Source: Octopus sinensis (taxonomy: Eukaryota). Taken from it: a stretch of 64,000 bases of DNA. Below are positions 1-64,000 of this stretch, piece by piece. Location of the stretch: the NCBI RefSeq assembly GCF_006345805.1, contig NC_043019.1, forward strand, positions 27,775,360-27,839,359, given 5' to 3'. Below the pieces are notes generated by a model, which had not been told where the DNA came from, did no database searches, and worked only from the letters and a program-made list of their open reading frames with translations. The position numbers and the translations under genes are program-made. Each line of letters starts with the position of its first letter. The stretch's first letter is position 1.

Positions 1-101
1 TCTGGGTAACATACCCAGGCATAGTCTTTTTTTTTTTGTATGCTGAGTGCTTTCCATCCAGGTCTTCTCTGAGGTAAGAGAGCCCGGCTGTTTTGAGGCT
101 G

Positions 102-133
<32 letters not shown>

Positions 134-203
134 TGTATGTATGTATGAATGTATGTATGTATATATGTACATATGTACATATATATATGTATATATATAT
201 ATG

Positions 204-279
<76 letters not shown>

Positions 280-545
280 TTATTGTTTCATTTTTCTATT
301 TGTTTCAGTCATTTTGACTACGACCATGCTGGAGCACCACCTTAAAAGGTTTTATTGGAAGAAGTCAATCCCAGGACTTATTCTTTGTAAGCCTAGTAGC
401 TAGTCTATTGGTCTTTTTTGCCAAACTGCTAAGTTAGAGGGCTGTAAACACACCATCATCACTTGTCAAGTGATAGTGGGTGGGTGGGGGGGAGAAACAC
501 AGACACAAAGACACACATATACATATATATACATATATATATATA

Positions 546-843
546 TACTTAATAATTAGGCTTCAGCAAAGATTTGCTTTACCACATACCGAAGTTTAGA
601 AATAGCAGCCAAAAAACCTTAGCTATTTCTTCTACTTTAAAAAGGGACCCCCAGAGATGGATGACCAGATATTGATTGATTTTCGTTGCTTTCCTCTCTG
701 CCTGTGTGAATTGTATTCAAGTATTTTGGTTTCTCTGGGAGTCTCTTTTTAAAGTAGAAGAAATAGCTAAGGTTTTTTGGCTGCTATTTCTAAACTTTGG
801 TATGTGGTAAAGCAAATCTTTGCTGAATCCTAATTATTAAGTA
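546..843. mobile_element. Foldback/MITE-like element with ~110-bp inverted arms
   Basis: tacttaataattagg..tttaaaaagggac at the left is the near-perfect reverse complement of the right arm ending cctaattattaagta. Confidence 0.75.
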
Positions 844-942
844 TTATTTAAGTTTACCGTGAAATGGTCCTTTTTTCATGCCGAATTCTACTTGGTGAAA
901 TTATTGATTACTTCTTAATTAATTAATTTTACCCTTTGTTAT

Positions 943-1013
<71 letters not shown>

Positions 1014-1236
1014 ATTAATATAAACAGCAGGTTGCAATATTTCACCAAAAAGGGGAATTATAATTCTCATTAAATGTGACTAGGGTGTTAAGAAACACCT
1101 ATAGTGCCAATTCAATGACTGAAACAAAGAGAAAAGGTGAAAAAGACACTGCCATGCAATTACTTCAATTCTTAAGTTACCATTTATATACTAAAATAAC
1201 AATTTGAAGTTTGAATCTCTTCAATTCAATACTTAC

Positions 1237-1251
1237 GAGGTTCTGGAGCCG
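1237..1251 (-). CDS. 15-nt micro-exon A (phase 1-1, (P)APEP)
   Basis: ttttcctttttcttatatttttcag|CGGCTCCAGAACCTC|gtaagtatt; paralogous to micro-exon B. Confidence 0.65.
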
Positions 1252-1715
1252 CTGAAAAATATAAGAAAAAGGAAAACTTAATGAAGGTTTAGAATGGCAT
1301 AACAATTAATTTGGTATTTTAATTGAATAACTGATTCTTTACAGAAACACAAACCTTACATTTTCTTATGCAAATGATTTTGTTGAAGTAATATATATAT
1401 ATAACAATACAACAAATTAGACATACTGTGGTAAAAATATGTGTATGTGTGTGTGGGTGTGGGTGTACATACACACACACACACACAAAATGATATGATA
1501 AAATACATACATGCATACATATATAAAATTAATATAAACAGTAGGTTGCAATATTTCACCAAAAAGGATAATTATAATTGTCACTAAATTTGACTAAGGT
1601 GTTAAGAAACAACCACATTGCTAGAAATATCAGCTAAAATGCTCTAATGCTGTAGTTAATGCACATGAATCAAAGCATATACACTAACAGGGACCTGAAG
1701 TGTCCGAAAAATGCT

Positions 1716-1786
1716 GATCAAGAATTCTTAATACTGATGTCAGTTTCGGCAATTTCTGTTGCCTCATCAGTTAAGCTTGCTTGATC
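1716..1786 (-). ncRNA. Canonical type I hammerhead ribozyme
   Basis: Minus strand: GAUCAAG caag CUUAA CUGAUGA GGCAA cagaaa UUGCC GAAA CUG acau CAG UA / UUAAG aauu CUUGAUC. All core nucleotides are present, stems I-III pair fully, the triplet is GUA, and stem I is extended across a 4x4 internal loop. Confidence 0.85.
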
Positions 1787-1815
1787 TCATCTTCTTCAGC
1801 TTGCTTCTCTATTAG

Positions 1816-1821
<6 letters not shown>

Positions 1822-1867
<46 letters not shown>

Positions 1868-2207
1868 TGTGTACAGTGCTCAGGTGCACTACAACTCATC
1901 TAAAGTGTATATATAATCAGGTGTAGTTTCGGCGGATTTCGGAAAGCATGAGGGCCTTAAAGGATGCAGTGTCATGGCAGTCAACAACTGATGCAGGCAG
2001 TTTATTCCATGCTTCAGCAACTCTGAGCGTGAAAAAATGTTTTCGAAAGTCATGGGAGCTGTGTTGTTTTCTGACTTTGTAGGCATATCCACGTGTGTTA
2101 GACACATGGAGATCAAAAAGGTGTTCAGTGTTGTTGTTGGTGAGGTGGTTGATAACTTTGTGGGTGTTTACCAAGTCCGTCGCCAGACGCCGGTATGTTT
2201 CCGCCAC
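1822..2207 (-). mobile_element. CR1-type LINE 3' end
   Basis: NTRGYAYKVRKQHSSHDFRKHFFTLRVAEAWNKLPASVV (CR1 ORF2 C-terminal motif), short 3'UTR, (ATT)n tail. Confidence 0.8.
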
Positions 2208-2475
2208 CCAAATTAATGGATGATTAGCAATTCACTAATGTTTATACATAGAATTAATATAAACAGCAAGTTGCAATATTTCACCAAAAAGGGGAATTAT
2301 AATTCTCACTAAATGTGACTAAGGTGTTAAGAAACACCTATAGTGCCAATTCAATGACTGAAACAAAGAGAAAAGGTGAAAAAGACATTGCCATGCAATT
2401 ACTTCAATTCTTAAGTTACCATTTATATACTAAAATAACAATTTGAAGTTTGAATCTCTTCAATTCAATACTTAC

Positions 2476-2490
2476 GAGTAACTGGGGCCT
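2476..2490 (-). CDS. 15-nt micro-exon B (phase 1-1, (E)APVT)
   Basis: ttttcctttttctcatatgtttcag|AGGCCCCAGTTACTC|gtaagtatt; strong polypyrimidine tract and consensus donor; frame compatible with the exon ending at 30557. Confidence 0.65.
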
Positions 2491-3054
2491 CTGAAACATA
2501 TGAGAAAAAGGAAAACTTAATGAAGGTTTAAAATGGCATAAAAATTAATTTAGTATTTTAATTGATTAATTGATTACTGATTCTTTACATGAACACAAAC
2601 CTTACATTTTTTATGCAAATGATATTGTTGAAGGAATATCGCTCTCTCTCTCTTTCGGAGAGGCACTGAGCAGCTATACGCATACATACACACACGGCAG
2701 TAACTTCCACCTACCGAATTCAATCACAAAGCTCCGGTCGGCTCGGGGCTATAGTGGAAGACACCTACCCAAAGTGCCACGCAGTGAGACTGAACCCGAA
2801 ACAATGTAGCTAGGAAGCAAGCTCCCTAACCACACAGCCATATATATATATAACACTACAACAAATTAGACATACTGTGGTAAAAATGTGTGAATGTGTG
2901 TGTGTGGGTGTGTATACATACACACACACATATTCGCATAATCACCAAACCTGGAGTTTAACTATGGTCTGTCATTAGTAGTTACTTAGCGTTACCTGAC
3001 ACCTTTGGGTCTTATTGACACCATTACCTTTCATAACCTCTCTCTCTCCCTCTC

Positions 3055-3116
<62 letters not shown>

Positions 3117-3449
3117 TCTCTATATATATGTATGTATGTATAAAATGATATGAAATATATACATATATATATACATAGTAGCAGAGATATCCGGCATTGC
3201 TCGGGATTAAAATGGCATAGTTTTTTATTGTTTTACTTGCTTCGGTCATGTGACTGCGGCCATGCTGGAGCACCACCTTTAGTCGAAGAAATTAACAAGA
3301 TTTATTCTTTGAAAGCATAGTACTTATTTTATTGGTGTTTTGCAAAAGGCTAAGTTATGGGGACGTAAACACAGCAACATCGGTAGTCAAGTGATCGTGG
3401 CAGTACAAACACAGACACAGACACACACACTCACACACACATGGATATA

Positions 3450-3486
<37 letters not shown>

Positions 3487-3519
3487 ATATATATATATAA
3501 ATAAATATATATTTATATA

Positions 3520-4170
3520 CTAGCTTAAGGTGACCCGCTCTACGCGCGGGTGAGGGTGTGGTTGTTACTTTCTGTTGCTTCCTTTCTGTTTCTTATCGCC
3601 ACATTCTCCCTCTTTGTTTCTCTATCCTTTCTCATTTTCCAACTCTCTTACTCTTCCTTTCTCTTGGACTTTCCCTCGCTTTCTCTTACTCTTTATCTTT
3701 CTCTATCTATCTCTCTGCCATTTATTAAAAAAATTAGATTTCTGCGTTTAAATTACAAATCCACTTCCACTTTACCAAGTTGAAAATTTGATTGAAATTG
3801 GGCAAAAGGTGTCCGATCTATAGTACACTTATTCCAAGAACACATACTTAAATTTTATGAATCTTCCATGAAAAGTGGATGCATTTGCACTTTCAAAGAG
3901 GCTTTGTCCCGTTATAAACTCCATTAGTAGGTTTAAATAATATTGTTAGATGGTGAAATTTTGGAAATCGTCTTTATTTAGTACCTAGTAGTTATGTTGT
4001 TATTTTCATTGAAATCAGAGGTATCTGAAACTTCATAGGGGGTGTTTGCTCCCCTTTAACCCCCATAACCGTCTTTCTCATAAAATTTAAAATGAAAACA
4101 TATATGTATCTTCTATTCCCTTTCATCCTATAGGTGTACAGAAACAGACGTAGAGCTTTATTATATAAGA
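3520..4170 (-). mobile_element. Complete non-autonomous Helitron (651 bp)
   Basis: Minus strand 5' TCTTATATAATAAAG; 3' hairpin ACCCGC..GCGGGT then CTAG; inserted between A and T. Confidence 0.85.
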
Positions 4171-6009
4171 TTATCAGTCACACATATTTAGTGTATGTGT
4201 TTTGTTTATATGCCAAATTCGCTGCTGGATAGCATCCAGGAAATGCTCTGTACATGAGGCTGAGTGTTAAAGAACACTAAATGTCACAGATTAGGTGAGA
4301 CAACTCAACTCAGATGCCAAGAGTGGTAGATATCTGATATTTCACCATTATTATGGATTATCATGGTATTCTCAAACACTTGAGATCATGTAGCAAGCTG
4401 TACCTGGATGCCATCCGGCAGAAATTTTGGCATATAAACAAAACACATAAACTACATGCAATTAATAATGTTTATATGACTAGAGATGCTTTTAATTCGT
4501 ATTACATATACATGTATACACGTGTGTATGTGTGTGTGGGGGTGTATAATAACACATGTAATAATTTAATTAGACTTCAGTATGATGTATTATGGCCTAA
4601 GTTATGCAGCTAAAAAGACAGTTCATGTAGTTCCAAGAGTTATGTCCTTTGGTTACATATCTATATCCATATTAGATCCATATTAAGTAATCACAGAAAA
4701 ATAATTATTCAAAATTATGTTTCAGTATCTAATATTTATTAATTTCTGTATTCAAGGCATTCACATTTGCTATTTTCTAATTATCTATTTGCTATTATCT
4801 AATTATTTTAAATTGTTTTAATTGTTAATTTTGGATGGAAGGTATCTAATATTATTCTTCTATTGCTCTGTATATCTATCTTTCTTTCCAAAGTCGTTCT
4901 CTATTCCTCTTCTTCTATCTCCACGACTCCTCCTCTTCATATTGTATTCATTGTCTTTTTACACGTTTTTATATTTCAGCCCTGTTTGTTTCCTTTATAT
5001 ATTTGTTTTTTTGTTTTTTCTGTCTCTCCCTTCGTTTTTATCTTAAATCACATATATCTGTGTATACATGTACATTTATATGTGTGTATATATATGTAGG
5101 TGTGTGTGCATGTATATGTATATGCATTTGAGCACACATGCAAACATGTGTGTGTGTGTGTGTGGAGGTGGGTATATATTATTTTATTCTTTTATTTGTT
5201 TCAGTCATTTGACTGCAGCCATGCTGGAGCACTGCCTTTAGTTAAACAAATCAACCCCAGGACTTATTCTTTATAAGCCCAGTACTTATTTATTCGGTGT
5301 CTTTTGCCAAGCTGCTAAGTTATGGGAACATAAACACACCAACATCAGTTGTCAAGTGATGGTGGGGTAAGACAAATATGGACACACAAACATACACATA
5401 CATACACACATACACAAACACACATATATATAAATACGACAGGCTTCTTTCAGTTTCCATCTACCAAATCCATTCACAAGGCTTTGGTTGATCTGAGGCT
5501 ATAGTAGAAGATGCAGTGCCATGCAGTGGGACTGAACCCAAAACCATGCAGTTGGGAAGAAAAGAAAATAAATAAAAGGTTAAATGAGTTTTTTGAGTCA
5601 TCATGAATGTCTGCTCCAAAATGTCTAAAATTGTTAATTTGTTTCTCATAGCTATTTGTCTGCTTTATTGAACATGAATGAGCTGGGAGCTTCTTTAATC
5701 TTAAGGTCTATAACTGTAAATTATAATTCCTCCCCTTCATGTCCTATATGATTCTTGATTGTCAGTTTCATGAAACACCCACTTAGTTCATTTTATAAAT
5801 CAGTACTTTTGATTGTAACTTCACTTGTCTGAGGGCCAATCAATTACTCAACAAGTCATTATTCATTCTGTGTTAGATATTGCCTGATGAGCAAGAGAAT
5901 TGCATGTGTTATGTAATCCCCAAAATTGTATGAGGCTTACATGAAAATAAAGATTTATAGTTAAACTAAATTTAAAATCCATTCATTGTTTGTTTATGTA
6001 TGTATGTAT

Positions 6010-6052
<43 letters not shown>

Positions 6053-6235
6053 TATATATATATAAATATATATATATATATTATATTATATATATCATAT
6101 ATATATACATATATATATATATACATATATATATGTATGTGTGTATGTATGTATGTATGTATGTATGTATGTATATGTATATATATATATGTATGTATGT
6201 ATACACACACACACACACACAACACACACATATAT

Positions 6236-7058
6236 AAAGAGAAACCAACTAGTTTTAGATCATTGAGCGAGAAATATGTGGTAACAGTACTGAACAATAA
6301 AGTCTATTTGCCAACACTATGTAGCCGTCCTACATAGAAGGATGTCACTACTGTTTAACCCCAGGAAAACATCTTTTCCAGCTGGCTACTGACACATCAT
6401 TTGTGTCCATATACCATGAGCAAGGGAGCTTATTGCTCTTTTTATGGCCTTTGTAGTACCTGTAGACCAATGGTTTCTGAGTTATTTCTCTTTTTCAATA
6501 CAAGACAATCACTGGCTAGAGATGGCAGCCACTTGACTTGCTCATAGTACATTATTTTTTAAACGACACACAGTTGCTGATCTTGTAAAGAGAAAAACAA
6601 CTAGTTTTAAATCTCTGAGCGAGAAATATGTAGTAACAGCACCGTACAGTAAAGTCTATTTTCCAACACAATGTCGCAGTCCTACACAGGACGATGTTAC
6701 TACAGTTTAGCCCCAGAAAAACATCTCTTCTCACTCAGAGATTTAAAACTAGTTGTTTTTCTCTTTATGAGATCAGCGACTGTGTGTCACTTTAGAAGTA
6801 TATATTATGAGCAAGTCAAGTAGCTGCCATCTCTAGCCAGTGATTGTCCTGCTCTGAAGAAGAGAAATAACCCAGAAACCATTGGTCTGCAGGTATCACT
6901 AAGGCCTAGAAAGGGAGCAATAAACTCCCTTGCTCATGGCATACAGACACAGACCATGTGTCAGTAGCCAGCTGGAAATGATGTTTTTCTGGGGCTGAAC
7001 AGTAGTTACATCGTCCTATGTAGGACTGCCACATTGTGTTGGCAAATAGACTTTACTA
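6236..7058. repeat. ~350-bp unit, partial direct repeat, then inverted copy
   Basis: 6587-6730 repeats 6236-6380; 6733-7058 is the reverse complement of ~6298-6619. Confidence 0.9.
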
Positions 7059-7063
7059 TGTAT

Positions 7064-7134
<71 letters not shown>

Positions 7135-7137
<3 letters not shown>

Positions 7138-7616
7138 TAATAAAATATTAGGGAATAAATCCAAACTTACAGGGAAAAATCAGATTTAGGATTGAATCCA
7201 ATTTTATAGTAAAATATTATATTATATTAAATTAGAGATAAACCACTATTAGGCAAATCAAACAATGAAAAACTTAAGCCAATACATAAAATTAATTAAT
7301 TTATATTATTTTAAATATATATCAAAATTATTAAAAGTTTAATAAAAGATAATGAGTAAAACCCTACTCTTAGCGAGGTTTAGCAATGACCTCGCTAAGA
7401 TAAATATTTCAATTACCTGAAGATTGACTGTAACCATAACTCGAATTATTACGAATTGGACAGCCATGAAACGATCGTAGGGTTTTACTCATTATCTTTT
7501 ATTAAACTTTTAATAATTTTGATATATATTTAAAATAATATAAATTAATTAATTTTATGTTTTGGCTTAAGTTTTTCATTGTTTGATTTGCCTAATAGTG
7601 GTTTATCTCTAATTTA

Positions 7617-7625
<9 letters not shown>
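7135..7625. mobile_element. Palindromic AT-rich element (leader + ~148-bp inverted arms + hammerhead-containing spacer)
   Basis: Arms ~7219-7366 and ~7477-7625; sister copy at 29478-29858. Confidence 0.8.
7413..7484 (+). ncRNA. Hammerhead core in the spacer of a palindromic element
   Basis: CUGAAGA UUGACUG...CAGCCAU GAAA CGAUCGU A; ACGAUCGU perfect palindrome, GUA triplet; weak stem I. Confidence 0.4.
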
Positions 7626-7658
<33 letters not shown>

Positions 7659-7860
7659 TACATTGTATACATACATATACACACAACACACACACATAGG
7701 CACAGGCACTGCTCTGTTGTAAGAATATATGTGGCACCTTGGGTAAATGTCTTCTACTATAGACGCAGGCTGACTATAGCCTTCTGAGTGGATTTGGTAG
7801 ACAGAAACTGAAAGAAGATCATTGTATACACACACACACAACACACACACACATACACAC

Positions 7861-7891
<31 letters not shown>

Positions 7892-8649
7892 TACACACAC
7901 ACACAAACACATGCATACATACATGTAGGTGTATGTGTGTATCTTAATGATTGCGTTTGTCCTCCATTACTGCTTGACAACTGGTGTAGGTTTGTTTGCA
8001 TATACCTACTTTAGTGATCTGCTGAAAGAGACAGGAAGAGTAAAGACCAGCCTTAAAAATATAGCTACTGGGGTCAATTTGTTTTACTAAACCCTTCAAC
8101 ATGGTGTCCCAGCATGACTGCAGTCCAATGACTGACACAAATAAAAAGTAAAACACACATACACACACATGCACACATATAGTGAAAGAAATAAAAGAAA
8201 AATGTTAGTTGGCTGCACATTCCAGTAAGATTGTGTAAAAATAGGACACAGTGTACAAATTTTCTTCTTGAAATATAAACAAAAAAACACACACACAAAT
8301 CTCTCTCTCTCCCTCTCTCTCTCTCCCTCTCTCTCTCTCCCTCCCGCTCTCTCTCTCTCTCTCTCCCTCTCTCTCTGTTTCTAAAATGCTACTCCTATCT
8401 TCATGCTTCAGTGAATAATGACAACAACAAATTTGATTGCTAGCAAAGGCAAACCTCTTACAAGTTGGTTACTGTATTATTCTCACCAATCCACCAACTA
8501 CGTCACCACACCGCACAACCATAATCATCATCATTGTCATTGTCATTCATTGTCATCATCATCATCATCATCATCATTACGTGTAATGAGTAATATCATT
8601 AGTCATATGCCAACAAGAGTAACTCTATGCCTACTATCACTTTTGTCTA

Positions 8650-9630
8650 ATGTCAATTTGGTCTAATGACTTTGGTCTAATGAAAATTTGATCTAATGAC
8701 AGTTTAGTTTAATGTCAATGTTTAATGTCAATTAGTTTAATGACACTTTGGTCTAATAACTCTTTAGTTTAATGACACATTAGCGTAATATCATTTTGGT
8801 CTAATGACACTTTGGTCTAATAACGCTTTGGTTTAATGAGACATTAGCGTAATATCATTTTGGTCTAATGACACTTTGGTCTAATAACGCTTTGGTTTAA
8901 TGACACATTAGCGTAATATCATTTTGGTCTAATGACACTTTGGTCTAATAACGCTTTGGTTTAATGACACATTAGCGTAATATCATTTTGGTCTAATGAC
9001 ACTTTGGTCTAATAACGCTTTGGTTTAATGACATATTAGCGTAATATCATTTTGATCTAATGACACTTTGGTCTAATAACTCTTTGGTTTAATGACACAT
9101 TAGCGTAATATCATTTTGGTCTAATGACACTTTGGTCTAATAACGCTTTGGTTTAATGACACATTAGTGTAATATCATTTTGGTCTAATGACAATTTGGT
9201 TTAATGACACTTTGGTCTAACATCACCTTGGTCTAAAGGCAATTTACTCAAAAGTTAATTTGATCTCATGACACTTTGATCTTAGGACAGTTTAATGTAA
9301 TATATATTTGACTTAATGACAGGTTGGTCTAATGTTGATTTGGTCTAACAACTGTTTGGTCTTGCAACTGTTTGGTCTAACATCACTTTAGCCTAAAGAC
9401 AGTTTCATCTAATGTTAATTTGGTCTAATGTCAATTTGGTTTCAAGAGAGTTTAGTTTAATATCTATTTAGTCTACGGAGAGTTAGTCTCCTATCAATTT
9501 GACCTAATGACACTTTGGTCTGAAGAAAGTTTAGTTGAATGGTACTTTGATCTAAGGATAGTTTAGTCTAATATCAATTTGGTCTAATGACATTGGTCTC
9601 TTGACACTGGTCTAATGTAAACTAGGTCTA
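8650..9630. repeat. 16-bp monomer array with a central 64-bp higher-order repeat
   Basis: gacactttggtctaat/aacgctttggtttaat/gacacattagcgtaat/atcattttggtctaat repeated ~7 times (~8745-9195), flanked by degenerate monomers. Confidence 0.9.
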
Positions 9631-10086
9631 ATGGCACATTTTTTGCTACTTGACATAAAAATTACAAAGCAGAATAAATTGAGCAAACATTAGAACACTG
9701 TGCAAATGGATGTAATTTTTATTTTAAATGTTCATAATTTTGAAATTTATTTCATGATGCATGACTTTTCATGTTTTTAAGTTATCTATACACACTGTGT
9801 AGTATATGTAGATTGTAGGGATTTGAAAAAAATATAGGTCATATACTACCTACAAGAACCATGGGTATCAACTGATGCCTGGTGAGTTTTTTATATTTGT
9901 GCACACTTTTATGTATAAATACATTTGAAATCATTTCACTGCTGTTTGAAAATATGTTAGATTTTCATTCACTGTCTCACTTGCTCTCTTACACTCATTT
10001 ACCACTAGTGAGACAGTATGAATGTTGTGCTTTCAAGCTTTGGCCTACATATATATTTTTTTTTGTGCAAAGCTAAAAATCATGGG

Positions 10087-10135
<49 letters not shown>

Positions 10136-10214
10136 TAGTTACTTTGTTGGTTTTTTTCCTATTTTTTCAGCTTTTGTAATTACTTTGTAGAAATATTTTC
10201 TTATAGAAATTGAC

Positions 10215-10640
10215 ATGTCCAAAGTCCTAACAGTCAAAAAATATTAGAACAACTTAGAAAAATCTCATCTGGTTTATCAGATGCTGAGCTTTCTGAAATT
10301 GATGATGTGCTTTCAGAAGCTGAATATAATAATATTAATGAAGCCCAGACATTTTGTTCCTCATTTGATTCAAGTGGTGAAGAATCAAGGGACATCTGTA
10401 TTTGAGATCCATACAATAAACTAGATTATAACACTGATAATATAAGAAATGCTTCTCAATGATTGAAAGGTAAGGATGGTTTTTCTTGACAGTTTGATGT
10501 CACATCTCAGTGTGCACATGGTTGTTTCGCACAACATAATGTCTTAAAATTTCAGTCAGGCTCAATCATATACACTATAACTCAAGTCATTAGAGATAGT
10601 CCTTTTCCTTCCTTTAGAATTTTGATTGGTGCACAATAAT
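10215..10640 (+). mobile_element. piggyBac transposase N-terminal relic
   Basis: Acidic N-terminus, then LKGKDGFS*..FAQHNVLKFQSG..DSPFPSFRILI (PGBD-like); several stops. Confidence 0.6.
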
Positions 10641-10994
10641 AGAATATGAAACTGCATGTGTGTGTGTGTGTGTAAAAGTGCAAAGAAAAGATGATCATAT
10701 ATAATAATAAAATTAAATTAAAGATACATACCAGTTGTTTCGGAAATTCCCACTGCAAAAATGGAAGAAAAAATTAGATTAGATATCATCAACGTCACTA
10801 TTATCATTATCATCATCATCAACAACAACAACAACAGCAGAAGCAACAACAACAACAATAACATCATCATATTCAAAATAAATTTTTCTCTGAAACAATT
10901 TTGAAATTGCAACCTCTAAAAAGGATATTAATTCTAACAAAATAATTTATCAACATCTTGAATAGCTCCAGTATGTGTACTTAAAACTATGCAT

Positions 10995-11176
10995 GCTCTG
11001 TTAGTTCAGCTCTTTATTTATTAAATTCATCTGGTGATGTACATCAAACAGAAAGTCTATAGCATATATATGCTCTGGAAACCAAGCTCTGTTAGTTCAG
11101 CTCTTTATTTATTAAATTCATCTGGTGATGTACATCAAACAGAAAGTCTATAGCATATATATGCTCTGGAAACCAA
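10995..11176. repeat. Perfect 2 x 91-bp tandem duplication
   Basis: gctctgttagttcagc...gctctggaaaccaa occurs twice. Confidence 0.95.
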
Positions 11177-12036
11177 ATTAACAAATCTAAGCTGTCAGTC
11201 CATATTCTCAAAAGAATTCTTTTTCTTACTTTTCTACATCAGTCAATGTACATTTACTTAAAGATTCTACCAAAACTACTTTGATGAGTACACTGAGGAA
11301 GAAAGGAAAATAACAAACCATATCTGATATTGCTTTACTTGAGGCAGCTAAGCAACATGTGTCTCCATTCTCACCAGCACCAAGACAGCCAAGAAAGATG
11401 GCACAGGCAGATGGCCAAGAACCTCCATCGCCATAAAGGTAGCACAGTTGTTATCAGATAAGCAAACCATGTGTTACTGTACCAATAGGTAGTTTCTCTT
11501 ACCAGGTCTATAATTATTGCTGCTGTAAATTGTAAATGGCCTACAGTGTGCTTTTATGTGCAACAATAAATTATTCTGTTAAATATTCACAAGTGTTATT
11601 CATGCAGCACAGAAAAAATATTTCCATTCATTAACTCAACCAGCTACCATAGCAGCATTGATGAAACACTACCTTAATACTACCCATGACAAATGTTTCG
11701 GATTGGACATTCCTTACAACTATTTCACTGGAAGTCAAAAGTTATATAAAAAATAAGCTAACCCAAAAATGGACTATTCAAAGCTTATGCTATTATAAAA
11801 AGCAAGAATATATTCTTGCTGGGACAGCTCCTCCTTACACTTTTGTAAATTGGTCACATGAGATGTAGGTGGAAATTGGATAGGATGAACTGGTAAAGTG
11901 TGGGAATACACAGAAAAGGTCAAGAAGCACTAATCTATATCTTTCACCTAAAACTGTCACTTTGTGCCAGTCACAATAATTGCCTTTTGAAATACAAATA
12001 GCAATATATGCACAACATATATTTATTAGAAAACCT

Positions 12037-12097
<61 letters not shown>

Positions 12098-12115
12098 CAT
12101 ATATATAATATATAT

Positions 12116-12159
<44 letters not shown>

Positions 12160-13904
12160 ATATATATATGTAAATATATGTAATATGTGTGTTTGCATGT
12201 GTGTGTGTGTTATGTGCATGTGTATTATGGATATATATGGTAAGTATATATATATATATTTCTTCATTCCTCTTCTAATCACACACATACACACACACAT
12301 ATAGATATATAGATATGGATATATATATACACACACATATATGTATATAATACATATACATTTATATGCTTATGTCATCATCATCATCATCATTTAATGT
12401 CTGTTGTCTATGATGGCATGGGTTGGATGGTTTAACTGGGCTGGCACACTGCACCAGGCTCCAGTCTGATTTAGCATGGTTTTCTAAGGCTGGATACCCT
12501 TCCTAATGCCAATCACTCTGAGAAGTGTAATGGATATGTAGCATACACTTGAGTGAAATTCCTCTCCTCTCTATTATATATACATACATACAAACGTAGT
12601 AGATAACAGCTAGCTTTTGGCTGCATTTTGGATCCTGTTGTGTCCACCACTCTGATTGGTTGGTATTGGCACAATTTGTCTCTTGCTCTATCGCGTGCCA
12701 ATATGCAACCCAACTAATCACAGCCTTCAAATAAGGTCACATGTGACAACCTGTTTTCTACCTCAGCCGAGCCTACAACTCCTTATAAAAAACCAAACTT
12801 TTCCTAATCTTGATGTCATTCGGTTACAGACCTTTTAAGACTCCGCCAGTTCCAGCAACAACACAACAGCAGCCTTGTGGAGACTCATCAACTTCGTCCA
12901 ACAGCATTCAACGAACTCCATCTCCACCACCACCACCATTCCTCCTAACATCAACATCTCACTACATACACAACTCAACAAGCAACTTGCCCAGGTTACA
13001 ACACTGCACTGTTCGTGAATTACTTCACCATGGATCAACAGCGAATATACAATCTGCGAGAACTCCTGTACCAAGTGACCATGCAGCAGCATCACAGTCA
13101 CAACTTCACGTATGACATATACCACAACTGGCTCTGCATCATCACCACAACTTCTTGACACAGCATTTCAACTATCGTGTACAATTGACTACAAACTGTT
13201 GTTTATCATTCTTGTGTCTATGAACTTACTTCTCACTTCGATGGCTATAGACTCTTTCACTGTCTCTTAAACATCGCCATCCTTGTACGTTCTTAGCATA
13301 CATACATCTACGCCTACATACACACGCATACATCTTATTCTTATGACGGCCTGTCTATTATTCTGTATATATGACGCACACATAATCACACATGCTAACA
13401 TATCAATAAATCTCCTCTCAAACATTCTACCCGGTTGTGTCTCTTATTTCCCTCTGGCACATATATTCATTGTTCTATTTATATTTATTGTATCAACTGT
13501 GTGATGTATTAAGGAGCCATTCTCATCACCTCACTTCGCATGGATGTTACAAATCGGCGACCCATTCCAGCTCCTTGAAACTACAAAACAATTATAATGG
13601 GAGAAGGAGATACTCCACAGGCATCTAAACCTTCATGCCCATTATAGATGCTTTTACATACCACCAGCATGGGTGCATTTACATGCCAATTTGTGTGACA
13701 TCGGATCTGCCACAACTGCGATTTTGTTTGGCTTGATGGGTCTTCTTCTCAAGCATGACATAATGCCAAAGGTCTTGGTCATTGCCTCTGTGAGGCTCAA
13801 AGTTCGAAGATCATGTTTCACTACCTCGTCCTATGTCATCTTGAGTTTACCTCTACCACAGGTTCCCTTCACAATTATTGATGGGTACTTCTTTACACAG
13901 CATA

Positions 13905-13942
<38 letters not shown>

Positions 13943-13952
13943 TGTGTGTGTC

Positions 13953-14004
<52 letters not shown>

Positions 14005-14090
14005 ACGTACGTACATAATATATATATATATCTATATATATATATATACTATATATATATATATCATATATATATATATTACTTACTTAA

Positions 14091-14127
<37 letters not shown>

Positions 14128-14163
14128 ATAGAATAGAAATATGTTTTCCCCCTTATATGTATT

Positions 14164-14194
<31 letters not shown>

Positions 14195-14286
14195 GTAATA
14201 TATATATATATATTATATATAATAGAATAGAAATATGTTTTCCCCAATATATGTATGTATGTTATATATATATATATATATATATA

Positions 14287-14344
<58 letters not shown>

Positions 14345-14974
14345 CATACATATATATATATACACATATATAGTATATATTTTATGTATATAATTATATT
14401 TATATATATTAAGCATATGTATATAATATATATGATATAATATAATATAATATAATATATATATAATATATCTAATACATATAATATATATATATATATA
14501 TAAAATCAAAATAAGCAAATAAGCAACAAGGATATCCAGAGGTAATGCAGTATGATCGTTTCATGCAACTCCATTTAATTAAACAATGCAATCATTACAT
14601 CAATTTAAAATGTAGATCAATCTTCAGCTGCACAAAGACAGAATTTAATTAAATTAGAACAGATGGACATATTAGTATAATTATAACTAAAAACCTCCAA
14701 GAAGTTAAGGAGATACACAAACAACATGTTGTACCTACAACAGTATAGTCGTAACTAAAATTTTCAAGGAGACACTGCCTGTCACTGATTTTTTGTTTTT
14801 TTATGGGGTCAGTTTTAATTTATAGACTAGTTTATCAAATCCCTTGTATATTTAAGGGTAAGAGAAACAGAGGGCAGTATTTGTTTGGGGTAGGTTTGAG
14901 GGAGTAGACAGACATTCTAGATGGTATAGTCATAAAAATCAAGATTTATTAGAAGCAATGTCATGATATATATA

Positions 14975-15033
<59 letters not shown>

Positions 15034-15317
15034 ACTTCTTTGCTGCATTTATCACTGACGAAGAGAAGGTTCTTATGAATTAACTCTGAAATCGGGTCCA
15101 ATATGGTAATAACGGAATTTTTTAGAAATTTCAGTCGGCTTTCTTCGAGACGCATGATTTTAGTGATGAATTATATGGTTATGGATGATGTGTCTAGTTT
15201 CGGCATATTTGGCATTAGAAATTTTTTTTTTTTTACCCTTGTTTATAAGTTGTTTATAAATTTAACCTTAAAGGTATTTTTTAATATGCTGACCATTGAT
15301 AAAATTTTATCCTATAT

Positions 15318-15370
<53 letters not shown>

Positions 15371-15470
15371 CATATATATACATGTTATATATATATAAAT
15401 ACATATATAGGGTATATATATATATATATATACACACATACACAGACACACATATATATGTGTATATATA

Positions 15471-15501
<31 letters not shown>

Positions 15502-16151
15502 TCATGTGTGTGTCTGTATACAAAAAATTGTTTAACATGGAATATAATGAATCTAGATGACTAATTCATGGAGTTATTTATCCTTTGTTCCTTTTTTTTT
15601 TCGTGACAAGAAAATTGTGAGGTGTGTCTGACTGACATCTTGCTGACGTCATTTACCATTCACCTACGCCCCTCTCTCTATCTCACACTCTCTCTACCTA
15701 TTTTCAGATTTTCCTTTTCTATATGAATGTATTCATGCATTTGTATTTTCTTTCTTTCTTAAATGTTGGGAAGTATGTCTGTGCATGTATGTGTGTGTGT
15801 GTGTGTATGCATGCATGAGTGTGTGTGTACATATATGTGTGGGCCTGTGTTTATGCTTATATTCTTATCAATACATTTTCTTTCTTTCTTTTTCATTTTT
15901 TCTTTACTGTGCTGAATATAAACGAAGCTAAACAGAAATAAAACCTTTTTGACTGAAGCTGAAGGGTTTTGTACTGAAATACATTAAAATGTACCTAATT
16001 CAAATTTGCCTTTAGTTGGAGAAAGTAAACAAAAACCTAACATCCATTGTAAGCAACTGTCAAGCATTAGGGACAATAATTTTAAGAAATCCAGAGTTAA
16101 TCAGTCAACTTGCTTAGAAATAAGAAAATCTGAAATTGCAACTGAAAGACA

Positions 16152-16193
16152 ATTATAGACATGTTTCAGTCTATTAGGCCTCATCAGCTTAGT
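16152..16193 (-). ncRNA. Partly degenerate minimal hammerhead
   Basis: CUGAUGA GGCCU aau AGACU GAAA CAUGU C; ACAUGU palindrome and GUC triplet; proximal stem I is mismatched. Confidence 0.45.
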
Positions 16194-16995
16194 TCAGTTT
16201 AAAGAAGCCTAGCATTCTGCTAACAAGGAGTTTTATACATAGAAAAACTATTATGAATCATTAGATTAGCGACAGAGTATTTCTTTATCATTTATATTAT
16301 TCATTTATTGGTTTCCAGCATTGGACTGCAGCTGTAGTGGAGTAATGCTCACAAGACAACTATTTTAGTCTGATGTCTTTTTTTTTAATTATGTATTGAA
16401 AGGTTCAGTATTTTTGTGAGCCCAGGGACACAACTTCATGCAATGGTCTACACAAATATAAGCACACATACGCATATAGATCAGATATATATATATGTGT
16501 GTATGTGTGCATATGTATGTAGATATATTATATATTATATATTATTATATTATATTCTTTTACAAGATGGTAAGCTGGCAGAATTGTTACCACACAGGAC
16601 AAAATGCATAGCATTTTTTTATGATTTGTGTTCAAATGCTGCTGAGGTCAACTTTGCATTTCATCCTTTGGTGGTCAATAAAATAAAGTACCAGTCAAGC
16701 ACTAGGGATCAATGTAATCAGCTTGTCCTCTCCCCTCAAAATACTGGCCTTTTCCCAAAATGAGACAGAATTATATTATATTCCTTTACAAGCTTCAGCT
16801 CAAGGTTGTGGCTGTGCTGGAGCATCACCTGTGCAATTGACACTGCTTCAAAAGTTGCTTTCTGGTGAAGGAGTGAATTTGATGCTGTTGTCCATAACAG
16901 TGCTTCTTGCAATTTCACATCAACCAAGGTTGATCTGAAATGTGTAGAACCCTACCATCAATCAGCACATGTTTTGCTAATCAATAACACTAAAT

Positions 16996-17350
16996 AATAC
17001 ACAATACATACATACATACATACATACATACATACAGACATACATACATACGTACATACATACATACATACATACAGACATACATACATACGTACATACA
17101 TACATACATACATACATACATACATACATACAGACATACATACATACGTACATACATACATACATACATACATACATACTACATACATACATACATACAT
17201 ACATGCATACATACACACACACACATACATACATACATACATACTTACATGCATGCAAACATGCATGCATGCATACATACACACATACATGCATGCATGC
17301 ATACATACATACATACATACATACATACATACATACATGCATACATACAT
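16996..17350. repeat. (ATAC)n microsatellite block
   Basis: Direct reading; one of dozens of (TA)n/(CA)n/(ATAC)n tracts, e.g. 13900-14510, 42720-43300, 47900-48530. Confidence 0.95.
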
Positions 17351-17351
17351 A

Positions 17352-17495
17352 GTGTACAGTTGTGGAAATCAGCTGCCCCGTGGATATTAACATAAAGCTG
17401 AAGATTAGTGAAAAAGAGAATACCTACACTGAATTATTGAGAAATCTGCAGTTACTCAATCCATATTACAAGTTCAGATTTGTACCTGTAATTTT
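17352..17495 (+). mobile_element. Short fragment of the same RLE-type LINE
   Basis: EISCPVDINIKLKISEKENTYTELLRNLQLLNPYYKFRFVPVI, homologous to 62480-62620. Confidence 0.7.
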
Positions 17496-17699
17496 TGAGT
17501 GTGTATGTATTAGTCATCTATGCATACTTGTTCACCTATCTGTGTTTGCATACAAGCACACACATACGTACACATATATATGAATGTGTATAAAGGCATA
17601 TATGCTGTATTGCTTTATATGGAGAAAATGTGTGTTATGTATAAGTGTTGAATGTGTGTGTGCTTGTGTGTGGTTGTTGTGCGTGTATGTGTGTATATA

Positions 17700-17755
<56 letters not shown>

Positions 17756-17757
17756 GT

Positions 17758-17792
<35 letters not shown>

Positions 17793-17849
17793 ATATAATA
17801 TATATATATATATTACATTATATATTTGTTTTGCAAGATCCTTGATGTG

Positions 17850-18993
17850 AAATCATGTGTTGAAACAGATATTATTGTATTTAGGAATAGTCATGTTGCC
17901 AGTTTAGCCAATAAAACACATGTACTATATATTTGGTGTTAATTTGCTTCAGCTTTATTTTTTACATTAATCGTATTTCGGCCAGAGTTCGTTCGTCACA
18001 CTTCTGTGACCTCATCAGTGGTCCTTTGCTTTCTTCTTTCTTATTTGTGTGTCTTTCCTTACTAACAATCAGCCATTTTGTATTTTGTATTCCTATTCTA
18101 TTTGCACATGCATATACCCCTATGCGTGTCTATGTTTTGTAAGTGCGTGTGTGTGGAGGGTGCCTGTATTATCTGTATCCCTTGTTTATAAATGTTCATT
18201 TAATGTTATTTATTTTGTTCATTTGTTTATATCTACTAATTATTTTTTATTCTTTCTTGTTTTGTATTTAATTTAATTTAATTTTGTTTTGTTAACATAT
18301 ATAGTTATTTAATTCCATTTGTTTATCTGTGTATTGTATTATTCATATTGTTATCAGTTTATGGGGATTTCATTCTGTCATATGTTGTGGTGAGTTGGGG
18401 GGTGGTGGTGCTAGTTTCCATTCCAGTTTCCTATTCAGGCTAAGTTTATCTTCTATTATGTGTGTAGCTTCTGTAATTTGTCTAAGCATTGCGTCTGTTC
18501 TATGTATGGACAAAATTTTAAATTCTATGTTGTTGAATGAGCCCCCATGTTGCTGCTTGGCATGCTGGTATAGAACTGATGAGTTCTTCTCTTCCTTAAG
18601 TTCCCTCCAATGCTCATTTACCCACTCTCCTATGCTCTGTGCTGTTTCCCCTACGTACATCGCTGTCTTGTTACTGCACCATCCCTCTGTACATTTTATA
18701 CTATAGAATACATTTCTGGCTTTACAGTTTGTTTGTGGGCTAAATCTACATACAGTACAGTTCCTATCAGTATAGGGAGTTCTACTAAAAGGGTAGGTTC
18801 TACCGATTAGGGATTTGATAGGGTTGCCTGGCCTTTCAACAACCTTAATTCTTAGCTTAAGTTTGTCTAGGGCCCTTCTAAAGCAGTACGACAGTTCACC
18901 TCTAGGGATGGTGTTGACAAACATGACACTCTGGTATTTTTGGCTATCATACCATGAGTTGGCCTTCCCTATTTTCTTCTTAGGAACATGCAT
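17850..18993 (-). mobile_element. Penelope-like element 3' part (GIY-YIG endonuclease + pLTR-like tail)
   Basis: ORF 18370-18993: NCKARNVFYSIKC..YVGETAQSIGEWVNEH..DAMLRQITEA..LNRKLEW. The tail contains a CUGAUGA..GAAA core at 18018-17976. Confidence 0.85.
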
Positions 18994-21872
18994 ATGAAAT
19001 AGAACATGTATTTAATATCTCTAACTTCACTTCTAGTCTTTGAAATCAGATTAAATTTTAGAATATCCAGTGGTATAGCTGACTTATGAAACAATTATTG
19101 ACTATTTGGATAAGAAGAATTTGCCATTAGTTTGGACTATAAGAAAAAATATAATAGACATTTTCCATAGTACTTAACTGCTTTCATAAAGCATTCTGTT
19201 TTATCTGTACCACACCAATTCAGAGTATGATGTTCACAGGATGAAAAAATAGTGTGATTTATTTTCATTAAGAAATATTCTTTTGTATTCCCTTCTAGCT
19301 GGCTGTCATCTTGGCGCCCTTGCCACATATTTCACCTCTACAATTGTTCTATGGAATGCTATTCCTCCTCATTTCCTCTATCAGGTTTGAAATCTGAAAA
19401 CGTGTTTTCTCATGAGTACCTTCAAAAGAGAGAAATATCTCTTCAATCTTAAATTCACACAATCTATACTTTGAAGGTATCATATGGTAAATGTTGCTTA
19501 TTTCATATGTGCAGAATTAGGTGTTGTATTAACTATTACTATTATTGAATAGTAAATGGTAACAAGCTGGCAGAGTCATCAACATACTAGATAAAATGCT
19601 TAGCAGCATTTCTTCTAGCTTTACATCCTGAGTTCAAATTCTGCCAAGATCAACTTTACCTTTCATCCTTTCAGGGTCAATAAAATAAGACCAGTTAAGT
19701 ACTGGGGATGATGTGATTGATTTACTCTCTCCTCCAAAATGTCAGGCCTTGTGCCTATAGTAGACAGAATTATTGTTGAATAGTATTTTACCGTTGAATT
19801 TTCAGAAACTTTGTTTTAAAACAAGATCATAACAAAGAGAAGTAAAATTATTTTGTGATTTTGTGACTTACAACATTTCTTCTTTTTTTTAAAGTAAAAG
19901 GAAGCTACAGTTGTCAACATTGACAATCATATGAGAACTACCTCAGAATACAAAACTATGTTTATCCAAAAATAAAATGTCAATTAGATGGCATAAAATA
20001 AGATTCTAGATATTTTAGCCTCCTCTGGTTGAGTTCGTTTTTGTAAAAAAAAATATTCCATTCAGGTGTAAGCTGTGTTGTAAGTATAATAGTTTGCTTC
20101 TCAGTCCCATGGTTCTGGGTTCAGTGCCACTGCGTGACATCTTGGACAAATGTCTTCTATTATAACTCCAGTGAGTGGATTTATAACTTGTGAGTGGATT
20201 TGGTAGGCAGAAACTGGAAGAAACATGTGTGTGTATGTGTCTTAATGTCTTTTTGAATTGACTTTGTGTGATAGTTGGGAGTATCACTGTCATGCAAGCA
20301 GTTTATTTCCAGTCTTCCATGAGACCACAACGAAGTATCCTCTTTCTTGGAAACAGTTAAGGGTTGGCAATAAGAAGAGCAACCAGCCATAGAAAGTCTA
20401 TCTCATCAAATTCCATTCAACCCAAGAAAGCATGGAAAAGTGGACATTAAAATGATGATGCATCTGTTTGGATGAATTCATAGTTCAGTTTATGCTAGTT
20501 ACAACATTCATGCTCAGGAATTTTGTTGTATAATTTTTTCCATCTATTTACTGCGGACCTTCTACTCTTTTGTGTCGAAGCTGATGCATCAACTCTGCCT
20601 TTATAAAGAGTCAACACAGTAAACAAAATATGTCTTCTGTCTTAATACTTCATTCCAATCAATCCCTCCTACCATCACCCCAGACAGTCAGCTATTTTAA
20701 TTTCTATCTTTAAAGCTGCCAGCTGGAAAAGATTACTTCTCACTATCACTTGAAAATACTTCAGGCAAGGAAAAATGTTCTTTCAGTATATATTGTCTGC
20801 AATTTTTTCTAAAAAAGAATTAATATCACACCAGTCCAGTGTATTATTGGTATGTCCTTTTTCCTGACTTGGTTTTAAGCTAGTGCTATTCAGGGTGGTT
20901 TATTTGACCATTCCCAATGTTAGGTCAAAGGTATTCTGTGTGGTTTATTTGGCCATTGTAGATGGTTGTTAGATCTGGTATTTTGTGTGGTTTATATCGA
21001 CAGTGTAAATGGTGAGGTCAATTGTACTTGTCACTTGGTTTCTTTGAACTAAGGCCTCTATCCAGTGATGAAGCCTTCTTGTTTATCTCTTGGTTTTTCT
21101 CTCATTCCCTTTCATGACTTCTGCTTATACATTGCACTGATATGATTGAAACATGAAATAAAATTCTTACTTGAAATTCTTACTTGAAACATGAAATGAA
21201 ATTCTTACTGTAAAGGATTGTAATAATAAGGTTATAATTTTGAAACCAGATTTAAATATTTGTTCAACCAAAGGTACATCCTATTGCAAAAAAAATTATT
21301 GTTACTCAGTCCTCTGGAAGTCATAATGTGCAGTTTGCTAATGGGATGTATGTGAATGACAACTGTTGAATGTATAGAGATAAAGAGAAGAGGAGAGGAA
21401 GAGAGACTGAGGGAGAAAAAGAGAGTTTGTGTACATGCGTGTTTTCAATAATTATTTTTTATTTATGCTAAGGCCAGTAATTTTTAGTGAAGAGAATTAG
21501 AAAAATACCTTGTTATTTCAAGCATATAAGTTTTCTCTGTCCCCCATCTACCATAAATATCACCAGTGTCATCACAACTAACATTATTAGTATTATCTTC
21601 AAACCATGACTATAACCATCATTACTGCTGCTGCCCTGCCCCGCCCTTGCCTTTATGCTTCACTGTACCCAATACTAAATTCTACAACTATGTCAACCAG
21701 GAAGAGCAAAGGGATCACGTGGCAATCAACAATCTAACATTACATGAACCCAAATTTGGATAGTGTACATTATAGTGTACATTCCTGACCTAAAAAAAAA
21801 ACATACAAAGGCATGTATATATATGAAATATGAATCAGTTGGTAGTTTTTTGAGATTATAAGAGTTGTGCAA

Positions 21873-21946
21873 AGTTTTCAAGAAATTTACTCTGGTAGCC
21901 ATTGTATTCTTATACAATGGCTACCAGAGTAAATTTCTTGAAAACT
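21873..21946. repeat. Perfect 35-bp-arm hairpin with 4-nt loop
   Basis: agttttcaagaaatttactctggtagccattgtat-tctt-atacaatggctaccagagtaaatttcttgaaaact. Confidence 0.95.
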
Positions 21947-23023
21947 GGTCTCTTTGCCTTCTTGTTCTTCTCTGAGTTGCTTACGTAAGATTTGTAGCTT
22001 TGGGTCTTAAGTATGTTTTAAATATGTAGCAGGGCAGGTACAACTACCAACCCAAGCATGTCACCTTCACACTATAACCGGATACTAGCAACACTACAGA
22101 ACAGCATATGCAGTCAGCTATCAACTTCAATAGATATAAACAGATCTGCTATAAATAGATGTCAAGTTTTTGTGAAACCACACCCTGCCATTTAAAAAAT
22201 TTTTTAAAGGATATGGTAGCAGAAAATGAACAGTGTGGTCATAGCTGGAACACTTTTGATCATAGACCTGAATCAGGCTGATTCAGAGTGTCACTCTGAA
22301 TCAAGTTGAATCAGGGTGTCAGAGGGCTCAGCACCATGATAGACATACCACATAAACAAAAAATAAAGTACTTAGAATTCCACCTCTACAACATACACAC
22401 AACAACTCCATAAAATACCAAAAACCAAAATAGCACCCACTTTAAAAACACTCACAAGGCAAAATTATTTATGAATTGAGTGCTTAATAGTTTATTATTC
22501 ACACGACTGAAATCAGGAAGCATTGTTACAATACATAAGCTAAAATTTTGGTAAATGTGAGTAGTCATCAGTACAACAAGAATTGATTGCTTGCTGAAAG
22601 GGTTACACAATATGTCCCACATTCAAATGTTGAATTGTTATGCATGGGACAGGTGATATTTTTATCATTTCACATGCAGAAAAGCATGCTATTTTCATGT
22701 CTTCAATACTTTGTGTATAATGCTCACAAAGTAGGGAAAGCAGTTCGCAATTCTGCCAGCTTGCCACCTCCTATCATCATAATGATAAGAATTGATAATG
22801 TTTGGTGGTTAGTGGTTGTGTGAGGGACAAATCACCTGGTTTGGATGGTCCACTCTCTGAGAATCATTTAAAAAGATATATTTTCCCTCTCTTGGCAGAT
22901 GTTTATTACAACTTTTAGTAGACAGGGGACATTCCTAACAGACAGTCAGACAGACAAACAGACAGACAGATAGATAGATAGATAGATAAATAGATAGACA
23001 GACAGACAAACAGACAGACAGGC

Positions 23024-23096
<73 letters not shown>

Positions 23097-24124
23097 TCTG
23101 TTAGGTGAGTGAACCCTACCACCTAACAGACCTCAGAGGACACACAAACACTTACTCATACATCATCATCATTATCATCATCATCATCATCATCATCATC
23201 ATTTAACGTCCATTGCCCATGCTGGCATGGGTTGGATGGTTTGACCAGATTAGCATGTTGGAAGGCTGCACCAGACTCCAGTCTGATTTGACATGATTTT
23301 CTACAGCTGAATGCCCTTCCTAATACCAACCACTCTGAGTATGCCATGGGTGCTTTTTACATGCCACCAGCATGGGTGCCATTTGTATGACACCAGTATC
23401 TGCCACAACTGTGATTTTGCTCAGCTTCATGGGTCTTCTTCTTAAGCATGACATAATGCCAAAGGCCTTGGTCATTGCCTCAATGAGGCCCAACACTCGA
23501 AAGGAACTTAGCCACTTTGTCTCTATTCCTTTTATTTTATCTTTTTTCAGTCAAATATCATTGTGGACTTATTTCACTTAAACAATCCTCTCTATCTCTT
23601 ATTATAAAAGGCAGAATTTATCTGCCTCCCTTTGTCTCTTATACAAATCTACAATATAGGATTTCTTCAATTACAATTTACCTAGCATTTTTAAGAGTAG
23701 AATGCATCGGGTCGTGCCAGGTCCAGTTTTTAAAATTTCAACCCCAATTAAGCAAAATTTAGAGAAAACTCACATTGTGGTGTCTAAGTCAAGTGCTTTT
23801 CTTAGTGTGGGCTACAGCACACGCACACGCACACACACACAAACGGAGCGGACTGTTTCACTGACGCTATCACCCTAATTTCTCCTCCTTTGTCGTTGCA
23901 AGTGTGCAACGATTAAAGTGAAAGTAATTCACTTTTTGTAGTGAGTGACTCTTTCACTCTGCATTCCCACTTCCTCTTTACACACATAGACACGTAAATA
24001 TATAAATAAAATTGTAAGCTAACGTGTGTGTGTGCGTGTGTGTGAGTGTGTGTGTGTGTGCGTGTGTGTGTGTGTGTGAGTGTGTGTGTGTGTGTGTGCG
24101 CGTGTGTGTGAGTGTGTGACAGGA

Positions 24125-24475
24125 AAGTTTTTTAGGACGAATATAAGACCTAAAATATATCCAAGTAGCAGAAAGATCGCCCAAAAGTGTATATAGATAT
24201 TTAAATGTATTTATATATTCATCTATACACATATGTATGTATAATGTGTGTGTGTATATTTCCATAGAGGTAACCTTTCACTCCATACAAAGTTTTTTAG
24301 GACGAAAATAAGATCTAAAGTTATCTCTAAGAAACAGAAAGATCGCCCAAAAGTGTATATAGATATTTAAATGTATTTATATATTCATCTATACACACAT
24401 GTATGTATAATGTGCGTGTATATATTTCTATAGAGGTAACCATTCAATCCATACAAAGTTTTTTAGGACGAAAAT
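24125..24475. repeat. ~165-bp tandem repeat (2 units + start of a third) inside the composite Helitron
   Basis: aaagttttttaggacgaa recurs at ~24125, ~24291 and ~24456. Confidence 0.85.
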
Positions 24476-24722
24476 ATTTATATATAAAAGAAAGGTTGTG
24501 TGTCTGTCTACTCCGATTTAGATTCCTAACTACTCCCACATTTTGCGATGCAGTTTAACCAAAACCGGGTATCTTATAGTCGTGATTCATATCGAGCCCT
24601 TCTGGGTATTAGCGCGCGTCTACGATGAGTCTACGATTTTACAAATAATTTACCATCATTTTTTTCCATTTTAATGCATATTTTTTTAATAAAGGGAAGT
24701 AACTCTCAAACTTCACACCAAT

Positions 24723-25200
24723 ATGCGTGCTCATATGCGACGTAATATCACATCAGCAGCATTTCCTCACACCCTCCTTGCACTTGGCGAAGGCAAAATA
24801 CCAGGGGATGAAAATGGTAATATTGCCATCGATTCCATTTGTACCATTGTTAAGACGCCTTCTAATCTCAGAGATGCAGTGTTCCCAGATCTACAAGCTA
24901 ATTATCAGAATATGGATTGGATTGGCAAAAAGGCTATACTGGCCCCGAGGAATAAAACTGTTCACCATATTAATGATGAAATGCTAAAACTCATTCCTGG
25001 GGAAGTCTATCGATACAACTCCTGACCCAGAGGACGTCATCAACTATCCAATAGAGGTACTCAATTCCTTTGAGCACCCCGGACTACCACCACACTTTCT
25101 CAAACTTAAAGTTGGTGCCCCTATAATGCTCATCAGAAATTTGGTTCCCCCAAAACAATGCAATGGCACACGTTTGATTGTTAAGTCCTTATCTCCCACC
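24723..25200 (+). pseudogene. Helitron PIF1-type helicase fragment (stop/frameshift)
   Basis: AILAPRNKTVHHINDEML, then in a shifted frame [46 protein letters not shown] (RepHel helicase motifs). Confidence 0.85.
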
Positions 25201-25340
25201 GTAAACTTATATCAATATTTGCCTGAATAATCATCATAATTCAGTGCAATCATTAACAGTACTTTCAAGCAATTCAGCCCCGAGCAACGCCGGGCAATTC
25301 TGCTAGTTATATATATGTATATGTGTGTGTATGTATGTAT

Positions 25341-25405
<65 letters not shown>

Positions 25406-25788
25406 ATATATATATATATATATAAAGAGAGAAAGAGAGAGTTAAATGCAGGTGTTATTCAAATTCAGAATTTGAATAACACCTGCGTTTAACTTCATTT
25501 ATTTATTTATATACATTATACAAAATATATCACGTAAACCCGAAGTTTCTATCTTTAAAAACAAGGAGTTACAACCTTTTTACTTGTGTGATTTTTTGCT
25601 ACCCTGGTAACTATTTACCTACTTTTTCCGTGTTAATTGTTAACAGGAGAAAAATACACACATCTATCTATCTATCTATCTATCTACTATCTATCTATCT
25701 ATCTATCTATCTATATATATATATATATATGTATATATATACATATATATATATATACTATATATATATATGTATGTATATATTATAC

Positions 25789-25822
<34 letters not shown>

Positions 25823-25861
25823 ATATAATATATATATATATATGTATGTATATATTTATAC

Positions 25862-25904
<43 letters not shown>

Positions 25905-28547
25905 AATGAGGTAATCAGATCGGATGGTTCATATTTATAGATATTTATTTATATATTACATTTTTTACATATATATCATATCATTCAGATCATATCATTC
26001 GGATTAGCGCTTTCTCCCAATCGAGTGGGCTTTTCAAATCAAATCAATTCCTTGTGGGTAATTTGAACATTTTATAGTTTTGTAGTAGTGGTGGGGAGGA
26101 ATAAGACAGTATAAAAGGGTGAAGAGGAAGTGAGACAGAGAAAACATGTGTGTATGTGTATGTGTGTGTATGTGTGTGTGTGTATGTGTGTGTGTGTGTG
26201 TGTGTGCATTTGTATCTGATAGGGAAGAAGAAGTATTGTTATTCCGTTGGCCTACTGGACCTCCTGTGGTTTTCTAAGAAATTTGGCTCTGCTCTCTGTC
26301 CAGTCTCGTGTCACTGAGTGTGTGTTGTGCGTAGGCTGGATGGACAAATATATATATATATATATACTATATACATATATATGTGTGCATGTTAAAAGCG
26401 TTGTAGTTCACTTGAAGTATTATAGTGAAAAAAACAGGCACTCCGTCACTTGCAACAACAAGGTTTCCAGCTGATCCAATCAACAGAACATCTTGCTCAT
26501 GAGATTAGCATGTAAGTGACATCACGGACACACATACCCCTTCATATACTTCTCAGGGAAATTTAACATGACACAAAGTATGACAAGACTGGCCCCTTGA
26601 AAAACAGGTACTACTCATTTTTCCCAGCTGAGTGGACATGAAATAACATGCTTTGCTCAAGGACACAACACGCCACCAGGAATCGAACTCATAACCCTAT
26701 GATCACGAGCCAAATACCCTAACCACTAAGCCATGCACCTTCACAGTATTGTAGTAGAGAAGTAGAATATAAAAAGGTTTTTTTTCAACTTACATTTCTG
26801 CATTGTTAAAAGCTTTCCTGATTTCCCATGAAAAGGGAAATGAGGTAAGCTTCTAACAATGTGGAGCTGAAAGTTGAAAAAACCTTTTTATATTCTGGTG
26901 CAAAGGCCCATCTTCAGAAGTGTATAGTCAAAGAAATATGTATCTATCATTAATCCTACCATTTGGATAGCTGGGTGGGAAGTGACCTGGTTTTAGCCTG
27001 GTGCTTGTGCTAGTAGTAGCAGCCCCACAAAAGATGGAACAACACCATCATTTGTATTAATAATTCTTGAGAGCTATTGTACCACTAGGAAGAATTCAAA
27101 AAATATGTTTGAAATGAATAAACTTACAAGTCTAATAATTAAATTTGTAGCAAGGAACTATAAATAATTACAATTCAAAATCAGTAGTTCATATTTCCTC
27201 ATACACACACACACACACACACACACATGTTGAGGTGCAGGACTTAGTGGTTAAAATATTAGACTTATGATCATAAGATTGTAATTCCTGGACCGTGTGA
27301 TGGGTTGTGAATTCTTGCAATGGACTGGAGATATATATATGAATATATATATCTCAGGGGAGCAGCTAAGTTGATTTTAAATTTTGCACAAGACCAGCAA
27401 TTTTTGGGAAGGGGCTAAGTTGATTACATCAATATATATGATGTATGTATATATATATATATATATATACATAGAATTAAAATAAGGACTCGAATTAGGC
27501 AATCAACTTTTCTTTATAAATGCAAACATAGTTATAAGTTCAATTTCAAATATATATATATATCAATACATATCGACATATAATATATAAATGCAAAAGC
27601 TAATTTCTGTGTGTCAGTGTGTCACACTTTACCCCTCTCTCTCACTATTCAATGAGACTTCTACTAATGTTCATGTTGGGGTGAAAATAATAGTAGGCAT
27701 AGAAACAGTGAGGGCACTGGTGAAGACAGAGAGAGAGAGAGAGAGAGAGGGAAAGAAAAAGAGAGGGAGAAAAAGAGAGACAAAGAAATTTAGGGAGAGT
27801 TGATGATGCTTTATTAAAAGTAATAGTGTTGATGGTAGCAGTAGGATAATAATAAGAGAGAGAGAAAGTGAGGGTATGTGAGAGAAAGAGACACTGAACA
27901 CTGAACTAACATACTGAATGAACACACACATTTAGCCTTTTTGTGATGGTAATGGGGTGATAGTAATAGTATGAGCTGTAGTTGTGATAGAGGCAGAGGC
28001 GGCAGTAATGATGGTGGTGTTGGTGGTGGTAGCCAAAGTGGTCAGGGATGATGCTGAGAGTAAATGACGTGAAAGACAGCGGTGATAGTAGTGGAGTGGA
28101 AGACAGCGAAATCAAAGATATTGATGGTGGTGGCATCAGAAGTCTGGATGTTGTGTGTATGGCGGATGTGGTGGTGATGGTGGTGGTACTGTTGTTTATC
28201 ATGCAGTTTTGCAATATGTTCCAAGTCGACAAATTACATCAATATTTTGATAAAAATTGTTCATTGCTTGAAAAATATTGTTCAAGCTTAATAAAATTTG
28301 ATATGTACTCAATGCATGATAAGACTAAGAATACTAAACATTAGAATGATTAACTGTTTGACCAAAGTGTTTAACATATGAGTTTGAAAAACTAGTAAAA
28401 AATGGCTAATTGATTAATTAGTTATCAGAGTAACTAACCCATTAACTAATAATAGCAATAAAGGACCGAACCAGTGCATGTGTTTATTATTACCAGTATA
28501 ATGCCCCTCCCAAGGTTCAATAGTACATATATACTCTTACTCATTTC

Positions 28548-28946
28548 ACTCTTTTACTTGTTTCAGCCATTTGACTGTGGCCATGCTGGAGCACCACCTT
28601 TTAGTCGAGCAAATCGACCCCAGGACTTATTCTTTGTAAGTGTAGTACTTATTCTATCAGTCTCTTTTGCCGAACCGCTAAGTTACGGGGACGTAAACAC
28701 ACCAGCATCGGTTGTCAAGCGATGTTGGGGGGACAAACACAGACACACAAACATATACACATACATATATATATAGATATATACGACGGGCTTCTTTCAG
28801 TTTCCATCTACCAAATCCACTCACAAGGCTTTGGTTGGCCCAAGGCTATAGTAGAAGACGCTTGCCCAAGGTGCCATGCAGTGGGACTGAACCTGGAACC
28901 ATGTGGTTGGTAAGCAAGCTACTTACCACCCAGCCACTCCTACACC
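28548..28946 (-). mobile_element. tRNA-derived CORE-like SINE family I, near full length
   Basis: Minus-strand head GGTGTAGGAGTGGCTGGGTGGTAAG..GGTTCAGTCCC (A/B boxes), core GGCACCTTGGGCAAG, tail gactgaaacaagtaaaagagt. Other copies or fragments at ~295-530, 2690-2840, 3225-3420, 5190-5560, 7695-8150(+), 20060-20260(+), 39270-39430(+), 39735-40175, 42360-42725(+), 45520-45990(+), 55390-55830, 61960-62200. Confidence 0.9.
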
Positions 28947-29447
28947 TACATATATATGTATGTATGTAAGTACGTATGTATGTATATATATGTGTGTGTG
29001 TGTGTGTGCATACTTACATGTGTGTGCATATGTATGTCTTTTAGATAAAAAAAATGTATAGAAAGAAAGAAAAAAGGGTAGGAAATAAAAGAAAAGAAAG
29101 ACAAAGAAAAGGAATAGATTGATACACATCAGTCAATTCTATTTTTTTTACCCTTTTGTTTCCTTCACATTATTCCCATTTTCATTTTCCTTCTATCCAT
29201 TCTTTCTTTAAAATTTACAGATTGTGTTCATTCATTTGTGTGCATGTGTGTCTCCATGTGTGTATGTGGATGCGGGTTGGCTTACGTGATTTTATGTATT
29301 AGCAGATTAGCACTTGCGTGTTAATATGCAATTTTTTCCATGTTCACATTTATTGAGTTGCCATTTTGGCATTATTCACTAATGTCTAGGATCTTTTACT
29401 TTACACATACAAACATGCATATGTATATATATATGTGTATATATATA

Positions 29448-29477
<30 letters not shown>

Positions 29478-29481
<4 letters not shown>

Positions 29482-29858
29482 AAATATTAGGGAATAAATC
29501 CAAACTTACAGGGAAAAATCAGATTTAGGATTGAATCCAATTTTATAGTAAAATATTATATTATATTAAATTAGAGGCAAAACCACTATTAGGCAAATCA
29601 TACAATGAAAAACTTAAGCCAATACATAAGATTATTTAATTTATATTATTTAAATATATAACAAAATTATTAAAAAAATATAATTAATATCACACTAGTG
29701 TGATATATATAATTAATATCACACTAGTGTGATATTAATTATATATTTTTTAATAATTTTGTTATATATTTAAATAATATAAATTAAATATCTTATGTAT
29801 TGGCTTAAGTTTTCATTGTTTGATTTGCCTAATAGTGGTTTTGTCTCTAATTTAATAT
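29478..29858. mobile_element. Sister palindromic element with a different, self-palindromic centre
   Basis: Same ~85-bp leader and arms as 7135-7625; the centre is two copies of atatcacactagtgtgatat. Confidence 0.8.
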
Positions 29859-29911
<53 letters not shown>

Positions 29912-30123
29912 GTGGTGAGTGAAATGTGTAATTTACTTTTCAAACTAAGTTCTTTTTCCTCCATTTCATAGCCCATCTGTAATGCTTTCATTTGATTAGT
30001 TGATGGGAAAGGCAAAGAGCGAAAGACAAAGAAAAGAGAAAAAGAGGATAAGGTGAAAAGTGAGAGAAAAAGAGGGAGAGCGCTGTGTATAAAGTCTATA
30101 AAATTGTGCATAAAGTATATGGA

Positions 30124-30159
<36 letters not shown>

Positions 30160-30556
30160 CATTAAATAATCATCGTATTCCAATTTCCTTTACTTTTCAA
30201 TGATTAGTGGATGAGCAACTGTCTTTTGATACAGACACAACACAGACTACACTTCCAGATTTTTGGGATAAAGTTTTCAGAAATAACCCAATAAGTTTAC
30301 CATTAATTCCATGAAATATTCACGGATCTTGCTAGTTGTTTCTAATTTAGACACAATAATAGCAATTTTTTGTTAGAGTGCTGTTCTAGCTGATTACTTG
30401 CACTCCAGTACCTGAGGTTTGAGGGACAAAAAAACTTCCACCTCAACAGGATCAGAATGTAAAGACTGCCCCAAAAATACAGTAATGCATTTTGTCCAAC
30501 GTCCAAACAAATCTGCCAATTAAAAAAAACCATGTTATGGAAGAAAAGTAACTTAC

Positions 30557-30827
30557 CTTGGCCAGAAAAATAAATGGCCACGACAATTCCAGCAGCAACG
30601 CCTATCACCACAAGTAGAATTCCAAAAATTATTAGAAACTTCTTGCAATTGTGGCCGTTGGAAGAATAATCTGAAGGCATGTCATCCCAGTCATTGTTAC
30701 TCTCTCCAGAAAATAAAGTTTGCTTCTGTGTGTTTGGCCAGGTGCGCTGCAGCCGACTCACCAGTTCTGGCTGATAAGCCAAGTTGTCGTATTGAGGGCC
30801 CCATTCTTTGTCAGCTGCATTTGAATA
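30557..30827 (-). CDS. 271-nt internal exon of a type II single-pass membrane protein (cytoplasmic tail + TM helix), possibly TTSP-like
   Basis: Acceptor tttcttttcctttggcag; donor CAAG|GTAAGT. Open frame YSNAADKEWGPQYDNLAYQPELVSRLQRTWPNTQKQTLFSGESNNDWDDMPSDYSSNGHNCKKFLIIFGILLVVIGVAAGIVVAIYFSGQ(G). KK precedes a 24-aa hydrophobic helix. Phase 0 in, phase 1 out. Confidence 0.82.
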
Positions 30828-32287
30828 CTGCCAAAGGAAAAAGAAAGAAATGGTAAAGAAAAATTCAATCATCAACATCATCAAAATCATCATCATCATT
30901 ACCAAAACTACCACCACCATGGCACCCCTCTCATCATTGTCATAACCATCATCATCGCCAGCATCATCATCATTATCATCATCATCTACGTAACAAAGAC
31001 ATAACAACAACAGAGGAGCAGCATCAAAGAGGTCTTAACAAGGTTGCATGAATCTGTTAAAAATAGCAGCCAATATTCCTTCAAATCATATTCTACTATT
31101 TCAGAAAAAGAAGGATACACTCTATAGTGTAGTCCTAGATGCGTTATGCCTGAAAATATGGCTGTAGCTGAAATGCAAGCAAGAGTAGACCTTCTCGATC
31201 AGGTCAGACCTGGGACGAAGTAACAACAAAAATGTCTCCCAAACACCCTTTCTACATCCTTACATAAAATATTGTGCATGTACATATGTGTGTGAGTGCG
31301 TACTGTGTGTATGCATGAGTCTATATGTGTGTGAAGACCTGTGTGTGTGTCTATGTATGTGTATGTAGGTGTAGGTGTGTATATGACGAAGTGAACATGT
31401 GCGTATGTGCATGTGCACGCATACAAATGTGTGAGTGTATGTACATGCGTGTGAGTATGTTTGAATATGTATCTGTGTCTACATAGTGTGTGCAGGTGTT
31501 TACGTATGTATGAACTTATATACATATATGCTTGTTTAAAACTAATCTTTCACTGTTGCTAACTGGAATTTTTTGCCTTGTCATTTTAGTCAGAATACAA
31601 AAACCTGTCAAAGGACAGATGAACTCTGTAGAGTCAATGGCCATCCAACAATTGGAAGGGAGACTTTCAATTTTTGTTTAGACATCACTCTAAGAGAAGG
31701 AAAACTCTACTGTAAAATCTGAAACTTCATTTGTATCCAATGATAAAGATTAGTTACTCTTTTGGAGAGAAAATGCATACATTGTTTAGAGAGTGGGATT
31801 GGCCTTGCACAAGACTTTTCTTTACTTTAAAAAGCTTCAGACACAGGCATCGCTTGATTGTTAACACCTCTTGTATGTGTTTCAAACTATGGCTGGATAT
31901 AACCGAAAAAAAGGCCAAACACTCGAAGAAAAATTACACGATGGAATGAAGGGATGTGTTAGTATGGGTGATAAGTTCTCAGAATACTTGTTGCAAGAGG
32001 TGTCCATCGTTGCAACATCTGAGCTAAAGAGTATAGGCTGCTAGCAGGACTGAAAAGTCACATTAGTGCTGCTCATGTCTAAGAGAAAAACCAAATGATG
32101 ATGTTGCTCAAAACTGAGCTGCAGTTTATCATGTATGTATGTATGTATGTATGTATGTATGTATGTATGTATGTATGTATGTATGTATGTATGTATGTAT
32201 GTGTGTGTGTGTGTCTGTTTGTGTGTTTGTGTGTGTTTGTGTATGTATGTAGACATACATACATACATACATACATACATACATACA

Positions 32288-32700
32288 AACTGACTCTCTT
32301 CCTAATTAGTTGGGCTATGACCCTCTCCATGACCTTCATTACCTGATCCAACAACTTGATACCTCTGTAATTATTTGTATCTAAAGTGTCACCTTTACCT
32401 TTGTAGCAGTTGACTATGGTCCTGCTACACCAGTCATTGGGTATGACTCCTTCACGTATCACCTGGTTAAGTTAACTGGTGACTAGGCAATAGCCAACAC
32501 CGCCAGATATTTTGAGCATCTCTGAGGTGATTCCTGATGGGCCTGGGGCTTTCCCTGTCTTCATACTCCTAATTGCTTTATCTACCAAGGTACTGCCAAT
32601 TCGGATAGCTGGTCCCTCTGTTGGGTCGACATTCGGCAGACTCTCCTTCTCTCATTCATTCTCTTTATTGAGCAACCTTTCATAGTGGCGTCTCCACGCA
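32288..32700 (-). mobile_element. RTE-clade LINE RT N-terminal fragment
   Basis: KAIRSMKTGKAPGPSGI..IPNDWCSRTIVNCYKGKGDTLDTNNYRGIKLLDQVMKVMERVI. Confidence 0.85.
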
Positions 32701-32729
32701 TTTATATACATATAAATATATGCATATAA

Positions 32730-32761
<32 letters not shown>

Positions 32762-32825
32762 GCATGTATGCATACATAAAATTATAAATACATATAAAAT
32801 ATGGAATTTAATATATGTATGTATA

Positions 32826-32872
<47 letters not shown>

Positions 32873-32877
32873 GTATA

Positions 32878-33243
32878 CTAGCAGTATCACCCGGTGTTGC
32901 TTGGGTTTGTTTCGACCCTTTAGAATTGAAATTTTTGAAAAGTAAAAATCTCTTCAAGTGAACATTTTTCCAGTTGAAATACACCAAAAAATGGTGACAC
33001 AGCAGTCAAAAATCGTAAAAAATAGGGATTTTCATAGAAAAAAAGCACCTTTTTGATGTGAATAATTTTCGGTGTTAACATGGTCCGATTTGAATTTTAT
33101 CTTCTACAGAATGAAGAGCAAGCCTTCCTCTATCATACTCTCAATTTTGGTCAACTTCCACTGCAGGGTCTCGAAGGAGATAGTGTTAGTTGAAGGCTAC
33201 CAAACCCGCCACACACAGACAACTTCAGGTTTATATATATAGA
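32878..33243 (-). mobile_element. Mini-Helitron (366 bp)
   Basis: A|TCTATATATATAAACC ... CCCAAGCAACACCGGG-N-CTAG|T. Confidence 0.8.
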
Positions 33244-33332
33244 TTTGCTACACACTACTTTCCATCCTTAATAATGAAACTTGGTAGATCCAAAAGTTAA
33301 ACACACAGACACACAAGTTTGAGTTTTATATA

Positions 33333-34390
33333 TCATCATCATCATCGTTTAACGTCCGTTTTCCGCGCTAGCACAGGTTGGACGGTTCGACCGGGGTCTG
33401 GGAAGCCAGGGGCTGCACCAGGCTCCAGTCTGATCTGGCAGAATTTCTACAGCTGGATGCCCTTCCTAATGCCAACCACTCCGCGAGTGTAGTGGGTGCT
33501 TTTTACGTGCCACCTGCACAGGTGCCAGGGGGGGCCTGGCATCAGCCACAATCGGTTGGAGCTTTTAACGTGCCACCGGCACGGAAGCCAGTCGGGTCGG
33601 CGCTGGCATCGGCCACATTCGGATGGTGCTTTTTATGTGCCACCGACACACGTTCGGATGGTGCTTTTTATGTTCCACCGGCACGGAAGCCAGTCGGGGC
33701 GCGCTGGCATCGGCCACGTTCAGATGGTGCTTTTTATGTGTCACTGGCACAGGAGCCAGTCGAGGCGGCGCTGGCATCGGCCACATTCGGATGGTGCTTT
33801 TTATGTGCCACCGACACACGTTCGGATGGTGCTTTTTATGTTCCACCGGCACGGAAGCCAGTCGGGGCGCGCTGGCATCGGCCACGTTCGGATGGTGCTT
33901 TTTATGTGCCACCGGCACGGAAGCCAGTCGGGGCGGCGCTGGCATCGGCCACGTTCGAATGGTGCTTTTTATGTGCCACCGGCACAGAAGCCAGTCGGGG
34001 CGCGCTGGCATCGGCCACGTTCGGATGGTGCTTTTTATGTGCCACTGGCACAGGAGCCAGTCGGGGCGGCGCTGGCATCGGCCACGTTCAGATGGTGCTT
34101 TATATGTGCCACTGGCACAGGAGCCAGTCGGGGCGGTGCTGGCATCGGCCACGTTCGGATGGTGCTTTTTATGTGCCACCGGTACAGAAGCCAGTCGGGG
34201 CGGAGCTGGCTGGAATCGGCCACGTTCGGATGGTGCTTTTTATATAGATATATATATTTAATATATGTATATAGAGAGAGATCAGACTGGAGCCTGGTGC
34301 AGCCCCTTGGCTTCCCAGACCCCAGTCAAATCGCCCAACCTGTGCTATCATGGAAAACGGACGTTAAACGATGATGATGATGACGATGAT
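33333..34390. mobile_element. (ATC)n-tailed retroposon pair in inverted orientation enclosing a GC-rich minisatellite
   Basis: Arms 33333-33445 and 34279-34390 are reverse complements (~90% by eye); same family at ~12380-12530, 23170-23510, 55905-56030. Confidence 0.8.
33540..34232. repeat. 66-67-bp GC/CpG-rich minisatellite (~10 units)
   Basis: Unit cacgttcggatggtgctttttatgtgccaccggcacggaagccagtcggggcggcgctggcatcggc; unit starts at 33883, 33950, 34016. Confidence 0.95.
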
Positions 34391-34422
34391 ATATATATAA
34401 AATTCCATATTTTATATGTATA

Positions 34423-35598
34423 CTAGCAGTATCGCCCAGCGTTGCTCGGGTTGTAAGGGAAATAACTATATAAGCATTTTTAGAGAGTTATAGCCAAAAA
34501 ATAGCAAAAAAGTGCATTAAAAATTGAAAAAAAATTAAGGTAAATTTTTTTTTTAAATCGTTGACACATCGTAGATATTTTTAGAGAGTTACTTCCCTTA
34601 CATAAAAGCGAAAAAAATGCATTAAAATGGAAAAATATGATGGTAAATTTTTTTTAAATCGTAGACTCATCGTAGACGCGCGCTAATACCCAGAAGGGCT
34701 CGATATGAATCACGACTATAAGATACCCGCTTTTGGTTAAACTGCACCGCAAAATGTGGGAGTAGTTACGAATCTAAATCGAAGGGGACAGACACACAAC
34801 TTCACTCTTATATAAAGATGCTTTTTTTTTTCAGTCATAGAGTTAGATTTATGAAGGTCTTCAGTAGAAAATATTTCGAATTCTGACTCGCTGCTTGATA
34901 TAATGAAATTCGTATCCATTTTTTGTCAGAATTAAAAATTTTGAAAACATAATAGGAACAAATTTCGGAAAAAAATCTCCCATAATTCACGGAATTAAAA
35001 TTACACTTCGATTTTTGTACAAAACTGTATTTGAAGTGTTTACGAAGTATAATACGTGTTTTCACGAATGTACTAAAGAGATTTACTCTGATATTCTCAT
35101 TTAAATATGAATAGGTAAATTCGGGCGGTTTGGTAACGAAAGGGTTTATATAAGTGTCGTCTGTTTATACATAAACACTGTTTCATACTTTCAGTTTAGT
35201 CTTCCTCAAATCACTCTGTCGCTAATTTACTCTCTTCCAAGAACATTTTCACTCACTCTTATCTGTTAGCTTCCCATACATTTTACTCATGTATCTATCA
35301 GCGTGATAGACAGAAACAAATATTACATCTAGTTTCACTTTATTCGTTGCACACTGTGTGTGTGCGTTTGCGTGTGCTGTAAACCAGACTAAGAAAAGCA
35401 TTTGACATACACACCAGAATGTGAGTTTTCTGTAAATTTTGCTTAATTGGAGTTTAAATTTTAAAAACTGGACCTGGCATGACCCGATGCATTCTACTCT
35501 TAAAATGCTAGGTAAATTGTAATTGAAGAAATCCTATATTGTAGATTTCTATAACTTACAAAGGGAGGCAGATAAAATCTGCCTTTTATAATAAGAGA
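34423..35598 (-). mobile_element. Composite Helitron: module A (35598-35375) + piggyBac-like fragment + mini-Helitron 34818-34423
   Basis: 5' TCTCTTATTATAAAAGGCAG is homologous to 23595. Inner 5' TCTTTATATAAG at 34818 is homologous to the 24477 module. 3' hairpin + CTAG at 34423. Confidence 0.7.
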
Positions 35599-36059
35599 TA
35601 TAATTTTATGTATGCATACATGCATACTATATATATATTAATAGATATATATATATATATAGATATATGCATGTATGTGTGTGTGTGTATGTGTAATATT
35701 TATATCATACATATATATATAAGTATATGTGTGACAGCACACTTTTGATGCAAGTTGGATGAAGTGCCTCTTTAATGTCTAAAACTGCAAACATTATGTA
35801 AATTTTCACTTCAAATTTTTGTGCAAACTGGTGTTGCAAATAGAGTTGGTACAGAAGCAATTGTAACAAATCATTAAAGAAGTGTTAAAGAATTTTCTAC
35901 CACGGCACCAGAGCTGCCTGGGGATACCCACTGATACAGGTAAGGAAATTCCCACACAACAGCACAAGCTTTGTTGGGTTGGGGATGCTGCAACTCTAAG
36001 TCAGATGTTTCTACCATCCTCAGTGTTCGTTTTTGTTGCAATGTATAATACTGAAGACT

Positions 36060-36960
36060 GTCATATTTTGGTGTTGTAAAGACTGTTGCCAAAGAAACTG
36101 AAATGGTTTTATCTGTGGATAAAATTCCCAAAGACAGGGTAACAATTCTTGGCTGCAGGAATAACAAAACCAAGCTAATGGTAAATCATGAAAGTAATAA
36201 GGGTTTAAGGGAGTGAAGATACATACACTTATCTAGTGTGGTAATAAAAATGGTGGTAGTGGGGAGGGGTAACAACTAAAATTTTTCTTCAGTACTTTGA
36301 AGATTTCTTCCTATGTAAAGTTAGAGGATATTGTAAATCTTTTAACCGTGACACAAAGTGTAAAATATTTTTTATAACAAGTAGCTAAGTGTGAGCAGAA
36401 TGTAATACACTCAATGAAATCTAAATATAGATCGAAGGTCATGTGTCATTTCTTTCATTGAGTAATGAAAAACTTCCCAAAGCTCTCATGAAGATATGGT
36501 GTGATCACTCGTGTTTGCTGAGGATAAAATATAAAAAAGCACCCTGCATTGAGAGTATGTTAAAATGTAACCGAGCTTAATCTTCCAAGACAAGGAAAAA
36601 ACTGAACCTAACTTATCAGGATTTAAAGTTTGAGATCAAAAAATTGGTTGAGTATGCTTGGACTATTATGAATCCAAAATATCATGGAAAGACAAAAGAG
36701 AATAGACATGAAAACCAACCAACTGATTGAGAAATAGTGGAGATGATACAACATACTGAGAAGGAACATGAAGAAAGTGCAGGAAAAACAAAATGAGAAC
36801 GCAGTTGAAGAAATCATTTTTGGAGATAAATGTATTCAGGTGATGAGAGATATAATAGAAGAATTAAAGTAAAAATGATTTATAGCAGAACAAGAGATCA
36901 AGTCTATTTATGTAATTAGAGAGAAACTTAAGTATTAGAAACAAGCTATATTGCAACAAT
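36060..36960 (+). mobile_element. pogo/Tigger-like transposase relic
   Basis: AKETEMVLSVDKIPKDRVTILGCRN..KLMV resembles the Tigger KDRxTxL motif; decayed acidic C-terminus at ~36700-36900. Confidence 0.4.
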
Positions 36961-37043
36961 TGTTGAAGAAGATCATTAATAAACCAGCCAAGTAAGCCTG
37001 AGACTACTTGATAGTTATAGAGACCCTGATAACCCTGCATACC

Positions 37044-37278
37044 TATTTCTTTACTACCCACAAGGGGCTAAACACAGAGAGGACAAACAAGGACAGACAA
37101 ACGGATTAAGTCAATTATATTGACCCCAGTGCATAACTGGTACTTAATTTATTGACCCCCGAAAGGATGAAAGGCAAAGTCGGCCTCGGCGGAATTTGAA
37201 CTCAGAACGTAACGGCAGACGAAATACGGCTACGCATTTCGCCCGGCATGCTAACGTTTCTGCCAGCTCGCCGCCTTG
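37044..37278 (-). mobile_element. tRNA-derived SINE family II, full length
   Basis: Head GGCGGCGAGCTGGCAGAAACG..GAGTTCAAATTCC; central GACTTTGCCTTTCATCCTTTCGGGGGTC motif; 12-bp TSD ACCCTGCATACC. Older copies at ~16570-16770 and 19560-19770. Confidence 0.9.
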
Positions 37279-38228
37279 ACCCTGCATACCATAAATCCCT
37301 AACTGATCCAGATGTACATGTAATATTTTGAACTATTATTTTTGGTTTTAAATTTAATATTTCAGAAAAAAAGTAAAAACATTGTTTGGAAGCATTATTA
37401 GTTGTATTATTTGTTGATTTGCCTTTTGCTCTGATATTGATAAGACATTGATATATATGTGTGGAATGAGATGGTGAAACTATGTTAACATAAGGTATGT
37501 GTGTATGAGCATGCAAGTGAGTATGTATTAAATTTATTATCATATTATTGAGCTCAATTCTTAAATGTGCATACAATCATATCTAACATGTTTGTGTACA
37601 CTTGGACATGGGACGATCTTTTGCTGTGGAAATAGTCTAAGAAGAAAAACTTTCCCATAGACAATATGTGTGAAAACACATTTTGGGGTTATGAATGACT
37701 TCATTGGATCACAAGACACATGCATATCTGTGTTGTTATGCTTCATCAGCTACGAATACCAAGTCAGTTGTCCACAGCCCAGTAAACAGTTGTTCTTATA
37801 TGTAAGAATACTAAATACTTTTGCTGGTGTGCACAAATTTTTTGACAAACTGGAATTAATGAACTAGAAACACCTAAAGAAGGATTGAATGAATCAAATA
37901 ATCACCAGAATATTTTAGACATTTGTAATACTATCCAATCCTATTATATTAAATCATGATTTTTAAACAAATAAAAAATATTATGTATAGTTTTTATTCT
38001 GTATAGTTTTTATTTTATGTCATTAAATAGAACTATATACAACAAATATATTTTAATTGATATCCTCACATTTTCAACATTAGACTCCCAAATAAATTTA
38101 TGTTCTCTTAGGGTTGTGTATCAACCGAGAATATTGAACTTGTGTTCTATAGAATAATGATGGAAAATTGTAGCTTTGTGTTTCAGTTTAGTTTGAAATG
38201 ATATTAGAATCTAGTAAAAGGAGTCACC

Positions 38229-38600
38229 TAGGGCCAAATTTATGTGTGGGCCAGTATGAGCCATGGCTAAGGGATCTCTTTCATTCAGAGAAGCTTGCAG
38301 TTAAAAATTTTTAAATAGATTTCCAGCAATGAAATAAATAATTAATATTTTTTACTTGTTTAATTTTTTTTTAATCCAGTAGAATTCTTTAAAAACTATC
38401 GAATCTTCTATTGATTTGTTAGGTCCTTTTCATTTTAAAGTTCATTAAATTTAACAGAGTCCCTCTGAATCTACTGAGGCTCCTTTAAGCATTGGGGCCT
38501 TTTCAAACTGCTTGAAGCACCTAGATGTATTATATTACTATGTTTTAAATTAGCAAAATCACAGGAGCACCCAAAACCTATTATTCTAAATCTGGCCCTG
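38229..38600. mobile_element. Possible hAT MITE
   Basis: TAGGGCCAAATTT / AAATCTGGCCCTG ends; imperfect g(a/g)gtcacc flanks. Confidence 0.4.
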
Positions 38601-39437
38601 GGTCACCCATTCAAATTTATCACATAATTTACCATGTTTAAGCAAAACTATTTATGTACTGAAAGATATCACAATAGGCCACTTGGAAGATCTCCATAGC
38701 AATAGGAAGACAATTTTGTTAAAGGATATGAGTCAAGACAATAAAGAATGGTGCAATCAAGACAAGAATGGAAGCAAATTGTGACCAGCAGGGCACAATG
38801 GCATTTGATAGTCTAGTTGATACTGTGATACTGTGATATTTACATATATTATGTAAGTATTTTTATGTTTGTAATATTTTGCTTATATTTGTAAGAAGAA
38901 ATATTTCTCCTGACTTCAGCTGTTGAAAGCAAGCTAAGCAATCTCTCATCAGTCTTAAGGAAGGCAAAAATCAGCTGGATGGCCCTCATTATTTATACAC
39001 TCAGCTTATCATTCACAGCTGGAATGTGATCCAGGAACCCTCGTGGCAGGCCACTGATGTTAAATAATGTATTAAACACTAATAACATGCAATTTAGTAG
39101 TTCCAGTTCTCGTACACAAACGGAATTGGTCAAGTAATGTAGGCACTTTTGATGAAACTTCAAAAAGTGTAAAAAAGTCAATTAAGGTTGTTCTTCATTT
39201 TATCAATTATGAGAGAAATAGGTAAATTTGATATGTTTGTATATATATTGCATGGGTTTATATAGATCATAGGAGTAAGCATGGCTATGTGGTAAGAAAC
39301 TTGCTTCCCAACCATTCTGGGTTCAGTCCCACTGCATAGCACCTTGGGCAAGTGCCTTCTACTATAGCCTTGGGCCGATCAAAGCCTTGTGAGTGAATTT
39401 GGTAGACAGAAACTGAAAGAAGCCTTGTGGGTGTGTG

Positions 39438-39485
<48 letters not shown>

Positions 39486-40189
39486 TATGTATGTATGTAT
39501 GTATGTATGCATGTGTGTGCATGTGTATACACAAATTTGTATGTGTGTATATATATATATATATATATTTCTTGCCTACAGCTGTTTCCTCACTCAATTA
39601 ATTCAAATACGGAAATATAATTCAAATTTCTATAATTGAAACCATTCAATTGGTTTCACTGAATGCTGGTAAAAACTGGAGAACTTAGATGCTTAAGGGA
39701 CTTTGGTTCCTTAACTAAATAAAATAATATATATATTCCTTTATTTGTTTCAGTCATTTTGACTGTGGCCATGCTGGAGCACCACCTTTATTCAAGCAAA
39801 TAAACCCCAGTACTTATTCTTTGTAAGCCTAAAACTTATTCTATCAGTCTCTTTTGCCGAATTCCTAAGTTATGGGGACATAAACACACCAACATTGGTT
39901 GTGAAATGATGGCAGAGGCACAAACACAGACACACAAATACACACACACACACATACACACACACACAAACACACACACACAACACACACACACACACAC
40001 ACACGCACATACATCAGACTTCTTTCAGTTTTCGTTTCCTAAATCCACTCATAAGGCTTTGGTCAACCAAGGCTATAGTAGAAGACACTTACCCATAGTG
40101 CAATGCAGTGGGACTGAACCTGGAACTATGTGGATGGTAAGCAAGCTACTTACCATGCAGCCACTCCTGCACCTATAAGCCACTCCTGC

Positions 40190-41600
40190 GCTATTGTGAT
40201 GGGAACAGAAGCAGCACCTGTCCTTGCGAACCTAATAATGGGTTTCTTTGAATCTACCCTATATGAACTTTTGCTCCAAAAATTTGGAACCCCATTCCAC
40301 CAGTATATAAGAGAAAACTGGAAAAGGCACCTAGATGATTGTTTTATCATCTGGAATGAAACCTATGATAAACTCTTGGATTTCAAATCCACACTGAACA
40401 ATATAAACCCCAACATCCAATTTACATGGAATATAGCAAGGAACAGCTCCCATTTCTGGATATTTTGATTTTAAAAAAGTCCAACAACCAAATTGCAACA
40501 AACATTTACTACAAACCAACAGACTCAAAACAGTATCTCCTTTTCAGTTCATGCCATCCTAAACACATCAAAATAAATATCCCATTCAATCTAACAAAAC
40601 AGATCTGTACAACTGTATCTGACACAACCAAGCCTACAAGAACTCAAAATAGCACTCCTTGAACGCCAATACCCACCTCCACTTATAGAACATGGAATTA
40701 AATGTACCAAGAAATTGGACACAAACACACTAAGGACAACTAAACAAAACACCACACCTCACCTTAAGTCACTCCCATACATATCAACCCACAACTCCAG
40801 AAACAATGAAGCATACAACACAGTTATACAAAATCTCCCTCTGCTCACTCAAGACCCGAAAATGAACAGCATCCTAAATACACACAAGGTACTAAAATGC
40901 AAAAGACAAGATAAATCACTCAAAAGACTCCTAACAAATGCCAAACTATACTCAATACAAATGATACCAACAGTTAATAAATGCAGACAATCTAATTGTG
41001 GTACATGCCCATACCTAACTGAAGGCTCGGAATTCATATTCCAGCAAGGACAAAAATTCTCAATTATAACCAACTTCACATGTGCTTCCCAGAACCTTAT
41101 CTATGTTCTAAACTGCTCAGGTTGTGGTCACAATTATGTGGGCCAAACGAGCCTTACTTTGAGATGCAGAGTCATGCTGCATAAAGAACAGATTCGTTTC
41201 CCTCAATACAGGCAGATAGCACTGAGCAGACATATCGACATATGCGCAAGTAATAAAATGCCGAATTTTCATATCTTCCCTTAATAACAATGTAAAGATT
41301 CAATCTCAGTACAAGAACACCTAAACAAGGAAAACCTGTTCATACAAAAGTACAGACCACACCTCAATATACAAATTTGACCATTTTAAAAATTATACTA
41401 AGGAGCCAGTTGTCCCTCTTGCCACCTGTTACTTCCTTTGGTTCACTCTCTATACTCATTCTTCTTATTCTTCAAACATCCAAAATGATGAAACCCCTGT
41501 ATCACGAGAACTGATTACTGTACAATGTCCCTTGAAAAGCTAATTTAAATAGCAAAAACCGGTTGGATTTCACGACATCCATATAATATGTATATATTTA
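40190..41600 (+). mobile_element. Penelope-like element (Neptune-like), 5'-truncated and frameshifted RT + GIY-YIG
   Basis: MGTEAAPVLANLIMG, WKRHLDDCFIIW, LPFLDILI, YYKPTDSKQYLLFSSCHP, C..C..C linker, TCASQNLIYVLNCSGCGHNYVGQT; decayed hammerhead at 41528-41567. Confidence 0.9.
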
Positions 41601-41718
41601 TAAAAAGATATTAAACTTTTTATATTTTTTTTTCACATATTTTCAACTCATAATTTTGCCATGTGGTGTATACTGAATCTTCAGTATCTTTATACCTTGT
41701 ATATTTATATATATATAT

Positions 41719-41788
<70 letters not shown>

Positions 41789-42252
41789 TAATGGCTCCAT
41801 TTTAGAACATTTAATTTATAATACAAAGATAGTGTAGAGTAGTAATAATAAATATATATAATTACTCTGCACTATGTTTACACTATAAATTAAATATTCT
41901 AGAATGATGCCAAATGTTTTGCTTGTTCATTATCTATTTTAATGTATATCTACCCTCTCAGTGATGAGCCACTTGTGGCCACCTTTTATAGGCAATTTCA
42001 GCACTACATGTCTCAATTGCAGTTCAAGCTGGAGTTTTAGTGGTAAACCAAACTGAGGACTCATAGTATTTATCTATTACCTTACATCAATTGATGGAAA
42101 CAAATTTACATATACAGGGTGGCCCAAAATTCATCAAGGGGTTTGAAATTTTAATAAATGTGTTTCAATTAAATTTTTATATTTGTATATATAGGAAATA
42201 TATATACATTAAAAAATCATATCTTGTATGTATGTATATACACCTTCACACG

Positions 42253-42309
<57 letters not shown>

Positions 42310-42856
42310 GTATGTGTGTATATATATGTGTGTGTGTGTGTATATGTATATACATATATATGGCTATGTTGTAAGTAGCTTCCTTACCAACCACATAGTT
42401 CCAGGTTCAGTCCCACTTTATGGCACCTTGAACAAGTGTTTTCTACTATAGCCTTGTGAGTGGATTTGGTAGACGGAAACTGAAAGAAGCCCATTGTATA
42501 TATATATGTGTGTGTGTTTGTAAGTCTATGTTTGTTTCTCACCATCGCTTACCAACCGATGATGGAGTGTTTACATCCCTGTAGCTTAGCAGTTTGGCAA
42601 AAAAGTTCAATAGAATAAGTACTAGGCTTACAAAGAATAAGTCTTCAGGTTGACTTATTCGATTAAAGGTGGTGTTCCAGCATGGCCATACTCAAATGAC
42701 TGAAACAAATAACAGAATAAAAGAATATATATATGTATATATGATATCTATATTATGTCTGCTTGTATGTATATATACTTATATACTGTATATAGTGCTG
42801 AGTTGCTGTAAATCTAAAACAACATAAATTAATATTAACACCTGTGTTACTTTTGC

Positions 42857-42899
<43 letters not shown>

Positions 42900-42912
42900 C
42901 ATATATATACAT

Positions 42913-42972
<60 letters not shown>

Positions 42973-43175
42973 ATATGATATATATGTATGTATATATATA
43001 TATATGTATATATATATAATATATGTATATATATATATACACACATATATATATATACATATATTTATATATATATATATACAACATATATATATATACA
43101 TATATATATATAATATATATATACATATATATATATCATATATATATATACATATATATACATATATATATATAC

Positions 43176-43231
<56 letters not shown>

Positions 43232-43258
43232 CATATATATAATACATATATATATAAT

Positions 43259-43301
<43 letters not shown>

Positions 43302-43989
43302 CCACGTGGGTAAATATAAACAAACTAACATTATCATCTTATTTGTGTGTGTATATATATACATATTCATACACATACACACATACACACTCAGACACAC
43401 ACATACATCTAAACATGTTGTGTTTCCGTCATGCAATGAATGAAGATTTTTTCTGCTCAAAAATTAACATATAAGCAGCAAAGTACTCTACACAATCAAT
43501 GTGACACAGAGTGTGACAAGGCTGTGCTTTTTATATTATGGGTACAATCTACCCATCAGGCGTCTATATTATAGTTTCCATCTACCTAATTTCACTCACA
43601 AGGTATTGTCTGACACAAATCTATAGAAAAATGGTATCAGAGAGGGGATAGAACCAGGGAGTTTGGCATTACAAAACGAACTTAATCATTCGACCATGCT
43701 GTACAAATGCACACACATACACACACAAACGTACACATATACACACACACACATATAGATACATACATGCAAAGATACTTGCATACTAACATAAATTCAC
43801 ACATGCAAATATACACAACTGTAACACAGCCATAACACATAATGAAACTACTACTACTACTACTACTATAAACTGATTGAATATGCTACAGCCACTTCTA
43901 AATGTATTAAGGTATTATTCATACCCACCCAATAATTGAACATTGTGATGAATTCACTTATTTAGAAAACAAGAAAGAAAAAATGGGAT

Positions 43990-44083
43990 TGAGTGGAAAT
44001 GCCTGATAGACAAACAGATAGATAGAGAGATAGACAGACAGGTAGATAGATAGATAGATAGACAGATAGACAGACAGGTAGAG

Positions 44084-44159
<76 letters not shown>

Positions 44160-44172
44160 GGACGGATGGATG

Positions 44173-44249
<77 letters not shown>

Positions 44250-44350
44250 ACTGACAGACATACAGACACACACACAGCTAGATAAATAGGCAGACAGACA
44301 CACACACATACAGATAAATGAATAGATAGATAAATTGACAGACAGACAGA
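43990..44350. repeat. (GATA)n/(GACA)n microsatellite
   Basis: Direct reading; similar tracts at 22940-23097 and 25660-25720. Confidence 0.95.
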
Positions 44351-44783
44351 CACACACACAACACACACACACACACACACTGATAGATGAACATTGTAGG
44401 TGTTATTGAAACGAATATAAGGTTTCCTCTATTCATTATTTTATCTAAAACTGCCATATTTGAGGCATTTAGAAGATAGGTAAAAAAAACTCTGTTATGT
44501 AACCTCTTCCTCTAGATCCTGATATCATTTTCAACCCTCCATCATTGCACCAATTCACCAATCTATAGAACCTAGTTCAACATTTTCAACTCGTCTACCA
44601 AATCCACTCACAAGGTTTTAGTCAGCATGGGGGCTATAGTAAAAGACATTTGTCCTAGATGCCACACCATGAAACTGAACCCAGAACTATGTGACTGGGA
44701 AGCAAGTTTTTTTGCCACACAGCTACACTTGTGCCTAGAAGATAAAATTAACCTTGGTGGGATTTGAACTCAAAATATAAAAT

Positions 44784-45204
44784 ATTTGTTTCTTTATTAC
44801 CCACAAGGGGCTAAACATAGAGGGGACAAACAATAACAGACAAACAGATAAAGTCGATTATATCGACCCCAGTGCGTAACTGGTACTTAATTTATCGACC
44901 CCCGAAAGGATGAAAGACAAAGTCGACCTCGGCGGAATTTGAACTCAGAACGTAATGGCTGATGAAATACGTATTTCTTTATTACCCACAAGGGGCTAAA
45001 CACAGAGGGGACAAACAAGAACAGACAAATGGATAAAGTCAATTATATCGACACCAGTACGTAACTGGTACTTAATTTATCGACCCCGAAAGGATGAAAG
45101 ACAAAGTCGACCTCGGCGGAATTTGAACTCAGAACGTAACGGCTGACGAAATACGGCTACGCATTTCACTCGGCGTGCTAACGTTTCTGCCAGCTCGCCG
45201 CCTT
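44784..45204 (-). mobile_element. SINE family II head-to-tail dimer nested in an older SINE
   Basis: Full copy 45204-44972 plus a head-truncated copy to 44784; flanks ACTCAAAAT(A/G)TAAAAT (16 bp, 1 mismatch). Confidence 0.85.
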
Positions 45205-46154
45205 ACTCAAAATGTAAAATGTCAGAAGAAATGCTGCTAGGCATTTTGCACAATGCATTAAATATACTGCCAGTTTACTACTTTCAAAAATGTGGTTCCA
45301 TTAAAAGTTATTTGGAGAATAGTTTTGGGGTGTAAGAAGGTTGTCAGTCAACAGGTCTGGTCCTAACTGAAGAATTTGGATCTTACAGCTAAGTATTGTG
45401 GGTAATGTAAGAAAATGTTGGGAATAAAGAAGAACTGGACATGGATCCTGAAGTTAGAGTGGGATGGGGTAACGGTGAGGGTGGAAGGAGGGTGGGTAGA
45501 TATTGAGATGGATATTTTAGGCATGGTTGTGCGATTAGTCGGTCTTGCATTCAGTCCCACTACATGACACCTTGGGCAAGTGTCTTCTCCTTTGGCCCTG
45601 AGCCAACTCAAAACTTTGTGGACTTGATTGATGGAAACTGAAAGAAGCCTATCATATATACGTGTGTGTGTGTGTGTGTTTGTATATATTATATGTATTA
45701 TATAATGTGTGTGTGTATGTATATTATATTTATTATATACTGTGTGCGTATGAGTGTAGCTTTGTATTTGTGTTGTATTTGTTAGCGACCACTGCTTGAC
45801 AATTGGTGTTGGTTTGTTTATATCCCTGTAACACAGTAGTTCAGCAAAACCAAGACCAATAGAATAAGTACCAAGCTTCAAAATGAAAAAAGAAAAAATT
45901 TTAATTAAAAAAATAAGTACCAGGTTGATTTATTTGACTAAACCCTTCTAGGTGACAAGTGTTGCAACATGGTCACAAGTCCAATGACTGAAGGTTTAGT
46001 GATGAACGATGATGAGGGTGGTGCAGGGTGGCTGGATAAATTAGTGGACATGGATTACAGAAGACACGAGATTGGTGTGTGTGTGTGGGGGGGGGAAGTA
46101 GTTTAGTGGAACATTGGTGAGATCAGTAGACACCAACAGGAACAGCATCATTAA

Positions 46155-46740
46155 CCCTTTAGCATTCAGATTACTCAGTAATCTGAATGTAATGGTTATT
46201 CGTTCACATTGGTTTCAAGTAATCATGTATTATCTCATAGCTTTGGGGTTTCAATGATATTCTTTTATTCTTTTACTTGTTTCAGTCATTTGACTGCGGC
46301 CATGCTGGAGCACCGCCTTTAATCGAGCAACTCGACCCCGGGACTTATTCTTTGTAAGCCCAGTACTTATTCTATCGGTCTCTTTTGCCAAACCGCTAAG
46401 TAACGGGGACGTAAACACACCAGCATCGGTAGTTAAGCAATGCTAGGGGGACAAGCACAGACACACAAACACACACATATATACGACGAGCTTCTTTCAG
46501 TTTCCGTCTACCAAATCCACTCACAAGGCTTTGGTCGGCCCGAGGCTATAGTAGAAGACACTTGCCCAGGGTGCCATGCAGTGGGACTGAACCCGGAACC
46601 ATGTGGCTGGTAAACAAGCTACTTACCACACAGCCACTAGAACAACACTAGGGTAAGTGTTAGAGGCTTGATCTGGCTGGTTACAACATAAAACAAATAG
46701 AATATTTGAGCCAGATATGGCCAGTTTCAATGTAAAAGAG
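46155..46740. mobile_element. piggyBac-type MITE with nested SINE
   Basis: TTAA|CCCTTTAGCATT ... AATGTAAAAGAG|TTAA; SINE at 46261-46638 inside. Confidence 0.6.
46261..46638 (-). mobile_element. SINE family I, young full-length copy
   Basis: High similarity to 28548-28946 and 57138-57536. Confidence 0.9.
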
Positions 46741-46768
46741 TTAAGTATAATATCACAGCATAACTTAC

Positions 46769-46777
46769 CTCAGCCAT
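46769..46777 (-). CDS. Candidate first coding exon end (ATG GCT GAG = M-A-E) of the minus-strand membrane protein gene
   Basis: Minus strand ggtATGGCTGAG|GTAAGT: good Kozak context, in-frame TAA 12 nt upstream, consensus donor. Phase 0 matches the acceptor at 30827. A-rich 5'UTR-like sequence extends to about 47200. The linkage to the next exon is inferred. Confidence 0.5.
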
Positions 46778-47606
46778 ACCAATAAGTTACCCGTTTAACA
46801 CTCCACCTCCCTTACTGGCTTGTTTTCCTTAGCTTTAGTTTCTACTTAATGTAGTACTGTAGTTGTTGTTTTTGTTGTTGTCGTAGGTAGTAGTAGAGAC
46901 AGGTACGGTTGTAGTGGTAGTTATAGTTATTGGATCGACAGATCCTGATCCTTAATTTTTGTTTCTTTTTTTTCCTCCTTTATAATGTAATTTTAGTATC
47001 CAGCAGATATTTTATAAATCAAGTCATCTTTCTAGTTTGTATTAAACGTGTGAAATGGTATGAAATTAAATTAAATGATATCGTGTAAAATTACTTAAAC
47101 AGTTGTGCCTTCTTTACTGGCTGGTTTTATGTTCTTTCCCCAGCTTGTGGATTATATTATTGACTCAAACTAGCTCTTCTCCACAATGACAGAGTGAGTG
47201 GGAGAGAGGGAGAGAGGGAGAGAGAGAATGAGAGGGAGAGTCAGAGGCGTTTGTTATGTGTAAATCCTTTGACTGTGACAGATCTAGTTCCTACTGGGTC
47301 GGTTGGTTTACCTGAGATTTTGCTCAGGTAAGCTGACATACAGAGAACAATTAATGAACATGCCAGTGTTCTATACACACAAATATATCAGCATATACTC
47401 TTCTATACACACGAATATATCAGCATACATATACAGACAATAATATATATAAACATATATAGTATACAGAACAATACACATATACACAGTATACAGAACA
47501 ATACACCCATATACATAGAATGATATAAACAGCAATAGACACGCATACAAGCAAACACAAATACATACATACCAACACACACTCACACACAAACACATAC
47601 ATACCA

Positions 47607-47643
<37 letters not shown>

Positions 47644-47927
47644 TTTACCAGCACACAGCTACGAACACATACGTACCAGCACACACATACATGCCAGCAC
47701 ACACACACACACAAACATCGAACTACCAATGAATTGTTGGACAACAACAATAACAACAATGATAGTTACTCAGGAATGTATGTATGTCATTTTAGGTGTG
47801 TAATGAAATATACAGGTTTTGAGGAGTGTATATGAATATGTTTATATGCGTACAGGTGTGTCCAGTTATATTCACATTCACATTTAGGCTTGTATGTATG
47901 TATATGTGTATGTATGTATATATATTG

Positions 47928-48021
<94 letters not shown>

Positions 48022-48954
48022 CACATAACACACATACACACACTGAGAAAGAGAGAGTGATAGGTTTTAAACTGCTACTAGCTACTGTATTAATCATATA
48101 CATGCACACACACATATTTATATACGTGTGTATGAGTGTGCATGTGTGCATAGGACATATGACTTATACACACATATGTACACAGATACACATACATACA
48201 TACATACATACATGCATACCTATATGCATACATCTGTATAAACATGCATCATACATACATACATACATACATGCATACATATGTATATACATGCATCATA
48301 CATACATACATACATACATACATACATACATGCATACATCTGTATATACATGCATCATACATACATACATACATGCATATGTATATACATGCATCATACA
48401 TACATACATACATACATACATACATACATACATGCATACCTACATGCATACATCTGTATATACATGCATCATACATACATACATGCATACATATGTATAT
48501 ACATGCATCATACATACATACATACATACAGTGACACACACACACGTACACCCACATACTACGGACTTCTATGTAATAGGAATAACAGCTAAATTGCACT
48601 CCCGTCTTTAGAAAAATGAAGGATGTATTAGATAATGTAGTTCTACATAGCTCTGAATTGATAGGATGGTCAAATTTGGAATGTCTTTCAGTCATAGGAC
48701 TGCTGTATCATGGTTGACTTGAGGATGATCAACAGCAAGCTAACCCCCCACCCACACACACACATACATTTACACATACATTTAGGGCATGTATGAGTAA
48801 ACACCGATCGCGTCTAATGATACACAGGTGTGGTGGTATTCATGCCCTTCCCTACATGTAAATCGAAAGTCGATCAATAGACTCACTTGAAGAGGAAATT
48901 TAAGGAAATTCCATGTGGTCACTTGATATGCTAGAAATAAGGGTAAACCGAAGG

Positions 48955-49275
48955 TGGTGGTGGTTGTGATGGTAATGATGTCACAGTATTGGTGATGATG
49001 GTTATAGCGGTGGTGATAGTGATGTTGAAGGCGGTGGCGGTGGTGATGGTGGTGGTGGTGATGGTGGTGGTGGTGATGGTGGTGGTGATGGTGATGGTGG
49101 TGGTGGTGGCTGGGGCGTTGGATGGTGGTGGTGGTGGCTGGGGCGTTGGATGGTGGTGGTGGTGGTGGCTGGGGCGTTGGATGGTGGTCAAAATGATGTT
49201 GATGATGATCAGTGGTGGTAGTAATGATTGTGACGGTGGTGGTAGTGATTGTGATAATGAAGGTGCCGGCGGTGG
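48955..49275. repeat. (GGT/GAT)n G-rich trinucleotide tract
   Basis: Direct reading; includes repeated ggtggtggctggggcgttggat units. Confidence 0.9.
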
Positions 49276-49959
49276 TTACTCGGGTGCAAAACCCATAAGC
49301 ATTTATGTTGAAAAGGTGTAGGATAACGTGACGTCCATAGCTTGGCTATATAGTAAAGAAACTCGAGAACAACAGTAAGCAACAATAGCAAAACAATTCA
49401 CTAAAGAGGTATTTCCAAGTCAGTACAGGACCTACGTCACGCATCACTGAACACAATTTGACGACTATAAATATGTCAATTGGTGGTTTTAATAACATTT
49501 TTTCTCACGTGCGCCCCCTATGAGAAACGTAAATCTGTTGGTTGTATGAAACACGGAAATATTTTAAAATTAAGAAAGGGGGAAAATGACCCTTTCTTTT
49601 TCTTCCTGTGAGGTACGAGACTTCGAGGGATAAATATTTCAAATTTTCAACTACTATTATATAAAAAATAAAATATGTACAACGTGATCGTATAGTTTGA
49701 GCGACAAACTCAGACAAAAAAATTTTAAAAAATGTGTGCCGTCGCCGCCACCGTCGCCGCCACCGTCACCACCACTGCCACCAGACTACACAACGAGACA
49801 TTTTTATTTATTTGTTTAACCAACCGACAACCGATTGAGATATGCAAAAAAAATTACATTTACACAAGAGTAGACTCTTTCATTTCAGAAATAAATCCGT
49901 AAAACATGGCTATTTCGACTTAAATATTTCATGAAGGGCTCACAGTACCTTCGTCTCTC

Positions 49960-51205
49960 TCAGAGGTGTTTATCGCCTCTGTAATCACTTACCGCCTGAC
50001 AGTCGTGCTTTGCCTCGATTCGTGGATGAACAAGCTGGAACACATGCTCTTTCGCTTTTTCTGGAAGAGCAGCAGACCTCTTGTAAGGCGCTCTATCTGT
50101 TGCCAAAAGCCCCTGAAGGGTGGGTTAGGGATGCCGTGGCTAAAAATGCGCAGACATGCGCTCAGGCTTAGGCACCTCTGGCTTTACCTGGACGGTGAGC
50201 AGGTGTGGACTCCGTTCGTCAAGCTGTTATTTCCACAGTTCACATCGTTTAACGAACTGAACCCATGGATCAAGTGTAGACAGAGGTTGGGCGTGTGGCA
50301 TATAGAGTGCCATCAGGCACTCGTGCTTCTCTCCCAGTCGGGCAACGCCGGTGGCGGGAGTACTACCTCGTTCTTCTATAGAGGGTTAGTAGAGTTTAAG
50401 TGTGACGACGTCCTGGGAGAAACTCTAGGCTTCAACGAAGATCAACTGGCCAGCCTGTTCCAAAGAACAGTCGAGCCGGGGCCTATGGATAATTACCAAA
50501 AGTCCCTGGCCTGGCAATGTTACAGAGGAGCTTTACCGGTTCGAGATAAGCTCTTTAGACATGGGTGTGCACCTTCGCCGGTTTGTGCAAGATGCGAGCG
50601 GGACAGTGAAACTGTCCTGCATGCGATTGTGCAATGCCCCAAGGTGACTGAGCTCTGGGCTTATGTCGAACACATGCTGTCGCATTCGAGAAGAGTACAA
50701 CTATCGAGCGAATCTGTAATTAAGATCGTTCCACCGACCTCCTTGAATAGGGAGGAGCGAGCCTGTTTTCTCTCGGTAGTTGCTGTGGCGAAAGAAGTAG
50801 TATGGAAGACGAGAGTAAAAGGAATTGCAACAGGCATGTTTATCTCCAGTCTCGAGCTAATCGACTTTTTCGTTTTCCACATGAAACGGAAAATAAGGCT
50901 GGAGAAGAAATGCTTGTCGCAAAATGTGTTTCGTAAAAGATGGAAGTCTATAGCAAGTATGTTGCGAGTGAAAGAACCTGTTTAATCGAGAATGTGAAAA
51001 AGGAGAAAGCAAAGTCTTCAGTGTGAGTATGTGGTTTGTGGGGTCGACCGCGTCCTCCCCTTCATTTTTTGTTATTCACTCATTCTCATTTAATTGTTTA
51101 TTTATTCATACGTTTCATTTCATTCGGTACCCTGATCCCAATGTTTGTTTTGACTGTCCTCGTATCGTTCCCTCTTTTTCTCAACTTTATGGTGAATAAA
51201 AAAAT
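49960..51205 (+). mobile_element. L1/Tx1-clade LINE, 5'-truncated ORF2 C-terminus (zf-RVT) + 3'UTR
   Basis: 339-aa open frame: FFWKSSRPLVRRSICCQKPLKGGLGMP..W..YRGALPVRDKL..C..C...ETVLHAIVQC..V..LW; AATAAA/A-rich end followed by (TC)n. Confidence 0.9.
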
Positions 51206-51223
51206 TCTCTCTCTCTCTCTGTC

Positions 51224-51279
<56 letters not shown>

Positions 51280-51317
51280 GCATACACACATACGAACGCG
51301 CACATACACATTCGTAA

Positions 51318-51393
<76 letters not shown>

Positions 51394-51460
51394 ACGGTAC
51401 GCATGTGTGTGTGTATTCCACAAGGTGGAAAAACAGTACTCGAATACCCGAAGTAGAGTA

Positions 51461-51673
51461 ATATGCTTTATTAATAAAGCTGCAAAGAGATCACAAGAAC
51501 TGTTGCTCGGAGCTTCACGTTCCCGTTCGTTGTGCAGTTTCGGTCGAGAATGGAACGAAATATGGTTAACCATACTTCGTTCCATTCTCAACCAAAACTG
51601 TCTGATGAACGGAAACGTGAAGCTCCTAGCAACAGTTTATGTGATCTCTTTGCAGCTTTATTAAGAAAGCATA
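51461..51673. repeat. ~212-bp spacerless imperfect palindrome centred on GGTTAACC
   Basis: atatgctttattaataaagctgcaaagagatcac... mirrored; the right arm carries the variant hammerhead. Confidence 0.85.
51595..51638 (+). ncRNA. Hammerhead-like fold with G15.1-C16.1 in place of A15.1-U16.1
   Basis: AAACUGU CUGAUGA ACG gaaa CGU GAA G CU ccu AG C A / ACAGUUU: 7-bp stem I, GAAA-capped stem II, 3-bp stem III. Confidence 0.6.
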
Positions 51674-51920
51674 TATGCCCGTACATGTATACATACATAT
51701 AGGTGTGTGTGTGTGTGTGTGTATATATGTGTGCGTGTATGTGTGAGTGTGTGTATGAGTCGACAAGCAAAAGAAAGGGCGCCCAACAAAATTATTGGGA
51801 GTTACAGGTATATTCCAAACAGTATATATTATATTATATTATAATACATACATACATCATACATACATACATACATACATACATACATACATACATACAT
51901 ACATACATACATACATACAT

Positions 51921-52365
51921 TGAAACTCCGACGTCTGGCAGCTGACTTGGCAGACACCCATAAAATTATTAACCATCTTACAAGCAATAACTCTGAGCAT
52001 CTTTTCAAACTCCACCCGTCTAACACCCATGGACATGTTTACAAAGTCAGAAAACAGCACAGCTCCCATGACTTTAGGAAACATTTTTTCACATGAGAGT
52101 TGCTGAAGCATGGAACAAACTGCCGGCATCAGTTGTTAGTTGTCGGAGCACTGCATCCTTCAAAACTTCCATGCTTTCTGAGATTCGCCAACGCTACACC
52201 TGATTTTCTCCACTCCATGTATCTGACTCATACATTTCTCCCCAGCATGTATCTGACTCATACATTGTTCACTTTCCAGACATTTGTACATTACTGCATA
52301 CACTTTATACGTACTTTCTGACAAGTTGTGGTGCACCTGAGCACTGTATACAATAATTTCATTGT
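51921..52365 (+). mobile_element. CR1-type LINE 3' end, same family as 1822-2207
   Basis: Homologous coding tail (cagcacagctcccatgacttt..gaagcatggaacaaactgccggcatcagttg) and terminal gtgcacctgagcactgta. Confidence 0.8.
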
Positions 52366-52368
52366 TAT

Positions 52369-52425
<57 letters not shown>

Positions 52426-52624
52426 CAGCAATAAGAAAATAGAGGGGATCATGAAGTGGTATTCATCAACTTTTAGACATTATATTATGCTTATTTATTT
52501 ATTTTTCTAAAAACCATTGTAACAATATACATACATGTAGAACATATTATGCTTTACATATATAATATATAAAAATATAAATATACCAGTAATTATTCAA
52601 ATATAAAACGTAGAGCATAATGGA

Positions 52625-52985
52625 AGTCTGTCGGGGTTAGACAATGACGTCAGTGAGCTGGAGGTGGGAATGGAACCCAAAGGCGGACGCGCAGACGCGG
52701 CCACATGTTGGACACGTAACAGCAGAAGTAGGGTTGGGGATCCTCTCTTTTCGGCCTTGTCGCTTCTGGTCCAGGCTCTTGGGGCGCTTTTCCTCAAACA
52801 GCCTAACAGCCTTTTGGACAGCTGGATGCCAGGCGCCGCGGTCAGAGACAAGCGATTCCCAGCCACGAGCTGAAATGCCGCAGGACTCAAGGGAGGTTTT
52901 CAGGCTGTCCTTGAATCACCTCAGTGGCCTTCCAGGGTTTCTTGCTCCAGAAGCCAGCTCAGAGAAGAAGATCAAACCTGGTGGG
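52625..52985 (-). mobile_element. RTE-BovB-like LINE 3' end
   Basis: My translation: FSELASGARNPGRPLR*FKDSLKTSLESCGI..WESLVSDRGAWH.AVQKAVRLFEEKR..KRQGRK..TCPTCGRVCASAFGFHSHL (C-terminal C2H2). Confidence 0.75.
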
Positions 52986-53542
52986 GTTGCCAGTTTAGTC
53001 GCCAACGACCCGACCCTGGAGAGCATAGGAAGAGCATAGGAAGTAGAATAGTATCTTACAGCTATTTCAGTCAAGAGGCCATAGTACCCCACTTTACTTC
53101 CATCTCTTCGGTGAAATGAAGTATTTGGTAGATAAGATTAAGGTACTTGGGTGTGCCTCTGGGCTTCGTCAGAGAGTTTAGAAAGTTCATAAGGTTAAGT
53201 TATAAATATAAATACATACATATATACACACTTTTACATATACATACATGTACATAAATAAACATAACTACATATCTATACATTTATATGTATATGCATA
53301 CAAAGGAATCAATTATTATTATTATTATTAGGTGTATTATATTATTCCTATTAGATAAAGCATAAACAGAGGAAAGGAAAAAAATTATCAAAAGGGAAAT
53401 AATAGTGGAATTTAAATTATCAATCTATGTTAAGGTTATTGTAGGTATGTAGGAATGAAAAGGTATATAAATGAGGAATAGATACATACATACATAAATA
53501 CATACATACATACATACATACATACATACATACATACATACA

Positions 53543-53576
<34 letters not shown>

Positions 53577-53744
53577 CACACACACATATATACACACACA
53601 TATACATATATATGTATATATATTTATGTACAAACATACCCATAGGTACATACATATTTCATGTGTTGAGAAGGGAGGATTACTGTAGTAGTTCGTATTT
53701 TTCTTTTTATATAATTATAATTATACACAAATATATATATATAT

Positions 53745-53960
53745 ATATTATATAAAATCCGTTCTGTCTGTTTGTCTGTGTGTCTTCAAAGATCTCGGGC
53801 ATCCTCCATCCGATTGCGCTCAAATTTGATATGTAGATACCGACGGTATCAGGGCGTGTATAAGTCTTGAAAAAAATTACAAAATCGATTCCAGGTGAGA
53901 ATGCGATCGATAAAGCCGTGGGAACGTGCATTTGTACGCGCAAGTACATCAGCTGTTGCA
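53745..53960 (+). mobile_element. Probable Helitron-like 5' fragment
   Basis: tatataaaatccgttctgtctgtttgtctgtgtgtc..ccgattgcgctcaaattt resembles non-autonomous Helitron 5' ends; no 3' hairpin-CTAG seen. Confidence 0.35.
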
Positions 53961-54782
53961 ATCGATACTACGCGTACGCGAGAAAAATGAACGTGCAGTT
54001 TGCGCAAAAAAGCCGGCTGGCTTGAAATGATAAAATTAGTTACTTAGTTCCCTACGTTGTTGCTTTTCATCAAAAATCGTACCCCAAGTTGATTTCCTAC
54101 ATATTTTATCGGATAAACTTATTATTATCCCATGTACATTCTCATAAATTCATCATGCATTTCCATCTAGATTTACCTCCAGCTAACCCATTTGCATGCA
54201 TCGTTTATGTCCTGCTTTTCTTCCGTCAACCTGTACATAACTGCACCTTCCATTTTTTGTTGTTTTTGTACTGCTTAAAGGCACGTTTCTTTCCTGCCAA
54301 GCTTACTGTTTAAACCTTGTTTATGTTCTCCCGGTCAACAGCCTTATTACTGGTACTTTAAACTCTTCGGTTGCACATTTGTGTGAATAAAATCGTTTTT
54401 CTTCGGAATAGAAATAAAGTCTGTCTTTATTTCTTCTTTTGCTGGTGTCTCAAATTTAGGTTAAATCAGTGTTTCTCAAAAGGGAGGCCTATGGGACGGT
54501 CGGACAAGTTGGTTTGAGAAAATTTGGTTTAAATGTTTGACAACTCAGCACCGTCCATTGGACGGGGGGCGTTTTGCTCGTATATATATATATATATATA
54601 TATAGGATAAATGTAAAAATACACAAACTGGGACAAGAACGCAAAACATTTAGAAGACGATACAAAAAAATGGACGGGACATTCGAAGCCTTCGATCTCC
54701 AGTCAAAAACCGGATCATCTTCGCAATTTCGGCTGATTATTTTGACACACACACACACACACACACACACCACACACATATA

Positions 54783-54821
<39 letters not shown>

Positions 54822-54997
54822 TAAATAAATATGCGATATGTTTTCTATTGATGGCTTGAGATAAAGGTATGAGTGGGTATGAGTTTATATTAATACCAGT
54901 GATATTAGTCGGTACTAAAATTAATAAATTTCCGGGTATTAATCAAGATACTTTAACTACTAACCCCATGATCCTGACTTCGATTCCGGGCATAGTT

Positions 54998-55000
<3 letters not shown>

Positions 55001-55047
<47 letters not shown>

Positions 55048-55052
55048 TAATG

Positions 55053-55151
<99 letters not shown>

Positions 55152-55180
55152 ATAACAACAACAACAACAACAACAACAAC
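55001..55180. repeat. Compound (AAT)n(AGT)n(AAC)n microsatellite
   Basis: Direct reading; immediately upstream of the hammerhead-bearing element. Confidence 0.95.
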
Positions 55181-55224
55181 GAAAATACTTTAGGAATGAG
55201 AACCCGGGTTCGAAATTTCCCGAA

Positions 55225-55270
55225 GACACCTGATGAAGGCTGGAGGGTATACCAGCCGAAACGTTGTGTT
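55225..55270 (+). ncRNA. Minimal Penelope-type hammerhead with palindromic stem III
   Basis: GACAC CUGAUGA a GGCUGG agggUaUa CCAGCC GAAA CG UU / GUGUU; AACGUU palindrome. Confidence 0.65.
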
Positions 55271-55826
55271 AACAACAAACAAGATGAGGATAATTATCCG
55301 TCAAATGGAAAATAACGTAAATAACGTAAATAATGTAAATAATGTACATAATTCCCCATCTTTTAAATATAGAACTGCACATATTTTTTTTTTTTTTATT
55401 TTTACTTGTTTCGGTCATTTGACTACGGTCATGCTGGAGCACTGCCTTGAAGGGTTTTAGCCAAACAAATCAACCCCAGGACTTTTTCTTTAAGCCTAGT
55501 ATTTATTTTTTCGGTCTCTTTTGCTGAACCGCTCAGTTACGGGGACGTAAGCATACCAACACGGGTTGTCAAGCGATGATGGCGGGGACAAACACAGGCA
55601 CAAAAACACACATATAGATACACACACACGCACACACACACACACACACACATACACACACATATATGAGGGGCTTTTTTCAGTTTCCGTCTACCATATC
55701 TACTCACAAGGTTTTGGTCGGCCTTAGGCTATAGCAGAACGACTTGCCCAAGGTGCCACGCAGTGGGACTGAACCAGAAGCCATGTAGTTGGGAAGCAAG
55801 CCTCATACCACACAGCCACACCGGCA

Positions 55827-55893
<67 letters not shown>

Positions 55894-56768
55894 GATCATG
55901 ATCATCATCATCGTTTAACGTCCGTTTTCCATGCTGGCATGGGTCGGACGGTTTGACTGAGGTCTGGAGAGCCAGCGGCTGCACCAGGCTCCAATCTGAT
56001 CTGGCAATGTTTCTACAGCTGGATGTATTTCTCCTGAAGTTGCCTTTCCAGAAATATTGCATCAGTGGTGCTTCTGCCTGGCACAAAACCAAACTGCATT
56101 TCATCTAGGCCACTGGAATTTGAAGTTCCTGCTTGTAAATCAGTACAGATTATCAGAGGTTCTGTCAAATTTTGTTTCGCATTCCTCTTTAATTGACAGC
56201 AGAAGCACTATACTGTCAAAACCAATCTAACATGAAAATATAAAATATAAACGAAAACCAAAAATAAACCTCTCAAGAACAATTGTACACAGTAATATTT
56301 CATTTATAATTTTTAAACCGGATAGAATTATGAGAAAAACCACAAGAGGTTATTTGGGGCACAAGGTTATAAGAGGTTACTTGAGTGGTAAATATGATGG
56401 GACGTGTACTTAAAACGATGGTTTTAGCCACTTCGTGACAAAAAAAAACTATACCTTAAGCAATGTAACTCACTTATACATCATTTATAAGCACAGGACC
56501 ATAAAATTTAATCCGATTAGATAAAGTAAACAAGGAGATAGTTAGGTGACAGAAGCAGCTATATTTTTTTTAAAAAGTAGCATTAAATTTAAATCTAATA
56601 ATATTAAAGTTTCCATTGCCTTTTCTTTATTTTTTCTCCACAAGTTAATGAATTGTAAACAAAATCTACGATACTCGCACATTTACACCCTAGTACATGT
56701 GTTATGCAGTGTAGATGAGTATGCACACGTATGTACATACACATACATCCACACAGACATCCACACTC

Positions 56769-56809
<41 letters not shown>

Positions 56810-56845
56810 TACACACATTTATATGCATATATATGTACATATATA

Positions 56846-57124
56846 CAGTGGTGAACTGGCCAGGTTGCCAGCTTGCCCGATGGCAAGTGGGCCTCTGCGT
56901 CGTTAGAATCCATATATGAAGGCCCATGTTAGTATCTAAGTTTGAGATTTTTTATTCAGTCCTGGAAGAATGTCTTAATTATTTCAGTCTGGCTGTGTTT
57001 GTAGACAGTTGAAAATAATACGTTTAACAATTAAAAAAAAAATCAATTATAGCATTGTAGTTGTGGGTGGGCCCCCTTAGTCTCCTGGCAACCAATATTT
57101 TTTTTTTTACCCAGTCTGCCACTG
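56846..57124. mobile_element. hAT-type MITE
   Basis: TIR CAGTGGTGAACTGG / CCAGTCTGCCACTG; exact 8-bp TSD CATATATA. Confidence 0.75.
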
Positions 57125-57137
57125 CATATATATATAT

Positions 57138-57536
57138 ACTCTTTTACTCTTTTACTTGTTTCAGTCATTTGACTGCGGCCATGCTGGAGCACTGCCTTTT
57201 TTAGTCGAGCAAATCGACCCCGGGACTTATTCTTTGTAAGCCCAGTACTTATTCTATCGGTCTCTTTTGCCGAACCGCTAAGTGACGGCGACGTAAACAC
57301 ACCAGCATCGGTTGTCAAGCAATGCTAGGGGGACAAACACAGACACACAAACACACACACACATATATATATATATACATATATACGACGGGCTTCTTCC
57401 AGTTTCCGTCTACCAAATCCACTCACAAGGCTTTGGTCGGCCCGAGGCTATAGTAGAAGACACTTGCCCAAGGTGCCATGCAGTGGGACTGAACCCGGAA
57501 CCATGTGGTTGGTAAGCAAGCTACTTACCACACAGC
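57138..57536 (-). mobile_element. SINE family I, young full-length copy
   Basis: High similarity to 46261-46638. Confidence 0.9.
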
Positions 57537-57975
57537 GTATGCATCAATGTATATGGGTTTGACGAGTTGCCTATACAGCTAATCGCTTTGCAGGTGCAAA
57601 ACCAATGGTCACTCTGAACGGCCATAACGAACAACCTTCTCTCTCAAGCACATACACATACACACTCACATATTCTCGTACAAACATTCAGGCACAAACT
57701 CAAAAAAAAACACATCGAGCACACAAATACACACGCGAACACTTGCGTACACGCACACACTTTTGTGTGTTTATGCGAGTGGGATTGTGTGTGTACACAT
57801 ACATATAAACACACTCACATAAACGCACACATACATACACAAACCCGCGCATACACATTCACAAGCACTCACGTTGGCGGATACTTTACTTTTCATCAAC
57901 CTCATGGGGATGAAAGTATAGTTGGCTTCGACGAGATTTGAACTCGGAACTTAATACTGTAACTCACGTTTTTTT

Positions 57976-58238
57976 CATTAGAGGCTATTCTTGAAACGAT
58001 GAGACTCACATCTCAGAAGATTAAACAAACTGAAGCGATGTTATGGACATCAGAGATTGTAAGAAAATAGGTTTCGTTCTCTTCGCTTCTTTCGGGTTCA
58101 CGCCATATTGTCGTCTGCTCTGTCCATTTGGTCACGTGACTCGGTGTCGTCTGCTCTGTCCATTTGGTCACGTGACTCGGTGTCGTCTGCTGCCAATAGA
58201 CAACAAAATCTGTCCCTTTCTGTCCCTCTTTCCCCCTT

Positions 58239-58278
<40 letters not shown>

Positions 58279-58830
58279 GCTCCCTACACTGTTCCTTTGT
58301 CTCTTTCCTCCCACTCTTCTTTTTCTCCGTTTTAAAAACACACACATACACCCGTACAAACACACGCAAACATGCAAACGCATAAACACACAGACAAACA
58401 CACGCGAACAAACATAAACATACATAAACGCAAGCACATGCACATACACAAACAAACTCACACACACTCGCACAAACATACGTGCACACAGTCACAAAGA
58501 CACAGATAATACATACGCAGACACTCAAACACAGACACACAAATTCAGAAGCACTCACATACACAGTGCGCGCATGTATATTAACTTTTACAAGTATATA
58601 TTTAAAGATTAAATTTAAATAAATATGTATAACGAAGTCTCACACTTTCCATTAGAGGCCATTCTTGAAACGATGAGACTCACATCTCAGAAGATTAAAC
58701 AAACTGAAGCGATGTTATGGACATCAGAGATTGTAAGAAAACAAGCTTCGTTCTCTTCGCTTCTGTCGAGTTCACGCCATATTGTCGTCTGCTCTTTCCA
58801 TTTGGTCACGTGACTCGGTGTCGTCTGCTT
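57976..58830 (-). promoter_or_regulatory. Duplicated promoter-like module (CCAAT, GTCACGTGAC E-boxes, YY1-like motif, downstream GTGAGT donor)
   Basis: E-boxes at 58131-58140, 58167-58176 and 58805-58814; CGCCATATTG at 58101 and 58775; CCAAT at 58193; donors at 58009 and 58683. Function is inferred only. Confidence 0.4.
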
Positions 58831-58870
58831 CGAATCGGCAGTAAAATCTATCTATCTATCTATCTATCTA

Positions 58871-58909
<39 letters not shown>

Positions 58910-59810
58910 GCCTGCCTGCCTGCCTGTCTGTCTGTCTTACCCCTCTCTCTCTCTTCCCTTCCCCTCTCTATTCCTCCCTCTCTCTCTTCCCTCTCTTTCT
59001 TTTTCCTTTCTCTCCCCCTCTCTCTCTCTCTCCATCTCCCCATACACTTTCTTTGTCCCTTTCCTTCCACGCTTAGCGTCTTTTTTTCCGCTTTAAATCA
59101 TATACATATACACGTACAAATATGCACACGCATTCACACACCTACAAACACACTCAGAAAGCATAAATATACACATACGCAAACACATGCACACTCATAC
59201 TCTCAAACAAACATACACACATACACACATACCTGCGCGCGCGTACACATTCTCACGTGCCCCCCCCCACACACACACACACATATACATACAAATATGT
59301 GCACAAATATACACATGCACTTATACACACACATATATGTATAATGCAAAGACAACCTGTAGATTGTGATAGTAAAATAGAAATAAAATTTTAAAATTAA
59401 TTCTTTTTTTGTGCGGCCCAGTATCAAATGATCCAAGGCCTGTTACTTGGTCCATGGCAACGATGGTTAGAGGCCCCTGCCTTACAAAATAATGTATACA
59501 TATATATTTCGGTGGTGTATTTTCCAGGCAGTGATTCAATCTGAAACCTTGTGTTGAAACTAAAATAATTGCAGCGTATAAGGCATATATTAGTCACTCA
59601 ACACACACGAACATTGTTAACTTCAGTTAAACATTTATTGCTTGGTGTCAAAAATTTCGTCGCTCCAAGTGCAACCTAATCACCGACGTAATTCTATACA
59701 TATGTATACGATATGCGTGTGTGTGTGTATGTATATGTAGTAAGTTCACACGTATGTATTATAGTGAGTTGGAAAACTTCGATTAACTGGGGTAAAATCT
59801 CACTCTACAG

Positions 59811-60135
59811 TTGTGGTTCTCAGTTGGGGTCCATGTGATCCTTGGTGGTCCATATAAGGTTTTGAGGGGTTCACACAAGCAAAATAGTAAATTGAGTCCA
59901 TAGTATTTCATGGGTCCATGAAAATAATTTTGTTTTAGATGTATTTATTGCAAAACACAGCTTGTTTTCTTTCCCTGACGTTTTACACAAGAGATTGTAT
60001 GATAGACAAAATAGGAATTTTGAAAAACATATCAATAAAGCTAGTTTTTAAACATCGAATGGCTATGGGGAGTCCACCAGAACAAAATAGTAATAAAAGG
60101 GGTCCATAGATAAAAAAAATTATTAGGAAACACTG
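59811..60135. mobile_element. hAT (Charlie-like) MITE
   Basis: Degenerate CAGTGGTTCTCA-type ends; 8-bp flanks CTCTACAG / CTCTAGAG. Confidence 0.6.
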
Positions 60136-60269
60136 CTCTAGAGTGTTCAAAATTTAAACAACGAAAGAGGGGTTAACTGTGAAAAGACCAGCCAGTCAGC
60201 CGGATGTTTTAGGCAATCTACACAATGAGGATAAGAAAAGTTGAGGTCTTTAAAGGCATTTGGATAAAG

Positions 60270-60516
60270 CAGTAGTTTTCAACCAGGCACTTGGGGGTCC
60301 ACAAAGATCTTGGTGTCAAAATTTACATGCAATAACTTGGTTACAATTCCAAAGTACTCAAAATATTTCAACATTTTTTAAATACAATTCTTAGCGGTAT
60401 TTAACCATGAAAATGTAATGCGAGATTTTTAAACATTGAATGGCTATGGGGGTTCCAGTAGAGTAAAGAAGGAATGAAAGGAGTCCGTGGGCACAAAAAA
60501 CGGTTGAGAACCACAG
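60270..60516. mobile_element. hAT (Charlie-like) MITE, related to 59811-60135
   Basis: CAGTAGTTTTCAACC / GGTTGAGAACCACAG; flanks GGATAAAG / GGTTAAAG. Confidence 0.6.
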
Positions 60517-60696
60517 GGTTAAAGTCACATTTAAACCTCGCTGGACCTTCTCCCTTAAGTAAATAATACTGAGTTGGTAAGACTAAGAATCTTTAATACC
60601 CACACACGTGCACAAGTGTGTGTGTGTGTGTGCGTGCGTGTGTGTGTGTAGGAAAAAGTTGGCAGTATATATGTAAAGACGAAAAGTTAATAAATA

Positions 60697-61251
60697 TTGG
60701 GTTGTCCGGAAAGTTCGCACCGATTTATAGTAGCTTACCTTTCGACTTATTTTAGAACATGGTTGAGTCCATAAAATACGATTTGACTACATGTCCACAG
60801 GTTACGCTATCTTTTCGTGGAAGAAGGTTTATGTTCCTATAACCTGTGTTAATTCTGTAACTCTTTAAAATGGAAGATAAGAAAGTTCATTTTTGGCACT
60901 TGATTCTTTGGGAACCAGACAAAATTGCTGCAGCTCGGCTGGGATGTGTTACCCCACTCTCCATATTCACCAGATATTGCTCCTTCGGATTTCCACTTAT
61001 TCAGGTCTCTGCAGAATGGGCTTAATGGTAAAAATTTCAATTCCTTGGATGACGTAAAAATATACCTTGATGAATTCTTTGCCATGAAACCACCTCATTC
61101 TGGGAAGAGAGCATTTTCAAGTTACAGGAAAGATGGAGACGCATTGTGCAACAAAATGGTTCATATTTGGTTGATTAAAAATGTAATGGCAAGTATTTAT
61201 TGACCTTTTTCTTTCCTTTAAAAATCGGCACGAACTTTCCGGACAACCCAA
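60697..61251 (+). mobile_element. Internally deleted mariner element
   Basis: TIRs TTGGGTTGTCCGGAAAGTTCG / CGAACTTTCCGGACAACCCAA, TA TSD, LGWDVLPHSPYSPDIAPSDFHLFRSLQN motif. Confidence 0.9.
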
Positions 61252-62297
61252 TATTTACAAAAAAAAAAGTGTTGAGTAATCCTTTAGTTTAATACTAAAT
61301 TGTTTTTTTTTATGTACAACTTGACGTAAAAGCAAAGATTACTATATTTTTTATATTTGTTACAGTTACAAGATTGCAGCCATGCTGGGGCACCGCCTTG
61401 AAAATCTTTAGTCCAACGAATCAACAACAGAGCTTTTTTATGTTTTTTTTAAAGCCTGGTACTTATTCTATCAGGAAAGGATCGAGATTTTTCCATTCAC
61501 AAAATATGCATTTTTTTAAAAGGAAGTAAAAATCTGAAAATCGGCAATAATAATGTCACCTTCTAGTTTCATTGCTTTGAAGGTATGATGTTGTGGAGAG
61601 AAAAAAATTGGAGAAAAAAATTACAGAAGTTTAAAAATCGTAAAAACTGGGTATTTTTAACCAATAGCGAGACAGAAATTTTCTGCGTTTAGCGGAGCGG
61701 TTTCAACTTTAAGATTGTACCCTGTAAAATTTATAGTTTAGCGTCTGGCCTGTTCATTGTAGGTTTCTAAATAAACTGAAATACGTATCATATTAATTCC
61801 AAATAACATCAGATTCTTTAATTTACGAGATAAAGTAATTAGTTGATCGTAATCAAAATTCGCATCGATACACCAAAATTGAAAGCAATCTGAGCAAAAT
61901 TATTGGGAGGAGGGTCTCATTTTGCGAATGAGAAAGACCAGATCCTCAGGGGAACTTATGGCGGACCGCTGGGTTACGGGGCTGTAAACAAAGAAACACT
62001 AGCATCAAGCAGTGGTGGGGGCGAACTCAGACACACAAACATACATTTATATTTACATAGACGACGGGTTTCTTTTCAGTTTCCGTCTACCAAATCCACT
62101 CACAAGGGTTTGGTCAGCCCGAGGTTATAGTAGAAAACACTTGCCCCAGGTGCAATGGCACTGAACCCGGAACCATGTGGTTGGGAAGCAAACTTCTTAC
62201 CAAAGTCACGCCGTATAGCCGTATGTGTGTGTGTGTGAGTGTGTGTGCATGTGTGTGTGTGAGTGTGTGTGTATGTGTGTGTGTGTGTGTACATGCA

Positions 62298-62331
<34 letters not shown>

Positions 62332-62339
62332 AAAAAAAG

Positions 62340-62790
62340 AAATACGAACCCACAGTATGGTAGAAGCCATAGCCACTCATAATAAAAAGGAGTACTGGTG
62401 GAATGTCCCAGTGAAAACCCCAAAGAACTGTAAACACAATAGACCAGACATAATAATTTGGGATTGAGAAGAGAAACTGTGTACAGTTGCAGAAATCAGC
62501 TGCCCAGCTGATGTTAACATAAAGCTGAAGATCAACGAAAAAGAAAATACCTATGCTGAACTACTGAGAAATCTGCAGTTACTCTATCCAGATTACAAGT
62601 TCAGGTTTATGCCTGTAATTATTGGGACACTGGGATATGTAACACACTGCCTAAACACCAATCTTCAGAAATTAGGCTTCTCAAAACCAGAAAGGAGAAA
62701 GCTGACTCGAAAACTACAGATCCAAGCCGTCACTGGAATTGTAAAAATCTGTAAAACTTTCCAGGAGTTTAGCAGTTTAAGTATATATGT
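62340..62790 (+). mobile_element. RLE-type (R4/NeSL-like) LINE 3' fragment
   Basis: WWNVPVKTPKNCKHNRPDIIIWD..EISCPADVNIKLKINEKENTYAELL..PVIIGTLG (restriction-like endonuclease domain). Confidence 0.75.
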
Positions 62791-63048
62791 GCATCTCTAG
62801 ACATGCAACTATATGCATGAGAATACATACATAAAACAAAGCATACGAATCTGCACATATACATATAAACAAACAAATATATCCTGTTGATGTTGTTGGA
62901 ATGAAGGAACCTTGGAAACCGGCTCTTTCTCTACTGGCAAGAAATTTTGAAATAAAACTGAATAATGACATGCACACATACTCACATGCGCGCGCACACA
63001 CACACAGCAGAAATGTAATGACTGTGATTATGAATATTAATACGACTG

Positions 63049-63430
63049 GAGGCGCAATGGCCCAGTGGTTAGGGCAGCGGACTCGCGGTCATAGGATCGC
63101 GGTTTCGATTCCCAGACCGGGCGTTGTGAGTGTTTATTGAGCGAAAACACCTAAAAGCTCCATGAGGCTCTGGCAGGGGATGGTGGTGATCCCTGCTGTA
63201 CTCTTTCACCACAACTTTCTCTCACTCTTACTTCCTGTTTCTGTTGTACCTGTATTTCAAAGGGCCGGCCTTGTCACTTTCTGTGTCACGCTGAATATCC
63301 CCGAGAACTACGTTAAGGGTACGCGTGTCTGTTGAGTGCTCAGCCACTTACACGTTAATTTCATGAGCAGGCTGTTCCGTTGATTCGGATCAACCGGAAC
63401 CCTCGTCGTCGTAACCGACGGAGTGCTTCC
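63049..63430 (+). mobile_element. tRNA-derived SINE family III, full length
   Basis: A box TGGCCCAGTGG, B box GGTTTCGATTCC; exact 11-bp TSD TAATACGACTG at 63038-63048 and 63431-63441; related tail at ~26430-26740(-). Confidence 0.9.
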
Positions 63431-63936
63431 TAATACGACTGAAGGAAAATGCGAAACCGAACAGGATCTCACTTTCTCTTTGGTTCCGTCAGAGGAGGAA
63501 AAAACAGCATTTAAGAAACGTAATTGCTTCATAACCTTTAAGGCTTGCGCGACGAAGGAAAAAAAACTTCCTTGTACACGTCACCCCAGTACCTGTAAAA
63601 GAGAGAACACTACTCAATGTACCCAAGGAAAAGGCGGTGAACTTAAAATGAGTGACGGGTGAAGATGTATTTCACATCAACTCAGAAAACAAAGAGCCGA
63701 AACGAATACCGCAAGGTGTCTCATTCGACGCTCAAATAACTCTGCGAACTCATCGCCCTTGGTTTTTCCTTTATTCTACTGACACCGACAGGATGAAAGG
63801 TAAGACTGCAGTGAGCTGAAAAAAAGACTGCAGGGTACTTTGCATCACGCTCTATCGATTTACCTCTTTTGACGTCCTGAGTGATAAGGGTGGAATAATT
63901 AGCTCAGCTGCGAACAATTAGCTGACAAATATCTCC

Positions 63937-63967
<31 letters not shown>

Positions 63968-64000
63968 CATACATACATACATACATACATACATACATAC

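What the first reader, a model, noticed from the sequence alone, without database searches (positions are those of the whole stretch)
1237..2490. Tandemly duplicated 15-nt micro-exons that diverged far faster than their flanking introns
Seen: two symmetric phase-1 micro-exons with strong splice signals sit in duplicated ~500-bp units. The exons differ at 5 of 15 nt, of which only one is clearly synonymous. The adjacent ~216 bp of downstream intron differs at only ~4 positions by my count. Spliced after the TM exon they give GQ-EAPVT-PAPEP, a Pro-rich juxtamembrane stalk. Inference: a stalk built and tuned by micro-exon duplication, under diversifying selection or with intron homogenisation by gene conversion; alternative inclusion could set ectodomain spacing or shedding. 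Standard annotation would miss these exons.
Basis: partly seen in the sequence, partly recalled or inferred. Interest (0 to 1): 0.78.

Follow-up and report, generated by a model that had tools for sequence, protein, structure and literature searches.

The report
Duplicated 15-nt octopus stalk micro-exons
Two duplicated 15-base exons in an octopus gene are very probably real and each add five proline-rich amino acids between the membrane anchor and the SEA domain of a surface protein, but one published octopus annotation already contains them and positive selection on them is not shown.

Summary
On the minus strand, 1237-1251 (CGGCTCCAGAACCTC) and 2476-2490 (AGGCCCCAGTTACTC) lie in two ~490-bp paralogous units. 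Each has a ttttcag acceptor and a gtaagt donor. They differ at 5 of 15 nt, against 4 of 226 nt in the downstream intron and 17 of 219 nt upstream.

They are very probably real exons. The deposited Octopus vulgaris protein CAI9739542.1 (225 aa, SEA domain-containing) reads ...IYFSGQ-EAPVT-LAPEP-QVIVESS.... Splicing the orthologous 15-mers in the O. vulgaris locus reproduces it exactly. The gene encodes a type II membrane protein: cytoplasmic head, TM, 10-residue Pro-rich linker, SEA domain, Thr/Pro-rich tail.

So "standard annotation would miss these" is only half right. The O. vulgaris annotation has them. The O. bimaculoides RefSeq models stop in the intron after the TM exon.

The duplication predates the split between O. 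vulgaris and the window's species. No site shows gene conversion since that split.

The exon excess is nominally significant (p 0.0008-0.007). It weakens to 0.02-0.06 if the adjacent AAC/TTA change counts as one event, and to 0.09-0.34 as a scan statistic. Part of the contrast comes from unusually conserved splice flanks (0 fixed differences in 127 nt). Diversifying selection and alternative inclusion remain untested.

This is a new member of a known kind, of modest interest.

The parts
46769..46777 (-). Coding exon 1 (ATGGCTGAG = MAE), followed by gtaagt
   Evidence: Identical to L002 10001-10009, the start of the O. vulgaris CDS
30557..30827 (-). TM exon: YSNAADKEW...NCKK-FLIIFGILLVVIGVAAGIVVAIYF-SGQ plus G. 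Its donor is CAAG|gtaagt, phase 1.
   Evidence: 100% identical in protein to CAI9739542.1 residues 4-93, and 86% to O. bimaculoides LOC106875178.
2476..2490 (-). Micro-exon B, AGGCCCCAGTTACTC, phase 1-1, encodes (E)APVT
   Evidence: Identical to O. vulgaris L002 56481-56495, which is part of the annotated CDS. Acceptor tract 15/18 pyrimidines plus CAG; donor GTAAGT.
1237..1251 (-). Micro-exon A, CGGCTCCAGAACCTC, phase 1-1, encodes (P)APEP. O. vulgaris has TGG..., which gives L instead of P at a CpG.
   Evidence: Ortholog at L002 57747-57761 in the annotated CDS. Acceptor tract 16/18 pyrimidines plus CAG; donor GTAAGT.
1005..1500 (-). Duplication unit A (exon A plus about 250 nt of upstream and 230 nt of downstream intron)
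2244..2930 (-). Duplication unit B (exon B plus flanking intron). It contains a SINE-like insertion at 2640-2839 that unit A lacks.
   Evidence: The insertion is present in both species.
1519..1621 (-). Partial third copy C of the unit (distal downstream-intron part only, no exon), 85-88% identical to A and B
   Evidence: Also present in O. vulgaris.
1821..2243 (-). 5'-truncated LINE fragment (reverse-transcriptase C-terminal ORF plus trinucleotide tail) lying between copy C and unit B. It is not part of the gene product.
   Evidence: ORF 1917-2207 (-) containing the ...FFTLRVAEAWNKLPASVV... motif. Assigning that motif to a LINE reverse transcriptase rests on my own knowledge of such elements; no family search was run. 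(ATA)n at 1821-1867.
19889..19942 (-). Candidate alternative last exon (G)SSHMIVNVDNCSFLLL*, the alternative acceptor for the 30557 donor
   Evidence: Matches the start of the tail of the older O. bimaculoides model XP_014778702.1

Best explanation
The two 15-mers are genuine paralogous micro-exons of a cephalopod gene for a type II single-pass membrane protein. The protein has a cytoplasmic N-terminal head, a TM helix, a Pro-rich linker, an extracellular SEA domain and a Thr/Pro-rich mucin-like tail.

A roughly 0.5-kb exon-plus-intron unit was duplicated inside the large intron between the TM exon and the first SEA exon. That intron runs 28 kb to exon B, 1.2 kb from B to A, and 3.8 kb from A to the SEA exon in O. 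vulgaris. The linker thereby grew from 5 to 10 residues (EAPVT + PAPEP).

Each exon is phase 1-1 and is defined by near-consensus splice sites. Any combination of inclusion keeps the reading frame.

The duplication is older than the split between O. vulgaris and the window's species, a very close relative with about 1% substitutions. No gene conversion has occurred since.

The contrast between exon and intron divergence has two parts. The immediate splice flanks (-40..-1 and +1..+87) are unusually conserved, which I infer reflects constraint for recognising so small an exon. The exon itself encodes an unstructured linker with little sequence constraint and carries a 3-nt block substitution.

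Shown: the anatomy, the paralogy, the orthology, presence in a deposited CDS, and SEA domain membership. Inferred: transcript support for that CDS, constraint on the flanks, and relaxed rather than positive selection on the exons.
For: - P0005 (CAI9739542.1, O. vulgaris) reads ...IYFSGQEAPVTLAPEPQVIVESS....
- Both 15-mers are present at orthologous places in the O. vulgaris locus L002. Splicing e1 + TM + B + A + SEA exon 1 reproduces residues 1-139 of the deposited protein.
- The TM exon and SEA exon 1 are already in frame with each other, so a gene predictor had no need of these exons. The O. vulgaris annotation combined Iso-Seq and RNA-seq PASA assemblies with ab initio predictions (PMC10700109).
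- A stringent splice-signal scan of about 300 kb found only these exons, their O. vulgaris orthologs and the Argonauta hians micro-exon (46764-46793 in L003, DEPPAQTAVI) in the same gene position.
- The SEA domain scores above the Pfam cutoff in all three family members.
- A transcript contig (L004) from another species carries a longer Pro/Thr-rich stalk between the TM and SEA parts.
- In the four-way comparison, 12 upstream, 4(+1) exon and 1 downstream differences are fixed between the paralogs in both species, and 0 sites are concerted.
- The near flanks have 0 fixed differences in 127 nt against 16 in 318 nt distally (P = 0.0014).
Against: - No read-level transcript evidence could be inspected. 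The O. vulgaris model could in principle derive from an ab initio prediction.
- No transcript-derived protein from O. vulgaris or its close relatives containing this region is in the protein collections.
- All current O. bimaculoides RefSeq isoforms end by reading into the intron after the TM exon. An older model splices that donor to a different exon, equivalent to window 19942.
- The Argonauta model has a junction that is not compatible with GT-AG next to its micro-exon.
- The exon excess over distal intron remains nominally significant (p = 0.002, or 0.04 with the block collapsed), so positive selection is not excluded.
Confidence: 0.8

Rival explanations
1. Pseudo-exons. A duplicated piece of intron happens to carry strong AG...GT signals 15 nt apart. 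The O. vulgaris gene model picked them up by prediction, and mature mRNA does not contain them.
For: - Random sequence of this composition gives 0.65 equally strong sites per 64 kb, and 0.17 with a length divisible by 3.
- No transcript-derived protein with these residues is on record.
- The O. bimaculoides models lack them.
Against: - A predictor gains nothing by adding two 15-nt exons between exons that are already in frame.
- The annotation pipeline used long-read transcripts.
- Argonauta has a Pro-rich micro-exon in the same position and phase.
- The splice flanks are more conserved between paralogs than the distal intron.
- About 300 kb of real sequence gave no other hit to the stringent scan.
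Confidence: 0.1
2. Diversifying (positive) selection has driven the two stalk modules apart, tuning linker chemistry or length. Alternative inclusion gives up to four stalk isoforms.
For: - The exon differs at 5/15 against 19/318 in distal intron (p = 0.002) and 0/127 fixed differences in the near flanks.
- Four of the five changes are nonsynonymous.
- One further nonsynonymous difference (P/L) separates the two species in exon A.
- All skipping combinations keep the frame.
- Stalk length varies across the family.
Against: - Three of the five changes are one contiguous AAC/TTA block, plausibly a single mutational event. Collapsing it gives p = 0.02-0.06, and the scan statistic gives 0.09-0.34.
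- A 4:1 ratio of nonsynonymous to synonymous changes is what neutrality predicts.
- The P/L difference lies at a CpG.
- Exon B is identical in the two species.
- Only one isoform is on record.
Confidence: 0.15
3. The exons show the true age of the duplication, and the flanking introns look young because gene conversion homogenised them.
For: - The downstream flank is much less diverged than the upstream flank (4/226 against 17/219, p = 0.003).
- Partial copy C is 12-15% diverged from A and B, which shows an older round of duplication.
Against: - Since the split from O. vulgaris there is no concerted site at all.
- Conversion would need two tracts that stop exactly at the exon edges (-40..-1 and +1..+87 identical, exon different).
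- O. vulgaris has lost the distal 130 nt of unit A's downstream flank, so that part is neither maintained nor converted.
Confidence: 0.15

Closest known systems
Schistosoma micro-exon genes (MEGs)
   Same: Both have very small symmetric exons whose lengths are multiples of 3, separated by long introns. In both, any exon can be skipped without a frameshift, and the proteins are exposed and fast-evolving (PMC4350168; PMC10526429).
   Different: In MEGs most of the coding region consists of micro-exons and the products are secreted. Here only 2 exons (30 nt of at least 675 nt of CDS) are micro-exons and the protein is membrane-anchored. Alternative splicing is documented for MEGs and not here.
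SEA-domain type II membrane proteins (enteropeptidase and other type II transmembrane serine proteases; membrane-tethered mucins)
   Same: Both have an N-terminal cytoplasmic tail, a single TM helix and a short stalk followed directly by a SEA domain and mucin-like sequence. An Argonauta relative continues with LDLa and MAM domains, as in the enteropeptidase stem. That comparison with enteropeptidase is from my own knowledge of its architecture.
   Different: No protease domain was found. The O. vulgaris model lacks the G|S autoproteolysis motif (DVPIIK where relatives have GSII). Outside the SEA domain there is no sequence relationship, and the family was found only in cephalopods.
Linkers built from tandemly duplicated small exons (for example titin PEVK exons or collagen 45/54-nt exons; from my own knowledge, not tested here)
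   Same: Pro-rich, low-complexity spacer segments lengthened by duplicating an exon together with its flanking intron.
   Different: Those exons are larger (45-84 nt or more) and form long arrays. Here there are two 15-nt exons plus a remnant of a third unit.

Membership tests
Protein-coding micro-exon (30 nt or less) | Length of 30 nt or less, here a multiple of 3 with the same phase at both ends | tested here: met
   Both are 15 nt and phase 1-1. They are open in frame with the TM exon (phase-1 donor) and with O. vulgaris SEA exon 1 (phase-1 acceptor).
Protein-coding micro-exon (30 nt or less) | Canonical, strong splice sites | tested here: met
   CAG acceptor with 15-16/18 pyrimidines and a GTAAGT donor. 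These were the only such sites in the window. Chance expectation is 0.17 per 64 kb for lengths divisible by 3.
Protein-coding micro-exon (30 nt or less) | Present in a deposited coding sequence | tested here: met
   CAI9739542.1 residues 94-103 are EAPVTLAPEP, reproduced by splicing L002 56481-56495 and 57747-57761.
Protein-coding micro-exon (30 nt or less) | Junction-spanning transcript reads | not testable with these tools
   No read data are accessible. The annotation pipeline used Iso-Seq and RNA-seq, but the evidence for each gene is not visible.
Schistosoma-type micro-exon gene (MEG) | Most of the CDS is made of micro-exons | tested here: not met
   Two micro-exons (30 nt) sit among larger exons of 271 and 108 nt and others.
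Schistosoma-type micro-exon gene (MEG) | Secreted product with a signal peptide | tested here: not met
   There is no N-terminal signal sequence. A single internal hydrophobic helix is preceded by KK, indicating a type II anchor (topology inferred).
Schistosoma-type micro-exon gene (MEG) | Protein variation by differential micro-exon splicing | not testable with these tools
   Only one isoform is on record. All four combinations would stay in frame.
SEA-domain membrane protein | SEA domain above the Pfam gathering score | tested here: met
   PF01390 scores 28.5, 49.1 and 58.8 bits against a cutoff of 26.4 for P0005, P0006 and P0007.
SEA-domain membrane protein | G|SVVV-type autoproteolysis motif | tested here: inconclusive
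   GSIIIKF is present in Argonauta and GSIIADF in P0007. The O. vulgaris model has DVPIIKI at that place, and that exon lies outside the window.
Concerted evolution of tandem duplicates (gene conversion) | Paralogs within a species share states that differ between species | tested here: not met
   No such sites were found in 229 + 15 + 97 aligned columns. All A/B differences are fixed in both species.
Positive selection on duplicated exons | Exon divergence significantly above the neutral flank rate, robust to multi-nucleotide events and window choice | tested here: inconclusive
   p = 8e-4 to 7e-3 when sites are treated as independent and the window as pre-specified. p = 0.02-0.06 with AAC/TTA collapsed. 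The scan statistic gives 0.09-0.34.

The most novel reading that the evidence does not exclude
The pair is a small MEG-like variation module in a cephalopod. On this reading, two symmetric micro-exons are kept distinct by diversifying selection and included combinatorially, giving stalks of 0, 5 or 10 extra residues. These would set the distance of the SEA domain from the membrane or its susceptibility to shedding. The conserved intronic flanks would act as the regulatory handles.
Probability: 0.1. Interest if true: 0.55.

Novelty: new member of a known kind. Interest (0 to 1): 0.33.

Why it matters
The locus is a clean, datable example of a protein linker lengthened by duplicating a 15-nt exon together with its splice flanks.

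It also shows how annotation pipelines differ. A long-read-supported annotation (O. vulgaris) captured the micro-exons and the SEA ectodomain. The RefSeq models of O. bimaculoides truncate the same gene after its TM exon, and no protein from the window's own species is on record.

For cephalopod genomics it flags a lineage-restricted gene for a type II SEA/mucin-like membrane protein. Its true extent is probably under-annotated, because an Argonauta relative continues into LDLa and MAM domains.

It does not, on present evidence, reveal a new mechanism.

Tried and rejected
- **Dispersed-repeat explanation.** blastn of unit A against the whole window, 94 kb of O. vulgaris, 61 kb of non-N O. bimaculoides sequence and 61 kb of Argonauta found only copies A, B and partial C. 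The unit is therefore not a transposable element family.
- **Hidden RNA gene in the conserved downstream intron.** An Rfam scan of 1-4000 gave only sub-threshold microsatellite-type miRNA matches.
- **Conserved 43-aa ORF on the + strand (1076-1207 / 2315-2446).** Rejected, because O. vulgaris has lost part of that stretch in unit A.
- **O. bimaculoides orthologous micro-exon region.** L001 ends at the equivalent of window ~11634, about 9 kb short. No O. bimaculoides protein covers the SEA part that could anchor a further fetch.
- **More family members or isoforms.** Three word-indexed searches and one exhaustive HMMER search gave only five distinct proteins, and no O. sinensis or other Octopus isoform.
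- **Read-through after the TM exon as the real C-terminus (RefSeq X1-X3).** Rejected, because the frame is not kept between species.
- **More units to the left of the window.** There are none in the 26 kb of O. vulgaris sequence downstream of exon A.

Full report
**What is in the sequence**

The gene lies on the minus strand. The "30557 exon" is 30827-30557. It encodes YSNAADKEW...NCKK-FLIIFGILLVVIGVAAGIVVAIYF-SGQ and ends CAAG|gtaagt with one base of the next codon, so it is phase 1.

Reading the minus strand at the reported coordinates gives two candidate exons:
- ...ccttttttcttatatttttcag|CGGCTCCAGAACCTC|gtaagtat at 1251-1237 (exon A).
- ...cctttttctcatatgtttcag|AGGCCCCAGTTACTC|gtaagtat at 2490-2476 (exon B).

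They sit in paralogous units. Unit A is about 1005-1500. Unit B is about 2244-2930 and carries a ~200-bp SINE-like insertion at 2640-2839. A third, partial copy C at 1519-1621 is 85-88% identical to A and B. The 300-nt core of A and B is 96% identical, with a spacing of 1239 bp. Between copy C and unit B lies a 5'-truncated LINE fragment, so the duplication is tandem but interrupted.

**The counts**

In gene orientation, A and B differ as follows:

| Segment | Differences / aligned nt |
|---|---|
| Exon | 5 / 15 |
| Near upstream intron | 10 / 142 |
| Far upstream intron | 7 / 77 |
| Downstream intron | 4 / 226 |

Only GCT/GCC is synonymous. The spliced product in the window is MAE-...-SGQ-EAPVT-PAPEP with a C left over.

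**Are they exons?**

A word-indexed protein search with the TM exon found only O. bimaculoides LOC106875178. Its current RefSeq isoforms X1-X3 all terminate by reading into the intron after the TM exon. An older model splices that donor to a different exon, which corresponds to window 19942-19889 (GSSHMIVNVDNCSFLLL*). The read-through frame is not kept in the window, so those models look truncated.

The exhaustive HMMER search then returned three further proteins:
- P0005, 225 aa, 100% identical over the TM exon. This is CAI9739542.1, "hypothetical predicted protein [Octopus vulgaris]", named SEA domain-containing protein in UniProt.
- P0006, from Argonauta hians.
- P0007, from a 1049-nt contig in the Logan set of assembled public sequencing runs, with an uninterrupted ORF. 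I take it to be a transcript.

P0005 reads ...IYFSGQ-EAPVT-LAPEP-QVIVESSVKLNDTYVPAL....

I fetched the O. vulgaris locus (L002, OX597836.1). The window is reverse-collinear with it at about 96.6% identity, made up of about 1% substitutions plus indels. It is therefore a very close relative and not the same assembly. That it is O. sinensis is my guess and was not tested.

Both 15-mers are present in L002 at the collinear places. B is identical to the window. A begins TGG instead of CGG, a CpG transition that turns the junction codon CCG (P) into CTG (L). Splicing L002 10001-10009, 26894-27164, 56481-56495, 57747-57761 and 61562-61669 reproduces residues 1-139 of the deposited protein exactly.

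The TM exon donor and the SEA exon acceptor are both phase 1, so they are already in frame with each other. A gene predictor therefore had no reason to add two 15-nt exons. The annotation used Iso-Seq and RNA-seq PASA assemblies merged with Augustus and GeneMark by EVM (PMC10700109). I infer transcript support but could not see the reads.

**Independent support from splice signals**

I scanned for a CAG or TAG acceptor with at least 14/18 pyrimidines, a GTAAGT donor and an exon of 3-60 nt. Across the window, L001, L002 and L003 (about 300 kb, both strands), the scan hit only five sites: the two window exons, their two O. vulgaris orthologs, and one 30-nt phase-1 exon in Argonauta hians. The Argonauta exon (L003 46764-46793, DEPPAQTAVI) occupies the same position between the TM exon and the SEA exon.

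Composition-matched random sequence gives 0.65 such sites per 64 kb, or 0.17 for lengths divisible by 3. The signals alone would be weak evidence, but together with the CDS they are convincing.

One caveat applies. The Argonauta model's next junction is not GT-AG compatible.

**What the gene is**

All three family members have a SEA domain above the Pfam cutoff. The N-terminal part has no signal peptide. KK precedes the hydrophobic helix, and the C-terminal part carries N-glycosylation sequons and a Thr/Pro-rich tail. I read this as a type II orientation, which is an inference.

A second Argonauta protein (P0009, 858 aa) has the same start. It continues through PSGPQT(K/T) mucin repeats into LDLa and MAM domains. 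The 225-aa O. vulgaris model may therefore be incomplete.

The linker between the TM exon and the SEA domain varies in length. It is about 8-10 residues in Argonauta, 10 in Octopus and about 30 in P0007. "Pro-rich juxtamembrane stalk" is thus correct. "Shedding" is plausible by analogy with other SEA proteins, but the O. vulgaris model lacks the G|S motif that its relatives have.

**History of the duplication**

O. vulgaris has the same B, C, A arrangement and no further copy in 94 kb, including 26 kb beyond the left edge of the window.

In a four-way alignment (A and B in each of two species), every A/B difference that can be scored is fixed in both species. That covers 12 upstream, 4 exon and 1 downstream site, plus the three-state first exon position. 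No site has the concerted pattern in which paralogs are alike within a species and differ between species. The duplication therefore predates the species split, and nothing has been homogenised since.

O. vulgaris also lacks window 845-1139, the distal 130 nt of unit A's downstream flank, and has an inverted SINE copy there. That part is therefore not needed.

**Is the exon divergence exceptional?**

| Comparison | p-value |
|---|---|
| Exon vs all flanks (15-mer pre-specified, sites independent) | 8e-4 |
| Exon vs upstream intron only | 7e-3 |
| Exon vs distal intron | 2e-3 |
| AAC/TTA counted as one event | 0.02-0.06 |
| Scan statistic, any 15-nt window | 0.09 (uniform rate), 0.34 (two-rate) |

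Three of the five differences are the contiguous block AAC/TTA, which spans two codons and is plausibly a single event.

The flanks themselves are heterogeneous. Upstream is 7.8% diverged against 1.8% downstream (p = 0.003). The immediate splice flanks (-40..-1 and +1..+87) carry no paralog-fixed difference in 127 nt, against 16 in 318 nt of distal intron (P = 0.0014).

Much of the striking contrast therefore comes from conserved splice flanks. This is what is expected around a micro-exon that depends on strong intronic signals (general knowledge of micro-exon biology, not tested here). A 4:1 ratio of replacement to silent changes is the neutral expectation. For scale, the TM exon has dN/dS = 0.36 against O. 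bimaculoides.

My reading is that the flanks are constrained and the linker exon is unconstrained and took a block mutation. Positive selection is neither needed nor excluded.

**Comparison with known systems**

The nearest analogue in logic is the schistosome micro-exon gene family: symmetric tiny exons, long introns, frame-neutral skipping and fast evolution (PMC4350168). This gene fails the defining MEG features, because micro-exons are a small minority of its CDS and the product is membrane-anchored rather than secreted.

In protein architecture it belongs with SEA-domain type II membrane proteins.

A literature search for micro-exon duplication in cephalopods found nothing. The exons themselves, however, are already in a public gene model.

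**Verdict**

The exons are very probably real and form a duplicated Pro-rich stalk. The claims of diversifying selection, gene conversion and alternative inclusion are unsupported or untested. The claim that annotation would miss them is true for one pipeline and false for another. This is a new member of a known kind, of modest interest.

Noticed in passing
window 19889-19942 (-): ag|GTAGTTCTCATATG... would add GSSHMIVNVDNCSFLLL* after the TM exon. It matches the start of the tail of the older O. bimaculoides model XP_014778702.1. It may be an alternative last exon giving a short, ectodomain-less isoform.
   Followed up: partly
L001 (O. bimaculoides CM046623.1) 69338-69718; window 30455-30556: All three current RefSeq isoforms of LOC106875178 end by reading into the intron after the TM exon. 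That frame is not conserved in the window. The SEA part of the gene is not annotated in O. bimaculoides.
   Followed up: partly
window 1821-2243 (-): 5'-truncated LINE fragment. The ORF at 1917-2207 ends ...FFTLRVAEAWNKLPASVVDCHDTASFKALM..., followed by an (ATA)n tail at 1821-1867. It lies between partial unit C and unit B. The LINE assignment rests on my own knowledge of that motif; no family search was run.
   Followed up: no
window 560-840: Near-perfect palindrome of about 280 bp (MITE-like), also present in O. vulgaris.
   Followed up: no
window 275-520, 3217-3440, 5176-5562, 2640-2839 and elsewhere: An abundant SINE-like dispersed repeat (core ...GTCATTTGACTGCGGCCATGCTGGAGCACC...). One fragment is inserted in unit B in both species, so it arrived after the A/B duplication and before the species split.
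   Followed up: partly
window 845-1139 versus L002 57855-58123: Structural difference between the two species just downstream of exon A. O. vulgaris lacks about 295 bp, including the distal part of unit A, and has an inverted copy of the SINE there.
   Followed up: partly
L003 (Argonauta hians) 46764-46793 and 47603: Argonauta has a single 30-nt phase-1 micro-exon (DEPPAQTAVI). The deposited protein requires a non-GT-AG junction to the SEA exon, which points to a model or assembly error, or to use of a GTAATT donor.
   Followed up: partly
P0009 (A. hians, 858 aa); L003 59217-59396; L002 85416-85505: An Argonauta relative continues from the SEA domain through PSGPQT(K/T) repeats into LDLa and MAM domains. 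O. vulgaris has an extra SEA-like exon hit beyond the annotated stop. The octopus gene may be longer than its 225-aa model, or a tandem paralog may follow it.
   Followed up: partly
window 2479-2481 versus 2424-2430 (unit B): The block change AAC->TTA creates AGTTAC in exon B, the reverse complement of GTAACT about 55 nt downstream in the same unit. Template switching may be the source, but a 6-nt match is weak evidence.
   Followed up: no
window 2497 and 2502: Two substitutions specific to the window's lineage in the pyrimidine tract of exon B's acceptor (T->G at -7, T->C at -12). O. vulgaris B keeps the same tract as A.
   Followed up: no

What the first reader, a model, noticed from the sequence alone, without database searches (positions are those of the whole stretch)
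1716..1786. Intact full-length hammerhead ribozyme on the sense strand between the two micro-exons
Seen: a complete CUGAUGA/GAAA/GUA core with stems I, II and III fully paired. Stem I continues through a 4x4 internal loop into a further 7 bp. Established: a bulged stem I plus loop II is the architecture of natural type I hammerheads active at low Mg2+. Inference: the host pre-mRNA could self-cleave between 1732 and 1731, inside the ~1.2-kb intron separating micro-exons B and A. That would couple ribozyme kinetics to micro-exon inclusion or truncate transcripts just after the TM segment.
Basis: partly seen in the sequence, partly recalled or inferred. Interest (0 to 1): 0.82.

Follow-up and report, generated by a model that had tools for sequence, protein, structure and literature searches.

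The report
Solitary hammerhead ribozyme motif in octopus DNA
A complete, textbook-shaped type I hammerhead self-cleaving RNA motif really is encoded at 1716-1786 on the minus strand of this octopus sequence, but it looks like one more of the retroelement-type hammerheads common in invertebrate genomes, and its proposed role in splicing a host gene is not supported.

Summary
The minus strand 1786-1716 has CUGAUGA, GAAA and GUA, three fully Watson-Crick helices (I 5 bp, II 5 bp, III 4 bp), a 4x4 internal loop and a further 7 bp on helix I. Cleavage would fall at 1732|1731. Chance expectation is about 1e-4 per window and about 1-5 per octopus-sized genome.

The window is an Octopus genome, about 88-90% identical to O. 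bimaculoides. It also holds a Penelope-type minimal hammerhead (55225-55270, +) and a decayed one beside a GIY-YIG-like ORF. Hammerhead-bearing retroelements are therefore present in this genome.

Caveats:
- No Rfam hammerhead model exceeds 12.2 bits.
- The predicted minimum-energy fold is not the hammerhead. CUGAUG pairs with CAUCAG, 4.2 kcal/mol better.
- No second copy or orthologue could be retrieved.

The host-gene story is weak. Only a superseded O. bimaculoides model uses exons downstream of the TM exon. In this species one of those exons has a stop and no donor, and another has lost its acceptor. The two "micro-exons" lie in 93%-identical local duplicates.

Verdict: a genuine-looking, solitary, probably retroelement-derived type I hammerhead. 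It is a new member of a known kind, of modest interest.

The parts
1716..1786 (-). Complete type I hammerhead motif (71 nt) including the extended helix I
   Evidence: Sequence read; descriptor hit; chance rates
1780..1786 (-). Helix I, distal part, 5' strand GAUCAAG; pairs with 1716-1722
   Evidence: inverted repeat I2
1776..1779 (-). Internal loop of helix I, 5' side (CAAG); candidate partner of loop II
   Evidence: same 4x4 layout as the Schistosoma yardstick
1771..1775 (-). Helix I, proximal part, 5' strand CUUAA (positions 2.5-2.1)
1764..1770 (-). Catalytic core box C3 U4 G5 A6 U7 G8 A9
1748..1763 (-). Helix II (GGCAA/UUGCC, with the G10.1-C11.1 pair) closed by the 6-nt loop II CAGAAA
1744..1747 (-). 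Core box G12 A13 A14 plus A15.1
1733..1743 (-). Helix III (with A1744: ACUG/CAGU) and loop III ACAU; U16.1 = 1733
   Evidence: the hairpin alone is -2.8 kcal/mol
1731..1732 (-). Predicted scissile bond between A17 (1732) and U1.1 (1731)
   Evidence: Follows from the hammerhead numbering applied; cleavage itself not tested
1727..1731 (-). Helix I, proximal part, 3' strand UUAAG
1723..1726 (-). Internal loop of helix I, 3' side (AAUU)
1716..1722 (-). Helix I, distal part, 3' strand CUUGAUC
1733..1739 (-). CAUCAGU: 3' arm of the competing helix that pairs with ACUGAUG (1771-1765) and buries core positions C3-G8
   Evidence: MFE folds; inverted repeat I6
1626..1820 (-). Single-copy 195-nt segment that carries the hammerhead. 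It is bounded by the (ATT)n tail of a LINE fragment and by a truncated repeat copy, and it folds as a rod.
   Evidence: No other copy in the window or L001; no homology to the neighbouring repeat units; fold z = -3.2; boundary

Best explanation
This is a genuine hammerhead-lineage sequence: a solitary, canonical (Schistosoma-like) type I hammerhead ribozyme motif. Most likely it is the remnant of a hammerhead-bearing retroelement (a non-LTR retrozyme or Penelope-related element) that landed in a repeat-rich, non-coding stretch of an Octopus genome.

If the minus strand is transcribed, the RNA can form helices I, II and III around the CUGAUGA/GAAA core. By the established hammerhead mechanism, G12 then activates the 2'-OH of A17 (1732) for in-line attack on the 1732|1731 phosphate. 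This leaves a 2',3'-cyclic phosphate and a 5'-OH. A contact between loop II (CAGAAA) and the 4x4 internal loop of helix I is expected to stabilise the active fold.

A competing 7-bp helix (ACUGAUG with CAUCAGU) probably makes cleavage slow or confined to a co-transcriptional time window. Its position on the sense strand downstream of the LOC106875178 orthologue is most likely incidental.

Shown: the anatomy, the statistics, the presence of other hammerheads and Penelope-like remnants in the same window, and the repeat context. Inferred: catalysis, the tertiary contact, the retroelement origin, and the lack of a host function.
For: - The anatomy is canonical at every defining position, with 21/21 Watson-Crick helix pairs.
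- Chance expectation is 1.2e-4 per window. There were 0 hits of this quality in 51 Mb of random sequence.
Such peripheral elements give high activity at low Mg2+ (review PMC6155905).
- The window holds a second, independent hammerhead at 55225-55270(+). [quoted passage not shown]
- A decayed min-HHR-like motif lies 350 nt 3' of a GIY-YIG-like ORF.
- CUGAUGA...GAAA sites are enriched: 6 matches against 0.97 expected.
- Canonical and minimal type I hammerheads coexist by the thousands in invertebrates, molluscs included, as retrozymes and PLEs (PMC7229834).
- The motif sits in a mosaic of retroposon pieces next to a microsatellite. PLE-type elements favour microsatellite targets (PMC8557442).
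Against: - No Rfam hammerhead model reaches its threshold. The best clan hit is Hammerhead_3 at 12.2 bits (E about 4), and RAGATH-1-hammerhead scores 13.3 bits.
- The nearest-neighbour model puts the hammerhead fold 4.2 kcal/mol above the MFE, at about 0.06% of the ensemble, with C3-G8 paired at p>0.95.
- No second copy exists in the window, in 80 kb of O. bimaculoides, or in metagenome and viral collections, and no ORF-level trace was found. Family membership by homology is therefore unproven.
- It is not in a tandem repeat as retrozymes are, and not next to a Penelope ORF.
- Helix III (4 bp with a non-palindromic loop) is longer than in typical metazoan canonical hammerheads.
Confidence: 0.6

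Rival explanations
1. The motif is intact but effectively dead. The sequence descends from a real hammerhead, but in this copy the core is locked in the alternative 7-bp helix (ACUGAUG/CAUCAGU), so the RNA is a stable hairpin that does not cleave at a meaningful rate.
For: The MFE and centroid folds of the 71-, 79- and 86-nt RNAs all show the alternative helix. The hammerhead fold is -18.3 against -22.5 kcal/mol. Even the nascent 55-nt prefix prefers the alternative helix, -11.5 against -8.6 kcal/mol. The Schistosoma yardstick has the hammerhead fold as its MFE.
Against: Nearest-neighbour energies ignore the core's non-canonical pairs and the loop-loop contact. Many natural hammerheads (viroids, retrozyme circles) coexist with inactive alternative folds and cleave during transcription. 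Zero mismatches in 21 pairs is unexpected for a decaying relic.
Confidence: 0.24
2. One reading: a domesticated intronic hammerhead on the sense strand of the host pre-mRNA. Its cleavage competes with splicing and so controls micro-exon inclusion or truncates the transcript, in the manner proposed for the amniote intronic hammerheads in RECK and CTCL.
For: The motif has the same orientation as the LOC106875178 orthologue. It lies between two 15-nt segments with strong splice signals. The superseded O. bimaculoides model ends ...LELKL|RPQNL|RP, which fits spliced use of such micro-exons. A stable helix III would allow action as a monomer. Pairing is perfect.
Against: Current RefSeq isoforms end the CDS just after the TM exon. 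In this species exon 2 has a stop and no donor, the exon 3 acceptor is CAA, and an insertion abuts it. Exon 3 shows no clear coding constraint. The micro-exons lie in young local duplicates. No conservation or expression data could be obtained. In Xenopus, retrozyme hammerheads are depleted from introns.
Confidence: 0.06
3. A chance look-alike: an AT-rich imperfect hairpin that happens to contain the hammerhead boxes and has no ribozyme ancestry.
For: A 2.7-Gb genome of this composition is expected to hold about 5 chance matches at >=5/5/4 bp, and about 0.7 with a distal helix. The region is an imperfect inverted repeat whose MFE fold is a simple hairpin. There is no Rfam support and no relatives were found.
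Against: The expectation for this one window is 1.2e-4, and those chance figures allow G-U pairs whereas all 21 observed pairs are Watson-Crick. The same window contains two other hammerhead-type motifs, one of them perfect. True hammerheads therefore greatly outnumber chance ones in this genome.
Confidence: 0.1

Closest known systems
Schistosoma mansoni Sm-alpha type I hammerhead (the 'full-length' hammerhead of Martick & Scott 2006)
   Same: Type I topology and an identical core. Helix I is interrupted by a 4x4 internal loop and followed by a distal helix. Helix II is closed by a 6-nt A-rich loop (CAGAAA here, CAAAUA there).
   Different: Helix I/II lengths are 5/5 bp here against 6/4 bp. 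Helix III is 4 bp with an ACAU loop. The loop nucleotides that make the known contacts are not the same. Here the hammerhead fold is not the MFE. Sm-alpha is a high-copy SINE-like repeat, whereas this is a single copy in 125 kb of octopus DNA.
Non-LTR retrozyme hammerheads of invertebrates (Acropora, Mytilus; PMC7229834)
   Same: A canonical type I hammerhead in AT-rich non-coding DNA of an invertebrate that also carries Penelope-like elements. The carrier segment is predicted to be highly self-paired. In Mytilus the archetypal loop nucleotides are likewise absent.
   Different: Retrozymes are tandem repeats of 150-450 bp. Here there is no tandem repeat and no second copy.
Penelope-like element min-HHRs (PMC4209133)
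   Same: Type I core and a retroelement context. True examples of this kind lie in the same window, at 55225-55270(+) and, decayed, at 18026-17976(-).
   Different: The candidate has no extra nucleotide between A9 and 10.1. Its helix II is 5 bp rather than 6-8 bp. It has a real 4-bp helix III instead of a tiny palindromic one, and a long bulged helix I. It is not adjacent to a PLE ORF.
Amniote intronic hammerheads HH9/HH10 (RECK, CTCL; reviewed in PMC6155905)
   Same: A type I hammerhead resembling the retroelement hammerheads, placed in sense orientation within a gene's transcribed or intronic region.
   Different: Those are ultraconserved across birds and mammals. Here conservation is untested, the intron itself is doubtful, and the Rfam HH9/HH10 models do not match.

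Membership tests
Hammerhead ribozyme, type I | Core box C3-U4-G5-A6-N7-G8-A9 | tested here: met
   CUGAUGA at 1770-1764(-)
Hammerhead ribozyme, type I | G12-A13-A14, the A15.1-U16.1 pair, and H17 (not G) 5' of the scissile bond | tested here: met
   GAA at 1747-1745, the A1744-U1733 pair, A1732
Hammerhead ribozyme, type I | Three helices around the core with a G10.1-C11.1 pair; helix I open, helices II and III closed | tested here: met
   Helix I 5+7 bp, helix II 5 bp, helix III 4 bp, all Watson-Crick
Hammerhead ribozyme, type I | Peripheral elements for the helix I-helix II tertiary contact | tested here: inconclusive
   A 4x4 internal loop and a 6-nt loop II are present in the Schistosoma-like geometry. 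The contact nucleotides cannot be verified from sequence.
Hammerhead ribozyme, type I | Score at or above the gathering threshold of an Rfam hammerhead covariance model (clan CL00010) | tested here: not met
   No hit at gathering. The best clan hit is 12.2 bits against 48.5. The clear min-HHR at 55.2 kb gets no hammerhead hit either, so these models are insensitive to such retroelement variants.
Hammerhead ribozyme, type I | The hammerhead secondary structure is the preferred or a well-populated fold | tested here: not met
   -18.3 against -22.5 kcal/mol; about 0.06% of the ensemble in the nearest-neighbour model
Hammerhead ribozyme, type I | Site-specific self-cleavage giving 2',3'-cyclic phosphate and 5'-OH ends | not testable with these tools
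   Needs in vitro transcription or end-mapping
Hammerhead ribozyme, type I | Covariation of helices among homologues | not testable with these tools
   No homologue retrieved
Non-LTR retrozyme | Tandem repeats of about 150-450 bp, each with a type I hammerhead | tested here: not met
   TRF finds only (ATA)n nearby. BLAST finds a single copy in the window.
Non-LTR retrozyme | Monomer RNA is highly self-paired and has low GC | tested here: inconclusive
   The 195-nt segment folds as a rod with z = -3.2, but part of the pairing is microsatellite-like AT sequence.
Penelope-like element min-HHR | [quoted passage not shown] | tested here: not met
   None of the four holds for 1716-1786. The first three hold for 55225-55270(+); no PLE ORF was found next to that site.
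Domesticated intronic hammerhead (HH9/HH10-like) | Lies in a bona fide intron, in sense orientation | tested here: inconclusive
   The orientation matches the gene. The intron depends on a superseded gene model whose other exons are damaged in this species.
Domesticated intronic hammerhead (HH9/HH10-like) | Conserved at the orthologous site across species | not testable with these tools
   The O. bimaculoides locus L001 ends at the equivalent of window position 11634.

The most novel reading that the evidence does not exclude
A monomer-competent canonical hammerhead has been retained in sense orientation inside a spliced 3' region of an octopus-specific single-pass membrane-protein gene. It would act as a kinetic switch. 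During transcription there is a short window before the competing ACUGAUG/CAUCAGU helix forms, and in that window the RNA either cleaves (ending the transcript before micro-exon A) or is locked and spliced. That would be the first invertebrate counterpart of the amniote intronic hammerheads.
Probability: 0.05. Interest if true: 0.7.

Novelty: new member of a known kind. Interest (0 to 1): 0.3.

Why it matters
Type I hammerheads are already known to be widespread in metazoan repetitive DNA, so one more copy does not change the picture. Two things are mildly useful.

First, no paper in the held library describes cephalopod hammerheads. This window shows that both architectures, canonical and Penelope-type minimal, occur in an Octopus genome.

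Second, this copy has an unusually stable helix III and a built-in competing helix. That makes it a convenient natural case for testing how alternative folds gate hammerhead cleavage. Only if it proved conserved and transcribed within the host gene would it bear on the open question of what intronic hammerheads do.

Tried and rejected
1. Rfam at gathering threshold on the whole window, and in E-value mode on 701 nt and 101 nt. No significant hammerhead hit; the mir-297/466 hits are (GT)n artefacts.
2. Is the ribozyme the 3' end of the adjacent LINE? Rejected. A second copy of the LINE at 51928-52373(+) ends in the same (ATT)-like tail and is followed by unrelated sequence.
3. Is the 195-nt carrier a diverged part of the neighbouring duplicated units A and B? 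Rejected. The local alignment score is no better than for shuffles.
4. Are the 93-bp pieces that flank the insert a target-site duplication? Rejected. A' is the outgroup to A and B.
5. Orthologous locus. P0001 and P0002 are not on record. Isoform X1 (P0003) gave L001, which is collinear only down to window position 11634. The micro-exon is not in L001, and no downstream gene is known from which to fetch the rest.
6. Exact look-ups of ORFs overlapping or flanking the motif: nothing found.
7. Homology search with peptides translated across the motif, to catch ORF calls on other copies: nothing found.
8. Homology search with the GIY-YIG-like ORF, to fetch octopus Penelope loci: nothing found.
9. 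Pattern scan CTGATGAGNNNNCAGAAANNNNCGAAAC. Metagenomes gave 2 hits, both without a helix II and therefore chance. Viral contigs gave 0.
10. Representative search with the LINE ORF, to harvest more cephalopod DNA. It led only to a 1.7-kb JGI contig and was abandoned.
11. The other CUGAUGA...GAAA sites at 16164 and 25096 are not hammerheads.

Full report
**What is there.** On the minus strand, 1786-1716 reads GAUCAAG-CAAG-CUUAA-CUGAUGA-GGCAA-CAGAAA-UUGCC-GAA-A-CUG-ACAU-CAG-U-A|UUAAG-AAUU-CUUGAUC.
- Every defining hammerhead position is canonical: C3-A9, the G10.1-C11.1 pair, G12-A14, the A15.1-U16.1 pair and H17 = A.
- Helix I is open (5 bp, a 4x4 internal loop, then 7 bp). Helix II (5 bp, 6-nt loop) and helix III (4 bp, 4-nt loop) are closed. 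This is a type I motif.
- A descriptor search of my own finds this site and no other in the window or in 80 kb of O. bimaculoides.

**Is it more than chance?**
- In 51 Mb of first-order Markov sequence with the window's composition there was one hit to a lax descriptor (>=4/3/3 bp) and none at the observed quality.
- Importance sampling gives 1.2e-4 expected per window at >=5/5/4 bp with G-U allowed. That is about 5 per 2.7-Gb genome on both strands, and about 0.7 if a distal helix is also demanded. All 21 observed pairs are Watson-Crick, which is better than those criteria require.
- For a single window, chance is negligible. In a whole-genome scan a handful of look-alikes would exist, so context matters.

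**Context: organism and gene.**
- An exon at 30827-30528(-) is 86-87% identical to the uncharacterized protein LOC106875178 of Octopus bimaculoides.
- The O. bimaculoides locus L001 is collinear with the window's minus strand from 63998 down to 11634, at about 85-93% identity. The window therefore comes from another Octopus species, and the gene is on the minus strand, the same strand as the ribozyme.
- The three current RefSeq isoforms end their CDS by reading through the donor of the TM exon (...YFSSQ|GKLLFFHNMV...STF).
- Only the superseded XP_014778702.1 splices on to two further exons (window 19942-, and 16912-16790) and ends RPQNLRP. The exon or exons encoding RPQNLRP lie beyond L001.
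They have good splice signals and would encode RPQLL and RLQNL. They fit that old model, and the ribozyme lies in the 1224-nt interval between them.
- In this species, however, exon 2 has an in-frame TAA and no GT donor. The exon 3 acceptor is CAA instead of CAG, and a 2.07-kb insertion (window 18991-16924) abuts it.
- pN/pS is 0.39 for the TM exon but about 0.73 for exon 3.
- The micro-exons occupy equivalent positions in two 93%-identical local duplicates, 1011-1481 and 2250-2930.
- Whether the interval is transcribed could not be tested.

**Immediate neighbourhood, read along the minus strand.**
- Unit B comes first, and carries a SINE insertion.
- Next is a 5'-truncated LINE 3' end (about 2215-1868), whose ORF remnant has the typical C-terminal tail. 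It ends in (ATT)16 at 1867-1821.
- Then comes the 195-nt single-copy segment with the hammerhead (1820-1626).
- After it lies an older truncated copy of the unit's 3' end (about 1625-1519), and finally unit A.
- A second copy of the LINE at 51928-52373(+) shows that the hammerhead is not part of the LINE.
- The carrier segment has no other copy in the window or L001 and no similarity to units A and B.
- It is predicted to fold as a rod with the hammerhead near its tip (z = -3.2), but part of that pairing is AT-microsatellite-like.

**Other hammerheads in the window.** CUGAUGA-N(6-34)-GAAA occurs 6 times against 0.97 expected.
- 55225-55270(+) reads GACAC-CUGAUGA-A-GGCUGG-AGGGUAUA-CCAGCC-GAA-ACGU-U|GUGUU. 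It has the extra nucleotide after A9, a 6-bp helix II with G10.1-C11.1, a minimal palindromic helix III and a 5-bp helix I. These are the published hallmarks of Penelope-like-element min-HHRs (PMC4209133). A descriptor for this form finds it, with 0 hits in 38 Mb of random sequence.
- A decayed relative (CUGAUGA-G-GUCACA-GAAG-UGUGAC-GAAC...) lies 350 nt 3' of a GIY-YIG-like ORF at 18993-18370(-), inside the insertion that O. bimaculoides lacks. A second GIY-YIG-like ORF is at 40715-41284(+).
- This genome therefore carries hammerhead-bearing retroelements. That makes a real, retroelement-derived origin far more likely than chance for the candidate.
- The literature reports thousands of canonical and minimal type I hammerheads coexisting in invertebrates, molluscs included, as non-LTR retrozymes and PLEs (PMC7229834; PMC8557442).

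**What speaks against a working ribozyme.**
- No Rfam hammerhead model comes near its threshold. Hammerhead_3 scores 12.2 bits and RAGATH-1-hammerhead scores 13.3 bits, although the latter alignment does trace all three helices. The unmistakable min-HHR at 55.2 kb gets no hammerhead hit at all, so these models are insensitive to such retroelement variants. A canonical type I motif could still have been expected to score higher.
- More serious is the predicted MFE fold, which pairs ACUGAUG (A2.1 plus C3-G8) with CAUCAGU (loop III plus the 3' strand of helix III). The hammerhead fold is 4.2 kcal/mol less stable (-18.3 against -22.5), at about 0.06% of the ensemble. Even the nascent 55-nt transcript prefers the competitor.
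- Nearest-neighbour energies ignore the core and the loop-loop contact. Natural hammerheads often coexist with inactive folds. This point therefore lowers, but does not remove, the expectation of activity.

**Classification.**
- The motif works like, and by anatomy is, a canonical type I hammerhead of the Schistosoma/retrozyme kind.
- It fails the defining tandem-repeat feature of retrozymes.
- It fails the structural hallmarks of PLE min-HHRs.
- It cannot be tested for the conservation that defines the amniote intronic hammerheads.
- Its 4-bp helix III with a non-palindromic loop suggests a monomer-acting form. That differs from the dimer-dependent design typical of metazoan canonical hammerheads.

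**Verdict.**
- Observation: confirmed.
- Interpretation: partly supported. The motif, its strand and its position between splice-like micro-exons hold up. The functional coupling to a host intron is not supported.
- Best explanation (about 0.6): a solitary, probably retroelement-derived type I hammerhead whose catalytic competence is plausible but unproven.
- Main rival (about 0.24): the same sequence locked in the competing helix.
- Other rivals: chance about 0.1; a domesticated regulator about 0.06.
- Novelty: a new member of a known kind.
- Interest: modest.

Noticed in passing
window 55225-55270 (+): A complete Penelope-type minimal hammerhead: GACAC-CUGAUGA-A-GGCUGG-AGGGUAUA-CCAGCC-GAA-ACGU-U|GUGUU. 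It lies just 3' of a tRNA-T-loop-like GGTTCGAAAT and of (AAT)n/(TAG)n microsatellites, and is antisense to the host gene. There were 0 such motifs in 38 Mb of random sequence, and Rfam gives no hammerhead hit.
   Followed up: partly
window 16924-18991 (-), with ORF 18370-18993 and motif 17976-18026: A 2.07-kb insertion that is absent from O. bimaculoides (L001 75196/75197 are contiguous). It carries a GIY-YIG-like ORF remnant (weak: no Pfam hit, pairwise E = 0.003 to the ORF at 40715-41284). About 350 nt downstream is a decayed min-HHR-like motif with C at position 15.1. The insertion ends about 16 nt upstream of the acceptor of the old gene model's exon 3.
   Followed up: partly
window 19942-19890 (-) and 16912-16790 (-): These are the exons of the superseded O. 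bimaculoides model XP_014778702.1. In this species exon 2 reads GSSHMIVNVDNCSFLLL* and has no GT donor. The exon 3 acceptor is CAA instead of CAG. Exon 3 has pN/pS of about 0.73, against 0.39 for the TM exon.
   Followed up: yes
window 1011-1481, 1519-1625, 2244-2930: A local duplication (units A and B, 93% identical, with a SINE inserted in B at about 2640-2840) plus an older truncated copy of the unit's 3' end. Each full unit contains one of the 15-nt splice-flanked 'micro-exons'.
   Followed up: partly
window 1868-2215 (-) and 51928-52373 (+): Two 5'-truncated copies (80% identical) of a LINE 3' end. The ORF remnant has the C-terminal tail ...RKHFFTLRVAEAWNKLP..., and the element ends in an (ATT)n-like tail.
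   Followed up: partly
window 1626-1820 (-): The 195-nt single-copy segment around the hammerhead folds into an extended rod (-53.1 kcal/mol, z = -3.2, 0 of 200 shuffles as stable). UUUCGG (1709-1704) is complementary to CCGAAA (1749-1744). This resembles self-paired retrozyme RNAs, but it may owe much to AT-rich ends.
   Followed up: partly
window 33495-34243: A GC-rich tandem array with a period of 67 bp (also 101, 133 and 168 bp), open in several frames on both strands. It looks like a satellite or SINE-derived array.
   Followed up: no
window 8638-9637: A tandem array of a 16-bp unit (CACTTTGGTCTAATGA) organised in a 64-bp higher-order repeat, about 63 copies.
   Followed up: no
window 40130-41284 (+) and 49966-50985 (+): Further retroelement remnants: a GIY-YIG-like ORF with an RT-like piece upstream, and a 339-aa LINE ORF2 C-terminal piece with a zf-RVT domain (Pfam E = 5e-9). 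The closest representative of the LINE piece (61% identity) sits on a 1.7-kb contig of JGI metagenome 3300045673.
   Followed up: partly
window 55050-63430 versus L001 57407-57411: About 8.4 kb of the window has no counterpart at the collinear position in O. bimaculoides. That assembly has gaps nearby (N runs at 56480-56827 and 57811-59814), so it is unclear whether this is an insertion or an assembly gap.
   Followed up: no
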